A DNA stretch of 64,000 nucleotides from Anaeramoeba ignava BMAN. Its lineage: Eukaryota > Protista > Anaeramoebae. The notes below the pieces were generated by a model. That model had not been told where the DNA came from. It saw only the letters and a program-made list of their open reading frames with translations, and did no database searches. Where the stretch lies: contig JAPDFW010000144.1 in assembly GCA_028826165.1 (NCBI GenBank), positions 47,001 to 111,000 of the forward strand, given 5' to 3'. This document shows, piece after piece, positions 1-64,000 of the stretch. The stretch's first letter is position 1, and each line of letters opens with the position of its first letter. The translations under genes and the position numbers were made by a program.

Positions 1-58
1 CAAAAAAACCAAAAAACAAAAAAATGCAAATATACCAATATTTAATTATGTATTCTAG

Positions 59-3000
59 CTTGCTGTGGCAAGAACTTCTGACATCCAAATTTATCATTTG
101 TTTTACCAAAATGGAGACTATCGTTTTTCGCTTTTTGCCACTTTGAAATACAAAGCAACCCAAATGTTCTGGTCTCCTCTTGACCGCTACTTTTCCATTT
201 ATTCGGAGAATCTAGTCATTCTTAGAATCAACGAAGAAAACCAATTCGAAAAATATTTTCAAATTCCCATTTTTTCCCCAATTATTGACTCACAATTTTC
301 TCCAGATGAAAGACTATTTTTTACAGTTTGCCAAAATGATCCATTTGTTAAAATTTGGTTCAATCAATCCAAATGTAACCGATTAATTTTTTTACAATTT
401 AAAATGTGATAATTTTTTAACTCGACAAAATTTGAAAAAAAAATAATTTTTTTTTTAAAAATTAATTTAGCAAAAACAAAACTCAACTTTATTTATCTGA
501 GACATCCAGCAAAAGTACTAAATGCTCAATGGAGGACAGGATACCCATTAATTTCTACAGTTCCAAGAAAGCAAAACTTACTTACATCATGTGCAGATGG
601 ATTATTAAGAATTTGGACAGAAGCAAATTTTTATGAACCGTTTATGTTTCTTCATAGTTGTATTTTAGAAAGCGTTCCGAACACTTTAGTTTGTTGGCTG
701 AACGCGAATATTTCTTCGCCAGCCAAAAAGGAGGATATTAAATTTTTCCCTATTCCTGAAAAGAATCCAAATTTTCAAATCAACGAAAATGAAAATTTTT
801 CAAAAGAAAAAAATCCAATCCAAACAAATCCAAAATTAAGAATTGAATATCAAAAAAACAATTTCATTTCGAGTTTTCATCAACATGAATATTATTCGCC
901 AGAAAATCACGAGGTTGAATATTTTATTGAAACTCCTTCAGAAAGAACTCGTGATTTAATTCTTGGAATTGATCCTGAAGGAACAATTATAATTTGGCTT
1001 ATTAAAGGATTATCAGAACAATCTAGAAAAATACCCAAAATCAAAGAATTTGCGAAATTCTATTATGCAATTAAACTGATCAATCCTCAATCTCAAATAA
1101 CCCATTTTTATGTTTCTCAAAAAAGCTTCAAATCATGGCCGTCTTTTCTTGCTGGCGACCATAAAACATTACTACCAAGTCACTTGAAAATTTTCACTCA
1201 AATCACTCATAATAATGTTTCATCTGATAATGATCCTTTAACTGAATTTACTTTTTGGGAATTGGAATTTGGCAAAGAAATCAAAAATAGATATAAAAGA
1301 TCCAATAATCCATCAAGAAACCATAAAAAGACAAATCCTATTTCTTTTCATAAGTTTCATCGGTTTCAAATATCATATTCACAAGATACAATTCATATTA
1401 AAGATCATATTCAAGAAAAAGAAAATCAAAATCAAAATATAAAAGAAAATCAAAATATAAAAGAAAATCAAAAAGAAAATATAAAAGAAAATCAAAATAT
1501 AAAAGAAAATCAAAAAGAAAATATAAAAGAAAATCAAAATCAAAATCAAAATATAAAAGAAAATCAAAATATAAAAGAAAATACTGACACAATTCATCAT
1601 ACTCTCCAAATTCTCAATTCTCCAATTACCTTACGCTCCAAAATAATCGGACATCCAAGTGAAATCATCAGAATAATTTCTCATAGTAATCTTCCAATAA
1701 TTGGATCTCTTGATATTAAAGGAAATTGTTTTATATGGGTTTATTCTGAATCAAGTTTCCAAACACATTCAAAATATCTTCGTATTCTAGGGTGTTTGAA
1801 CATGATTCCAAATGACAAAACTGTTTCTCCAAATAGTAAATTCAAGAATATTTTTTCTCTCCAGAAATTCCTCTTCTTTTTGCTCAAGATGCTAATGGAT
1901 TGCATTGCTTTTATGTTGACATTCATCTTGAAAACACAGCACATTCTCCTTTTAAATATTTGGGTGAGGTTTTAAATGCTCATGAATATAGTACAAAAAA
2001 TGATATTCTTAATGTTCAAATATTCATATCAACCCAAAAAAACCTTTTTTTGATTCTTTGCTTTGCTTCTTTTGATAGAAAGAATTTAGTTTTAAAGAAA
2101 ATCCCATTTTATCAAAAAAAAAACAAATTCAAAATTACTATTGATCCCAATTCAAACAATAAAATTGAAATTGGGATTGAATCCAATCAAGAAATTGCAA
2201 GTATTGCATCCACAGAGGATATTTGTCTGAGTTGTATTCCAGATTCATTGTTTAATCTCCTTGTAGCTGATTGCTCTGGAATTATCCATTTTTTCTCAAT
2301 AACATTAACAAATGAAGATGTAAATGAAAATTCATTCGGTTTTAATTGCAAAAAAATCCTCAAATTCCAAACTTTCCAAAAAAAAATCTCGAATATCAAA
2401 ACTCTAAATATTGATAAATTCGCAACTTTCAGTGCAAGTGATTCTTGCATTTGTATTTGGGCACTCAAGTCTTCATTTTCTGATTTCTATTTAGAACAAA
2501 AAATCAAAATCACAAAACCAATTCAACAAATGGATGCACAATTTGAATGGTTTGATCTCCACAATAACACAAATATCCTCACTGTTTGTGACGGTGCAAA
2601 AATTGTAATTTATGGCCCAAAACCTATTTTGCATCGCACAAACTTACAGAAATTAACTCCACAAAATGAAAAGGAAGAAAACCAAGAAACATCTCAACAA
2701 AAAAATAACTATTGGGAACCATTAGCAGAATTTGCTAATAAGGATTCTCAAAAAACCCCATTTCGCACATTTCAATGGAGCACAACAGGATTGCTTTTGG
2801 CAAGTTGCAAAGACACAATATATGTTGTTAACTCAATAAAGAAAACCAAAGAACAAATCAATGATGATTATTCTGATTCTGGAAAAGAAACTATTCTCGA
2901 ATTGATTCACCATCAAACAAAACTCTTGCCTTATTATCATTCTCAAAACCTCATCTCAGATCTTAAAGCAGGCAATTTCCAGCGACTTGATGCCTTGATT

Positions 3001-6000
3001 AAACATTTTTTTCAGTTTCTTCAACAGAAAATTGAAAATAACCAAAATATGATTCCTGATATTGAAGAAATGTTCAATTTCCATAAAAACAGCAACGAAA
3101 CAAAACAGAATTACGAAGACATATTCGAATTAAAAATCGAAAATGAAAATCAAAATGAAAATGAAAATCAAAATGAAAATCAAAATCAACCAGACAAAAA
3201 AGAAATTCTTGAGAAAATCAAATACTGGATTACTCAAGTCGATCTTTTCCCATCTCACGAATATCCAAAAGAGGAAGTTATCAAATTGATTTCTTTGATT
3301 GAACTTTTCTTCATGAAAGACAACCTCAAAGGAGCCTTGGATGATTTAGCCTTCCATTTCTTTTTGCAATTCAAATACAATCAAATTCTCAAAGAGAATG
3401 AACAACAATTCCAAATGAAAGAAGTTGAAGAACAAGATGATCAACAGGAAACCATTGGAAACATTGAATCGCAACAAGATTCAAGCATTGAGCACTACTA
3501 TTTCTCATCATCTGATATTGCTTGGGCTTTTCTTTCAGAATCCCAAGAGCAGCTAATAGAGAGTTGCTTGACATCTCCCGAGTTATTTCAATGGAAAAAT
3601 GTCAGAACACTTGGATGCGGTTATTGGATCAAATCACCCCAAAATCTCCAATCTCTTGCTGAGAAAATAGCCATTTCTGAATTCAAAAAAACTGGAGATC
3701 CTGAAGATTGCGCTTTATTTTATTTGGCAATGAGAAAGGTTTCTATTCTTTCAGGAATTTATAAAACAACCAAAGATTTCAAGCTTTCCAAATTCTTGCA
3801 AAACAACTTCCAAGAGGAAAGATGGAAAAGTGCAACCTTGAAGAATATTTACAAATTATTAGGATTTCGCAAATTTAAAATTGCTGCTAGTTTCTTTTTG
3901 TTAATAGGAAGAGTAGAAGATTCTATTAGTATTATTATCAAGAATATCCAAGATATTCAACTTGCTGTTTTTGTTGCAAGATTGTATTTAAGCGACCAAG
4001 ATGAAGCTTTCCAAAAATTAGTTTTTGAAAAATTTCTTCCTTTAGCAACAAATCAACAAGATGTATTTATTCAATTTATATTCAATTTCTGGGTCAAGAA
4101 ATATCAAGAATCTATTAATTGTTTACTTGGGATTTCTATCCAAAATACGCACAATTTGAAAGATATTGAGAAGGAAAATACAGATTTCAGATCAATCAAT
4201 CAACCTGGTGATTCTTCAATTATTCAATTCATCCAAATAATCAAACAAAATGAATTTATGAGAAATATTCAAATTCCAAAAGAGTTTTTTATAAATTATT
4301 ATAAGAATTTATTCCAATTACATGCAAAGCAAGGTTCTTCATTTCTTGCATTTGAGAGTTTGAAGCGTTTGGATGAATTATTAAATGGAGATTCTAAAAA
4401 AGATGATGAAAATACAGATTTTGAAAAAGATGATGAAAATACAGATTCTAAAAAAGATGATGAAAATACAGATGAAATTTTTGAAAATGATAATTCAAAT
4501 TTTGAAAATGATAATTCAAATTTTACAAATGATAATTCAAATTTTGAAAATGATAATTCAAATTTTACAAATGAAAATTCAGAAGATGAACTTGATGGTT
4601 TTGATTATGGTTATGGAGTTGGTTTTGGTGCTGTAAATAGATCTAATTTTATGTATGGAATTGATCTTGATAAAATTGAAGAAAATCAAATTGAAAATCA
4701 AATTGAAAATCAAAATAAAAATCAAAATAAAAATGAAAATGAAAATCAAAATGAAAATCAAATTGAAAATGAAAATGAAAATGAAAATGAAAATGAAATT
4801 CAAATTCAAAATCAAAATAGAAATCAAATTGAAAATCAAATTAAAAAAGGATTTCTTACAAAAGATTTATCAAGAGATGTTATAAAACACTTCCAAATTG
4901 AATTCTCCTTAGAATTGTTATCAGAATTTCTCCCACAAACAACACTAGAATTTTCATCCTTAGTTTTACCATTGCAATCAAACCCAAACAAAACACAAAA
5001 AAACTCTCATTTATTTGATGATAAGCCTTTCCAACAATTTTATCGGAATTTACACTTTATATCAAGTTATTTTAAAATACCAAAGAAAATATTAAAAAAT
5101 AGATTGATAAAATTTTGCCATTTAAGAAATGTTGATTATCCAGGTTATCTTTTCTCAAAGAAAAAAGAGAGAAAAGTTTATTATATCGAGATTCTTTCAG
5201 ATCAGATTTCGAACATAATTGAAGATAATGATATTGACCTTATCCACAAATTACCCAAAAAGAAAATTTTTGCATTTGCTCAATCGCTTTTGATTTTATA
5301 CAGATTGAGAAAATCAGCACAAAAAACAAAAGATCCAAGCCTGGAAAAAACTATTGCAAAAGCAACTTTTACATTGTATTTTGGGATATTCATTCTGGGG
5401 TTTATGGAAAGAAAATATGATATTATAAGAGATTTCTTGGCAAAAGAACCAAACGAAAAACATATGTTTCGGGAAGTGATTAAAAAATTGGAAGCGTTTA
5501 TCCAAGAATATATTCGCAACCATTTCCATCCGGATAATTTTGCTGGAATGGAAAGAGCCAAAACAGAAGATGATCTTTATGATTTGGAATTGAAGCAGAG
5601 ATTGGGGTTGATCGATAAACAGGAAATCAATAATGAGCAATTTGAATTGGAAAATATCAATACAAATATAAAATTGGAACAAAAAAAGCAACAAAAACAG
5701 GATGAGATGAGAGGAAAACAGAGCAAAGTTTTTTGTTCCTCATTAACCAATATCAGCAATGTTGCATTTCACTTATCCAAATTAACTGTTCTTCATTTTT
5801 TCAAGACACAATTAAAAATACAATTTGTGAAATGTTTTGGGACTGAAATGATTGAAACATCCCAAATGGAAAACCCGATTGAATCCGAGCAACAAATTTT
5901 AATATCAATGGAACATCTTAATTCGGAGGTGCGGAACCATCTTGTTCAATTTTATCAGCAAAATATAGACACAATCCATAGTTTTGCGTTGTTTATTGAA

Positions 6001-7680
6001 GAAATTCTCCACTTTAATTTCCAAGACGAAAAACACAATCGTTTGTGGAATTTTATGAGAACAAAATATAAGCATATCATTTTGGAAGTGATTCAAAATA
6101 GCATTTGCAGATCAAGATTCCATCATTTTGGAAGAGAAAGTTATAAGAGCCATCTCACAAAAAAACACTCATCAGAACCACCAATAGAGCAAACAGGACC
6201 ACGAGTTTTGGTCAACTCTATGGGACTATTCCGCTCATTTTGCATCAACAATCTCGACAAGAATCAATTCGCAATTGCAAGTACAAAAGGACTTCTTGAT
6301 ATTTCGATTGGAGACTCAGAAAATGAAAGATTTTTCCAACTTTATCACGAATATTTGGAACATGAATCCCTAACAAATCCTTCATCTTTCCATTTTTCTC
6401 AATGCGACTCTTCTCGAATCCCTAATTTGCATTCCCAATTAGATCTCAGGCCAAAACATCAATCTCAATATCAACACAAAAATAAAGAACAACAGAAACA
6501 AAACGATTTGGTTTCACCTACAAAAAAGAAAATTAAGAAAAAATTCCGCAACAAAAAGAACCAACCCAAAATTGCCCATAATTTGGAGAATTTTGAGAAT
6601 TTGGAACAAAAAACCGTTTTGGACGCACATTTTTTCAATGAAAAATTAAGTTGTTTGGATCGACCAATGCGTTACAAACTTTTGATTGATCTACCTAACT
6701 TGAAAATTCCCGAAAAACTAATTTCTGGACCTGTTTATAAATTTACAAAAAGTAGATTTTTAGTGGATGATCGAAGCCAATATTTGACGCAAAAGAAGCG
6801 CAAGATATACTCGTTGGTTTCAAGAGCAAAGCCGTGGAACTCTGCCAATTTCACGCTTGAGTCACACCATTCGAGTTGGGTTGAATCTCATCCAAAATCA
6901 CCCTTTTATATTTCATCAGGATTAAATGGAAGATTATTTTTTTTCGAATTCCAGAAAAAAATGCCACTTTATGAAATACAAAAACAGACGAACAAAAAAA
7001 TTCTCAAGGTGAATTTCACGCCTGATGGAAGACAATTTGGGGTTTCTGATGTTTCTGGGTTTGTGCGTTTGTGGAATTGCGACCACAAACAAAACGAACC
7101 GTTTCAACCTTTTTACAGTCTTGAATGTCATCTAAAAAGAGCGAATGATTTTTTGTTCATCAATTCAGGAAGTGTGATTGCAACTGTTGGCAAAACAGAT
7201 TCAAACACAGAAAACATCTCTTTATGGGATACACTTATGCCACCTATGAATAACCGAATTGCAAAATTTGACGTTTTAAATGATGGAAGTGCTTCATCAC
7301 TTGCGTTTTCCAAAAAATACAATCTTCTTATTTGCGGAGGAAAAAAAGGAAGTCTTCATGTTTTTGATCTTCGGAAATCACAGTTGCTTTTTTCTTCCAA
7401 ACGCAATCATAAAACAACTATCAAAACAATTGCGATTAATCATGATGAATCAGTTGTTTTTACTGGCGCAACTGATGGGTCAATAAACGCTTATGATTTG
7501 CCTTCTTTTAAACTTTTGGAGCAATTTAAAAGTGAGCATTCAAAAAGACTTCGTTTTAGAGATAAAGTTTCAACAAAAACAGTTGCTGCTTATGGTGTTA
7601 CTAGGATTATATCTTCTGGTGATGAAATTATTTCTTCTGGTGCTGATGGCAAAATTATTGCAAGACATTTCCAAAATTGA
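59..7680 (+). CDS. DMXL: Rabconnectin-3 alpha / DmX-like / Rav1 WD40 scaffold (V-ATPase assembly); 5'-partial, intron 375-470, apparent frameshift near 1850
   Basis: GTAACC..TTTAG intron joins ORF 65-409 to NFIYLRHPAK..QWR..NLLTSCADGLLRIWTE, in frame with ORF 644. Rav1p_C-like core (W.NVRTLGCGYW, DPEDCALFYLAMRK, FQEERWKSATLKNIYKLLG) and C-terminal WD40 repeats (HLKRANDFLF, ISLWDTLMPP). Confidence 0.85.
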
Positions 7681-7709
7681 TGATTATTTTTTCTTTTTTT
7701 CTTTTTGTT

Positions 7710-9440
7710 TTTTTTCTTTTTCAAAATTTAAAATGAATTTTATCAATTTAAATTTAATCCAAATCCATTTAAATCAAATCAAATCAAAGTCAATTTAAAA
7801 TGAATTTTATCAATTTAAATCTAATCAAAATCAAAGTCAATTTAAATCTAATCCAAATTAATTTTCTTTTTTTTTGATTAAAATTTAAAATGAATTTTAT
7901 CAATTTAAATCTAATCCAAATCCAAATCAATTTAAATCAAATCAAATCAAAGTCAATTTAAAATGAATTTTATCAATTTAAATTTAATCCAAATCAATTT
8001 AAATCAAATCTAAAATTTTTTTTTTGATTAAAATTTGAAATGAATTTTATCAATTTAATCCAAATCAAAGTCAATTTAAATCCAAATCCAAATTAATTTT
8101 TTTTTCTTTTTAAAATTTAAAATGAATTTTATCAATTTAAATTTAATCCAAATCCAAATCAATTTAAATCAAATCTAAATTAATTTTCTTTTTTGATTAA
8201 AATTTAAAATGAATTTTATCAATTTAAATCTAATCTAAATCCAAATCAATTTAAATCAAATCCAAATTAATTTTCTTTTTTTTTTCAAAATTTAAAATGA
8301 ATTTTATCAATTTAAATTTAATCCAAATCAATTTAAATCAAATCCAAATTAATTTTCTTTTTTGATTAAAATTTAAAATGAATTTTATCAATTTAAATTT
8401 AATCCAAATCTAAATCAATTTAAATCTAATCCAAATCAAAGTCAATTTAAATCTAATCCAAATTAATTTTCTTTTTTGATTAAAATTTAAAATGAATTTT
8501 ATCAATTTAAATTTAATCCAAATCCAAATCAATTTAAATCAAATTTTAAATCAAATCTAAATTAATTTTTTTTTGATTAAAATTTAAAATGAATTTTATC
8601 AATTTAAATTTAATCCAAATCTAAATCAATTTAAATCAAATCTAAATTAATTTTCTTTTTTGATTAAAATTTAAAATGAATTTTATCAATTTAAATCTAA
8701 TCTAAATCCAAATCAATTTAAATCAAATCAAAGTCAATTTAAATCAAATCCAAATTAATTTTCTTTTTTTTTTCAAAATTTAAAATGAATTTTATCAATT
8801 TAAATTTAATCCAAATCAATTTAAATCAAATCAAATCCAAATTAATTTTCTTTTTTGATTAAAATTTAAAATGAATTTTATCAATTTAAATCTAATCCAA
8901 ATCAAAATCAATTTAAATCAAATCTAAATTAATTTTCTTTTTTGATTAAAATTTAAAATGAATTTTATCAATTTAAATCAAATCCAAATCAAATCAATTT
9001 AAATCAAATCTAAATTAATTTTTTTTTTTGATTAAAATTTAAAATGAATTTTATCAATTTAATCCAAATCTAAATCCAAATCAATTTAAATCAAATCAAT
9101 TTTATCAATTTAAATCTAATCCAAATCAATTTAAATCAAATCTAAATTAATTTTTGATTAAAATTTAAAATGAATTTTATCAATTTAAATTTAATCCAAA
9201 TCTAAATCAATTTAAATCAAATCTAAATTAATTTTCTTTTTTGATTAAAATTTAAAATGAATTTTATCAATTTAAATCAAATCCAAATCAAAGTCAATTC
9301 AAATCAAATCTAAATTAATTTTCTTTTTTGATTAAAATTTAAAATGAATTTTATCAATTTAAATCTAATCCAAATCAAAGTCAATTTAAATCCAAATCAA
9401 AGTCAATTTAAATCAAATCTAAATTAATTTTTTTTTGATC
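7710..9440 (+). repeat. Tandem array of ~19 imperfect ~65-125 bp units, each containing AAAATGAATTTTATCAATTT
   Basis: Motif recurs at ~7731, 7797, 7887, 7959 ... 9254, 9341 and matches the start of the next gene at 9476-9497. Confidence 0.9.
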
Positions 9441-9478
9441 ATTTTTTTTTGATCATTTTTTTCTTTTCAAAATTTAAA

Positions 9479-11632
9479 ATGAATTTTATCAATTTTCAAA
9501 TTTTTTCAAAAGAAAATCAAGAAGATTTAAAAAATTATATTTTTCAAAATATTTCTAATTTTGGAACAAATTCAATTATGAATGGAAATGGATGGATTTC
9601 AAAACCTCAATCAAAATTTCCAAAAGAAATGATAATTTCATTTGGAAAAGAAATTTATTGTCAAAAGATTCAATTACTTTTTCATGAGAAATTAATTCCT
9701 AATTTATTAAAAATTTCTATTCAATCCAAAAATTCTCAATTTGAATTTCTTGGATTTGCAAAAACTCATGATAATCAAGAAAATAATTTTTTAGCAAGAG
9801 AATTAAGATCAATTTATATTGAAAAAAAATGTTTATCAATTTTAATTAGTTTTGAAGGATTTCATTCAAATATTTATAATTCAAAATCACAAGTAAAAAT
9901 TTAATTTATTAATCAAAAAAAAAATAATTAGGATAATTTTATTAATTTTTTTTAGATTGGAATTATAGTTATTAATGTTTATGGAAAAGAAATGGAAGAA
10001 TCATTTGAAGATTTAAATCAAAATCTAAATCAATTTAATCAAAATCCAAATCAAAATCTAAATCAATTTAATTCAAATTCAAATTCAAATCTTAATCAAT
10101 TTAATCAAAATTCAAATCTAAATCAATTTAAATCAAAAATTCAAATTCAAATCAAAATCAATTTAATCAAAAAATTCAATCAAAAATTCAAATTCAAATC
10201 TTAATCAATTTAATTCAAAATTCAAAAATCAAAATTTAATTCAAATTCAAATCTAAATCAATTTAATCAAAACTAAATCAAATCCTTTTAAATCAAAAAT
10301 GAAAATGAAAATGAAAAAAGAAAATAGAAAAGTAGAAAATAGAATTAAATCAAACAGACCAAAAATTGTAAACAAACTCCTTCAAGTTTTCCAAGAAAAA
10401 TGATATTCTTCAATTTATTTTCTAAAAATGGATAACAAGATCACAAGCTATCAAAGAAATCACACAAGAAATTTCAGAAGGAAATCAAAAATCATTAAAA
10501 TTCTAAATCAATTTGTTGAATTCAAAAAGTAAATCAAGTTTTTGAATCTTTAATTTTCTTTTCAAAATTTGTGGAAAATTATTTTCAATCAAAATCCAAA
10601 TCAAGAATCTAAATCAAATTAATTTGTGAAAAAATTCAAATCAAAATCTAAATCAATTTAATCAAAATTCAAATCTAAATCAATTTAATCAAAATCCAAA
10701 TCAAAATCAAAATCAATTTAAATTCAAATTCAAATCTAAATCAATTTAATCAAAATTCAAATCAAAATCAATTTCCTTTTAATGAAAATGAAAATGAAAA
10801 TGAAAATGAAGAAGTAGAAGAAGTAGAAGAAGTAGAATTAAATCAAACAGACCAAAAAATTGTAAACAAACTCCTTCAAGTTTTCCAAGAAAATGATATT
10901 CTTCCTTTATTTTCTAAAAAATGGATAACAAGATCACAAGCTATCAAAGAAATCACACAAGAAATTTCAGAAGGAAATCAAAAATTCCCATTAGAAATTC
11001 TTTCTCTTCTTTCTTCAAGATTGTTGAAAGAAAAAGTAAATCAAGTTTTTTTTGAATCTTTAATTTTCTTTTCAAAATTTGTGGAAAATTATTCTCAATC
11101 AAAATTTGTATTTTTTCAAGAATCAATCAAATTAATTTGTGAAAAACTTGGTGATTCAAATTCAAGAGTTAGTGTTTCATCAATTCAAACATTAATTTCT
11201 GTTTGTAATTTTATTGATAGAACAAATATTCTTAGAATTGCAATTGCTATTAATTTACCAGATCAAAAAACTCAAAGAAAACCTGGTTTATCACAAAAAC
11301 CTAAAACAAGATCAAGTTCAAAAAATGTTCAAAAAAATTCTTTTTTAGGAAAATTTTCTTGGAAACCAATTTTTGGACTTTTGAGGTTTATTCAAGAATT
11401 TATTATTAAATTTGGTATTGGAAAAGAATTTGAGTTGATAATGAAATGTGTTAGATTAGGATTATTAAATTCAAAAAGAGAAGTTAGGGAATTAGCTGTT
11501 TCTTTGTGTGGAATTATTTATAAATTAATTCCAATTACAAGTGAAAAACAAAAGGAAAAGAAATTATTTTCTTATTTAGGGAAAATTAATAATTTGCTTG
11601 TTAATCAAATCAAAGAAACATTTTCCAAATAG
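9479..11632 (+). CDS. CEP104: CEP104-like centrosomal/ciliary protein (jelly-roll domain, NQ linker, TOG domain); intron 9893-9955; linker disrupted
   Basis: GWIS..FPKEM..KIQLLFHE..LGF..DNQENNFLARELRSIYI..NIYN..Q|IGIIVINVYG matches the CEP104 N-terminus. LFSKKWITRSQAI, LLKEKVNQVF, EKLGDSNSRV and SKREVRELA match the TOG/HEAT region. Confidence 0.8.
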
Positions 11633-11639
11633 AATTTTT

Positions 11640-12390
11640 AAATTTCAAATCTAAATCAAATTTTAAATCAATTTTAAATCAAATTTAAATCAAATCTTAA
11701 ATCAAATTTTAAATCAAATTTTAAATCAAATTTTAAATCAAATTTTAAATCAATTTTAAATCAATTTTAAATCAAATTTTTAAATCAAATTTTAAATCAA
11801 ATTTTAAATCAAATTTTAATTAAATCAATTTTAAATTAAATTTAAATCAAATTTTAAATCAAATTTTAAATCAAATTTTAAAATCAAATCTTAAATCAAA
11901 TTTAAAATCAAATCTTAAATCAAATTTTAAATCAATTTTAAATCAAATTTTAAATCAAATTTTAAAATCAAATTTTAAATCAATTTTTAAATCAAATTTT
12001 AAATCAAATTTTAAATCAAATTTTAAATTAATTTTTAAATCAAATTTTAAAATCAAATTTTAAATCAAATCTTAAATCAATTTTAAATCAAATTTTAAAA
12101 TCAATTTTTAAATCAAATTTTAAATCAAATTTTAAATCAAATTTTTAAATCAAATTTAAATCAAATTTTAAATCAAATTTTAAATCAAATTTTAAATCAA
12201 ATTTTAAATCAAATTTTAAATCTTAAATCAATTTTAAATAAATTTTAAATCAAATTTCAAACAAATTTTAAATCAAATTTTTAAATCAAATTTAAATCAA
12301 TTTTAAATCAAATTTTTAAATCAAATTTAAATCAATTTTAAATCAAATTTTAAAATCAAATTTTAAATCAATTTTTAAAATCAAATTCAA
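11640..12390. repeat. (AAATCAAATTTT)n ~12-bp minisatellite between convergent genes
   Basis: Read directly from the sequence. Confidence 0.9.
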
Positions 12391-12485
12391 ATAAATTTTG
12401 TTGAATCTTTATTGATTCTGATTAAATTCTGATTAAATTCTGATTAAATTCTGATTAAATCTGCTTTGAAATCAAATAAAAGAAA

Positions 12486-14252
12486 TCAAGAACTCAAATG
12501 TTGAATATAATAGATGCTACTATCATAGATATTTTGAGGACAATCACTTCCTTCTTGAGTTCTTAATTCCTGACTGCAATCAAACATATTAAACTGTTTA
12601 TCAAAACAAAAACCAATTTCATGAAGAATAATCTTATCACCCATACCACGACAATGTATAGTAGCAAGTTTTCCAGTAGCAGCACGAACAGCAATATCAA
12701 TAAGATGATAAGAATACGCGACAGAATCTGAAGGAACTATATTTGCATTAGCAAGAAAATCTCCGGCAGAAGTATAAGCTCGAAGAATAAGCGCATGTTG
12801 AAAGTAATTTTCCTCAGTCCCTAATTCAGATAATGCACATGTTCCGTGATTTACCCAATTTGTTGCCCAGAAATCTTCAGGATTCGCAAAATCCCAAAAA
12901 TCAGGCCATAATATTGATAATAATGTTTTGAATGTTGATATTTCAGTTTCGTTAAATGGATAACTTGGTGTGCAATTGACTGGTATGTTTGCATCTGTTC
13001 TTGGAACAAATGTGTGAATTGAAAATGTTTTATACCAATCAGGTACTGAACAGTTTGGTGCATTAACACAATCAGAAAGTGGCCACCTTTTTAATATTAA
13101 ATTTAAAATTAAATTAAATTAGATTAAATTAAATTAAATTGAATTAAATTAAATTGAATTAAATTATATTGAATTAAATTAAATTAAATTAAATTAAATT
13201 AAATTAAATTAAATTAAATTAAATTAAATTAAATTAAATTAAATTAAAATAAATTATTGAATTATTATAATAAATTAAATTGAATTAAATTGAAATAAAT
13301 TAAATTAAATTAAATTAAATTAATAAATTAAATTAAATTAAATTAAATTAAATTAAATTGAATTGAAATTATAATAAATTGAATTATTATAATAAATTGA
13401 ATTAAATTGAATTATTATAATAAATTAAATTGAATTGAAATAAATTAATACAATAAATTGAATTGAAATAAAATAAATTAAATTAAATTAATAAATTAAA
13501 TTAAATTGAACTAATAAAATAAATTAAATTGAATTGAACTAATAAAATAAATTAAATTAAATTGAATTATTGAATTAAATAAATTGAATTAAATTGAACT
13601 AATAAAATAAATTAAATTAAATTAAATTATTGAATTAAATTATTGAATTAAATTGAAATTAAATTAAAATAAATTAAATTAAATTAAATTAAATTGAATT
13701 AAATTGAATTAATAAATTAAATTAAATTAATAAATTAAATTAAATTAAATTAAATTAAATTAAAATAAATTAAAATAAATTAAAATAAATTAAAATTAAT
13801 AAATTAAATTGAATTAAATTAAATTAAATTAAATTAAATTAAATTAAAATAAATTAAATTAAATTAAATTAAATTAAAATAAATTGAATTGAATTAATAA
13901 ATTAAATTAAATTGAACTAAATTGAATTGAATTATTAAATTAAAATAAATTAAAATAAATTAAATTAAATTAAATTAAATTAAAATAAATTAAATTAGAT
14001 TAAATTGAATTAATAAATTAAATTGAATTAAATTAATAAAATAAATTAAATTAAATTGAATTAAATTGAATTATTGAATTAATAAATTAAAATTAAATTG
14101 AACTAATAAATTAAATTAAATTATCTCTGCATTTGGAAATAAAATTTATTATTGTTTTACATCATTTTAAAATGATAATAATCAAAAACATCTGCAGTTG
14201 ATCCAAAATTAAAAATTAAAAATAAAATAATTGAAAATAAAAGAATTTTCAT
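12486..14252 (-). CDS. Secreted ribonuclease T2-family protein, two exons (14252-14161, 13086-12486)
   Basis: Spliced translation: MKILLFSIILFLIFNFGSTA-DVFDYYHFKMMWPLSDC...FSIHTFVP...C...LWPD...FWATNWVNHGTC...IHC...EIGFCFDKQFNMFDC...C. Signal peptide, CAS I and CAS II motifs and the T2 cysteine pattern are present. GT-AG intron 13087-14160 is filled with (TTTAA)n. Confidence 0.85.
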
Positions 14253-14630
14253 TTGAATTTGCTTTTTAAAATTGTTTGTCAAAATGGAAAAATGAAAAAA
14301 AATTTTTTTTTTTTAAATTAAAAAAATTTATTTCTTTCATTTGATTATTTGACAATTTCTTATTTAGATTTTTATTTCTTGCATTCCAATGGAACAAAAT
14401 TTTATAATAAAAATATTTTTTTTAATTAAAAAAATAAATAGAAAATTTTGCTCATAAAAAATGCTTTATTTTTGAACTTAAAAAATGAAAAAAAAAAAAT
14501 TAAATTAAAAAAAAATTTTAATTAAAAAAATTCGTTAAAAAAATAAATTAAAATTTTAATTTAAACAATCCACTTTTTTTTTTCAAATTTATTTCTATTT
14601 TTTTTTAATAAAAATAATAATAAAAATCAA

Positions 14631-17309
14631 ATGGGAATAAAAGGTTTAACAAATCAAATTAAAGAAAAAGCACCAGAATCAGTTAGAGTTGAACAATTAA
14701 AGAATTATTTTGGAAGAATAATTGCAATAGATGCATCAACAGCAATTTATCAATTTTTAATAGCAGTAAGAACAGGAGAAGATGGAAATCAATTAAAAAA
14801 TCAAATGGGAGAAGTAACAAGTCATCTTCAAGGAATGTTTTATAGAACTATTAGATTAATTGTTAACGGAATCAAACCTGTTTATGTTTTTGATGGAAAA
14901 GCTCCTGAATTTAAATCAGAAGAACTTGCTAAAAGAAGAGAAAAAAGAGAAAAAGCTCAAGCTGATTTTGAAAAAGCAAAAGAAGCTGGTGATTCAATTT
15001 CATCTGCTAAATTTCAAAAAAGAACCGTTAGAGCTACAAAAGAACATGTTGAAGATTGCAAAAGACTTTTAAAATTAATGGGAATTCCATATATTGAAGG
15101 TATTTATTAAAATCAAAATGAAAATCAAAATCAAAATTAAAATCAAAATGAAAATCAAAATCAAAATCAAAATTAAAATCTAAATCAAAATTAAAATCTA
15201 AATCAAAATTAAAATCAAAATATAAATTAAAATCAAAATATAAATCAAAATCAAAATTAAAATCAAAATCAAAATCAAAATCTAAATCAAAATTAAAATC
15301 TAAATCAAAATTAAAATCAAAATATAAATTAAAATCAAAATATAAATCAAAATCAAAATTAAAATCAAAATATAAATCAAAATTAAAATTAAAATCAAAA
15401 TCAAAATCAAAATTAAAATTAAAATTAAAATCAAAATCAAAATCAAAATCAAAATTAAAATCAAAATCAAAATATAAATTAAAATCTAAATCAAAATCAA
15501 AATCTAAATCAAAATCTAAATCAAAATATAAATTAAAATCAAAATATAAATCAAAATTAAAATCAAAATTAAAATCAAAATCAAAATCAAAATCAAAATC
15601 AAAATCAAAATCAAAATCAAAATCAAAATCAAAATCAAAATCAAAATCAAAATCAAAATTAAAATCTAAATCAAAATCAAAATCAAAATTAAAATCAAAA
15701 TCAAAATCAAAATCAAAATCAAAATCAAATTTAAATCAAAATCAAAATCAAAATCAAAATCAAAATCAAAATCAAAATCAAAATCAAAATCAAAATCAAA
15801 ATCAAAATCAAAATCAAAATCAAAATCTAAATCAAAATCAAAATCAAAATCAAAATCAAAATCAAAATAAAAATTAAAATCTAAATCTAAATCAAAATCA
15901 AAATCAAAATTAAAATCAAAATCTAAATCAAAATCAAAATATAAATTAAAATCTAAATCTAAATCAAAATCAAAATATAAATTAAAATCAAAATTAAAAT
16001 CAAAATCAAAATCTAAATCAAAATTAAAATCAAAATATAAATCAAAATCTAAATTAAAATCAAAATCTAAATTAAAATCAAAATTAAAATTAAAATCAAA
16101 ATTAAAATTCAAATTCAAATTGAAATTCAAAATCAATATTAAAATTAAAATCAATATTAAAATCAAAATTATTTTTCTCTTGGAAATAAAAAGCACCATC
16201 TGAAGCAGAAGCACAATGTGCAGTATTATGCAAATCAAAAAAAGTATATGCAGTAGCATCAGAAGATATGGACACACTTACATTTGGATCACCACGAATG
16301 ATTAGAAACTTAACATCATCACAAGCAAAACAAAAGCAAATATTAGAATTTGATCTTGAGAAAGTATTGAAATCATTCAAATTAACAATGGATCAATTTA
16401 TTGATTTTTCAATTCTTTGTGGATGCGATTATACTGATACAATCGCAGGAGTTGGGAAATAAAAGAGCATTAGAATTAATCCAAAAACACAAAAATATTG
16501 AGAAAATTTTGAAGGCAATTGCTTCTCATAAAGCTTATAGAGTTTCTGAAAATTTCCGTTATGAAGAAGCTAGAAATTTATTTAAAAATCCACAAGTTAT
16601 TGATCCAAATGAAATCACTTTTAAATGGAGTGATCCTGATCCTCAAGGTTTGATTGAATATTTATGTAAAGAAAAAGGTTTTCAACAAGAAAGAATAGAA
16701 AAGGGAATTGAAAAATTACAAAAAGCTAGAAAGGAACCTGTTCAATCTCGTTTAGATTCTTTTTTTTCAATGAGAAATCAACAAAAACCACAAAATAATC
16801 AAAAACAAAATAATCAAAAACCAAAAATAATCAAAGAGAAAAAGAACAAAAAGAAAAAGAACAAAAAGAAAAAGAACAAAAAGAAAAAGAACAAAAAAAA
16901 GAACAAAGAGAAAAAGAAGAACAAGAAAAAGAACAAAAACAAAAAGAAAAAGAACAAAAACAAAAAGAAAAAGAACAAAAACAAAAAGAACAAAAAAAAG
17001 AACAAAAAGAAAAAGAACAAAGAGAAAAAGAACAAAGAGAAAAAGAACAAAAAGTGGATCAAAAAGTGGATCAAAAAGAACAAAAAGAAAAAGAAAAAGA
17101 AAATAAAAAAGAAAAACGAAAAAATCATTCAAAGAAAAGAAAGAAAAAAAAAGATTTGAAAAAAGTAACAAATTCCCTTTTTTCTTTTTTTTTTAAATTT
17201 ATTGTTAATTTTTTAAATTTTTTTTAATTTTTTTTAATTTTAGGATTCAGTCAAAAAGGAAAAACAACAAAAACAAAAAAGAAAAACCCGATCTTCAAAA
17301 AGAAAATAA
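14631..17309 (+). CDS. FEN1: Flap endonuclease 1; introns 15100-16193 and probably 17165-17243; apparent frameshifts near 16455 and in the charged tail
   Basis: [37 protein letters not shown]|[27 protein letters not shown] and the PIP box QSRLDSFF. Confidence 0.95.
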
Positions 17310-17630
17310 TTGATTTACATTTTTTCTTATTTGATTGATCTTGAAATTTTTTTTCCTTTTCTTCAATTTCTTTTCAAATCAAAATTAAAAAAAAAACAAA
17401 TCAAAATAAAAATTTAATCAAAAAAACAATTTTTTTTTTCAAAATCTAAAATTAAAAAAAAAAAGGAGAATGAGAAAAAGAAAAGAAAAAAAGAAAAGAA
17501 AAGAAAAGAAAAGAAAAAAGAATTTTCAATTAAAAAATTTTTTTTATTCAAATAATTTTTTTTCATTTTTTTTTTAATAAAATTAGAATAAGAAAAAAAA
17601 AATTTATATATTAAAATAATTATAATTAAA

Positions 17631-20600
17631 ATGGAACCACTTTCACTTCTTGATATTTGTTGTAGAGAAATATCACGACACAAAGAACTTTATCGAGAAA
17701 TTCGAAAACTACCATATGATTTGCGAGAATATATACTAGAATGGATTCGTTCAAGACATATGTTAACAGATAATAATGTATCCGATTTTGTTCATCCTCA
17801 AATTGAAAGATTAAAATTGGCTAATAATTTTATGATTTCTGATCTTGGAATTGAACAAATTGCTCTTTTTGTTAATCTTTCTTTAAAATACCTTGATTTA
17901 TCTGGTTGTAATTTAACAGATAAATCCATATTTATGTTATCTGATTTGATTAGTTGTTTAAGTTCTATTAATATATCCTTTTTTATAAATTTAACTGAAA
18001 TTCAAAAATAAATATTCAAAATATTCAAAATATTCAATATATTCAAATATAAATATTCAAAATATTCAAAATATTCAAATATAAATATTCAAAATAAATA
18101 TTCAAAATATTCAAAAATAAATATTCAAAATATTCAATATAAATATTCAATATAAATATTCAATAATAAATATTCAAAATATTCAAAATATTCAAAAATA
18201 AATATTCAAAAATAAATATTCAATATAAATATTCAAAATAAATATTCAAAAATAAATATTCAAAAATAAATATTCAAAAATAAATATTAAAAATAAATAT
18301 TCAATATATTCAATATAAATATTCAATATAAATATTCAAAATATTCAAATATTCAAAAATAAATATTCAAAATATTCAAAATAAATATTCAAAAATAAAT
18401 ATTCAAAAATAAATATTCAAAAATAAATATTCAAAATATTCAAAATATTCAAAATATAAATATTCAAAATATTCAAATATTCAATATTCAAAATAAATAT
18501 TCAAAATATTCAAAATATTCAAAATAAATATTCAAAAATAAATATTCAAAATATTCAAAAATAAATATTCAAAATATTCAATATAAATATTCAAAATATT
18601 CAATATAAATATTCAAAATAAATATTCAAAATAAATATTCAAAAATAAATATTCAAAATAAATATTCAATATAAATATTCAAAATAAATATTCAAAATAT
18701 TTCAATATAAATATTCAAAATAAATATTCAATATAAATATTTAAAAATAAATATTCAAAATATTCAATATAAATATTCAAAAATAAATATTCAAAATATT
18801 CAAAATAAATATTCAAAAATAAATATTCAATAATAAATATCCAAAATTTCCTTGATATTCCTTTTCATTTATTACTTATCCAGAATTGAAAATATCACAG
18901 ATAAAGGAATTGAACAATTAACAAAAAAATCAAAAGATTTAACTGAATTAATCCTTTCAGGTTGTTTAAAAATTACAGATCAAGTAAAATATTAAAAATA
19001 TTAAAAATATCAAAAATATTAAAATTATTAAAATTATTAAAATTATTAAAAATATTAAAAATATTAAAAATATTAAAAATATTAAAAATATCAAAAATAT
19101 TAAAAATATTAAAAATATTAAAAATATTAAAAATATTAAAAATATTAAAAATATCAAAAATATTAAAATTATTAAAAATATTAAAATTATTAAAAATTAA
19201 AAAGATAAAAAAATATGAAAAATATTAAAAAAATCAAAATATTAAAAATATTAAAAATATTAAAAATATCAAAAATATTAAAATATTAAAAATATTAAAA
19301 ATATTAAAAATATTAAAAATATTAAAAATATTAAAAATATTAAAAATATTAAAAATATTAAAAATATTAAAAATATTAAAAATATTAAAAATATTAAAAA
19401 TATCAAAAATATCAAAAATATCAAAAATATTAAAAATATCAAAAATATTAAAAATATTAAAAATATTAAAAATATTAAAAATATCAAAATTAGTCTGTAG
19501 TTTATATTACAAATAATTGCTATAATTTATGCTCTCTTGATTTGGCTTATTGCTCTGCAATAACAGATAAAAGTATTGGCTTAATATCTCAAAATTGTAA
19601 AAATTTAAAATCTTTGTTTATTTCTGGTTGTACTGAAATTTCTAAACAAGGTTTTATAGAACTTTCCAAAAATCTTCCAAACCTTATGTAAATAAAATTG
19701 GAAAATTATTAATTGCAAAAAAATTATTCATAAAAAATTTGTGTTTGTGAAAAAAAACAAAGAATTCTTTCACTTGGAAAATGTCAAAAAATTGATGATA
19801 ATATTGTTGAATTAATGATGGAAAATTTTTCACAAATAAGAGAATTGGATTTTAATAATTGCACTTTAATAACTGATAAAGCAGTTAATGCGATATCAAC
19901 AAAATGCACTTTATTAGAAACATTATCACTTTCTGGATGCACAAGAATTACAGATAAAGGAATTACTGATTTGAGTGTTTCTTGCAAAAAAATTAAAATT
20001 CTTCTTCTTCAAAATTGCGAATTAATTTCAGATTTTTCAATAATTGAAATTTCAAAAAATTGCAAACTTTCAAGATTAGATGTTTCATATTGTATTAATT
20101 TAACAGATTTCTCAATAAATGCCATTTCGGAAAATTGCTCAAATTCATTAAAATCACTGAATATCACTGGATGTGATAAAATTACAGTTCCAGTTATTGA
20201 AGAAAAGATAACAAAATTATCACGATTGAAAGTATTGAATTTACCACAAAATTCGCAAATTGGTGACAAAACTATCGAAAAAATTGCATATTTATTGAGA
20301 AAACTTGTTCGTTTACAATTAAGAGGATTAGAAATTACACAAAATTCAATCACTTCAATTGTTAAATATTGTCCCAATTTACGAGTAAATTTGAATAATA
20401 TTTAAATTATTTAAAACATTGAAAATATTCAAATTAAAATAATTACAAAAAAAAAAAAGATATTAATTTTATCGTGGTGCTCAAGAATTAATGAAGGAGA
20501 TATATTGTTCTGGGAAAATGTTCCATATCTTCATCAACTCAAAACACTTGATCTTTCATGGTCAGAATTTTCAGAGGAATTCATTCATCAAATTTCATCT

Positions 20601-20942
20601 AGAGCGCCTTGGCTATTAACTTTGAAATTATATGGATGTCGGCAAATTGATGATAGAGCAATTTCAATTATTGTGAAAAATTGTTCTTTCTTAACAACAA
20701 TTCAATTATATGGATGCAAATTACTAACAGATCAATCCATTTTATTTATCGCTGAAAATTGTCCAAATTTAGAATTTCTTGATTTTAATCAATGCTTCAG
20801 AATTACTGATAAATCCATTCTTAAACTTATTGAATGCTCTCATAATCTTCAAGTTCTTCATTGTAGAAGTTGTCCTTTGATTTCAAATGATGCTTTAAAT
20901 GAATTGAAAATGAAAATTCCTTTTTGCGAAATTAATGTTTAG
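17631..20942 (+). CDS. Cys-containing LRR protein (AMN1/FBXL-like), 5 exons; introns 17973-18875 (AT-AC), 18984-19493, 19688-19762, 20385-20459
   Basis: N-terminus PLSLLDICC..LPYDLREYIL, then many LxxLxLSGCxxITDxxI repeats. All four splices keep the frame and the LRR register. Confidence 0.85.
17973..18875 (+). other. U12-type (minor spliceosome) AT-AC intron
   Basis: Donor ATATCCTTT, branch TTTCCTTGAT at 18847-18856, acceptor TTAC. Splicing gives SSIN|LSRIENITDKGIEQL. Confidence 0.9.
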
Positions 20943-21027
20943 TTGATTTTGTTAATTTTTGATTTTGTAAAAACAAAATTTAATTAATAAATTTAAAATC
21001 TAAAAATCATTTTTTTACTTTTTAAAA

Positions 21028-22836
21028 ATGAATGAAATTATATTTTTTGGTGAAAATGAATTTTTAAAACTTATCAAAAATAAACCAAATAAAATAACAA
21101 AACCAATTCAATTTAAATTTGAAAATGAAAATGAAAATGAAAATGAAAATGAAAAACAAATTAAACAAATTTCATCAGGTTATTTTTCAACAATTTTCCT
21201 TTTTAAAAATGGAAAAGCAATAGAATATTTAACTGAAAATGATTTAAATCAAAATCCTGAAAAAATCCAAATTGAAGAAAATATTCAAAAAGTAACTGTT
21301 GGTTGGCAAAATGAAGCTATTTTAACAAAAGAAGGAAATGTATTTGCAAAAGGAAGTTATATCGACCCAAAAAATCCAAATGAATTTATCAATATTTCAT
21401 CATTAATTGAAGATAAAAATGATAGAATAATTGAAGATATTGTTTGTGGTTGGTGTTCAATTTACTTATTAACTTCAAATCAAAATGCTTATGGAATTGG
21501 TTCAAATGAATCTAGTCAAATTGGTATTAAAATACCGAAATATGTTAAAAAACCAATTTTAATGATGAAAAATGTTTCTAAAATATTTTCAGGAAATGCT
21601 TCAATTTTTGTTTTTCTTTTAAATTCAAATCAACAATTATTTGGTTGTGGCCAATTTGATTTAGGAAAAGATGAAATAAAATTCAATAAATTAACCAAAA
21701 TACAAAATATTCCAAAAGGCAAAATAATTGATATTCAGTCTGGATATTTCCATTCAATAATGTTGATTGAAGATGAAAATCAAAAAAGAAAACTTTATTC
21801 ATGTGGAGATTATGAATATAATGGACTTGATAAAAAATTTGGACAAAGTACAAAAGAATTTACTGAAATTAAATCATCTTTATTTGAAAATGATGATAAT
21901 ATTCTTGAAATTTCTGTTGGGCACAACCATACTTTGATTTTAACTTCCAAAGGGAAAATAATTTCATTTGGAAATAATGATTTTGGTCAATTAGGAACTG
22001 GAGATACAGAATATCAATCAATTCCAATTCAAATTGAACTTCCTAAATTAAGATTTAATGAAGATATTTCCAATTATCATATTTCTTGTGGTGCTTACAA
22101 ATCATTTCTTTATTATTCTCCTCTTTCTTTTTCCAATCTTGAAGAAGATTTGATAAAACTATTTGAAAGAAAAGAATTTTGTAATATTTCATTTAAAACC
22201 AAAAATGGAGAAGTAATTGAAGCTCATAAATTAATATTAAAATATAGATTAAATCAAAATGAAAATCAAATTGAAAAACTTCAAGAAATTATTTCAAAAA
22301 AATCAATTAAAGAATCAAATCAAATATTTGAAATGATTTATTCAAACAGAATAATAAATCCAATATTATATTCTGAAATTAAAGAAATTATAAATTCAAA
22401 TGAAAAAATAGAAGAAACAATTAAAAGAATTTATTTAAATGAAAATGAAAATGATTTTATAATTGAAAGAAAAGAAAAACAATATAAATTTCCAAAATTA
22501 ATATTAATAATGAGAAGTGAATTATATCGAGGAATGTTTTTATCTGTAACTGAAGATAAATCTAATAAAGTTACAGATTATAGTGAATTAAGTAATAAAT
22601 CATTTCAAATATTTGAATATTGGATTTATTCAAATCAAATTAAAGAAGGAATTCAAATTACACAAGAAATAATTGATGAAATTCAAACAGGAATTGATTA
22701 TTTTCAATTAAATCAAACAAATCCAAATTTATTTGATTTATTAATTAACAAATTTAATAATCAAAATCAAAATCAAATTAATAATCAAAATCAAAATGAA
22801 AACAAAAAAGAAAAAGAAAATTGTTTAATTTTTTAA
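21028..22836 (+). CDS. RCC1-repeat + BTB/POZ protein with C-terminal CaaX motif (CLIF)
   Basis: VGHNHTLIL..FGNNDFGQLGTG RCC1 blades; FCNISF..IEAHKLIL and a second BTB-like segment (FPKLILIMRSELYRGMF). Confidence 0.85.
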   Translation: MNEIIFFGENEFLKLIKNKPNKITKPIQFKFENENENENENEKQIKQISSGYFSTIFLFKNGKAIEYLTENDLNQNPEKIQIEENIQKVTVGWQNEAILTKEGNVFAKGSYIDPKNPNEFINISSLIEDKNDRIIEDIVCGWCSIYLLTSNQNAYGIGSNESSQIGIKIPKYVKKPILMMKNVSKIFSGNASIFVFLLNSNQQLFGCGQFDLGKDEIKFNKLTKIQNIPKGKIIDIQSGYFHSIMLIEDENQKRKLYSCGDYEYNGLDKKFGQSTKEFTEIKSSLFENDDNILEISVGHNHTLILTSKGKIISFGNNDFGQLGTGDTEYQSIPIQIELPKLRFNEDISNYHISCGAYKSFLYYSPLSFSNLEEDLIKLFERKEFCNISFKTKNGEVIEAHKLILKYRLNQNENQIEKLQEIISKKSIKESNQIFEMIYSNRIINPILYSEIKEIINSNEKIEETIKRIYLNENENDFIIERKEKQYKFPKLILIMRSELYRGMFLSVTEDKSNKVTDYSELSNKSFQIFEYWIYSNQIKEGIQITQEIIDEIQTGIDYFQLNQTNPNLFDLLINKFNNQNQNQINNQNQNENKKEKENCLIF

Positions 22837-23010
22837 ACAAGAAATGAAAATTAAAATTAATAATCAAAATCAAAATGAAAAAGAAAAAGAAAAAGAAAAT
22901 TGTTTAATTTTTTAAACAAATGAAAAATCCAAAAAAATTAAAAAAAAAATTTTTTTTCTTTTTTCATTTTGATTTATTTTTTTTTAACCATCTTTTCAAA
23001 CACATAAATT

Positions 23011-26000
23011 ATGAAGTTGATTAACTTTTCTTTTTTAATTTATTTTTTGGCAATTCTCTTTCTTATTTACAGTAAAAAAAATCAAATCAAAAAAAAACGT
23101 TATTAAGAAAAATTTAATTGAGAAATTATGTTTTTCTTTCTTTTTAGAAACAAATTGTGCTGAACTTCCTTTACCAACAAATTACGAAGAAATTGAAAGT
23201 AATAATACATATTATTTTGTACCAGGAAATACTTATTCTAATTATTCTACTGTTAATGAACAGGAAAATGTAAAAAGAAATTGATTCGTAACTTTTACTT
23301 AGATTAACTTTTTTTTTCAAAATTTTTTAATTGAATTTTGAATAGATAAACATTACGTGCCAAGAACCTTTGAACGAACCAACAACATTTACGGGTTTAA
23401 TTCAAGTAAAAACAATTAAAAAATTACTCTTTGAAATATTTTTTTGTTTAAATTTATTGTTTTCTTTTTGGAATTTTGAATCGGAAAATATTCAAAATCA
23501 AATAGTTCAATCTAGTTAATAATACTCGAATTAATACTTCAAATTGTGGTTCAAATTTGACTTTCTCAGCTCAAGTTATTGTACATACATCAAACCCTGT
23601 GATTTTTGATCATGTGAATTTTAGTGGTAAAGCTCAAATTTCTTCCACCTCTTCATTTTGTTATTTGTATAATTGCGATATAAGTGGAGTGACTAGATCT
23701 GTAGAAGAAAAGTTTATTCTTTCACAAGATTCTTCTTTTCTGATTGAATCTTTGATTAGTTCAAATGATAATTCTTTTCAAAATTTTGATTTTAGCCTTA
23801 GTATTAACCCGCCCAAAAATATTACGATAAATAATTGTGATGGAAATTTTAATTTAATAGTTGATGGAATCTCAACTTATTTATCTGAATGTGTTCCTTT
23901 AGCGCTGACAATAAAGGATACAGATGTAACAATAACTAATGGCGATTTAAAAATGAAAAATTTAACTCTCTATGAAGACTCTTCGATTTTTGGAGATGTT
24001 TTAAATGTTAATGAATCAATTTCTATTTATGGAGATGCTTCCAATTCAAAAATTATTTCTGCTTCTCTTTATTTTAATGGAACAAATTTTTTTAGTGAAG
24101 ATACAAAAGTCGAGATTCAAAATAATTTTTCCATTTTTTCTTCATCTTGTAATTTTCAAACATCAGATCTATTTTTGATAGTGAATAATACAACTTTAGA
24201 AATCAATGATTCATTAACAATTAGAAGAATTGATTTTATTAATTCCGCTTCATTGCATGGTTCAGCAACTCTTCAAGTTTCAGATAATATTTTTTTCAAT
24301 TCATCAGACACTAAAACAATTGCTTCTCCTTTAAAGGTGTTAAATTTAAATAACAACGAAACCACTGATAATGGCTTGATTCATATTTATGATCAATTTT
24401 TCATCAGTACTTCTCTTCCCTCAGTTCATCTTCCATCTATTCTTTTTCAAAATTCTGAAGTAAATCTGGAACTATATTCCCAGAACGGAAGCACAAATTA
24501 TACAATGACAATCTTGCGAACTGATCGAGGAACTATTATTGGCAATAATACTAATTTTTTAGTTGTTACAAGCCAAACAACCTTCAATTCAGACTCAATA
24601 TTGAATAACATCACAATTGATTCACAAAACACAAAATTTACGGGAAATGGATCCATTGAGTTTCAAAATTCTGCTCAATTTTATACATCATTAGCAAATT
24701 CTGAACCAGGTTCTCTTTTTACTCTTTTTGGAAATGGATCCTTTATTCCAGATGAATTGATTATTAATGGTAGTTTATTTTTTGATGGTATTTTTCAAGG
24801 AAAAAATATCCAAATCACAGCAAATGGAAAATTAGAATTTTCAAATGTTGATTCCTCAGTTTTTAACAAAACAAATATTACATTAAATGGGTATTTAACG
24901 ATTCGAAATTCTATAATTTATGATCCTTTGACAAATTTCAGTTGTGATTCAGAAAATGAATATCCATTAAGCATAATAGATGCGAGTTTGATTTTTTTGG
25001 AAAATCAACCTTTCCTTCCTTCGATGAAAATGGAAAATTCAAACATAACTCATTTCAATTCAACTTTAAAGGGTCTTTTTCTTGAAGGATATAATATTCT
25101 TAATGCTTCTAATTTAACATTCCAAAATGGCCAAATTCAAGCAAAAGAAAATTCAGAATCATTTCTCGATTTTGTTTCCTTCTCAACTGTTTTTTTTGGT
25201 TCTTCTTCAGGATTTAATTTGAATTCAAATTCCATTCTCACAATTTTTTCTTCAGATAACTCAACACCTTATTTATTTTCTTCTTGGACAAACAATGTCT
25301 TCTGTTATATTGTCAATGATTCTTCACTTAAACTGCAAAACCTAAGTTTCGAAATGAATGCTAATTTTATTGTCGATTCAAGTAGTAATATTTTAGTAAA
25401 TCAATCTTTTTTCAAAATTAATAGCTCAAATGAAGATTTTATTGGAACACTGTATATTGTGGGGTTCTATTCAGAAGTTGAATTAGAAAGTTATTTTATT
25501 TTGAAAAATCTGAATATTTCACAAGGAAAATTCACATTCACTACCATCAGAGCAAACGAAACTGATTCTTCTTTGATTTTTGGAGATGGAACAAGCAATG
25601 AAGTAATTATTAACGAGAACACAATTGAGCAATCAATAATTCAATCACAAGGATACATTGAAATCAATAATAACACTATTATCCATAATATTAAATTCGA
25701 GATGAGGGATTCTTCTCATCTTGTTATCAAAACATTCAATATAACAGATACAAAAAGTTCATCCAAAATTGAAAATCAAGGATTAATTACAGTATTTCAA
25801 AACGAACCTTCACTAATTAATGAAAAAAAGCAAGGATATAACCTCAATGAAGAATTCGATGGAATCTTTTTTAATTTTTCTTTGGATAATCAACAAAACG
25901 GAACTCTCAATTTTTCTGACAATATTCAGTTCAATCAAGAGTTTTCTTGTTCAGGTCTTTTTGAATCAGCAAACAACATGAATTTTGAAAAAGGGTTAAT

Positions 26001-29000
26001 GCTATATGGAACAGGAAAAATTCAAGGGTTAAGAGATACTGGAATAAATATTTCTGTGAATGGAAATTTGAACATTTCTGAATCTACAACAATGGATCTT
26101 GTGAATATTTCTGTGAATGGAGAAATGAGAGTTTCAGGTCTTGAAGCTTCTAAAAATATTTCCAACTCATTAGTAACAGTAAAATCTTTTTTTTGCTACT
26201 CAAACGCTCATTTTGGGTTGTACAATTCTACTTTGAAAGTAGAGGAAGATTATTACTTCGAGGATTCCTGTTATCTCGTTTCAGATTCTTTTTCAATATC
26301 AGGGTTTCATAATTATGGAAATTTTTCGGTTGAATCAAAAAATAATATATCCTTTGATGCTAATTTTTACAATTATGGAAATTTTGTAGCATCTGCTTCT
26401 AATATTTTATTTCGAAAATTAGTAAGTTACGAAGGTTTTCAGCTCAATAATTCAACCTTGATTCTTTTACAAGATTCCGTTCTGAATAATAGTAATGCTG
26501 GAATAGGCTCTGATTTCATATATCTAACGAACTCATCATTTACAATTCAAAATGAATCAACATTGACTTTCTATGGAAATTATATTATTGAGAAAGGAAT
26601 GAAGATTGATGGGAATTTTGAAATCAGCGAAAATACAAATATGAATTTAAGAGTGGAATCTACTAATACTGAATTAAAAATTAACAAGCCACCAATATTT
26701 AACAATAATTTAACAGTCGAATTACTTCGAGATTCACAAAATACTCCAAGAACAGATCCATATAATGTTATCTATTTATTATCCCCCTTTAATTTTTCTT
26801 TAGAAAATCTGCAAACAAATGAGGATCAATCCACTAAATTTTCACAAAATGGAGATTGGGTTATTGGAAATGTCCAAGGATGTAGGAAAGGGAAATATAG
26901 TAACAGTTTTGATCAGCCATGTCAAAATTGTTCTGAAGGATGGTACAATGATGAAATTGGAGTATTTTCTTGCAAGAAGTGTCCAGTAGGACATTTTTCA
27001 GATAAGGAAGGACAAGAAGAGTGTGAAGGGTGTTCTCCAGGTTTATTTCAACCAAATGAAGGAGAAACTACGTGTTTGGAATGCGAAAAAGGGACTTATT
27101 CATCGGGATTTAATTCAACTATTTGCACACAATGCCCATTAGGACAATATAACTCTGAGAAAGGTTCTTCTGGCTGTTATATTTGTGAAGCAGGGAAATT
27201 TAGTCATAATCCAACAAGGTGTGAATCTTGTTGGCCAGGAGTATACAGCTCAAAAAACGCATCTTCGAAATGTGATAATTGCCCATTAGGAAAATATAAT
27301 ACACAACCAGAATCAACTTCATGTAGCCCTTGTGAAGTCAATACCTACCAAGACGAATCCGGACAAACATCATGTCATTTATGTCCAACAAATTCGGAAA
27401 CAAATATTTATGGAGCATCAAGTATTGATGATTGCCTCTGTTCAATAGGATATTATGGATTAGCAAGGGAGACATGCAAAATTTGTTCCAAAGGAAGTGT
27501 GTGTGATGATGTTGGGATTGTTAATCCTGCTGCAGAAGAAGGATATTGGCATTCAAGTTCTGATCCAACAACATTTCTTGAATGTTCGGTAAAAGAGGCT
27601 TGTCCAGGAGGTGGAACTGACAATTGCAACAAAGAACTTGGATACAGTGGTAGTTTATGTTCTGTTTGTTTGCAAGGATTTTATAAATTTGGGAACCAAT
27701 GCATGAAATGTCCTAATAATCAAAAAAATCGATTGGTTCTTGTTGGGATTTTTGTTATTCTTCTTTGTTTGTTTCTTTTCATTATTGCAAGAAAAGTCAA
27801 GAATTATTTCGCATCTTTTAGTATCACATTCTCTTTCTTTCAAATTCTGGCAGTTATTTCTGGACTTAAATTGAATTGGCCTGATTCTATTGGATCCACT
27901 TGGAGATCAATTTCTCTCTTCAATTTCAATATTGATTATCTTGCAGTTGAATGCAATCTCCAACTAACTTATACGCAAAAATGGGCACTTTGCATGGTTT
28001 TTCCTTTTATTCTTCTTCTTGTTTTGTTGGTTGTTTATTTTTTTGTTTTTCTTCATTCCAAAATTATTGGAAAATGCGGAGCAGGATTTATGAGGAAATT
28101 CCCAAGATTTTGTTCAAAACCAAGCAGACAAACAACAAATAAATATCTCTATGTGTTTTCATGGCTAAGATTCAAAATTAGCCAACTCTTCACACATGGA
28201 TTTAGCAAAGAGCAGAGGAAATCGCTTTACAACAACTTGATTAATTCTTACACAACAATTCTCTCTTTTATTTATTTATTTCTTTCTTACAAAGTTCTCC
28301 AAATATTTGATTGCAAAAAGCAATCCGAAGGAACATATACATTTGGAGGTGATTCATCTCTTTTCTGCTACGAGAAATGGTGGAAAGATATATTCCCATT
28401 CGCAATAGTGTTTTTGGTTCTCTACGTTGTTGGAATTCCTCTTATTCTCTCAATTCTTTTTTTTGTTTCTTCCAAAAAACTTGATGAGCAAAGTTTTGAT
28501 TTAAGATTTGGATTATTATGCACAAGATACACAAAAACTTGGTTTTTTTGGGAAATATTTGTGATGATTCGCAAATTATTGTTGACTATTGCTCAATTAT
28601 TTCTTTCATTTGATCCAATTATTCAATCAATTTTTTGTGTGGTTGTTCTTCTTTTTGCGCTTGTTTTACAAATTCAAGCAAAACCCTTTATTGCAGATCG
28701 GCATAACACACTTGAATTTGTGTTGATTTGTTTTTCGGAAATTATTCTTTTTTCAGGAATGGTTTTTGCTTCAAATGATTTCCAGCAAACAAGTGGAAAA
28801 GGAATTTTAGGAATATTTATTATTACGCTAATTTGGATTTCCTTTTCAACTCTGATTATTATGATTTTATTTGAGATTAGACACAGAGTAAGAGTCCATA
28901 AAGGAAAAGATATCGATGAAATTCAGCAATCAATTGATATTTCAAGTGGACAAACTATCCTGAAATTCTTAGCTTCAAAACCTTCCTTTTTTTTGATTTG

Positions 29001-29373
29001 GGATTGGTTTCTCGAAAGTTCAGAATATCAAAATAAAATTCAAAGAGAATTTTTTCAACAAATTAGAGATTATTATAATTCGAAAGAAATTGAAAAACAA
29101 AAATTGAAATTTGATACATTTTGGGAATCAATTTTAATTAAATGGAGAGATTCTTTTCATCTTATCATTAAATCTTGGTTCATTCAAGCTTCTTTAAAAG
29201 AAAAAATTCAATTTATAAATCTTTTATCTAAAATTCGATTTGAAGGACTTTTATACTGCAATTCAAATTACACAAAAAAAGATCAAAAGAAAACAAAAAC
29301 ACTTACAACCAAATATTTCAAACAAAATCAAGATCAAAAACAAAATCAAAATCAAAATCAAAATCAAAATTAA
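23011..29373 (+). CDS. Large surface receptor-like protein: signal peptide, beta-rich ectodomain, Cys-rich ephrin-receptor-like (GCC2/GCC3) repeats, multipass TM domain; introns 23072-23147, 23270-23345, 23406-23505
   Basis: Three GT-AG introns join MKLINFSFLIYFLAILFLIY in frame to the 1938-aa ORF. CxxCxxGxY repeats at ~26880-27720, then about 8-9 hydrophobic helices including RFGLL..Y...WFFWEIFVMIRKLLL and KPF...HNTLE. Confidence 0.8.
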
Positions 29374-29469
29374 AATTAAAATTAAAATTAAAATTAAAAT
29401 TAAAATTGAATTGTTTTTATTCTTGATTGAGTAAAAATGAGAATTTGAATTGAATTTCAAATTATTTTT

Positions 29470-30120
29470 TTATTTCTCTTTCTCTTTCTCATTCTCATTT
29501 GAAGAAAAAATAATTTTTTGAGTTTTTGAATCAACAACTTTTGAGAAATATTTAGGAGGAATAATTCCATCAATTCCTTCAGATAAAATAACTTCATTTT
29601 CACTTTGGAAAAACTGAATTCCATCTTCTAAAGCCTTTTCAAGATCAACAAAAATCATGATTTCAGAAGAAGTTCTCATTCCAGAAATAACTTGACCTTT
29701 TCCAGGTTCTTTTGGAGCAAAATGGATATGATTTCTTTTCATTTTGGAAAGTCCTTGATTTTTGATGATATTCCAATTTTTTCGATTTGTGCCATGAACA
29801 GCACATTGTGGTAAATTCTCTTTTGTGATCTTTGTGAGACTCAGATCTTTGACTTCAATTGTATGACCTTGAGTTGCTTTGATGATGTCATTTTGATTTT
29901 CATCTTTTGAAAGAAGAAATCTTTTTTTATCGTTGTTTTCAACTATTCTTTTTATATCTTCGAAAGTTATTCTTTTTAATGATCTATGTTCTAAAAGATC
30001 AGATACTAAAACAAATCCATCAGTTCGCATTTTAATCTTTTCTTTTTTAGCTCCATGTCTTAAAAGATAACTTAATGTCTTTGATATTTTTATATCTGGA
30101 TTTTGTTGTCTTCTTGACAT
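29470..30120 (-). CDS. TPT1: tRNA 2'-phosphotransferase (Tpt1/KptA)
   Basis: ISKTLSYLLRHGA, IVENNDKKRF, IKATQGHT, AVHGT, GLSKMKRNHIHFA, ISGMR, SENEVILSEG. ATG at 30120. Confidence 0.95.
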   Translation of the reverse strand: MSRRQQNPDIKISKTLSYLLRHGAKKEKIKMRTDGFVLVSDLLEHRSLKRITFEDIKRIVENNDKKRFLLSKDENQNDIIKATQGHTIEVKDLSLTKITKENLPQCAVHGTNRKNWNIIKNQGLSKMKRNHIHFAPKEPGKGQVISGMRTSSEIMIFVDLEKALEDGIQFFQSENEVILSEGIDGIIPPKYFSKVVDSKTQKIIFSSNENEKEKEK

Positions 30121-30188
30121 TTTAAAGAAAAAAAAAATGAAAAAATTAAAATTAAAATTCAATTTTTTTCATTTTTTTCTTTTTAAAA

Positions 30189-31994
30189 ATGAATGACGTT
30201 TTATTTTTTGGAAGAAATGAAAAACCAAAACTTATAAAAAATGAACCACATAAAATAACAAAACCAATTCAATTTAAATTTGAAAATGAAAATGAAAATG
30301 AAAATGAAAATGAAAATGAAAATGAAAATGAAAATGAAAATGAAAATGAAAATGAAAAACAAATTAAGCAAATTTCATCAGGAAATTTTTCAACAATTTT
30401 CCTTTTTGAAAATGGAAAAGCAATAGAATATTTAAATGAAAATGATTCAAAACAAAATCCTTCAAAAATCCAAATTGAAGAAAATATTCAAAAAGTAATT
30501 GTTGATGCTGATAATGAAGCTATTTTAACAAAAGAAGGAAATGTATTTGCCAAAGGATATGATATTAATCCAGAAAATCCAAAAGAATTTATCAATATTT
30601 CATCATTAATTGAAGATACAAATGATAGAATAATTGAAGATGTTGTTTCTGGATATTATTCAATTTATTTATTAACTTCAAATAAAAATGCTTATGGAAT
30701 TGGTTACAATATTAATGGCCAACTTGGTTTTGATTCTAAAACACTTGAAAAAACAGAAAAACCAATTTTAATGATGAAAAATGTTTCTAAAATATTTTCA
30801 GGAAATACTTCAAATCATGTTTTTCTTTTAAATTCAAATCAAGAATTATTTGTATGCGGATATAATCAATTTGGTCAACTTGGATTAGGAAAATCAATAA
30901 CAGAAATAAAGATCGATAAATTAACCAAAATCCAAAATATTCCAAAAGGCAAAATAATTGATATTCAATCTGGATTTTTTCATTCAATAATGTTGATTGA
31001 AGATGAAAATCCAAAAAGAAAACTTTATTCATGTGGATATTCTCATTATAATGGACTTGGTAAAGATGATGAAGATACTGATGAATTTACTGAAATCAAA
31101 TCATCTTTATTTGAAAATGATGATATTCTTGAAATTTCTGTTGGATACAATCATACTTTGATTTTAACAAATAATTCAACACTAATAGGATTTGGGCATA
31201 ATTATCTTAGCCAATTAGGAACTGAAGATATAAATGATCAATTAATTCCAATTCAAATTGAACTTCCTAAATTAAGATTTAATGAAAATATTTCTAATTA
31301 TCATATTTCTTGTGGAGATGAAAAATCATTTCTTTATTATTCTCCTCCTTCTTTTTCCAATCTTGAAGAAGATTTGATAAAATTATTTAGAAGAAAAGAA
31401 TTTTGTAATATTTCATTTAAAACAGAAAATGGAGAAATAATTGAAGCTCATAAATTAATATTGAAATATAGATTAAAAGATCAAAATCAAATTGAAAAAC
31501 TTCAAGAAATTATTTCAAATAAATCAATTAAAGAATCAAATCAAATATTTGAAATGATTTATTCAAATAATTCCAAAATAAATCCAAAATTATATTCTGA
31601 AATTAAAGAAATTATAAATTCCAATGAAAAAATTGAAGAAACAATTAAAAGAATTTATTTAAATGAAAATGAAAAAGATTTTACAATTGAAAGAAAAGAA
31701 AAACAATATAAATTCCCAAAATTAATATTAATAATGAGAAGTGAATTATATCGAGGAATGTTTTTATCTGTAACAAATGATACTTCTAATAAAGTTACAG
31801 ATTATAGTGAATTAAGTAATAAATCATTTCAAATATTTGAATATTGGATTTATTCAAATCAAATTAAAGATGAAATTCAAATTACACAAGAAATAATTAA
31901 TGAAATAGAAATTGGAATTGATTATTTTCAATTAAATCAAACAAATCCAAATTTATTGGATTTATTAATTAAAAAATTTAATAATCAAAATTAA
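30189..31994 (+). CDS. RCC1-repeat + BTB/POZ protein (array copy A)
   Basis: Close paralog of 21028-22836; intronless. Confidence 0.85.
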   Translation: MNDVLFFGRNEKPKLIKNEPHKITKPIQFKFENENENENENENENENENENENENEKQIKQISSGNFSTIFLFENGKAIEYLNENDSKQNPSKIQIEENIQKVIVDADNEAILTKEGNVFAKGYDINPENPKEFINISSLIEDTNDRIIEDVVSGYYSIYLLTSNKNAYGIGYNINGQLGFDSKTLEKTEKPILMMKNVSKIFSGNTSNHVFLLNSNQELFVCGYNQFGQLGLGKSITEIKIDKLTKIQNIPKGKIIDIQSGFFHSIMLIEDENPKRKLYSCGYSHYNGLGKDDEDTDEFTEIKSSLFENDDILEISVGYNHTLILTNNSTLIGFGHNYLSQLGTEDINDQLIPIQIELPKLRFNENISNYHISCGDEKSFLYYSPPSFSNLEEDLIKLFRRKEFCNISFKTENGEIIEAHKLILKYRLKDQNQIEKLQEIISNKSIKESNQIFEMIYSNNSKINPKLYSEIKEIINSNEKIEETIKRIYLNENEKDFTIERKEKQYKFPKLILIMRSELYRGMFLSVTNDTSNKVTDYSELSNKSFQIFEYWIYSNQIKDEIQITQEIINEIEIGIDYFQLNQTNPNLLDLLIKKFNNQN

Positions 31995-32098
31995 AATTAA
32001 AATCAAAATTAAAATTAAAATTAAAATTAAAATTAAAATTAAAATTAAAATTAAAATTAAAATTCCAAAAATTATTTTTCATTTTTTTCTTTTTAAAA

Positions 32099-33841
32099 AT
32101 GAATGAAATTTTATTTTTTGGAAGAAATGAAAAACCAAAACTTATCAAAAATGAACCAGATAAAATAACAAAACCAATTCAATTTAAATTTGAAAATGAA
32201 AATGAAAATGAAAATGAAAAACAAATTAAACAAATTTCAACAAGTTTATTTTCAACAATTTTCCTTTTTGAAAATGGAAAAGCAATAGAATATTTAAGAT
32301 ATTCATATCAAAATCCTAAAGAAATCCAAATTGAAAATATTCAAAAAGTAATTGTTGATGCTGATAATAAAGCTATTTTAACAAAAGAAGGAAATATATT
32401 TGCCAAAGGAAAAGATATTAATCCAAAAAATCCAAATAAATTTATCAATATTTCATCATTAATTGAAGATACAAATGATAGAATAATTGAAGATATTGTT
32501 TCTGGATCTCGTTCAATTTACTTATTAACTTCAAATCATAATGCTTATGGAATTGGTTCAAATTATAATGGCCAACTTGGTTTTGATTCTTATTCGGTTG
32601 AAAAAACAGAAAAACCAATTTTAATGATGAAAAATGTTTCTAAAATATTTTCAGGAAATACTTCAAATCATGTTTTTCTTTTAAATTCAAATCAAGAATT
32701 ATTTGTATGCGGAATTCATGCATATGGTCAACTTGGATTAAGATCCCTAGCAATAGAAGATGAAATCCATGAATTAACCAAAATCCAAAATATTCCAAAA
32801 GGTAAAATAATTGATATTCAATGTGGAAGTTATCATTCAATAATGTTGATTGAAAATGAAAATCAAAAAAGAAAACTTTATTCATGTGGAGATTATGGAC
32901 ATAATGGACTTGGCAAAGATGAAAACACTTATCAATTTACTGAAATCAAATCATCTTTATTTGAAAATGATAATATTATTGATTTTTCTGTTGGATTTGA
33001 TCATACTTTGATTTTAACAACTAAAGAGAAATTAATAGGATTTGGGCATAATTATCATGGTCAATTAGGAACTGGAGATAGAGAATATCAAAAAATTCCA
33101 ATTCAAATTGAACTTCCTAAATTAAGATTTAATGAAGATATTTCTAATTATCATATTTCTTGTGGAGATGAAAAATCATTTCTTTATTATTCTCCTCCTT
33201 TTTCCAATCTTGAAGAAGATTTGATAAAATTATTTAGAAGAAAAGAATTTTGTAATATTTCATTTAAAACCGAAAATGGAGAAATAATTGAAGCTCATAA
33301 ATTAATATTGAAATATAGATTAAAAGATCAAAATCAATTTGAAAAACTTCAAGAAATTATTTCAAATAAATCAATTAAAGAATCAAATCAAATATTTGAA
33401 ATGATTTATTCAAATAATTCCAAAATAAATCCAAAATTATATTATGAAATTAAAGAAATTATAAATTCAAATGAAAAAATTGAAGAAACAATGAAAAGAA
33501 TTTATTTAAATGAAAATGAAAAAGATTTTATAATTGAAAGAAAAGAAAAACAGTATAAATTTCCTAAATTAATATTAATAATGAGAAGTGAATTATATCG
33601 AGGAATGTTTTTATCTGTAACAGAAGATAAATCAAATAAAGTTACAGATTATAGTGAATTAAGTAATAAATCATTTCAAATATTTGAATATTGGATTTAT
33701 TCAAATCAAATTAAAGATGAAATTCAAATTACACAAGAAATAATTAATGAAATAGAAATTGGAATTGATTATTTTCAATTAAATCAAACAAATCCAAATT
33801 TATTGGATTTATTAATTAAAAAATTTAATAATCAAAATTAA
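32099..33841 (+). CDS. RCC1-repeat + BTB/POZ protein (array copy B)
   Basis: Tandem paralog; BTB half nearly identical to copy A. Confidence 0.85.
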   Translation: MNEILFFGRNEKPKLIKNEPDKITKPIQFKFENENENENEKQIKQISTSLFSTIFLFENGKAIEYLRYSYQNPKEIQIENIQKVIVDADNKAILTKEGNIFAKGKDINPKNPNKFINISSLIEDTNDRIIEDIVSGSRSIYLLTSNHNAYGIGSNYNGQLGFDSYSVEKTEKPILMMKNVSKIFSGNTSNHVFLLNSNQELFVCGIHAYGQLGLRSLAIEDEIHELTKIQNIPKGKIIDIQCGSYHSIMLIENENQKRKLYSCGDYGHNGLGKDENTYQFTEIKSSLFENDNIIDFSVGFDHTLILTTKEKLIGFGHNYHGQLGTGDREYQKIPIQIELPKLRFNEDISNYHISCGDEKSFLYYSPPFSNLEEDLIKLFRRKEFCNISFKTENGEIIEAHKLILKYRLKDQNQFEKLQEIISNKSIKESNQIFEMIYSNNSKINPKLYYEIKEIINSNEKIEETMKRIYLNENEKDFIIERKEKQYKFPKLILIMRSELYRGMFLSVTEDKSNKVTDYSELSNKSFQIFEYWIYSNQIKDEIQITQEIINEIEIGIDYFQLNQTNPNLLDLLIKKFNNQN

Positions 33842-33959
33842 AATTAAAATTTAAAATTAAAATTAAAATTAAAATTAAAATCAAAATTAAAATTAAAATT
33901 AAAATTAAAATTAAAATTAAAATTAAAAATTTCATTTTTCCATTTTTTTCTTTTTAAAA

Positions 33960-35624
33960 ATGAATGAAATTTTATTTTTTGGAAGAAATGAAAAACCAAA
34001 ACTTTTCAAAAATGAACCAGATAAAATAACAAAACCAATTCAATTTAAATTTGAAAATGAAAATGAAAATGAAAATGAAAAACAAATTAAACAAATTTCA
34101 TCAGGAAATTTTTCAACAATTTTCCTTTTTAAAAATGGAAAAGCAATAGAATATTTAAATGAAAATGATTCAAAACAAAATCCTAAAGAAATCCAAATTG
34201 AAAATATTCAAAAAGTAATTGTTGATGCTGATAATGTAGCTATTTTAACAAAAGAAGGAAATGTATTTGCCAAAGGAAAAGATATTAATCCAAAAAATCC
34301 AAATAAATTTATCAATATTTCATCATTAATTGAAGATACAAATGATAGAATAATTGAAGATATTGTTTCTGGATCTCGTTCAATTTATTTATTAACTTCA
34401 AATAAAAATGCTTATGGAATTGGTTCAAATTATAATTGCCAACTTGGTTTTGATTCTAAAACACTTGAAAAAACAGAAAAACCAATTTTAATGATGAAAA
34501 ATGTTTCTAAAATATTTTCAGGAAATACTTCAAATCATGTTTTTCTTTTAAATTCAAATCAAGAATTATTTGGATGTGGTGATAACAGTTCTGGTCAACT
34601 TGGATTAGGAAAATCAATAACAGAAATAAAGATCGATAAATTAACCAAAATCCAAAATATTCCAAAAGGTAAAATAATTGATATTCAATCTGGATTTTTT
34701 CATTCAATAATGTTGATTGAAGATGAAAATCCAAAAAGAAAACTTTATTCATGTGGATATTCTCATTATAATGGACTTGGTAAAGATGATGAAAATACTT
34801 ATGAATTTACTGAAATCAAATTATCTTTATTTGAAAATGATAATATTATTGATTTTTCTGTTGGATTTGATCATACTTTGATTTTAACAACTAAAGAGAA
34901 ATTAATAGGATTTGGGCATAATTATCATGGTCAATTAGGAACTGGAGATAGAGAATATCAAAAAATTCCAATTCAAATTGAACTTCCTAAATTAAGATTT
35001 AATGAAGATATTTTCAATTATCATATTTCTTGTGGAGATGAAAAATCATTTCTTTATTATTCTCCTCTTTCTTTTTCCAATCTTGAAGAAGATTTGATAA
35101 AACTATTTAGAAGAAAAGAATTTTGTAATATTTCATTTAAAACAGAAAATGGAGAAATAATTGAAGCTCATAAATTAATATTGAAATATAGATTAAAAGA
35201 TCAAAATCAAATTGAAAAACTTCAAGAAATTATTTCAAATAAATCAATTAAAGAATCAAATCAAATATTTGAAATGATTTATTCAAATAATTCCAAAATA
35301 AATCCAAAATTATATTTTGAAATTAAAGAAATTATAAATTCAAATGAAAAAATTGAAGAAACAATGAAAAGAATTTATTTAAATGAAAATGAAAAAGATT
35401 TTATAATTGAAAGAAAAGAAAAACAGTATAAATTTCCTAAATTAATATTAATAATGAGAAGTGAATTATATCGAGGAATGTTTTTATCTGTAACAGAAGA
35501 TAAATCAAATAAAGTTACAGATTATAGTGAATTAAGTAATAAATCATTTCAAATATTTGAATATTGGATTTATTCAAATCAAATTAAAAATTTATTGAAA
35601 ATTCAAATTAAAATTGAAAATTAA
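33960..35624 (+). CDS. RCC1-repeat + BTB/POZ protein (array copy C; mosaic of A and B, C-terminally truncated)
   Basis: Homology ends after YSNQIK at ~35588, where an AAAATT-type repeat begins. Confidence 0.8.
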   Translation: MNEILFFGRNEKPKLFKNEPDKITKPIQFKFENENENENEKQIKQISSGNFSTIFLFKNGKAIEYLNENDSKQNPKEIQIENIQKVIVDADNVAILTKEGNVFAKGKDINPKNPNKFINISSLIEDTNDRIIEDIVSGSRSIYLLTSNKNAYGIGSNYNCQLGFDSKTLEKTEKPILMMKNVSKIFSGNTSNHVFLLNSNQELFGCGDNSSGQLGLGKSITEIKIDKLTKIQNIPKGKIIDIQSGFFHSIMLIEDENPKRKLYSCGYSHYNGLGKDDENTYEFTEIKLSLFENDNIIDFSVGFDHTLILTTKEKLIGFGHNYHGQLGTGDREYQKIPIQIELPKLRFNEDIFNYHISCGDEKSFLYYSPLSFSNLEEDLIKLFRRKEFCNISFKTENGEIIEAHKLILKYRLKDQNQIEKLQEIISNKSIKESNQIFEMIYSNNSKINPKLYFEIKEIINSNEKIEETMKRIYLNENEKDFIIERKEKQYKFPKLILIMRSELYRGMFLSVTEDKSNKVTDYSELSNKSFQIFEYWIYSNQIKNLLKIQIKIEN

Positions 35625-35884
35625 AAATTAAATTAAAATTAAAAAATTTAATAATTAAAATTAAAATTAAAATTAAAAATTAAAATTAAAATTAAAATTA
35701 AAATTAAAATTCAAATTAAAATTAAAATCAAAATTAAAATTAAAATTAAAATTAAAATTAAAATTAAAATTAAAATCAAAATTAAAATTAAAATTAAAAT
35801 TAAAATTAAAAATAAAAATTAAAATTTCATTTTTTCATTTTTCATTTTTCATTTTTCATTTTTCATTTTTTTTTTCTCTTCAAA

Positions 35885-37702
35885 ATGGAACACAAAAAAA
35901 ATGAATTTTTCTTTTTTGGAAGAAAAACATTTGAAGGATTAAAACCAGAAACAAGAAAAGAAGAAAAAGAAGAAGAAGAACTAATAATGAAGCCAACAGA
36001 AATCAAGCCATTAAAGAATCACAACGATCCAATAACGCAAGTAGCACCAGGATACACATCAATAACATTTCTAACGCAAAAGGGACAAGCATTTGAATAC
36101 ACACAAGAATCAGAAGATTACAAAGAAATTGAAGTTTTCGATGAAGAACAAGCAAAAAAAGGACCGCAAATCATCAAGAAAATCAGCGCAGGCTTGTACA
36201 TTCAGGCCGTTTTAACTACAGAAGGACATGCTTTTGGAAAAGGAAAAGACGTTAATAAAAATTCTGACGTTTTTTTTCCGTTAAAAATTTCGGACTCAAA
36301 AGAAAATATTTTTATCGACGTTGTTTGTGGTGAAAAAGCAATTTACTTGCTCAGCCAAAAGGGAAATGCTTATGGAATAGGCTCAAATACTCACGGGCAA
36401 CTTGGATTTGAACCGCCAAGAAAATCAGAGAGTTTGAACTTGCTTAAAAGAAACATTGAGAGGATTTTCTCTGGAATTTGCTCGAATTCCGTGTTTCTTA
36501 TCACTAGATCCAACATGGTTTTTGTTTGCGGAGACAACTTTTATGGTCAACTTGGACTGGAAAAAAATAACTTATCCAAAAATCATGAATTACGAGAAAT
36601 CGAAGAACTTCCAAAAAGGAAAATTATTGACATCAAGCTCGGAAATTACCACACTCTCATGCTTGTTGAAGACGACAATAATCCTCCGCCTATTAGTATC
36701 ATGGGTGTAAACCCCCTGAATCCGCGCACGCTTTACTCATGCGGAAGAGCAGGTTATAACGGGATTAGCGAAAAAGACGATATTTCGCAATTTACGGAAG
36801 TAAAATCAAGTTTATTTAAAGATGATAATATTCTTGAAATTTCAGTTGGAATGAACCACTCATTGATTTTAACAGCAAACGGAAAAATGATTGGATTCGG
36901 CTGCAACGAAGATGCCCAATTAGGCACTGGAAACACAGATTTTCATCCGACTCCTTTCGAAATAAAACTTCCTGATTTGTTTTTCGATATCGATAATTAT
37001 CACATTACTTGCGGCGATTTCAACTCGTTTCTCTATTACTCTTTCTTCTCAAGTATTCTGTTCGATCTTCTCCAACTTTTCGAAAAAAAGGAACTTTGTG
37101 ACATCACTTTCCAGACAAAAGGTGAAAATATTTCCGCCCATCGATTTATCCTCAATTACAGAATAGGCACAGAAGATCAAATCGATGAATTTCGAGAATA
37201 CATTTCACAAAAATCATCCAATGAAGCAAACGAAATTTTTCAACTTATCTATGGCAACTACCAAATCGATAAAAATCTTCGAGAAGAGTTCCAATTTGAT
37301 TTTAATTTGAATGAATCAATGATAGATACTTTGTCAGAAATGAATTTTTCTCAACAAGATCGTGATTTTGAAATTGTTAGAATTAAAAAAGAAATCAAAA
37401 AAGAAATCAAAAAAACAACTTTCCATAAAATCATTTTGTTTGCAAGAAGTAAATTTTTCAATAAAAAATTCCAAGAAGATGCAAATATGGAAAAATATGA
37501 TGAATTCAATGATTTTACTGATGAATCTTTTGACATTTTTCAAAACTGGATTTACACAAACAATTTAAGGTCAGATATTGTCATTACAAAAACGATTCTT
37601 CAAGATTTACAAGCAATAATGACTGGTTATGGATTGAATCAAACAATTCCAAATATTGTTTCCCAAGCAACCGAATTATTCAACAGGCAAAAAATGAATT
37701 AA
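35885..37702 (+). CDS. Divergent RCC1-repeat + BTB protein
   Basis: Same architecture (GSNTHGQLG, GDNFYGQLG, VGMNHSLIL, LCDITF..ISAHRFIL, FHKIILFARSKFF) with visibly higher GC. Confidence 0.85.
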   Translation: MEHKKNEFFFFGRKTFEGLKPETRKEEKEEEELIMKPTEIKPLKNHNDPITQVAPGYTSITFLTQKGQAFEYTQESEDYKEIEVFDEEQAKKGPQIIKKISAGLYIQAVLTTEGHAFGKGKDVNKNSDVFFPLKISDSKENIFIDVVCGEKAIYLLSQKGNAYGIGSNTHGQLGFEPPRKSESLNLLKRNIERIFSGICSNSVFLITRSNMVFVCGDNFYGQLGLEKNNLSKNHELREIEELPKRKIIDIKLGNYHTLMLVEDDNNPPPISIMGVNPLNPRTLYSCGRAGYNGISEKDDISQFTEVKSSLFKDDNILEISVGMNHSLILTANGKMIGFGCNEDAQLGTGNTDFHPTPFEIKLPDLFFDIDNYHITCGDFNSFLYYSFFSSILFDLLQLFEKKELCDITFQTKGENISAHRFILNYRIGTEDQIDEFREYISQKSSNEANEIFQLIYGNYQIDKNLREEFQFDFNLNESMIDTLSEMNFSQQDRDFEIVRIKKEIKKEIKKTTFHKIILFARSKFFNKKFQEDANMEKYDEFNDFTDESFDIFQNWIYTNNLRSDIVITKTILQDLQAIMTGYGLNQTIPNIVSQATELFNRQKMN

Positions 37703-37890
37703 TTTCATTCAACAAAATTTTTTCTTTTCTTTTCTTTTCTTTTAACTAATCAATTAAGAAAAATAATAAAACAAAAAAAGTGGAACACAAAAAAAATTGT
37801 TTTAAAAAAAAAAATTATTTATTTGAAGAAAGAAAAAAAAATAAGAATTAAAATTTTGAATTGAATTGAATTTTGAATTTTGAATTGAAT

Positions 37891-40800
37891 TTAATTTTTT
37901 GATTTAACTTTGATCGATTGAACTTTTTTCATAATTTCTTTTGCTTCTTTCAATAACATAATAGTTTTTTTCAATTGTTTTCTTCTTTGTTTAACTCCTT
38001 TATCTTCGTGCATAATATTAACCAAAAGTTCTTCATCATAAATACGAGTCATCAATTCTCCTTCTAAGTCTTTTTTCAATGGATTAACCATTGAATACAT
38101 AATTGATTTAGGAATTCCATCAAGAACAGAAGTTTTGACAGTTTCAAAATAAGAAGCAACAACTTCTCGAACTAACCAAATATCTCTTTTACTTTTGTTT
38201 TGATCACGGAAATTTCCTTGAGCATCTCGTTTGATGCTTGTGTACCAATTCTTTAATGAAACTTCGTCTTCTGCTATTAATTCGATTGTGTCTCTTCCGT
38301 GAATTATTTGTGTTGTTGGATGTCTCACTCGGAAATATAATTTGAGATCTTTAGTTGATAATTGTGATTTTTTAGATCGACTGAAAAATTTCCTTTTTTG
38401 TGGAACTTCTGGACCATCTGGGATTTGGATAAGTTTTTCTTTTTTTTTTTTAATGAATATTTAATTTAAATAATATTAATATTTATTTTGAATATTTATT
38501 TCGAATATTTTGAATATTTATTTTGAATAATTTATTTTAAATAATTTATTTTAAATAATTTGAATATTTATTTTGAATAATTTGAATATTTATTTTGAAT
38601 AATTTGAATATTTATTTTGAATAATTTGAATAATTATTTTGAATAATTTATTTTGAATATTTATTTTAATTAATTTGAATATTTATTTTGAATATTTATT
38701 TTAAATATTTATTTTAAATATTTATTTTAAATATTTAATTTGAATAATTTGAATATTTATTTTAAATAATTTGAATATTTATTTTGAAAAATTTGAATAT
38801 TTATTTTAAATATTTTATTTTGAATATTTATTTTAAAATATTTTGAATTTTTATTTTAAATAATTTGAATATTTATTTTGAATATTTATTTTGAATATTT
38901 ATTTTAAATATTTAATTTTATTTTGAATTAAATATTTTATTTTTAAAAATTTTAAATATTTTTTATTTAATTTGAGAATATTTATTTTAAATAATTTGAA
39001 TATTTAATTTGAATATTTTGAATATTTATTTTAAATAATTTATTTTTAATTATTAAAATAAAATATTTAGTTCTGAATATTTTGAATATTTATTTTGAAT
39101 AATTTATTTTAAATATTTTAACCTTTTTAATTTGAATAATTTAAATATTTATTTTGAATATTTATTTTGAATATTTATTTTTGAATATTGCAAATATTTA
39201 TTTTGAATATTTATTTTTAAATAATATTTCGACAATTTTGAATATTTAATTTGAATATTTAATTTGAATATTAATTTTTTGAATATTTATTTTTAAATTA
39301 ATCTTTTAATATTTAAGTTTTGAATAATTTGATCTTTTAATTTGAATATTTATTTTAAATATTTATTTTAAATATTTAATTTGAATAATTTGAATATTTA
39401 TTTTTAAATAATTTGAATATTTATTTTGAAAAATTTGAATATTTATTTTAAATATTTATTTTGAATATTTATTTTGAATATTTTGAATAATTTGAATATT
39501 TATTTTAAATAATTTGAATATTTATTTTTGAATAATTTGAATATTTAATTTAAATAATTTGAATATTTTAATTTGAATATTTTGAATATTTATTTTGAAT
39601 TTTATTTTGAATATTTTAAAATAATTTGAATATTTATTTTAAATATTTATTTTAAATAATTATTTTGAAAAATTTGAATATTTATTTTGAATATTTTAAA
39701 TATTTTAAATAATTTGAATATTTATTTTAAATAATTTGAATATTTAATTTAAATAATTTGAATATTTATCTTAAATATTTTAAATATTTTTTACTCGCAA
39801 ATTCAGGATCATTTTTCTTTTTTTCAAGTTCTTTTTTTGCATTTTCAATATCTTCTACAGTTTCAATAATACAACCTTCCAAAGGAACAACACCTAAAGG
39901 AGTTGAATCATTTGGATTATTAAAATAAAAGAGAGTTCTTGATTTCAAGACGACCCAACGTTGCTGCCATTTATTTGATTTTCCACCTTTTTTCATTAAC
40001 CATCCTTCCAAACTTTCAATAGTTTTATCTTCCGCAAATCTTCTAACATGCAAAGAAGGATGTTCAAAATTGATGTAAGCAAGCTCCATTTCGACAATCT
40101 GAGTGACTAATTCAATTGCAGGTTGTCTTAAAGATGATAATAATTCTTTTGATATTGCAAGTATTCTTTCTTTTAACATTGGAAAGTTTTGAAACTCTTG
40201 GATCTTCTGTGCTGTATCTGCTATTATATCAAGAAGATCCTTTTCTACATTCACAACACAGTTTCGGCATGGTTCAATTAATTGGGATAATCCAACTCGA
40301 ATCGCCCAATGAAATGCTTTTTCTGGTACTCCTAATCGAGATATTGCTCCTTCAGAGTTTTGGATGAAGTTTTCAATTTCTTTACAGGTTTTTCAAATGA
40401 ATTTTAATTTTGATTTTAATTTTGATTTTAATTTTGATTTTAATTTTGATTTTAATTTTAATTTTAATTTTAATTTTAATTTTAATTTTAATTTTAATTT
40501 TAATTTTAATTTTAATTTTAATTTTAATTTTGATTTTAATTTTAATTATAATTTTAATTTTAATTTTAATTTTAATTTTGATTTTGATTTTAAATTTAAT
40601 TTAATAAATTAATTTTGATTTTAATTTTAATTTTAATTTTGATTTTAATTTTAATTTTAATTTTAATTTTAATTATAATTTTAATTTTGATTTTAATTTT
40701 AATTATAATTTTAATTTTAATTTTAATTTTAATTATAATTTGAATTTAAAAGAGAATCTGCAATACTCTCATCTGTTAAAGCTTCATTTAATTGAAGTCT

Positions 40801-43444
40801 CTCAATATCCCTAATAAGTGATTTTGTAAAATGATCTCTAATTTTTGCACCACCAAGTAATTTATGCGCATATTCTGTTATTGTTGAATCATCAACATCA
40901 GAACTTGTTCCATCAATAACATTCTTTAATTCTTGTGAAAATCCTGATAAAGAACGGAAAGCAATCTTCATTTATTTAATAAACATTAAAAATAATTAAA
41001 TTTAAAAATGATTTTTTTTTCAATCATTAAATTCCATTTGAATTTCCATTTTTCTTATTGAAAAATTATTTTATAAAAACCTGTTTCTTTTGAGAGTCTC
41101 CTTCATTTTCTCCAATACGTTCAAGTTCTTTTTGTGCTTTTGCTAATTGTTCTTCAACATCCTTCCAAATTTGAGGAAGACTTTGTTGAATATGTTGTAT
41201 TAATTTCTAAATTTTGAAATAAATTTTGAAATAAATTTTGAAATAAAATTTGAAATAAAATTTGAAATAAATTTTGAAATAAATTTTGAAATAAAATTTG
41301 AAATAATTTTTGAAATAATTCCAACTTGATTTAATAAACTCGCAAGATAAGGTGTTCCTAAACGATGTGAAATTGATGAATATCTTTCATGATTCTCAAA
41401 AAATTCTTTTTCTGCATTCAATGCATCTTGAATTGATGTATTTGATTCAATATCTTTTTGACCTCTATTAACAACTCCAATAAATTTCATTCCAATCACT
41501 TTTCCTTCAAGAACATCTAAAGCATCTGTTCCTTCATCCATTAAATCAAGTTTTGTCAATACTCCAATTGTTCGATCACCTTAAATCAAATGAATATTTT
41601 CAGTTGGAATTATTTTTAATTCTTTTTCTTGAAATTATTTTTTTTATTTGATTTCAAAATTTCATACGATTTGGATCAACACTTTTTGCAAGTTTTAATG
41701 AATCTGAATTTGCAAGATCGTTATTTGCTGGTGATACTGCAAGAATGATACAATTTGGTCTTTTAATATAATTCAAAACCATATCTTCGATTTGTTTTTC
41801 AATATCTTCAGGTTGATCACCTTAATTTTTATATTAATTTTCATTTTAATTTTAATTTTAATTTTGATATTAATTATAATTTTGATTTTAATTTTTAATT
41901 TTAATTTTAATTTTTAATTTTAATTTTAATTTTAATTTTAATTTTTAATTTTAATTTTAATTTTAATTTTTAATTTTAATTTTAATTTTAATTTTAATTT
42001 TAATTTTGATTTTAATTTTAATTTTAATTTTAATTTTAATTTTAATTTTAATTTTAATTTTAATTTTAATTTTAATTTTAATTTCAATTTTAATTTCATT
42101 CATAATTTCATTCATAATTCCATACCAACAGCAATTTTTGTTACACCAGGAAGATCAATTAAAGTTAAATTAACAACATGAGGAGAATATAAACGCAAAT
42201 TAATAGGTAAAGGAGATAATCCTTTATTTCTTCCAGTTACTCTATCTGTATCTCTCTCAATTTCTTCTCGAATTTCATTAAAATCATAAAATTTTTCTTT
42301 ACTTTTATGTAAAAAAACTCCATATTCTTTTTTCCAATTTTTTAAATTTAAATTTTTAATAATTCATTTTAATTTCGAAATTTTTTGTTTGAAATTATAA
42401 TTCACCATTATTTAATGAAGTGTCTCGAATTAATTGTAAAACTAATGGTCTTCTTGTTACTATTCCTGTTCCTCTATTCATTGAAAATTATTCATAAATT
42501 ATTTGTTTTTTATGATTGTTTTTTATTTTGTATTTAATTACCTTGGAAGGAAATCTCTTCCTACAACATTTTCAAGTACACTACTTTTTCCAGAACTTTG
42601 ACATCCAACAACCGCAATTTGTGGTAAATCAAGATTTGCTATTCTAAGTAGTTTTGAAATTAATTTTGAAATTGATTTTGAAATTAAAATTGATTTTGAA
42701 ATTAAAATTAAAATTAAAATTAAAATTAAAATTAAAATTAAAATTAAAATTAAAATTAAAAATAAAATTAAAATTGAAATTAAAATTAAAATTGAAATTA
42801 AAATAAAAATTGAAATTAATATTAAAATTGAAATTAAAATTAATATTAAAATTAAAATTAAAATTAAAATTAAAATTAAAATTAAAATTAAAATTAAAAT
42901 TAAAATTGAAATTAAAATTAAAATTAATATTAAAATTAAAAATTAAAATTAAAATTAATTTTAAAAAAAAAATCATGAAAATTAAAATTAAAATTTCAAT
43001 TGAACCATCATTTTTGTCTTTTTATGACGATGAGATTTATGACTTTTATGAAAAATCTTATCTTTGACTTTATTAATTTGTTTTTTGATCAAATGACGAG
43101 GTTTTTGATTTTTATGAAAAATCGTTTTCTTTTTTTATTAATTTTTAGGATCGTTTTTTTCATTATCATTATCGTTTTCATTATCATTATCATTATCATT
43201 ATCATTATCATTATCATTATCATTATCATTATCATTATCATTATCATTTTCATTTTCATTTTCTTTTTCATTTTCTTTTTCATTTTCATTTTCTTTTTCA
43301 TTTTCTTTTTGTATGATGTGTGTGATGTCTTGAATGACTTGAATGACTTGAATGAGTTGATTTGTGATGATGTCTTGTACTTTTATGTGTATCTTCTTTC
43401 TTGGTTTTTTTTTCTTTTTCTGAATCGTTGTTTGAATCACTCAT
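37891..43444 (-). CDS. Dynamin-family GTPase with GTPase, middle, PH and GED domains; about 10 exons; first exon low-complexity and error-ridden
   Basis: [76 protein letters not shown] ([31 protein letters not shown]), GED ([16 protein letters not shown]). GT-AG introns at 42474-42541, 42327-42405, 41821-42125, 41580-41667, 41207-41325, 40966-41080, 40380-40766, 38439-39794; first acceptor at 42644. Start codon is tentative. Confidence 0.9.
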
Positions 43445-44119
43445 TTGAATTTTTTAATTTAAAAAAAAAAAAACTTGAAAAAAAAATAAATTTAAAAAGA
43501 AAAAAATGATTGAAAAATTTTTTTTTTGAATTAAAAATTAAAAAAATAAAAAAAGGAAAATTGAATTTGTCAATCCTGTTTATTGTTACAATTTAGAATT
43601 AAAATTAAAATTAAAATTAGATTTGTTTTTTTAATTTTTTATTTTAGAATTGAAAAGAAAAAAGTGGAACAAATCAAATCAAAAAATGGAAATTAAAATT
43701 AAATTGAAATTAAAAATGGAAATTGAAATTGAAATTAAATTGAAATTGAAATTAAATTGAAATTAAATTGAATTTAAATTGAAATGAAATTGAAATTAAA
43801 TTGAAATTAAATTGAAATTAAAATTGAAATTAAAATTGAATTAAATTGAAATTAAATTGAAATTAAATTGAATTGAATTGAAAATTAAATTGAAAATTGA
43901 AATTAAATTGAAATTGAAATTAAATTGAAATTAAATTGGAATTAAATTGAAATTGAAATTGAAATTGAAATTAAAATTAAAATTAAAATTAAATTAAATT
44001 GAAATTGAATTAAATTGAATTTGGGAATTGGAATTGAATTGGAATTGAATTGAAATTAAACGGAAATTAAATTGGAATGAAATTGAAATTAAATTGAAAT
44101 TGAAATTGGAAATGATGAA

Positions 44120-47100
44120 TTATTTTTTGTGACAACATTTTGTTTTGCAAAATCCACAATGAGTTTTCCAAGAAAAACACATCATTTTAACACTCTTATT
44201 ATTTTTACTATAAGAAACAGCAACAAAAGCAAAAAGTCCAAGAAAAGTAAGTCCACATAAAGATCCTATAACAGCTCCATAACTTTTTAAACTACTAATA
44301 GATTTAAAACTTCGGATTTTAGCATCACTATATCCAGATCTATGATAATTACCTCTACTTGAAGGCCATAAAATATTTGAACTTCCTGAATCTGGAATAT
44401 TATAAGCAACAACTCCAGCATAAACAGTATTGATAACAATTTGTATATTATTTGTTCCTGCTATTCTTCCTATTGATGGTGCTGGAAGTGATCCTCCCCA
44501 TGTAACTGATGATGATCTTGGTGATGGTAAATCGATTGAATGAATTATATCTCCTGAATATGAAAGAATGATTAATTTTCCATTTTGATATGAACCAATT
44601 TGTGCCCATGTTGTTATTATGATTTCTGCATGCCCATCATCATCTATATCTACTATAGCTGGTTCAGATGAAAAATAAATTGTTCCTGATCCTGAATATG
44701 CACAATATGGCCAATTGTAATGTTCACTTTTATCGAGCCAATATGCATGAAGACATCCATCATATCCTGACCAAAGAATTTCAACATCTCCCTTTTATTT
44801 ATTTTGATTTTAATATTTATTTTGATTTTGATTTTGATTTTAATATTGATTTTAATTTTGATTTTGATTTTGATTTTAATTTTAATTTTGATTTTAATTT
44901 TAATTTTGGATTTTGATTTTGATTTTGATTTTAATTTTGATTTTGATTTTGATTTTGAATTTGATTTTGATTTTGATTTTGAATTTGATTTTGATTTTGA
45001 TTTTCATTTTGATTTTAATTTTGGTTTTAATTTTGATTTTGATTTTAATATTTATTTTGATTTTGATTTTGATTTTAATATTGATTTTAATTTTGATTAA
45101 TATATTTAGTTAATTAAATAAATACATCTCCATCAATATCAACTGGAACTGCATGCCATTGTGGAGTTTCAATAACACTATAATTATCAGAAACAACATG
45201 ATTTGTTACTGGAACAACAGTCCAATCATACTTTGAGCTAACAAATCTAGTTCTATCAATATTAACAATAAAAGGACTAAGAAATTGAACATCATATCCT
45301 CCTATAATTTTAATTTTGAATTTAATTTTAATTTTGATTTTGAATTTGAATTTGAATTTGATTTTGATTTTGAATTTAATTTTGATTTTGATTTTGAATT
45401 TGAATTTGATTTTGATTTTGATTTTGATTTTGATTTTGATTTTGATTTTGATTTTGATAAAAAGAATGAGTAAAATTAATTTGTACCTCCATAGCAATCA
45501 TATTGATTTGTGATAATGATTATCTAAACAAATTAAAATTAAAATTAAAATTAAATTATAAAAAAAGTGGATTAAAAAAATAATGATAATAATAATAAAT
45601 ACTCTTTTTTCTCCATCAATATCTGCAAAAGAAACTCCACTATCTGCAAGATTTCCTCTTAAATTATGAACACTACAATCAATCCAACCTTGATATTCAT
45701 AAGCAACATCTAAATAAAAAGCAACATCTCCCCAATATTGACCACCTCCTCCAAATACATTATTTGCAATAAGTGGAGTTGCATTAATATCATAAACACA
45801 TATTGTACAAACATCACTTGGCACAAAAAGATATGTTTTTGTTGTTCCATTAATTGTAAAAGTTTGGACACCTTGTGTTTCATCATAAATTCCAGCAGAA
45901 CCTCCTGGTGTCTAAAATATAAATATAAAATATAAATATAAATATAAATATAAATATAAATATAAATATAAATATAAATATAAATATAAATATAAATATT
46001 AATATAAATATTATTATAAATATTAATATATATATATAAATATCAAATATAATTATAAATATAAATATAATTATAAATCAAAATTAAAATATAAATATAA
46101 ATATAAATATAAATATAAATATAATTATAAATATTAATATAAATATAAATATAAATATAATTATAAATATAAATATAAATATAAACATAAATATAAATAT
46201 AAATATAAATATAAATATAATTATAAATATTAATATAAATATAAATATAAATATTAATATAAATATAAATATAAATATAAATATAAAATATAAATATTAA
46301 TATAAATATAAATATAAATATAAATATAAATATTAATATAAATATAAATATAAATATTAATATAAATATAAATATAAATATTAATATAAATATAAATATA
46401 AATATTAATATAAATATTAATATAAATATAAAATATAAAAAAAATAAATATAAATATCAAAATATAAATTATAAATAATATATAATAAATAAATTAATAT
46501 AAATATTTAATATTATAAATATAATTTATAAAATATTATATAAATATAAATATTAATATAAATATAAATATAAATATAAATATAAATATAAATATAAATA
46601 TAAATATAAATATAAATATAAATATAAATATAAAATAAATATAAAATATAAAAATAAATATAAATAATATAAAAATATAAATATAAATATAAATATAAAT
46701 ATAAATATAAATATAAATATAAATATAAATATAAATATAAATATAAATATAAATATAAATATAAATATAAATATAAATATAAATATAAATATAAATATAA
46801 ATATAAATATAAATATAAATATAAATATAAATATAAAATATAAATATAAATATAAATATAAATATAAATCAAAATTAATATTAATATAAATATAAATATA
46901 AATATAAACATAAATATAAATATAAATATAAATATAAATATAAATATAAATATAAATATAAATATAAATATAAATATAAATATATACAGATGATTGTCTT
47001 TGAGGCCATCCTGATAAAACATTTCCTTGATAATCAACAACATATGTATTAATATTACTTCCTTGAGCAATTCCTGCTACAATTTGATAATATCCATCAC

Positions 47101-48068
47101 CATTAAAATCAGCAACTGTTAAAGAACGAATTTCATTAGATGCAACTTGTTTTGGAAATCCTGGTTTCATAATTCCATTTAAATCCATAACACTAATCCA
47201 TCCATTTGAATGTCCCATAACAATTTCAGTTTCTCCATCATGATCAACATCAGCAAGAATAACTCCAGGCCCTAATTTAATATTTAATATTTAATATTTA
47301 ATATTTATTATTTATTATTTATTATTTAATATTTTATATTTATTATTTAATATTTAATATTTAATATTTAATATTTAATATTTAATATTTAATATTTATT
47401 ATTTAATATTTAATATTTAATATTTAATATTTAATATTTAATATTTATTATTTAATATTTATTATTTAATATTTATTATTTAATATTTATTATTTATTAT
47501 TTATTATTTAATATTTAATATTTAATATTTATTATTTAATATTTAATATTTAATATTTAATATTTAGTATTTAATATTTAATATTTATTATTTAATATTT
47601 AATATTTATTATTTAATATTTATTATTTAATATTTATTATTGGAAAAAAAACAAACAAGTTCTTCCAACACTAGAAGCTGAAGATTCATTTGAACCATGA
47701 CCAGCTGCAGCTGTCCATTCAATATCTCCTGTTGCTCCATCAATCATCCAAACAGAATAAGAAGCTGCAACAACTTTTCCTTGTGATTCTAAAAGAGCTG
47801 GTGAAGAATACCTTTTAAAAATAAATTAATAAATTTATAAATAAATAAAACAAATCCTTTCATCAAATTTTTTTTTAATCAATCAAAAAAAAAATTCAAT
47901 GAAAAATATTAAAAAAAATAAACTTTACCAACCAGTGTCACACCATGAAGAATAACAACCAACATAAGACCATAATAATTCTGGTTTAGAAATTGAATTT
48001 GAAGCTTGATTTAAACAAACCATAACAGAAAAAAACAAAATTATTGTTATTTTTATTGTTTTTTTCAT
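44120..48068 (-). CDS. FG-GAP/VCBS-repeat beta-propeller membrane protein, copy 1 (signal peptide, 7 exons, C-terminal TM helix, Cys-rich tail)
   Basis: Spliced: [134 protein letters not shown]. Confidence 0.85.
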
Positions 48069-48800
48069 TTTTCCAAAAAAAAAAATTAAAAGAAGAAAAT
48101 TAAAAAAATTTTTTGGGGTTTTCAAAAAGAAAAAAAATTTGGGAAATAATCTTTTTTTTCCTCATTTTTAAGAAAGTGGAAAATTTTTTTTATTGAAATT
48201 AAAATTAAAATTAAAATTAAAATTAAAATTAGATTTGTTTTTTTTAATTTTTTATTTTAGAATTGAAAAGAAAAAAGTGGAACAAATCAAATCAAAAAAT
48301 GGAAATTGAAATTAAATTGAAATTGAAATTGAAATTAAAATTAAATTGAAATTAAATTGGAATCGAAATTAAATTGAAATTAAATTAAATTGAAATTGAA
48401 TTAAAATTGAAATTGAAATTGAATTGAAATTGAAATTGAAATTGAAATTAAATTGAATTTGGAATTTAAATTGAAATTGGAAATGAAATTGGAATTAAAT
48501 TGAAATTGAAATTGGAATTAAAATTGAAATTGAATTGAATTGAAATTAAATTGAAATTAAATTGAAATTGAAATTAAATTGGAATTGAAATTAAATGGAA
48601 ATTGAATTGAATTGAAATTAAATTGAAATTGAAATTAAATTAAATTGAAATTAAATTGAAATTAAATGGAAATTGAAATTAAATTGAAATTGAAATTGGA
48701 ATTAAAATTGAAATTGAAATTGAAATTGAATTGAAATTAAACGGAAATTAAATTGGAATGAAATTGAAATTAAATTGAAATTGAAATTGGAAATGATGAA

Positions 48801-51800
48801 TTATTTTTTGTGACAACATTTTGTTTTGCAAAATCCACAATGAGTTTTCCAAGAAAAACACATCATTTTAACACTCTTATTATTTTTACGATAAGAAACA
48901 GCAACAAAAGCAAAAAGTCCAAGAAAAGTAAGTCCACATAAAGATCCTACAACAGCTCCATAACTTTTTAAACTACTAATAGATTTAAAACTTCGGATTT
49001 TAGCATCACTATATCCAGATCTATGATAATTACCTCTACTTGAAGGCCATAAAATATTTGAACTTCCTGAATCTGGAATATTATAAGCAACAACTCCAGC
49101 ATAAACAGTGTTGATAACAATTTGTATATTATTTGTTCCTGCTATTCTTCCTATTGATGGTGCTGGAAGTGATCCTCCCCATGTAACTGATGATGATCTT
49201 GGTGATGGTAAATCGATTGAATGAATTATATCTCCTGAATATGAAAGAATGATTAATTTTCCATTTTTATATGAATCACCTTGTGCCCATGTTGTTATTA
49301 TGATTTCTGCATGCCCATCATCATCTATATCTACTATAGCTGGTTCAGATGAAAAATAAATTGTTCCTGATCCTGAATATGCACAATATGGCCAATTGTA
49401 ATGTTCACTTTTATCAAGCCAATATGCATGAAGACATCCATCATATCCTGACCAAAGAATTTCAACATCTCCCTTTTATTTATTTTGATTTTGATATTTA
49501 TTTTGATTTTGATTTAAATTTAATTTTAATTTTGATTTTGATTTTGATTTTTGATTTTAATTTTAATTTTGATTTTAATTTTGATTTTGATTTTGATTTT
49601 AATTTTGGATTTTGATTTTCATTTTGATTTTAATTTTGATTTTGATTTTGATTTTGATTTTAATATTGATTTTAATATTGATTTTAATATTGATTTTGAT
49701 TTTGATTTTGATTAATATATTTAGTTAATTAAATAAATACATCTCCATCAATATCAACTGGAACTGCATGCCATTGTGGATTTTGAATAACATTATAATC
49801 ATTAGAAACAACATGATTTGTTACTGGAACAACAGTCCAATCATGATTAGAACTGACAAATCTAGTTCTATCAATATTAACAATAAATGGACTAAGAAAT
49901 TGAACATCATATCCTCCTATAATTTTAATTTTGAATTTAATTTTAATTTTGATTTTGAATTTGAATTTGATTTCGAATTTAATTTTGAATTTGAATTTGA
50001 TTTTGATTTTGATTTTGATTTTGAATTTGATTTTGATAAAAAGAATGAGTAAAATTAATTTGTACCTCCAATACAATCATATTGATTTGTGATAATGATT
50101 ATCTAAACAAATTAAAATTAAAATTAAAATTAAAATTAAAATTAAAATTAAATTATAAAAAAAGTGGATTAAAAAAATAATGATAATGATAATAAATACT
50201 CTTTTTTCTCCATCAATATCTGCAAAAGAAACTCCACTATCTGCAAGATTTCCTCTTAAATTATGAACACTACAATCAATCCAACCTTGATATTCATAAG
50301 CAACATCTAAATAAAAAGATACTTCTCCCCAATATTGACCACCTCCTCCAAATACATTATTTGCAATAAGTGGAGTTGCATTAATATCATAAACACATAT
50401 TGAACAAACATCACTTGGCACAAAAAGATATGTTTTTGTTGTTCCATTAATTGTAAAAGTTTGGACACCTTGTGTTGCATCATACGTTCCCCAAGAACCT
50501 CCTGGTGTCTAAAATATAAATATAAATATTAATATAAATATAAATATAAATATAAATATAAATATAAATATAAATATAAATATAAATATATATAATAAAT
50601 ATAAATATAAATATAAATATAAATATAAATATTAATATAAATATAAAATAAATATAAATATAAATATAAATATAAATATAAATATAAATATAAATATCAA
50701 TATCAAATATAAATATAAATATAAATATAAATATAAATATAAATATATACAGATGATTGTCTTTGAGGCCATCCTGATAAAAACATTTAAAGTCTCCTTT
50801 GAGCAATTCCCTACAAAATTTGATAATATCCATCACCATTAAAATCAGCAACTGTTAAAGAACGAATTTCATTAGATGCAACTTGTTTTGGAAATCCTGG
50901 TTTCATAATTCCATTTAAATCCATAACACTAATCCATCCATTTGAATGTCCCATAACAATTTCAGTTTCTCCATCATGATCAACATCAGCAAGAATATAA
51001 ATTTAATATTTAATATTTATTATTTATTATTTATTATTTAATATTTAAATATTTATTATTTATTATTTATTATTTAATATTTATTATTTAATATTTATTA
51101 TTTAATATTTAAATTTAATATTTAATATTTAATATTTAATATTTAATATTTATTATTTATTATTTATTATTTAATATTTAATATTTACTTAATATTTATT
51201 TATTATTATTTATTCATTTATAAATTTATATTTTATTTATTTATTATTTATATATTATTATAATTATTTTATTAAATTTATATTTAAATTTATTAAATAT
51301 TTATTATTATATATTTTATTTAATATTTTAATATTTAATATTTAAATATAAAATATTTAAATATTAAATATAAATATTTAAATTAATATTTAATATAAAT
51401 TTATTATTTAAATATTATTTGTATTTTATTTATTTATTATTTATTATTTAATATTTATTATTTAATAAATATTTTTATTTATTAACAACATTTATATATT
51501 TTAAATATTATTTTTATTTTTATTTTTATTTGCATTTATTTCCTTATTATTTATTATTTATTATTTGATAATATTTCCATTCACCATTTTAATTATTAGC
51601 ATTTATTATTTAATATTTTCATTTAATATTTTAATATTTGTTTTTTAAATTTAATATTTAATATTTCCATTTAAATCCATAACAATATTTCCATTTAATT
51701 TGAATGTATTTAATATTTGTTGTTATTTATTATTTATTATTTCATATTTTATTTATTATTTAATAATATTTATTATTTATTATTTTTATTTAATATTTAA

Positions 51801-52414
51801 TATTTAATATTTATTATTTATTATTTTATTTATTATTTATTATTTATTATTTATTATTTATTATTTATTATTTAATATTTATTATTTATTATTTAATATT
51901 TAATATTTATTATTTATTATTTATTATTTATTATTTATTATTTAATATTTAATATTTATTATTTAATATTTAATATTTAATATTTATTATTTATTATTGG
52001 AAAAAAAACAAACAAGTTCTTCCAACACTAGAAGCTGAAGGTTCATTTGAACCATGACCAGCTGCAGCTGTCCATTCGATATTTCCTGTTGCTCCATCAA
52101 TCATCCAAACAGAATAAGAAGCTGCAACAATTTTTCCTTGTGTTTCTAAAAGAGCTGGTGAAGAATACCTTTTAAAAATAAATTTGTTTATTTTGAAAAA
52201 AAATATAAAAAGTCAACAAAAAAAATTAATTAAAAAAAAATTCAATGAAAAATATTAAAAAAAATAAACTTTACCAACCAGTTTCACACCATGAAGAATA
52301 ACAACCAACATAAGACCATAATAATTCTGGTTTAGAAATTGAATTTGGAGCTTGATTTAAACAAACCATAACAGAAAAAAACAAAATTATTGTTATTTTT
52401 ATTGTTTTTTTCAT
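48801..52414 (-). CDS. FG-GAP-repeat membrane protein, copy 2 (tandem duplicate; exon 3 damaged at ~50780-50820 and ~50995)
   Basis: Exons nearly identical to copy 1 with the same intron positions. The small deletions and the missing acceptor may be assembly errors or pseudogenisation. Confidence 0.75.
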
Positions 52415-52470
52415 TTTTCCAAAAAAAAAATTAAAAGAAAATGAGAAAAAAAATGAAAAAAATTTTTTGT

Positions 52471-53456
52471 TTATTTATTCAATTTTTTTAATCCTTTTTC
52501 TTTAATTCCTTTTTTAATTTTTTTAATTTGTTCTTTTTTATTTGAAATTAAATATTCTAATTCTAAATTATCTTCTAAATATTCTTTAATTAATTGACTT
52601 AAAGTAATATTTTCTGCTTTTAAATTTTCATTTTCTTCTTTTATTAAATTAATTTTGTTTATTAATTCTTTTATTTGTTTTGAAATTGAATTATTATTAT
52701 TATTATTGTTATTTAGATCAATATTTTTATTCTATTTTTAAATTTTATTTATTAATTAAAAAAAAAAAAGTGGAATTGAAAATTAAGATTAAAATTTTAA
52801 AGAAGAATTATTTTGTTTTTTTAAATAGAAAATTTAATTAAATATTACATTTTTGATTTGATTATTTTTTGATCCATTTTTTAGATTATTTTTTAAATTA
52901 TTTTTATTTTTTTTATGAGATTTTGATTGAGGTTTTAATAAATCATTTGAATTTCTTTCTTTTGCTTTAATCTTTTTTAACTAAAATTAAATAAAAATAA
53001 ATTAATAATTCCAAAATAAAAAGAGGAATAAGAAGAATAATAATAAGAAAAAAGCAAAAAAATAAATTTCTTTTCTTTTTTTCTTAATAAATTTTAAAAA
53101 GAATAAATATCGAAATTTATTTATTTTAAAAAGAAAAAAAAAATTTTTTTTTTCCATTCTTTTTTCTTTTTAAAAAATAAAAAATAAAAATAAAAATAAA
53201 AATAAAAAATAATTTAAAAAATAATTTAAATTAAAATAAGGGAATAAAAATAAAAAACAATAATAAATTTAATTTTAATTTTAAATTAAAATATAAAAAA
53301 ATAACAAACTTTGCGATAATTATGCAATCTACATTTATTACAAATTCTATTAGAAGAACCATAAATTGAAGATAATTCTAAAACAAGTCTAAAAGGTTTG
53401 GGTCGAGAAAATTTATCAAGTTCAAATCCACAACAACAACATTTATTTTCATTCAT
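52471..53456 (-). CDS. Small C4 zinc-finger + coiled-coil protein, 3 exons (introns 52981-53309, 52732-52848); absent from the ORF track
   Basis: MNENKCCCCGFELDKFSRPKPFRLVLELSSIYGSSNRICNKCRLHNYRK|LKKIKAKE...|..IKELINKINLIKEENENLKAENITLSQLIKEY..*. Both GT-AG introns keep the frame. Confidence 0.7.
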
Positions 53457-54208
53457 TTAAAAAAGAAAAAGAAAAAGAAAAAAAGTAATTTTCTTTTTAT
53501 TTAATTTTTTTGATCGTTTTTTTTTTCTTTTTTAAACAATAAAAAAAATAATTTTTAATTTATAATATTTTTTAAAAAAAAAGAGTTGAGTCATAAATTT
53601 AATTTCTTTTTTAAATCTTTTATTTAATTTTATTTAAATAATCATTTCAAAAATTTTTTTTAATTTTTTTTTAATTTTGATCGAAAAAATTTTTTTTAAA
53701 AAAGAAAATTAAATTTTAAAATAAAAAATGATTTAAAATTAGAATTAAAGTTTAAATTATTTAAATTTAGATTTAGATTATTTTTTTTCCGAATTCAATT
53801 TAAAAGTTAAAAAAAGTAAATTTAATTTCAAAATAATTCAAATAAAAATTTCACTTTTTCCTTTTTTTTTTGTTCCACATTTTTTTTTTAAAGATTTAAA
53901 TATTTTTTTTTTTGGAATTAAATATTTTGAAAGAATTAAATTAAAAATTAATTTTTTAATTAAAAATAAATTTATTTTTTGAATAAAAAAATATTTAAAA
54001 AAATATCAAAAATAAAAAGAGAAATTAATAAATATAAGAATAATAAAACTAATCAAAAACATTTCTTATATAAATTTTTATTCAGTAATATTATTTTATT
54101 CCTAATTCATTTTAGAAATTTAATGAGAGAAAAATTTCAAACAATTTTTTATTTTTTTCATTTTTCAATTATTCTTTTTTTTTTAAAAAAATTTAAAATA
54201 AAAAAAAA

Positions 54209-54745
54209 ATGATGAATAAAAAAGATGAAAAAAATGAATCAACAAATAAAGAAGTGGAATCAATATTAACGAATCAATTACCAGAAAAACAAAATCAAGA
54301 AGATGATTTAAAAAGAAAACACAATAAAACACCAGAAATTACACCCGTTAAAAATTTACAACCTCCACAAAGAAGTAGTACAAGAGAATTAAAAAAATCA
54401 CATCAAAATACAAAAAAAAAGAATAAGAAAAATATGTCGGAAGAAAAAGAAAAAGAAACTAAATCTTTTGTTGATCAAGATTTAATTTCTAGAAAATTAA
54501 ATTTTACTTCTAAAAATGGAGATATTGAAAAAAATAAAGTGGATGAAATTGAATCGGAAAAAATTGATGATAAAGAAAGTTTTAATAAAGAGGATGAATA
54601 TATTTCTGATGAACAAGAGTCTTCTGATGAAGTTGATAAGAAGACACCTAATAAAAATGAATCCAAAAAATCAAAACAAAGATCAAAAAAAAAGAAAAGA
54701 GATAAAAAAAGAAAAGAAATTAAAAAGAAAAAATCAAATTTATGA
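54209..54745 (+). CDS. Hypothetical charged, probably disordered protein
   Basis: 178-aa non-repetitive ORF with raised GC relative to its flanks; no recognisable domain. Confidence 0.55.
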   Translation: MMNKKDEKNESTNKEVESILTNQLPEKQNQEDDLKRKHNKTPEITPVKNLQPPQRSSTRELKKSHQNTKKKNKKNMSEEKEKETKSFVDQDLISRKLNFTSKNGDIEKNKVDEIESEKIDDKESFNKEDEYISDEQESSDEVDKKTPNKNESKKSKQRSKKKKRDKKRKEIKKKKSNL

Positions 54746-54884
54746 TTAATTTAACTATGTTTGGCACATGAAATATGTTTTTGTTTCATCCATTCATAAC
54801 TAAAAATTGATATTCTTTTAAGTTTTTAAATGAAAAAAACTTTTAAAAACAAAATTAAAAATTAAAAAAAAAAAAGCAAAAAGG

Positions 54885-57560
54885 AGTTTTCATTTTAAAT
54901 TAAAAATTAAATATAAAAATATATTAATTACTTAATAAATTATTTATAAATTTAATTTTGAAAAAGGATTTATTATTATTATTAATTTATTATTATTAAA
55001 TTTTATATTAAATTAAAAATATTTTCAATTTAAATTAAAAATTAAACATAAAAATATATTAATTAGTTAATAAATTATTTATAAATTTAATTTTAAAAAG
55101 AATTTATTATTATTATTAATTTATTATTATTAAATTTTATATTAAATTTAAAATATTTTCATTTTAAATTAAAAATTAAACATAAAAATATATTAATTAC
55201 TTAATAAATTATTTATAAATTTAATTTTAAAAAGGATTTATTATTATTATTAATTTATTATTATTAAATTTTATGTTAAATTTAAAATATTTTCATTTTA
55301 AATTTAAAAAATTAAACATAAAAAATATATTAATTAGTTAATAAATTATTTATAAATTTAATTTTAAAAAGAATTTATTTAATATTATTTAATTTATTAT
55401 TAAATTTTATGTTAAATTTAAAATATTTTCATTTTAAATAAAAATTTAATATAAAATATATTAATTACTTAATAAATTATTTATAAATTTAATTTCAAAA
55501 AGAATTTATTATTAATATTAATTTATTATTATTAAATTTTATGTTAAATTAAAAATATTTTCATTTTAAATTAAAAATTAAACATAAAAAATATATTAAT
55601 TACTTAATAAATTATTTATAAATTTAATTTTAAAAAGAATTTATTATTAATATTAATTTATTATTATTAAATTTTTTTATTAAATTTAAAATATTTTCAT
55701 TTTAAATTAAAAATTAAATATAAAAATATATTAATTACTTAATAAATTATTTATAAATTTAATTTTAAAAAGAATTTATTATTAATATTAAATTATTATT
55801 ATTAAATTTTTGTTAAATTTAAAATATTTTCATTTTTAAATTAAAAATTAAACATAAAAATATATTAATTACTTAATAAATTATTTATAAATTTAATTTT
55901 AAAAAAGGATTTATTATTATTATTAATTTATTATTATTAAATTTTTATTAAATTTAAAATATTTTCATTTTAAATTAAAAATTAAATATAAAAATATATT
56001 AATTACTTAATAAATTATTTATAAATTTAATTTTAAAAAGAATTTATTATTAATATTAATTTATTATTATTAAATTTTATATTAAATTAAAAATATTTTT
56101 CAATTTAAATTAAAAATTAAACATAAAAATATATTAATTAGTTAATAAATTATTTATAAATTTGATTTTAAAAAAGAATTTATTATTAATATTAAATTAT
56201 TATCATTAAATTTTTATTAAAATTAAAATATTTTCATTTTAAATTAAAAATTAAATATAAAAATATATTAATTAGTTAATAAATTATTTATAAATTTAAT
56301 TTTAAAAAGAATTTATTATTAATATTAATTTATTATTATTAAATTTTATTAAATTTAAAATATTTTCATTTTAAATTAAAAATTAAATATAAAAATATAT
56401 TAATTACTTAATAAATTATTTATAAATTTAATTTTAAAAGAATTTATTATTAATATTAATTTATTATTATTAAATTTTATATTAAATTAAAAATATTTTC
56501 ATTTTAAATTAAAAATTAAACATAAAAATATATTAATTAGTTAATAAATTATTTATTAAATTTAATTTTAAAAAAGAATTTATTATTAATATTAATTTAT
56601 TATTATTAATTTTTATTAAATTTAAAAATATTTTCATTTTAAATTAAAAATTAAATATAAAAATATATTAATTACTTAATAAATTATTTATAAATTTAAT
56701 TTTAAAAAGAATTTATTATTAATATTAATTTATTATTATTAAATTTTTATGTTAAATTTAAAATATTTTCATTTTAAATTAAAAAAAAATTAAATATAAA
56801 AATATATTAATTACTTAATAAATTATTTATAAATTTAATTTTAAAAAGAATTTATTATTAATATTAATTTATTATTATTAAATTTTATATTAATTTTAAA
56901 ATATTTTCATTTTAAATTAAAAATTAAACATAAAAATATATTAATTAGTTAATAAATTATTTATAAATTTGATTTTAAAAAGAATTTATTATTAATATTA
57001 ATTTATTATTATTAAATTTTATATTAATTTTAAAATATTTTCAATTTAAATTAAAAATTAAACATAAAAATATATTAATTAATTAGTTAATAAATTATTT
57101 ATAAATTTAATTTTAAAAAGAATTTATTATTAATATTAATTTATTATTATTATTAATTTTTTATTAAATTTAAAATATTTTCATTTTAAATTAAAAATTA
57201 AACATAAAAATATATTAATTATTTAATAAATTATTTATAAATTTAATTTTAAAAAGAATTTATTATTAATATTAATTTATTATTATTAAATTTTTATTAA
57301 ATTTAAAATATTTTCATTTTAAATTAAAAATTAAACATAAAATATATTAATTTAATAAATTATTTATAAATTTAATTTTAAAAAGAATTTATTATTAATA
57401 TTAATTTATTATTATTAAATTTTTTATTAAATTTAAAATATTTTCATTTTAAATTAAAAATTAAATATAAAAATATATTAATTAGTTAATAAATTATTTA
57501 TAAATTTAATTTTAAAAATTTATTATTAATATTAATTTATTATTTATTAAATTTTTATTT
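54885..57560. repeat. ~134-bp AT-rich satellite, about 20 tandem copies
   Basis: Unit TTTTCATTTTAAATTAAAAATTAAAYATAAAAATATATTAATTASTTAATAAATTATTTATAAATTT... recurs at ~54888, 55022, 55157 ... 57311, 57441. Confidence 0.95.
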
Positions 57561-57969
57561 TTTTTTTTAAATTTTTCATTTTTATTTTTCATTTTTATTT
57601 TCAAATTAATCAAGAAAAAAGAAAAGAAAAATTTTTTTTTTGATTTTTATTATTCTTTTAATTTTTTTTTTTAATTATTAAAAATATTGGATTTAATTGA
57701 AAAATTTTTTTTTTTTTAATAATTGTTTTTGGTAAGTAAAATCAAAAACAAAAAAAAAAAGCAAAAATAAATAATAAAAATAAATAACAATTAAAAATAA
57801 ATTTCAATTAACCATTTACGTTATTTTAATTAATAAAATCTAAATAAAAACCAAAATAAAAATAAAAATATATTGTTATTCTAAATAAAAATCAAAATTA
57901 ATAATTAAAAATAAAAATAAAAATTTAAATAAAATTTAAATAAAAAAGAGCAAAAAAAATCCAAAAAAA

Positions 57970-60430
57970 ATGGGGGCAAAATTAGTAAAAATTCAAAAAG
58001 CAATTGATCAAGAAGATTCTATAGTATTAAAAATTAATCACACCCAAAACAATAAATGCAACAGATGGGGAGCATGAGAGTCCACTTGTGTATTCTATAA
58101 GACAAAAATATGTAGTAGTTAATTTTCTGTTAGATTTTCCAGGAATAAATATCAATATGATTGACAAACACACAAATTTTTCAGCACTTCAACATGCAGT
58201 CTTAGGAAAAGACACAGAAGCAATGGATATTCTTTTGAAGAAGGGAGCAGATCCCAATGTGCAGGATTCAAATGGAAGAACTCCACTTATTTTTGCTTGT
58301 GTTGGTGGAAATGAGGAAGCTTGCAATATGCTTATTAATGCTAAAGCAGATTTGAATTTAAAAGACAAGGAAGGCAAGGCTCCAATTCATGCTGCAGTTG
58401 TTAGCAGCGCAAGAAAACATTAATGTTGTTAAATTGTTGTTGGTGCAAAAATTGAGGAAAAAGATGTTAAAGGAAGAACTCCTTTACATCTTGCTGTTTT
58501 TTTATCTAATTTTCAAGTTGTCAAATTGCTTTTAGATAAAGGAGCTGTTTTTAATTATAAAGATTATACTTTGATTCATGTTGTTTGTTTGGGTGGTAAA
58601 TTAATAAAAGATTGGGTTACTTTAGAATTTAATAGAAAACCAAAAGATGAAGAAAAACCAAAAGAGAATGAAAAAGAGAATGAAAAAGAGAATGAAAAAG
58701 AGAATGAAAAAGAGAATGAAAAAGAGAATGAAAAAGAAAAGAAAGATGAAAAAGAAAAAGAAAAGAAAGATGAAAAAGAAAAAGAAAAGAAAGATGAAAA
58801 AGAAAAAGAAAAGAAAGATGAAAAAGAAAAAGAAAAGAAAGATGAAAAAAAAAAATCAAAATCAAAATCAAAGTCAAAATCAAAGTCAAAATCAAAGTCA
58901 AAATCAAAATCAAAATCAAAATCAAAATCAAGTGATTCAGATTCATCAGATAAAGAAAAGAAAAAGAAGAAAAAGAAAGATGAAAAAAAAGATGAAAAGA
59001 AAGATGAAAAAAAAGATGAAAAGAAAGATGAAAAGAAAGTTGAAAAGAAAGTTGAAAAGAAAGTTTCAATCCATCAAGAAAAAATGGAAATTTTGGATCT
59101 TCTTTTCCAAAAGGGAATACCAATTGATACATTTGATCAAAATGGAGAAATGCCAATTCACATTGCATGCAGTTCAGGAATGTTAGAAATTGTTGAATGG
59201 CTTGTTTCTCACAAAATTGATGTAAACGCACTTGATCAACAAAAAGTATCCCCAATTCACAATGCTTGTTTATATGGACATCTTGATATTGTTAAATATC
59301 TTTTGGCAAATGGTGCTAAACCTGAACTTGAAGATCCAAAACATGGAACTGCACTTGAAACTACACTTAGATCACAAAAACATTTTGAAAACAAATGGAA
59401 ATATTCAAATCAATTATTCGAACAAATTGTTGAAATTATTAGTCTGAAAACCAAGGAAGATATTCAAGATTTACGCAAAAATTCTTCAACCAAAATTTGA
59501 TATTAAAGAAAATAGTTCAATTGAATTCAAAAGAAAATGAAATTGAAAGAGAAGAATCTCTTAAAAAAAAAGAAAGAAAGAGAGAAAAACAAGGAAGAAA
59601 AACTTTCTAAAATTGAAAAAAAGAAAAGAAAAACCAAAAAGAAAGAATTAACAAAAAGCAAAAGAATCTCAAGAACAAGATGAAAAACCAAAAGATGAAA
59701 ACAAAGATGAAAAACAAAAGATGAAAAGTCAAAAGATGAAACCAAAAGATGAAAAGCCAAAAGATGAAAAAAAAAAAGATGAAAACCCAAAAGATGATAA
59801 AAAGAAAGATGAAAAACCAAAAGATGATAAAAAGATGAAAAAAAAAGATGATAAAAGAAAGATGAAAAACCAAAAAGTTGAAAAACCAAAAGACCAAAAA
59901 CCAAAAGATGAAAAGCCAAAAGTTGAAAAAAAAAGATGATAAAAGTTGAAAAAAAGAAAGATGAAAAAAAAAGTTGAAACCAAAAAAACCAAAAGATGAA
60001 AAACCAAAAGTTAAAACCAAAAGAAAAACCAAAAGATGAAAAACCAAAAGTTGAAAAACCAAAAGTTGAAAAACCAAAAGATGAAAAACCAAAAGATGAA
60101 AAACCAAAAGTTAAGAAAGATGAAAAATAAAAAGAAAACAAAGAAAGATGAAACCAAAAAAGATGATAAAAACAAAAAGATGAAAAACCAAAAGATGAAA
60201 AACCAAAAAGGAAAAACTAAAAGTTTGAAAAACCAAAAAGATGAAAAAATGAAAAGATGAAACCAAAAGTTGAAACCCAAAAGTTGAAACCCAAAAGTTG
60301 AAAACCAAAGTTGAAACCCAAAAGAAAAGAAAGATGAAAAAGAAAGATGAAAAAGAAAAAGAAAAACATCATAATTCAGATTCAACTTCTTCTTCACCTT
60401 CAACAAATTACATAAAGTTTTGATACTGAT
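57970..60430 (+). CDS. Ankyrin-repeat protein with K/E/D-rich inserts and tail; several apparent frameshifts; 3' end uncertain
   Basis: SALQHAV..GADPNVQDSNGRTPLIFAC, GKAPIHAA, GRTPLHLAV, GEMPIHIAC, SPIHNACLYGHLDIVKYLLANGA. Start MGAKLVK at 57970. Confidence 0.75.
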
Positions 60431-60740
60431 TAATCAATCATTAAAAACAAAATCAAATAATTTGATTTTGGTGTTACCTTTTTCTTCTTTCTTTTCATTG
60501 AAGTTTTTGAAATTTTTCTCAACATTTTCATTTAAGAAAAAGGATAATTAATTAAAAATTGATTGGAAAACAAAAATAAAAATATTTTCTTTTCTTTTAT
60601 TTTTATTTAAAATAAAAGTGGAATGTTTTCCAGAATAAAATTTATTTTTGTGAAATTTATTTTTATTGATTTATTCAATTCTCAAAAATCATTTTTAAAC
60701 ATCAAATGAAATGAAAAAGTTAAATTTTAACAAATTTAAA

Positions 60741-61436
60741 TTAATTTCCACCTCTTAATCTTAAAACTAAATCGTTGTTGAATCTTTTTGAACTGAATAA
60801 TCATTTAATGTTCTTGAATCTTCTAATTGTTTTCTGCAAAAATTAATCTTGTTGTTCAGATGAAATTCCTTCTTTTTCTTGAATTTTTGATTTAATATTC
60901 TCAATAGAATCATTTGGATCAACATCAAAGTAATTGTTCTTCCAGTTAATGTTTTAACAAATATTTGGAAATTTCCACCTCTTAATCTTAAAACTAAATG
61001 ATTATTATTTGAATCTTTTTGAATTGAATAATCATTTAATGTTCTTGAATCTTCTAATTGTTTTCCAGCAAATATTAACCTTTGTTGTTCAGATGAAATT
61101 CTTCCTTTTCTTGAATTTTTGATTTAATATTCTCAATAGAATCATTTGAATCAACATCAAAAGTAATTGTTCTTCCATTAATGTTTTAACAAATATTTGG
61201 AAATTTCCACCTCTTAATCTTAAAAACTAAATGAATTGTTGATTCTTTTTGAATTGAATAATCATTTAAAGTTCTTGAATCTTCTAATTGTTTCCTGCAA
61301 AAATTAACCTTTGTTGTTCAGATGAAATTCCTTCTTTTTCTTGAATTTTGATTTAATATTTTCAATAGAATCATTTTGAATCAACATCAAATGGTATTGT
61401 TCTTCCAGTTAATGTTTTTAACAAATATTTGAAAAT
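60741..61436 (-). CDS. Divergent polyubiquitin-like gene, at least 3 units, with many indels (low-quality sequence or pseudogene)
   Basis: Unit consensus [77 protein letters not shown]; ends GGN-stop. Fragments of a further unit at ~61470-61570. Confidence 0.85.
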
Positions 61437-61989
61437 TAAATAATTAATTTTTGATTTTTAAAATTTTTAATGTTCTTGAAAAAGATAAAAAAAAGATAAA
61501 AAGATAAAAAGATAAAAAGATTTAATAAAAGAAAAAATTTTGGAATCAACATCAAAAGATAATTGTTCTTATTTTTGTTTTTTAATTTTTCTTTTATTTT
61601 TATTTTTAATTTAAAAAAATAAAAGATTGATAAAAAGAATTTAAATTTATTTTTATTTTAAAATTCTTTTTAATTGATTAACAAATATTTTTCTTTTTGT
61701 TAATTCAACTTTTTGATTTTTATTTTTATTTTTATTAAATAATTCGATTTTTATTTTTATTTTCCCCTAATTCCACAAATTAAATTTTAATTTCTAAATT
61801 ATCAATTATTTTTATTTTAATTTCCATTTTTCTTTCTTCCTTTCTTTAGTTTCTTTTTATTTTTCAAAACAAAAACAAAATTCCATTTTTATTTAAATAT
61901 AAAAATAATAAATAATATATTTTAATAATTATTACTTTTTATTTTTATTTATTAATTTAATTTAAATAAAAATTAAAATTAAAATAAAT

Positions 61990-62935
61990 ATTATTCAAAT
62001 CAAAATTAAATTAAATAAATTAATCAAATTAAATCAAATAAATATTAATCAAATTAAATAAATAAATATTAATCAAATAAATCAAATATTAATCAAATTA
62101 AATAAATATTTAATCCAAATTAAATTAAAATAAATATTAATCAAATTAAATCAAATAAATATTAATTAAATTCAAATAAATAAATATTAATCAAATTAAA
62201 TTAAATAAATATTAATCAAATTAAATCAAAATAAATATTAATCAAATTAATCCCAAAATAAATATTGATAAATCGAAATTAAATAAAAATATTGTCAAAA
62301 TTAAATCAAATAAAATATTGTCCAATTATAAATCCAATGAAATATTGAAAATTAAAATTCAATAAATATTGTCAAATTGAAATGGCAAAGTAAATATTAA
62401 ATAAATAAATTGGGTAAATAAATTATTCAATGTAAATTGAAAAAATAAATAAATGTGAATATTCAAATAAAATAAAAATAATGGTAAATTAAATTCCAAA
62501 TCAAATATTAATCAAATTAAAAAATAAAATAAATGACCCAAATTAAATTAAAAAGGTAAATATTAAATATTAATTGTAAAATTAAATAAAATGAAAAATT
62601 CAAAATTGAAATATAAATATTATTAATCCAAAATTAAATTAAATAAAAATAAAATCAAAATTCAAATTAAAATAAATATTGTCAAATCAATTTAAAGAAT
62701 TAAATAAATTAGAAATCAAATAAATTAAAATAAATATTGAAAATCAAATTAAATAGAAAAATATCAATAAAAATCCAATTAAATATATAATCAAATTAAT
62801 TTAAATAAATATGGTAATCCAATTAAAATTAAATAATATTAAAATTAAAATCAAAATAATGATAGATCAAATTAAATCAAATAAATATTAAATAAATTAA
62901 ATTAAATAAATATTAATCAAATTAAATTAAAATTT
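61990..62935. repeat. Degenerate ~25-30 bp AT-rich tandem repeat (AAATAAATATTAATCAAATTAAATC-like)
   Basis: Regular at both ends and noisy in the middle. Confidence 0.7.
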
Positions 62936-64000
62936 AATACTGTGTGAAAGCATTTGTATATTAGAAATATTTCAAAAATTAAAAGATTAAAAAATTAATA
63001 ATCAAATCAATTTAAAAATAAAATCAAAAAGAAATTGAATTCTTTTATAATCAATTTATTTGGATAATTTTATTTTGAACTTGCATTAAAAATTCAAAAA
63101 AAATATAAGAATGAGTTCAATTCTTTCAAAATGTTTACTTTTATTATTCAGAAAAGAAAGCTTTTTATATTCTTTTCATTTTTGAAATTATAATGAAAAA
63201 AATGGAATTAGAAGATTATCTTTTATCAAAAATAATCGTAAAACATCTTTCAATAACATTTGCAGTTCAAAATTGAAAATTTAATTAAAATAAATATGAA
63301 TACAAAATATTAGATTATCAAAATAAAGATAAATTTTTTGATAAATTATATCCTCAATTATTAAATCAACAAATTTATCAATCAATTCAATCTAATTTTA
63401 GAAACTTAAAGAAAAGAAAATTCAACAACAAGAAAGAAAATATTCCAATATTAATTTTACTTTTTGAAAACAAAATTTTTATGAAGATTAAAAATATTTT
63501 CACAAAATGGAACCAATTTCATTTGAAAACAAATTTGAAAAGAAGCTAAAAAATTTTCAGAAAAATTTAAAAAAAATTTATTGAAAAATCAAATAATCTT
63601 TACAAAATTCATTACAACAATTTATTTACAATATGTAGTTCTTAATAAAAAATAAATGCAAACCATAATTTGGGTTCTTATATTTCCAAATGATACTTGT
63701 TTCAATTTGTTTCATCCAATTCAAGAAAAACAATTGAATGTGGACATTGTTTGTGAAAAATATAAATAAATTTACTGAAATTTGCTTTGATTTAATTAAA
63801 TCAATTTAAATAATGAAATAATACAAAATTCAATTAAATTTTGTTATTATTGAAAAGATAAAGTTTAAAAATTTCAAAAAGATTTAAAAGAAAATTAATT
63901 TTTCATCTCATCCAATAAAATGAATAAATAATTACAAAATAACAACGCTTCATTGGAGAAACGATAGATTTTGAAATTCAAAAGAAATAGTCCCTAATTC

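What the first reader, a model, noticed from the sequence alone, without database searches (positions are those of the whole stretch)
17973..18875. Canonical U12-type AT-AC intron: evidence for a working minor spliceosome
Seen: the LRR gene's first intron has no usable GT donor. It starts ATATCCTTT, has TTTCCTTGAT with the branch A 20 nt before the end, and finishes in AC. Removing it restores both the frame and the LRR consensus (LSSIN|LSRIENITDKGIEQL). These signals stand out against ~850 nt of (AAATATTCA)n filler and against the loose donors of every other intron here. Established: RTATCCTTT plus TTCCTTRAY is the U11/U12 signature, and the minor spliceosome has been lost in many protists; it is generally considered absent from the parasitic metamonads. 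Inference: this lineage keeps U12 splicing, which would matter for spliceosome evolution if the host is an Anaeramoeba-like metamonad. GT-AG-only gene finders would split this gene.
Basis: partly seen in the sequence, partly recalled or inferred. Interest (0 to 1): 0.9.

Follow-up and report, generated by a model that had tools for sequence, protein, structure and literature searches.

The report
U12-type AT-AC intron in Anaeramoeba
The first intron of an F-box/leucine-rich-repeat gene in this very AT-rich amoeba genome (almost certainly Anaeramoeba ignava) is a genuine minor-spliceosome (U12-type) AT-AC intron, but such introns in this organism were already reported in the supplement of a 2024 paper.

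Summary
Window 17973-18875 starts ATATCCTTT, carries TTCCTTGAT with the branch A 20 nt from the end, and ends AC.

Removing it joins two exons into a sequence that is colinear, with no gap, with the 584-aa Anaeramoeba flamelloides ortholog. In that species the same residues lie in one uninterrupted exon.

The genome matches A. ignava BMAN: 42.8 Mb, about 20% GC, nearest proteins from A. flamelloides.

Part of the minor machinery is present:
- a U6atac gene with the AAGGAGAGA/GGUUAGCA box intact;
- a U11 gene, which like U6atac shares an upstream CCATAAT element with U2 and U4;
- a PDCD7 (U11-59K) homolog at 71.6 bits.

U12, U4atac and the 48K zinc finger were not found. The same screen also missed U1, so these blanks are weak. 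RNA reads could not be obtained.

The core inference is not new. Supplementary Note 1 of Jerlström-Hultqvist et al. 2024 (PMC11550330) reports 33 AT-AC introns and 32 (G/A)TATCCTTT introns in BMAN and infers a minor spliceosome.

New here: the snRNA and 59K candidates; a canonical branch site in 4 of 4 AT-AC introns inspected, where that note reports none; and the intron's absence from A. flamelloides.

The scan's first stage also flagged AT-AC introns in ATG9 and a TOPBP1-like gene of this genome.

The parts
17631..17972 (+). Exon 1 of the F-box/LRR (AMN1/FBXL-like) gene, 114 codons, ends in phase 0 with ...LSSIN
   Evidence: Translation. LRR_6 hit. 50% identical to residues 4-115 of the A. 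flamelloides ortholog P0001.
17973..18875 (+). Intron 1: U12-type AT-AC intron, 903 nt
   Evidence: Removing it restores colinearity with the ortholog. It has 2 G in 903 nt and no internal GT or AG.
17973..17981 (+). 5' splice site ATATCCTTT (U11/U6atac recognition box)
   Evidence: It is the only RTATCCTT match in the window that lies at an exon end.
18000..18846 (+). Satellite filler, units of about 9/13/14 nt (AAATATTCA-type)
   Evidence: Tandem Repeats Finder.
18848..18856 (+). Branch-site box TTCCTTGAT; presumed branch A at 18855, 20 nt from the 3' end
18874..18875 (+). 3' terminal AC
   Evidence: Exon 2 must start at 18876 to match ortholog residue 116.
18876..18983 (+). Exon 2, 36 codons (LSRIENITDKG...KITDQ)
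   Evidence: 61% identical to P0001 residues 116-151.
18984..19493 (+). Intron 2, ordinary GTAAAA...AG intron filled with an (AAAATATT)n satellite. Its position is shared with A. flamelloides (after residue 152).
19494..19687 (+). Exon 3
19763..20384 (+). Exon 4
20460..20942 (+). Exon 5 with the stop codon. The whole model is 582 aa, against 584 aa in the ortholog.

Best explanation
Window 17973-18875 is a bona fide U12-type (minor-spliceosome) AT-AC intron. It is the first intron of a 582-aa F-box/LRR gene of Anaeramoeba (A. ignava BMAN or a near-identical strain).

Inferred mechanism, from established knowledge of U12 splicing:
- U11 pairs through its 5' AAAGGA with the UCCUUU of the 5' splice site.
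- U12 pairs with UUCCUUGAU and bulges the A at 18855.
- U6atac then replaces U11 at the 5' splice site through its AAGGAGAGA box.
- Cleavage occurs after 17972 and after the AC at 18875.

The roughly 850-nt satellite between the two short unique ends is passive filler, as in many introns of this genome.

Shown here: the signals, the exact junction (by comparison with the ortholog), and the presence of U6atac, U11 and 59K genes.
Inferred: that the RNA is actually spliced there, and that the minor spliceosome does it.
For: Sequence signals at exact boundaries.

The join restores the frame and an exact 26-aa LRR period.

The A. flamelloides ortholog P0001 aligns to exon 1 up to residue 115 and to exon 2 from residue 116 with no gap. 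In its genome residues 1-152 are one exon.

U6atac candidate, L003:1501-1613:
- 29.9 bits, with the AAAGGAGAGAUGGUUAGCA box intact.
- It is intergenic.
- It is distinct from the major U6, which scores 88.3 bits elsewhere.

U11 candidate, L011:1501-1607:
- 26 bits, with a 5' UUAAAGGA and an AUCAAUA loop.
- It folds as a single-stranded 5' end, a multi-helix junction and a 3' hairpin.

Both candidates carry CCATAAT at -67/-69. The same element is found upstream of U2 at -73, U4 at -67 and the two U2-like copies at -61.

The PDCD7/U11-59K domain scores 71.6 bits, E 9e-20.

Three more AT-AC introns start ATATCCTTT and carry TCCTT(T)GAY 11-17 nt before the AC. They lie in ATG9, an importin-like gene and a Lung-7TM-like gene.

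The published, RNA-seq-guided annotation counts 33 AT-AC introns in BMAN.
Against:
- U12 and U4atac were not found by the Rfam-based screen or by six pattern searches.
- The U11-48K zinc finger was not found.
- The U6atac and U11 hits are below Rfam gathering scores.
- The branch-to-3'-end distance of 20 nt is longer than the usual optimum of 11-13 nt (my own knowledge).
- In-frame cryptic GT-AG pairs exist.
- No annotated product containing exon 1 was found in the protein collections, so expression of the full-length gene is unverified.
Confidence: 0.85

Rival explanations
1. The AT-AC intron is removed by the major (U2-type) spliceosome, as happens for the rare U2-type AT-AC introns. The minor-spliceosome parts found are relics.
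For: U12 and U4atac were not found. The 48K zinc finger was not found.
Against: From my own knowledge, U2-type AT-AC introns resemble the GT-AG consensus apart from the end bases. They do not carry ATATCCTTT plus TCCTTRAY.

These two boxes recur in four AT-AC introns here, which implies selection by U11/U6atac and U12.

The U6atac box that reads UCCUU is intact, and the gene has a promoter element like the other snRNA genes.

The same screen missed U1, which must exist, so the blanks carry little weight.
Confidence: 0.05
2. The gene is spliced with a cryptic GT-AG pair (for example donor 17962 with acceptor 18900, or 17936 with 18883). This would give a protein 12-15 residues shorter.
For: These pairs are in frame and free of stop codons.
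Against: - They delete residues conserved in the ortholog (SSINLSRIENITD against QTVNLSRVEMITD) and break the 26-aa repeat register.
- Their donors GTTCTA and GTTATC are unlike the GTAAAA/GTAAAT donors of the gene's other introns.
- They would leave the perfect U12 boxes at the ortholog-defined boundaries unexplained.
Confidence: 0.04
3. The 903-nt block is an unspliced insertion. The gene is then broken or split into two genes, with exon 1 reading through to the stop codon at 18009-18011.
For: No annotated protein containing exon 1 was retrieved. The intron is absent from A. flamelloides.
Against: Both flanks keep open frames with 50-61% identity to the ortholog, and all downstream exons are intact. 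The 126-aa read-through product is not in the public collection either. An insertion would not by chance bring U12 boxes to both of its exact ends.
Confidence: 0.03

Closest known systems
AT-AC/RTATCCTTT introns of Anaeramoeba ignava BMAN reported in Supplementary Note 1 and Table S3B of Jerlström-Hultqvist et al., Nat Commun 2024 (PMC11550330)
   Same: Same organism (or a near-identical strain) and the same class.
   Different: - That note says no branch site resembled the consensus. Here TCCTT(T)GAY lies 11-20 nt from the 3' end in all four AT-AC introns inspected.
- It reports no snRNA or protein search ('snRNA' does not occur in its supplements).
- I could not determine whether this particular intron is among its 33. 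No annotated product of this gene was retrievable.
Canonical U12-type AT-AC introns of animals and plants (consensus /ATATCCTTT ... TTCCTTRAY ... AC)
   Same: The 5' box is identical, the branch box matches the consensus, and the terminal dinucleotides are AT-AC.
   Different: - The branch-to-3' distance is 20 nt, at the long end of the range.
- The intron body is one satellite array.
- In this genome the AT-AC subtype predominates (27 of 32). From my own knowledge, GT-AG U12 introns are the majority in most species.
U2-type AT-AC introns (major spliceosome)
   Same: The terminal dinucleotides.
   Different: They lack the TATCCTT and TCCTTRAY boxes that are present here.
Other metamonads (Monocercomonoides exilis, Giardia, Spironucleus, Trichomonas)
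   Same: The same supergroup.
   Different: M. exilis has no AT-AC introns and no minor-spliceosome components (PMC6759080). No minor snRNAs were found in Spironucleus (PMC6679479). Among the papers read here, Anaeramoeba is therefore the exception.

Membership tests
U12-type (minor) spliceosomal intron, AT-AC subtype | 5' splice site /RTATCCTT(T) at the first intron base | tested here: met
   ATATCCTTT at 17973-17981. The boundary is fixed by the ortholog alignment.
U12-type (minor) spliceosomal intron, AT-AC subtype | Branch-site box TCCTTRAY close to the 3' splice site (about 10-26 nt) | tested here: met
   TTCCTTGAT at 18848-18856, with the A 20 nt from the end. This is inside the range but longer than the optimum.
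U12-type (minor) spliceosomal intron, AT-AC subtype | Terminal dinucleotides AT...AC, and removal gives an intact reading frame | tested here: met
   The join is colinear with P0001 residues 115/116. The ortholog has no intron at this site.
U12-type (minor) spliceosomal intron, AT-AC subtype | Actually excised from the transcript at these sites | not testable with these tools
Support is only indirect, from the ortholog and the published RNA-seq-guided counts.
Working minor spliceosome in the genome | U6atac snRNA gene | tested here: met
   L003:1501-1613 scores 29.9 bits (gathering score 33) with the AAAGGAGAGAUGGUUAGCA box intact. It has CCATAAT at -67 like U2 and U4. It is intergenic. The major U6 lies elsewhere at 88.3 bits. 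Because the score is below threshold, this is a strong candidate rather than proof.
Working minor spliceosome in the genome | U11 snRNA gene | tested here: inconclusive
   L011:1501-1607 scores 26 bits (gathering score 39, high composition bias). It has a 5' AAAGGA complementary to UCCUUU, an AUCAAUA loop, CCATAAT at -69 and a plausible fold. Expression was not shown.
Working minor spliceosome in the genome | U12 snRNA gene | tested here: not met
   Only chance-level hits were found. The 20-bit hit is antisense to a coding ORF. Patterns built on the GAGUAAGGAA box and on the promoter element found nothing credible. The screen is heuristic and also missed U1, so this does not show absence.
Working minor spliceosome in the genome | U4atac snRNA gene | tested here: not met
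   The best RF00618 hit scores higher as major U4 (39.7 bits), and its 5' end pairs with the major U6. The promoter + UGCUAAC pattern gave no hit. The same caveat about screen sensitivity applies.
Working minor spliceosome in the genome | Minor-specific proteins (U11-59K/PDCD7, U11-48K, 65K and others) | tested here: inconclusive
   PDCD7 is present: 71.6 bits, E 9e-20, and the only Pfam family hit. The zf-U11-48K domain was not found, but it is a 25-position model searched in six frames. 65K, 35K, 31K, 25K and 20K were not tested, because no specific model was usable.

The most novel reading that the evidence does not exclude
Beyond the published motif count, Anaeramoeba ignava has a conventional minor spliceosome that can now be pinned down:
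- identifiable U6atac, U11 and 59K genes;
- a shared snRNA promoter element, TCCATAATTNAAA, about 67 nt upstream;
- a canonical UCCUUGAY branch site, contrary to the published statement that none exists.

Its U12 introns are evolutionarily fluid. This one is absent from A. flamelloides and apparently from the public annotation. They are also heavily shifted to the AT-AC subtype, possibly driven by the extreme depletion of G in this genome's introns.

This would be the first molecular description of minor-spliceosome parts in a metamonad.
Probability: 0.55. Interest if true: 0.45.

Novelty: already known. Interest (0 to 1): 0.35.

Why it matters
Minor (U12) splicing dates back to the last eukaryotic common ancestor and has been lost many times. 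The other metamonads examined in the papers read here lack it. Its survival in Anaeramoeba therefore places U12 splicing in the metamonad ancestor.

That point was already made, briefly, in the supplement of the genome paper. What this check adds is practical:
- coordinates for candidate U6atac, U11 and 59K genes;
- a promoter motif that could lead to the missing U12 and U4atac genes;
- evidence that the branch site is canonical;
- an example where the gene appears to have no annotated product in the public collections searched. This suggests the published count of 33 may be an underestimate.

Tried and rejected
- U12 candidate L001 (20 bits): rejected. It lies antisense inside a 303-aa ankyrin/TM ORF, lacks the AAGG box and has no promoter element.
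- U12 candidate L026/L054 (UAAACCAGAUGAGUAAGGAAAAAU): rejected. It is an exon end followed by an ordinary GTAAGG donor, and cmscan gave no hit.
- All 22 genomic GAGTAAGGAAA sites, 17 CCATAAT+TAAGGAA sites and 20 CCATAAT+CAAGGA sites: inspected. None is snRNA-like.
- L012: taken as major U4, not U4atac.
- L004/L005 (weak U6atac hits): two copies of a repeat without a promoter element. Dismissed.
- Motif enrichment in the window: not significant by itself.
- Looking up the public annotation of this gene: neighbouring genes are in NCBI, but the records of this genome are withheld. No product containing exon 1 or the C-terminal exons was returned.
- phmmer of the PDCD7 region against PDB sequences: no hit.
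- Protein atlas for taxonomy: uninformative.
- A joined (spliced) protein was never built or submitted.
The 47 uncharacterised promoter-motif sites could not be read, and I did not try to get around this.

Full report
**What is in the sequence.**
The + strand carries a five-exon gene: 17631-17972, 18876-18983, 19494-19687, 19763-20384 and 20460-20942. All exons are in one reading register and together encode 582 aa. The product is a cysteine-type LRR protein with an AMN1/FBXL-like N-terminus (Pfam LRR_6 and LRR_4).

Introns 2-4 are ordinary, with GTAAAA or GTAAAT donors and AG acceptors.

Intron 1 (17973-18875, 903 nt) is different:
- It begins ATATCCTTT.
- It has TTCCTTGAT at 18848-18856, with the A 20 nt from the end.
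- It ends AC.
- Between 18000 and 18846 it is one tandem array.
- It holds 2 G in 903 nt, so it contains no GT and no AG at all.

**Is it more than chance?**
Counting motifs is not convincing:
- RTATCCTT occurs 8 times in the window against 5.2 expected.
- TTCCTTRAY occurs 2 times against 5.7 expected.
- Donor+branch pairs within 5 kb number 4, and 10% of simulated windows reach that number.

What is convincing is where the motifs lie. A phmmer scan with exon 1 found a 584-aa protein, P0001 (E 3e-29). Exon 1 aligns to its residues 4-115 (...LQTVN). Exon 2 aligns to residues 116-151 (LSRVEMITDKG...). Nothing is missing between the two alignments.

The proposed splice also gives an exact 26-residue LRR unit. 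The U12 boxes therefore sit exactly at two boundaries that were defined independently of them.

**Organism.**
P0001 is annotated 'F-box and leucine-rich repeat protein [Anaeramoeba flamelloides]'. The window's genome has 42.8 Mb in 147 contigs and about 20% GC.

The Anaeramoeba genome paper describes A. ignava BMAN as follows:
- 19.4% GC, with introns at 8% GC.
- 32,108 introns at 0.74 per kb, which implies about 43 Mb.
- About 37% average amino-acid identity to A. flamelloides.

A. pumila is excluded: 25.8 Mb, 53% GC, 22 introns. Neighbouring ORFs of the window are in NCBI. I take the genome to be A. ignava BMAN or a near-identical strain. This is an inference, because names are withheld.

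**Comparative evidence on the intron.**
In both A. flamelloides assemblies, residues 1-152 of the ortholog are encoded by one uninterrupted exon. Intron 1 therefore has no counterpart there. Intron 2 (after ...ITDQ / ...ITDT, residue 152) is at the same position and phase.

This shows that the 903-nt block must be removed precisely for the protein to stay colinear. It also shows that this U12-type intron was either gained in the ignava lineage or lost in the flamelloides lineage. Which of the two happened cannot be decided here.

**Rival splice routes.**
In-frame cryptic GT-AG pairs do exist (17962/18900, 17953/18900, 17936/18883 and others). So 'no usable GT donor' is too strong. But they remove 12-15 residues that are conserved in the ortholog, and they use donors unlike those of the gene's other introns. 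Reading through the intron gives a stop codon at 18009-18011. That 126-aa product is not in the public collection.

**Machinery.**
The genome screens are heuristic: only about 40-50 first-look candidates are scored per family.

| Component | Result |
|---|---|
| U2 | 107.7 bits |
| U6 (major) | 88.3 bits |
| U4 | 39.7 bits |
| U1 | not found at all |
| U6atac | L003:1501-1613, 29.9 bits against a gathering score of 33 |
| U11 | L011:1501-1607, 26 bits |
| U12 | not found |
| U4atac | not found |
| PDCD7 (U11-59K) | 71.6 bits, E 9e-20 |
| zf-U11-48K | not found |

Because U1 must exist and was missed, a blank from this screen means little.

The U6atac candidate matches the consensus AAAGGAGAGAAGGUUAGCA box at 18 of 19 positions. 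The box is the part that reads the UCCUU of the 5' splice site and pairs with U4atac and U12. The candidate is intergenic.

The U11 candidate has a 5' UUAAAGGA complementary to UCCUUU and a GGUUAUCAAUACA loop like the conserved AUCAAGA loop. Its fold has a free 5' end, a multi-helix junction, a single-stranded A/U stretch and a terminal hairpin.

Independent support comes from a shared upstream element. CCATAAT lies at these distances from the snRNA start:
- -67 for U6atac
- -69 for U11
- -67 for U4
- -73 for U2
- -61 for two U2-like copies

It also lies upstream of U6. The longer form TCCATAATTNAAA occurs 52 times in the genome against 14 for the reversed control.

The ORF at contig C76 with the PDCD7 domain has a typical C-terminal ...IRTEWDNFL... 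block. PDCD7 is the only Pfam family it hits.

**More introns of the same kind.**
Following an earlier first-stage note, I found an ATG9 paralog on C77. Its first intron starts ATATCCTTT and ends ...TTTTCCTTTGACTTCACTTTAC, and the conserved ATG9 N-terminal block resumes right after it.

A pattern search for short introns returned two more:
- An importin-like gene on C24: ATATCCTTT...TATCCTTGAT, then 16 nt ending AC; phase 1 on both sides.
- A Lung-7TM-like gene on C64: ATATCCTTT...TTTTCCTTGAC, then 11 nt ending AC; phase 0.

So four of four AT-AC introns inspected carry TCCTT(T)GAY 11-20 nt before the AC. Two of the four were ascertained through the branch motif, so this is not an unbiased rate. 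The exon joins of these three were judged by frame continuity only.

**What is already known.**
Supplementary Note 1 and Table S3B of Jerlström-Hultqvist et al., Nat Commun 2024 (PMC11550330) report the following:
- BMAN has 33 AT-AC introns.
- BMAN has 32 introns beginning (G/A)TATCCTTT: 27 with A and 5 with G.
- A. flamelloides has 8-10 such introns, all of the GT-AG type.
- They also state that no branch point resembled the consensus.
- They report no snRNA search ('snRNA' does not occur in the supplements).

Other metamonads studied lack the system (PMC6759080; PMC6679479). The pan-eukaryotic minor-intron survey does not mention metamonads.

The new points are the branch-site observation, the snRNA, promoter and 59K candidates, and the absence of this intron from A. 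flamelloides.

**Annotation status.**
Four searches returned no window-encoded product of this gene, although neighbouring genes are in the collection. The tools' length filters and the withholding of this genome's records leave the question open.

**Limits.**
- No RNA data were available.
Exons were handled by reference.
- After no further genome sequence could be read.

**A speculative point (my inference).**
Introns here are almost free of G on the sense strand. The U12 set is 84% AT-AC in this species but all GT-AG in A. flamelloides. Mutation pressure against G may have driven GT-AG to AT-AC switching, which the minor spliceosome tolerates.

Noticed in passing
L003:1434-1440, L011:1432-1438, L012 (-67), L014 (-73), L015/L016 (-61), L095 (-99); the genome-wide list is: A candidate snRNA promoter element, (T)CCATAAT(TNAAA), lies about 61-73 nt upstream of the U2, U4, U6atac and U11 genes and the two U2-like copies, and further upstream of U6. 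The long form occurs 52 times in the genome against 14 for the reversed control. 47 of those sites are uncharacterised and may mark U1, U5, U12, U4atac or snoRNA genes.
   Followed up: partly
L025 minus strand 434-806 (G000:C77, ATG9 paralog): A second AT-AC intron: ATATCCTTT ... TTTTCCTTTGACTTCACTTTAC. It is also filled with a satellite. The conserved ATG9 N-terminal block (IYNYFYGTGF...) resumes directly after it.
   Followed up: yes
L071:1500-1580 (+) (G000:C24) and L072 minus strand 1500-1579 (G000:C64): Two short AT-AC introns (about 80 nt) with ATATCCTTT and TCCTTGAY 17 and 12 nt before the AC. They lie in an importin-like gene and a Lung-7TM-receptor-like gene. The frames continue across both.
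   Followed up: partly
whole genome: U1 snRNA was not detected by the Rfam-based screen, although the genome has about 32,000 GT-AG introns. Either U1 is very divergent or the screen is insensitive in this composition.
   Followed up: no
L015:1501-1627 (-) and L016:1501-1627 (+): Two identical U2-like copies on different contigs (52 bits each, shorter than the 107-bit U2). Each has the promoter element and a changed 5' end (UUCUCGAUCAAGUCGCCUUAUGGCUUCGAUCAAG). They may be variant or truncated U2 genes.
   Followed up: no
window 21028-22836 and 30189-37702: Five similar single-exon genes of about 600 aa encode an RCC1-like propeller plus BTB. Four of them are in tandem. Three are in the NCBI protein set as exact matches.
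   Followed up: partly
window 18984-19493: Intron 2 of the same gene is an ordinary GT-AG intron made almost entirely of an (AAAATATT)n satellite (91% matches). Its position is conserved in A. flamelloides. Introns 1, 3 and 4 of this gene have no counterpart there, and the second intron of the A. flamelloides gene (near residue 321) has none here.
   Followed up: partly
L018:1-1500 (G000:C76, upstream part of the PDCD7-like ORF): The 59K/PDCD7-like open frame is preceded in frame by about 500 residues of (NQFQNKNQ)n low-complexity repeat. It is unclear whether this is coding or an intron or satellite read through.
   Followed up: no

Follow-up and report, generated by a model that had tools for sequence, protein, structure and literature searches.

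In nematodes and plants, the MATH-BTB and F-box families are expanded and positively selected ubiquitin-ligase adaptors that have been proposed to act against foreign proteins. For F-box adaptors, such a role has been proposed in C. elegans (PMC8120010). Among proteins combining an RCC1-like propeller with BTB domains, IBTK is a CRL3 substrate receptor (PMC4447969) and RCBTB1 has been implicated in ubiquitination (PMC4974088). The HNWD genes of Podospora anserina (het-d/het-e) encode a WD40 beta-propeller in which a few interaction-face positions per repeat are hypervariable under diversifying selection, with the repeats shuffled and homogenized by concerted evolution (PMC1805685, PMC2873952). 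Massive expansions of BTB and F-box proteins are also found in the amoeba-associated Chlamydiae (PMC4209131).

We analyzed a 64,000-nucleotide stretch of the Anaeramoeba ignava BMAN genome (contig JAPDFW010000144.1, positions 47,001 to 111,000; hereafter the window) and found genes of a family that resembles each of these systems in part. Like IBTK, which also has two BTBs, and RCBTB1/RCBTB2, its proteins consist of an RCC1-like propeller followed by BTB domains. Those are single or few-copy conserved genes, however, whereas the A. ignava family has more than 1,000 copies and a hypervariable face; furthermore, IBTK contains ankyrin repeats, while Pfam detected no ankyrin domain in the window proteins. 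The MATH-BTB and F-box families share with it the lineage-specific expansion and the pairing of a constant ligase-docking domain with a fast-evolving substrate-binding domain, both roles being putative here. In contrast to them, it belongs to a metamonad protist, varies in an RCC1 propeller, has more members, takes up a much greater share of a small genome and confines its variation to about 35 defined sites of a chassis that is otherwise almost the same in every copy. As in HNWD, a putative propeller interaction face varies, probably under diversifying selection and alongside concerted evolution, but the Podospora diversity lies between the repeats and alleles of about 10 NLR-type genes, whereas A. 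ignava has around 1,000 separate genes with an RCC1 fold, a BTB-BTB partner and neither a NACHT nor a death domain. The chlamydial case is similar in that ubiquitination-adaptor families are hugely expanded in an amoeba–bacterium setting; there, however, the proteins are bacterial effectors aimed at the host and the variable domains are different, whereas the A. ignava genes belong to the host nucleus. Among solved structures, the best sequence match is UVR8, a single conserved UV-B photoreceptor of plants without a BTB, and this likeness only shows which face varies.

The window holds four close genes encoding an RCC1 propeller and tandem BTBs (g1 to g4) and a fifth, divergent one (g5). The features, in window coordinates, are as follows:

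21028-22836, + strand: g1, RCC1 propeller and BTB-BTB gene, 602 aa (ORF, Pfam, alignment)
21120-21155: (Glu-Asn)n microsatellite of g1
30189-31994, + strand: g2, the reference copy, 601 aa (ORF, Pfam, AF2)
30189-31349, + strand: propeller of g2, residues 1-387
30281-30358, + strand: in-frame (TGAAAA)13, the (Glu-Asn)n microsatellite of g2 (TRF, alignment, AF2)
31359-31604, + strand: BTB1 of g2, residues ~391-472
31680-31988, + strand: BTB2 of g2, residues ~498-600
31974-32064, no strand: (AAAATT)15 satellite, the g2-g3 spacer (TRF, flank comparison)
32099-33841, + strand: g3, RCC1-BTB-BTB gene, 580 aa, tandem neighbor (ORF, Pfam, alignment)
32191-32220: (Glu-Asn)n microsatellite of g3
33821-33928, no strand: (AAAATT)18 satellite, the g3-g4 spacer (TRF, flank comparison)
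33960-35624, + strand: g4, RCC1-BTB-BTB gene, 554 aa (ORF, Pfam, alignment)
34052-34081: (Glu-Asn)n microsatellite of g4
35598-35826, no strand: (AAAATT)37 satellite, overrunning the 3' end of g4 (TRF)
35885-37702, + strand: g5, divergent fifth paralog, 605 aa (ORF, Pfam, alignment)

The four paralogs had been proposed in a sequence-only reading of positions 21028-35624. Their reading frames, all intact, intronless and on the forward strand, are confirmed, with Pfam matches to RCC1/RCC1_2/WD40_RLD and BTB in each. PF00415 and PF13540 scored above their cut-offs in 5/5 window proteins and PF25390 did so in g2; PF00651 likewise exceeded its threshold, matching two stretches of the C-terminal half in both g2 and g5. 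All the motif variants quoted in that reading (SGYF/SGNF/TSLF, VGWQNE/VDADNE, CGWCS/SGYYS/SGSRS and the others) sit in equivalent alignment columns, and the C-terminal BTB halves, described as near-invariant, are indeed almost identical. The gene g1 stands away from the array and has a 5-residue deletion in the GxNxxGQ loop of blade 4; g4 is C-terminally truncated, its last ~45 codons being replaced by the downstream satellite. A conserved T-rich motif follows the (AAAATT)15 satellite directly before the ATG of g3 (flank comparison). Beyond the range covered by the earlier reading, g5 shows 43-45% identity and a higher GC, with an RCC1-BTB-BTB architecture like the others. Its interpretation as a conserved orthologue common to other species was unsupported, as no closer relative was found.

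In the AF2 model (pLDDT 87, most of the propeller mainly >90), the chassis consists of an RCC1-like propeller with seven blades and, behind it, two BTBs of the same chain packed in the manner of a BTB dimer. A shallow alignment had left the BTB half at pLDDT <50, and a more diverse one was used instead. The propeller superposes on RCC1 (VIA-align Z 41.2 for Prp20 and 40.2 for human RCC1, with a Foldseek E of 1e-24), while residues 390-599 superpose on the tethered Miz1-BCL6 POZ dimer (4u2m_A; Z 15.0, 190 residues aligned) and BTB2 matches the KBTBD4 BTB. The BTB part had been called degenerate. This was wrong: it folds confidently as two BTB domains and evolves with an omega of 0.145.

Genome-wide, two independent nucleotide signatures matched at 1,389 and 1,153 places and their reversed controls at 0, and we estimate the family at ~1,150-1,390 RCC1-BTB copies and ~6% of the 42.8-Mb genome. 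The four paralogs, real as they are, thus represent a far larger set. There are 765 annotated family proteins, the reading frame is open over the full length in ~90% of the scored copies, and fragments, truncated copies and fragment gene models are numerous in the hypervariable family. A. ignava encodes ~1,000 or more predicted cytosolic proteins on one constant chassis. The expansion is large and lineage specific: among the matches listed, A. flamelloides has distant homologs only, and beyond the family itself the closest relatives are further A. ignava paralogs, together with an A. flamelloides cluster of 29-32% identity. None of the 353 matches listed was a transcript-derived protein of the hypervariable family; transcript-derived sequence was present for two divergent paralogs. 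One annotated member, P0091, is a fusion with a Ras-family domain.

Among 67 paralogs, 35 codons hold nearly all of the variation. These hypervariable (HV) positions show an entropy of 2-3.7 bits and 9-16 different residues and are flanked by invariant neighbors. All 67 HV haplotypes are unique, and copies differ at a median of 29/35 HV positions, compared with 12% elsewhere. As the 67 paralogs are hypervariable at the same positions and an independent set of 162 other proteins recovers 35/35 of them, the motif pattern is not due to chance. In g2, the HV codons are:

codons 1-18 of 35: residues 9, 11, 12, 21, 66, 107, 108, 124, 156, 157, 175, 176, 187, 207, 209, 225, 227, 228
codons 19-35 of 35: residues 240, 241, 243, 263, 264, 284-286, 294, 320, 321, 337, 339, 350, 352, 377, 378

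The HV sites comprise two residues of the GxxH turn of each blade and positions around or downstream of each GxNxxGQ loop. Thirteen lie in the strand 1–strand 2 turns, 22 in the strand 3–strand 4 loops and none in the two alternate loop classes, a restriction to two same-face loops per blade that is highly significant (Fisher p = 2.6e-9). The clustering of variable sites on one propeller face thus held for all 35, the mapping being based on strand topology and UVR8 homology and not on measured coordinates or distances. The GxxH and Gx positions align with W233/W285/W337, R286/R338 and W94/W198/W250/W302 of UVR8, the Trp/Arg of GWRHT and the Trp of GW, all of them residues of the interface between the two UVR8 subunits of the dimer (PMC7455749). 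By this alignment, the HV face is predicted to be the one that UVR8 uses for protein contacts. The remark that many variable residues are aromatic also holds, the 35 sites consisting of 18.5% Tyr, 6.5% Phe, 2.5% His and 1.7% Trp. In comparison with the scaffold, Tyr is enriched 6-fold, Trp 17-fold and Arg 3-fold; in comparison with an AT-neutral expectation, Ile is tenfold depleted (1.9% vs. 19.6%) and Asp is in excess (8% vs. 1.6%). Mutual information between the HV sites is ~0.

We estimated omega with partitioned GY94 ML codon fits and counting methods and, for the opposite-face loops, from the likelihood profile. The estimates were 0.145 for the BTBs, 0.31 for the RCC1 framework and ~0.2 for the opposite-face loops; with omega at 0.15-0.35, purifying selection acts on strands, opposite-face loops and BTBs alike. 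Total dS was 8.1 for the BTBs and 7.5 for the framework, and this equality between the two halves rules out BTB invariance through gene conversion alone. At the HV sites, dN was 43-49, the nonsynonymous rate being 5.5-9 times the synonymous rate of the same genes. The excess was seen in 23/23 sister pairs, in which pN at HV sites (pooled 0.42) was greater than 2.5 times pS at non-HV sites (pooled 0.073). Within the sites, omega was 1.41-1.56 (2dlnL 6.7) for positions picked by variability (entropy), a circular choice, and 1.21 for HV sites defined a priori by motif, not significantly above 1 (2dlnL ~1). The within-codon omega (1.2-1.6) is marginal because the HV sites are saturated. The site-wise dN/dS proposed as a check in the sequence-only reading therefore gives a divided answer, clear against the dS of the gene but marginal within the sites. 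The dS tree length was 5.3 for strands, 14.7 for the non-HV codons of HV loops and ~30 for HV codons, synonymous rates being elevated both at the HV codons and nearby.

Recombination among the copies is evident. The gene g4 is mosaic, its blocks resembling g2 in some parts and g3 in others (17 runs vs. 59 expected; 0/10000 shuffles), the family tree is star-like with 85% of its length in terminal branches, and satellites and a promoter motif flank 49-53/57 copies. The tandem, satellite-flanked copies would owe their uniform scaffold to unequal crossing-over and gene conversion, and birth-and-death together with concerted evolution is the probable mode. Around the HV patches, the framework sequences of the copies hardly differ even in their nucleotides.

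The reading of the family as diversified binders is supported. In full, and with a probability of roughly 0.5, we propose a germline repertoire on a constant chassis, in which the variable propeller face would be a ligand-binding surface kept diverse by selection and the BTB module would pass the propeller-bound protein to a shared effector, for which the analogy with IBTK, RCBTB1 and RhoBTB makes a Cullin-3 ubiquitin ligase the most likely candidate. Given the repertoire size and the uniqueness of the copies, the likeliest ligands would be fast-evolving or foreign proteins (those of prey or symbiont bacteria, viruses or mobile elements). An immune-like repertoire had been suggested already from the four genes, and part of that reading is supported, namely the constant scaffold with hypervariable loops on one face, the fast nonsynonymous change and, at genome scale, a very large lineage-specific family.

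The Cullin-3 and immune reading of the family is plausible but unproven. The join of a BTB to a separate candidate substrate-binding domain is as in CRL3 receptors, cullin genes are present (PF00888 matches at ~8 A. ignava loci), and the BTB2 helix-loop, which falls where Cul3 is bound in BTB adaptors, is strongly conserved even in paralogs of 33-38% identity. At the position of phi-x-E in the alpha3-beta4 loop, which we take to be the Cul3-contact motif, BTB2 mostly has V-T-E, but g2 has V-T-N and divergent paralogs carry V-Q-D or V-N-D. BTB2 aligns only weakly with the BTB of SPOP (E 0.8), and the AF2 model has no 3-box or BACK helices after the BTB, the chain ending at the last core BTB2 helix (H589-600 of 601). 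Some Cul3 binders likewise lack a 3-box. The missing 3-box and imperfect phi-x-E would nevertheless suit a binder repertoire in which the BTB pair is purely a structural or oligomerization module, the propellers serving as sequestering binders or as GEF-like regulators of, for example, the small-GTPase and trafficking machinery that is greatly expanded in Anaeramoeba. We consider this unlikely, though the tandem BTBs resemble a closed intramolecular pseudo-dimer, RCC1-like domains often partner with GTPases (the matches include RCC1, RPGR and HERC), the Ras-family domain of P0091 would fit, and the Rab and TBC families of Anaeramoeba are expanded (PMC11550330). The conserved helix-loop of BTB2 argues against it, other proteins with RCC1 and BTB are CRL3 receptors, and no plausible set of endogenous GTPases would come near the number of ~1,000 unique surfaces.

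Alternatively, one propeller face may have lost its constraint, with concerted evolution homogenizing the rest and no adaptive diversification. The within-site omega near 1, the demonstrable gene conversion and the near-zero mutual information, as expected of saturated neutral sites, all agree with this, but conversion tracts should then homogenize isolated islands of 1-2 codons as well, unless their diversity is selected. The HV nonsynonymous divergence of 5.5-9 times the same-gene synonymous level, even in sister pairs, speaks against it too, and surface loops that are simply unconstrained are ruled out by the opposite-face omega of ~0.2 together with an HV composition far from the AT-driven neutral expectation; we regard this explanation as improbable. 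The rise of dS toward the HV codons and the near-identical nucleotides around the HV patches, which would suit template switching, could instead mean that the hypervariability arises mainly from a process that targets mutations or copies them from templates, such as local hypermutation or conversion in very short tracts with many donors, in place of selection on point mutations. However, raised dS beside selected sites is equally expected from long-kept diversity, as at MHC loci, the composition bias would still need selection, and we know of no eukaryotic germline mechanism that targets two codons per repeat, which makes such a process very improbable. Least probable is a selfish or functionless amplification, in which a satellite-flanked unit, largely unexpressed and decaying, was spread by unequal recombination: the satellite flanks, the many truncated copies and fragment gene models and the lack of transcript-derived HV-family sequences among the matches listed fit it, but the full-length frame is intact in ~90% of the scored copies, and purifying selection has acted strongly on the scaffold and BTBs (omega 0.15-0.35) across a total dS of 7-8.

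If the reading as a selected repertoire is correct, a free-living anaerobic protist gives over to one family of designer-like binding proteins ~6% of its genome and, as roughly estimated from locus-tag numbers, at least several percent of its genes. The repertoire would be among the largest and cleanest with a constant scaffold and variable loops outside animal adaptive immunity, and would extend the idea of innate defense by ubiquitin-ligase adaptors from nematodes and plants to metamonads. It would also provide a tractable case of concerted evolution and diversifying selection coexisting within single genes, and protein engineering would gain a natural library of ~1,000 RCC1-propeller binders with defined variable positions. 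Finally, it would bear on how a bacteria-eating, symbiont-housing amoeba tells partners from prey. In a bolder form, which we consider unlikely, the family would be a germline counterpart of antibodies or VLRs, independently invented with a beta-propeller as its base: a set of intracellular receptors, more than 1,000 in number, against bacterial, viral or mobile-element proteins, coupled by the BTB pseudo-dimer to a cullin ligase, reshuffled by satellite-mediated crossing-over and conversion and perhaps expressed sparsely or conditionally.

Neither BTB nor RCC1 is mentioned in the text of the Nat Commun genome paper or the A. pumila preprint, and in the supplements searched RCC1-type PANTHER names occur only in a lateral-transfer table for A. 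flamelloides. The public annotation of the family is piecemeal and its names are misleading ("claret," "BTK-binding," "kelch repeat and BTB"), with many members named "BTK-binding protein-related." The (Glu-Asn)n microsatellite differs in length between the copies, and the stretch sits in a disordered loop of the AF2 model (pLDDT <50).

Anaeramoeba ignava is a free-living, anaerobic metamonad amoeba that lives with sulfate-reducing symbionts (PMC11550330), and its extremely AT-rich assembly comprises 42.8 Mb in 147 contigs. Within the window, we found five genes (g1–g5) combining an RCC1 propeller with BTB domains, as well as two long ORFs that show no relationship to each other:

1900–7680: long ORF, RAVE/Rav1p_C and WD40 protein of ~1,930 aa
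21028–22836, + strand: g1, intronless ORF
23557–29373: long ORF, Ephrin-receptor-like/ELAPOR-like cysteine-rich membrane protein of ~1,930 aa, unrelated and lying between g1 and the array
30189–31994, + strand: g2, intronless ORF
32099–33841, + strand: g3, intronless ORF
33960–35624, + strand: g4, intronless ORF
35885–37702, + strand: g5, intronless ORF, absent from the list of the sequence-only reading

RCC1 repeats and BTB were identified by Pfam in all five proteins, and a Pfam-based domain check placed two BTB stretches in the C-terminal half of both g2 and g5. In an alignment of the five proteins, g1–g4 were mutually 81–90% identical, and g5 was 43–45% identical to them. The motif variants quoted in the sequence-only reading were all present at equivalent columns of this alignment, and the C-terminal halves, described there as near-constant, were nearly identical. 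The GC-richer, divergent g5 stands at the array end and was without a close paralog or orthologue in the searches made: its best non-self matches, all from A. ignava, were 39–46% identical. It may be an older relative that lacks the family's hypervariability.

To describe the variation, we took full-length copies from 70 fetched loci and from the window, which yielded 67 distinct paralogs. Amino-acid entropy reached at least 2 bits at 35 codons (hereafter HV, numbered on the 601-aa g2; 7–16 residues, effective number 7.5), while nearly all remaining columns were invariant or close to it. Every paralog carried a unique combination of the 35 residues (67/67), and pairs differed at a median of 29 of the 35 HV positions versus 12% elsewhere. 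A second, independent sample, made up of 162 annotated proteins, yielded all 35 sites again. In every blade, the core HV sites comprise the xx pair in the GxxH/S turn and each x of the GxNxxGQ loop; the non-core sites lie slightly farther along the latter loop. The family has a scaffold-and-variable-face design.

The AF2 model built from a diverse alignment was of good quality (pLDDT 87.4, pTM 0.78; propeller mostly >90), and its propeller matched the seven-bladed RCC1 fold (VIA-align Z: Prp20 41, RCC1 40; Foldseek E = 1e-24). In RCC1, the turn corresponding to the HV GxxH turn presumably carries residues that contact Ran. The strand prediction puts 13 HV sites in strand1–strand2 turns and 22 in strand3–strand4 loops or their edges. 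Successive strand connections of an antiparallel propeller blade alternate between the faces, and because of this alternation all 35 sites are placed on one face. The sequence-only reading had proposed structure mapping to tell clustered from scattered variation: 35 of 35 sites lay in same-face loops of the predicted fold and none in the strand2–strand3 or strand4–strand1' loops (Fisher p = 2.6e-9). Independently, UVR8 was the best sequence match among solved structures. The W and R of the UVR8 GWRHT motifs are aligned to the variable "xx" of GxxH, and W302 and its equivalents to the x immediately following G in GxNxxGQ. The UVR8 dimer interface is built by these GWRHT W/R and W302-type residues, with a neighboring Trp ring buried (PMC7455749). 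Predicted strand topology and UVR8 homology together assign the HV sites to a single propeller face. Separately, an in-frame (TGAAAA)n microsatellite, which encodes (Glu-Asn)n of 5–13 units and differs in length from copy to copy, lies in a disordered loop that links the first strand to the second:

21120–21155: (TGAAAA)n in g1
30281–30358: (TGAAAA)n in g2
32191–32220: (TGAAAA)n in g3
34052–34081: (TGAAAA)n in g4

We fitted codon models by ML to partitions of the 67 sequences (GY94+F3x4, fixed tree), and the HV codons contrasted with the rest of the gene in evolutionary rate.

ML estimates of omega by partition
BTB half, 209 codons: 0.145
RCC1 framework, 334 codons: 0.31
Strands, 154 codons: 0.35
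Opposite-face loops, 74 codons: about 0.2 (omega = 1 worse by ~74 lnL)
HV codons, 35 codons: 1.41–1.56

Tree-length dS was 8.1 for the BTB half and 7.5 for the framework, and the invariance of the BTB half therefore reflects purifying selection and not gene conversion alone. At the HV codons, the ML tree-length dN of 43–49 was 5.5–6 times the gene's dS, and counting over all pairs gave a dN(HV)/dS(non-HV) of 8.9. Pooled over 23 independent sister pairs, pS(non-HV) was 0.073, pN(non-HV) 0.049 and pN(HV) 0.42, with pN(HV) exceeding 2.5 times pS(non-HV) in all 23. With the AT-rich composition of this genome, Nei–Gojobori counting inflates omega ~2.5-fold (0.79 for the framework, vs. 0.31 by ML).

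The dN/dS check suggested by the sequence-only reading had a marginal outcome. Omega exceeded unity for the HV codons (2dlnL = 6.7 against omega = 1), sites whose choice by variability is circular; when 34 sites were defined by motif instead, omega was 1.21 and not significantly above 1 (2dlnL about 1). The within-site test is weak because the 35 HV codons hold ~7 effective synonymous sites, and these are saturated. Furthermore, dS climbed from 5.3 in the strands to 14.7 in the non-HV codons of the same loops and ~30 in the HV codons. This rise fits old loop segments having been kept while the scaffold was homogenized, and it also fits a locally elevated mutation rate. Selection is favored because the HV composition departs from both the scaffold and the AT-neutral expectation: Tyr made up 18.5% (6 times the scaffold level), Trp, Arg and Asp were enriched 17-, 3- and 2.5-fold, Ile, Leu, Gly and Pro were depleted relative to the scaffold, and Ile stood at 1.9% vs. 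19.6% expected under AT neutrality. Diversifying selection is the best-supported cause of the HV variation, short of proof by a clean site test.

The family is large. A six-frame genome search with g2, in which 73 of 3,123 candidates were scored, recovered among these ~70 full-length copies of 81–90% identity, ~90% of them open. With g5 as the query, a largely distinct set of ~70 loci was found. A 27-nt signature from BTB2 occurred 1,389 times in the genome with at most two mismatches, and a 26-nt propeller signature 1,153 times; the reversed controls gave 0 in both cases. As each copy spans ~1.9 kb, these counts correspond to ~6% of the genome. Copies are arrayed in tandem on the same strand, at most six or seven in a row and one every ~2 kb, and such arrays are spread over many contigs. 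A protein word search retrieved 765 annotated members and >100 clusters of fragment-length gene models, and a sizeable minority of the copies is therefore truncated. Many short "kelch repeat and BTB" models of 120–160 aa on other contigs (P0394, P0397, P0420 and ~100 other clusters) consist of the BTB2 part only, some of these clusters having 19–44 member sequences; they point to many truncated or split copies.

Several patterns bear on exchange among copies. In g4, g2-like and g3-like blocks alternate in 17 runs vs. 59 expected (0 of 10,000 shuffles), and the tree of the 67 paralogs is star-like, with terminal branches making up 85% of its length. For HV sites separated by more than three codons, mutual information is about zero, which fits shuffling and saturation equally. 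The copies share a common unit, 5' to 3', of an (AAAATT)n satellite, a T-rich motif (immediately 5' of the ATG in 53 of 57 copies), the CDS and (AAAATY)n (within 80 nt 3' of the stop in 49 of 57). The hexamer satellite, found likewise at the flanks of 30 fetched paralog loci (L001–L030), lies in the window at:

31974–32064: (AAAATT)n
33821–33928: (AAAATT)n
35598–35826: (AAAATT)n

This satellite is a possible driver of unequal crossing-over and of the family's spread. The g4 copy has had its last ~45 codons replaced by the satellite, the frame passing from "...SNQIK" directly into (AAAATT)37 (35540–35830). The 27-nt BTB2 stretch (g2, ~31700–31730) is identical in 66 of the 67 copies, synonymous sites included, and has ~1,390 genomic occurrences; this is nucleotide conservation beyond what protein constraint requires.

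Both BTB1 (g2 residues ~391–472) and BTB2 (~498–600) were folded in the good AF2 model. Residues 390–599 of g2 (31356–31985) superposed on the single-chain Miz1–BCL6 POZ heterodimer (4u2m_A; Z 15.0 over 190 residues), and the two BTBs therefore apparently form an intramolecular pseudo-dimer; the model suggests such pairing within one chain rather than the usual homodimer. BTB2 matched the KBTBD4 BTB profile (E = 2e-5), and its helix-loop segment is kept even in paralogs of 33–38% identity. The phi-x-E position is variable, V-T-E in most copies, and no 3-box was found after BTB2 in the AF2 model, the chain terminating with the core BTB. The genome has approximately eight cullin loci. From the architecture and the Cul3-ligase precedents for RCC1 plus BTB, IBTK (PMC4447969) and RCBTB1 (PMC4974088), we infer that the module may dock onto Cul3. 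Coupling of the family to Cul3 and an immune-like role, as put forward in the sequence-only reading, would be reasonable. Conceptual precedents are the Podospora HNWD WD40 repertoire (PMC1805685) and the expanded adaptors of the F-box (PMC8120010) and MATH-BTB families.

Our literature search found no paper linking Anaeramoeba with BTB or RCC1. A transcript-derived (EukProt) source was listed for 0 of 240 full-length and 0 of 113 fragment-length HV-family matches and was present for two divergent paralogs, a hint at either low or conditional expression or near-identical paralogs defeating transcriptome assembly. Proteins of ~560 aa with the same architecture and 29–37% identity were, apart from a single A. 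flamelloides cluster, further A. ignava paralogs (50%-clustered library), and an ESM Atlas search found RCC1+BTB clusters in other lineages, e.g., oomycetes. Among annotated A. ignava models on other contigs are putative fusions, which may instead be merged gene models: the longer members P0195 and P0197 have N-terminal extensions annotated as "aardvark," and P0091 joins RCC1-BTB-BTB to a Ras-family GTPase domain (Pfam).
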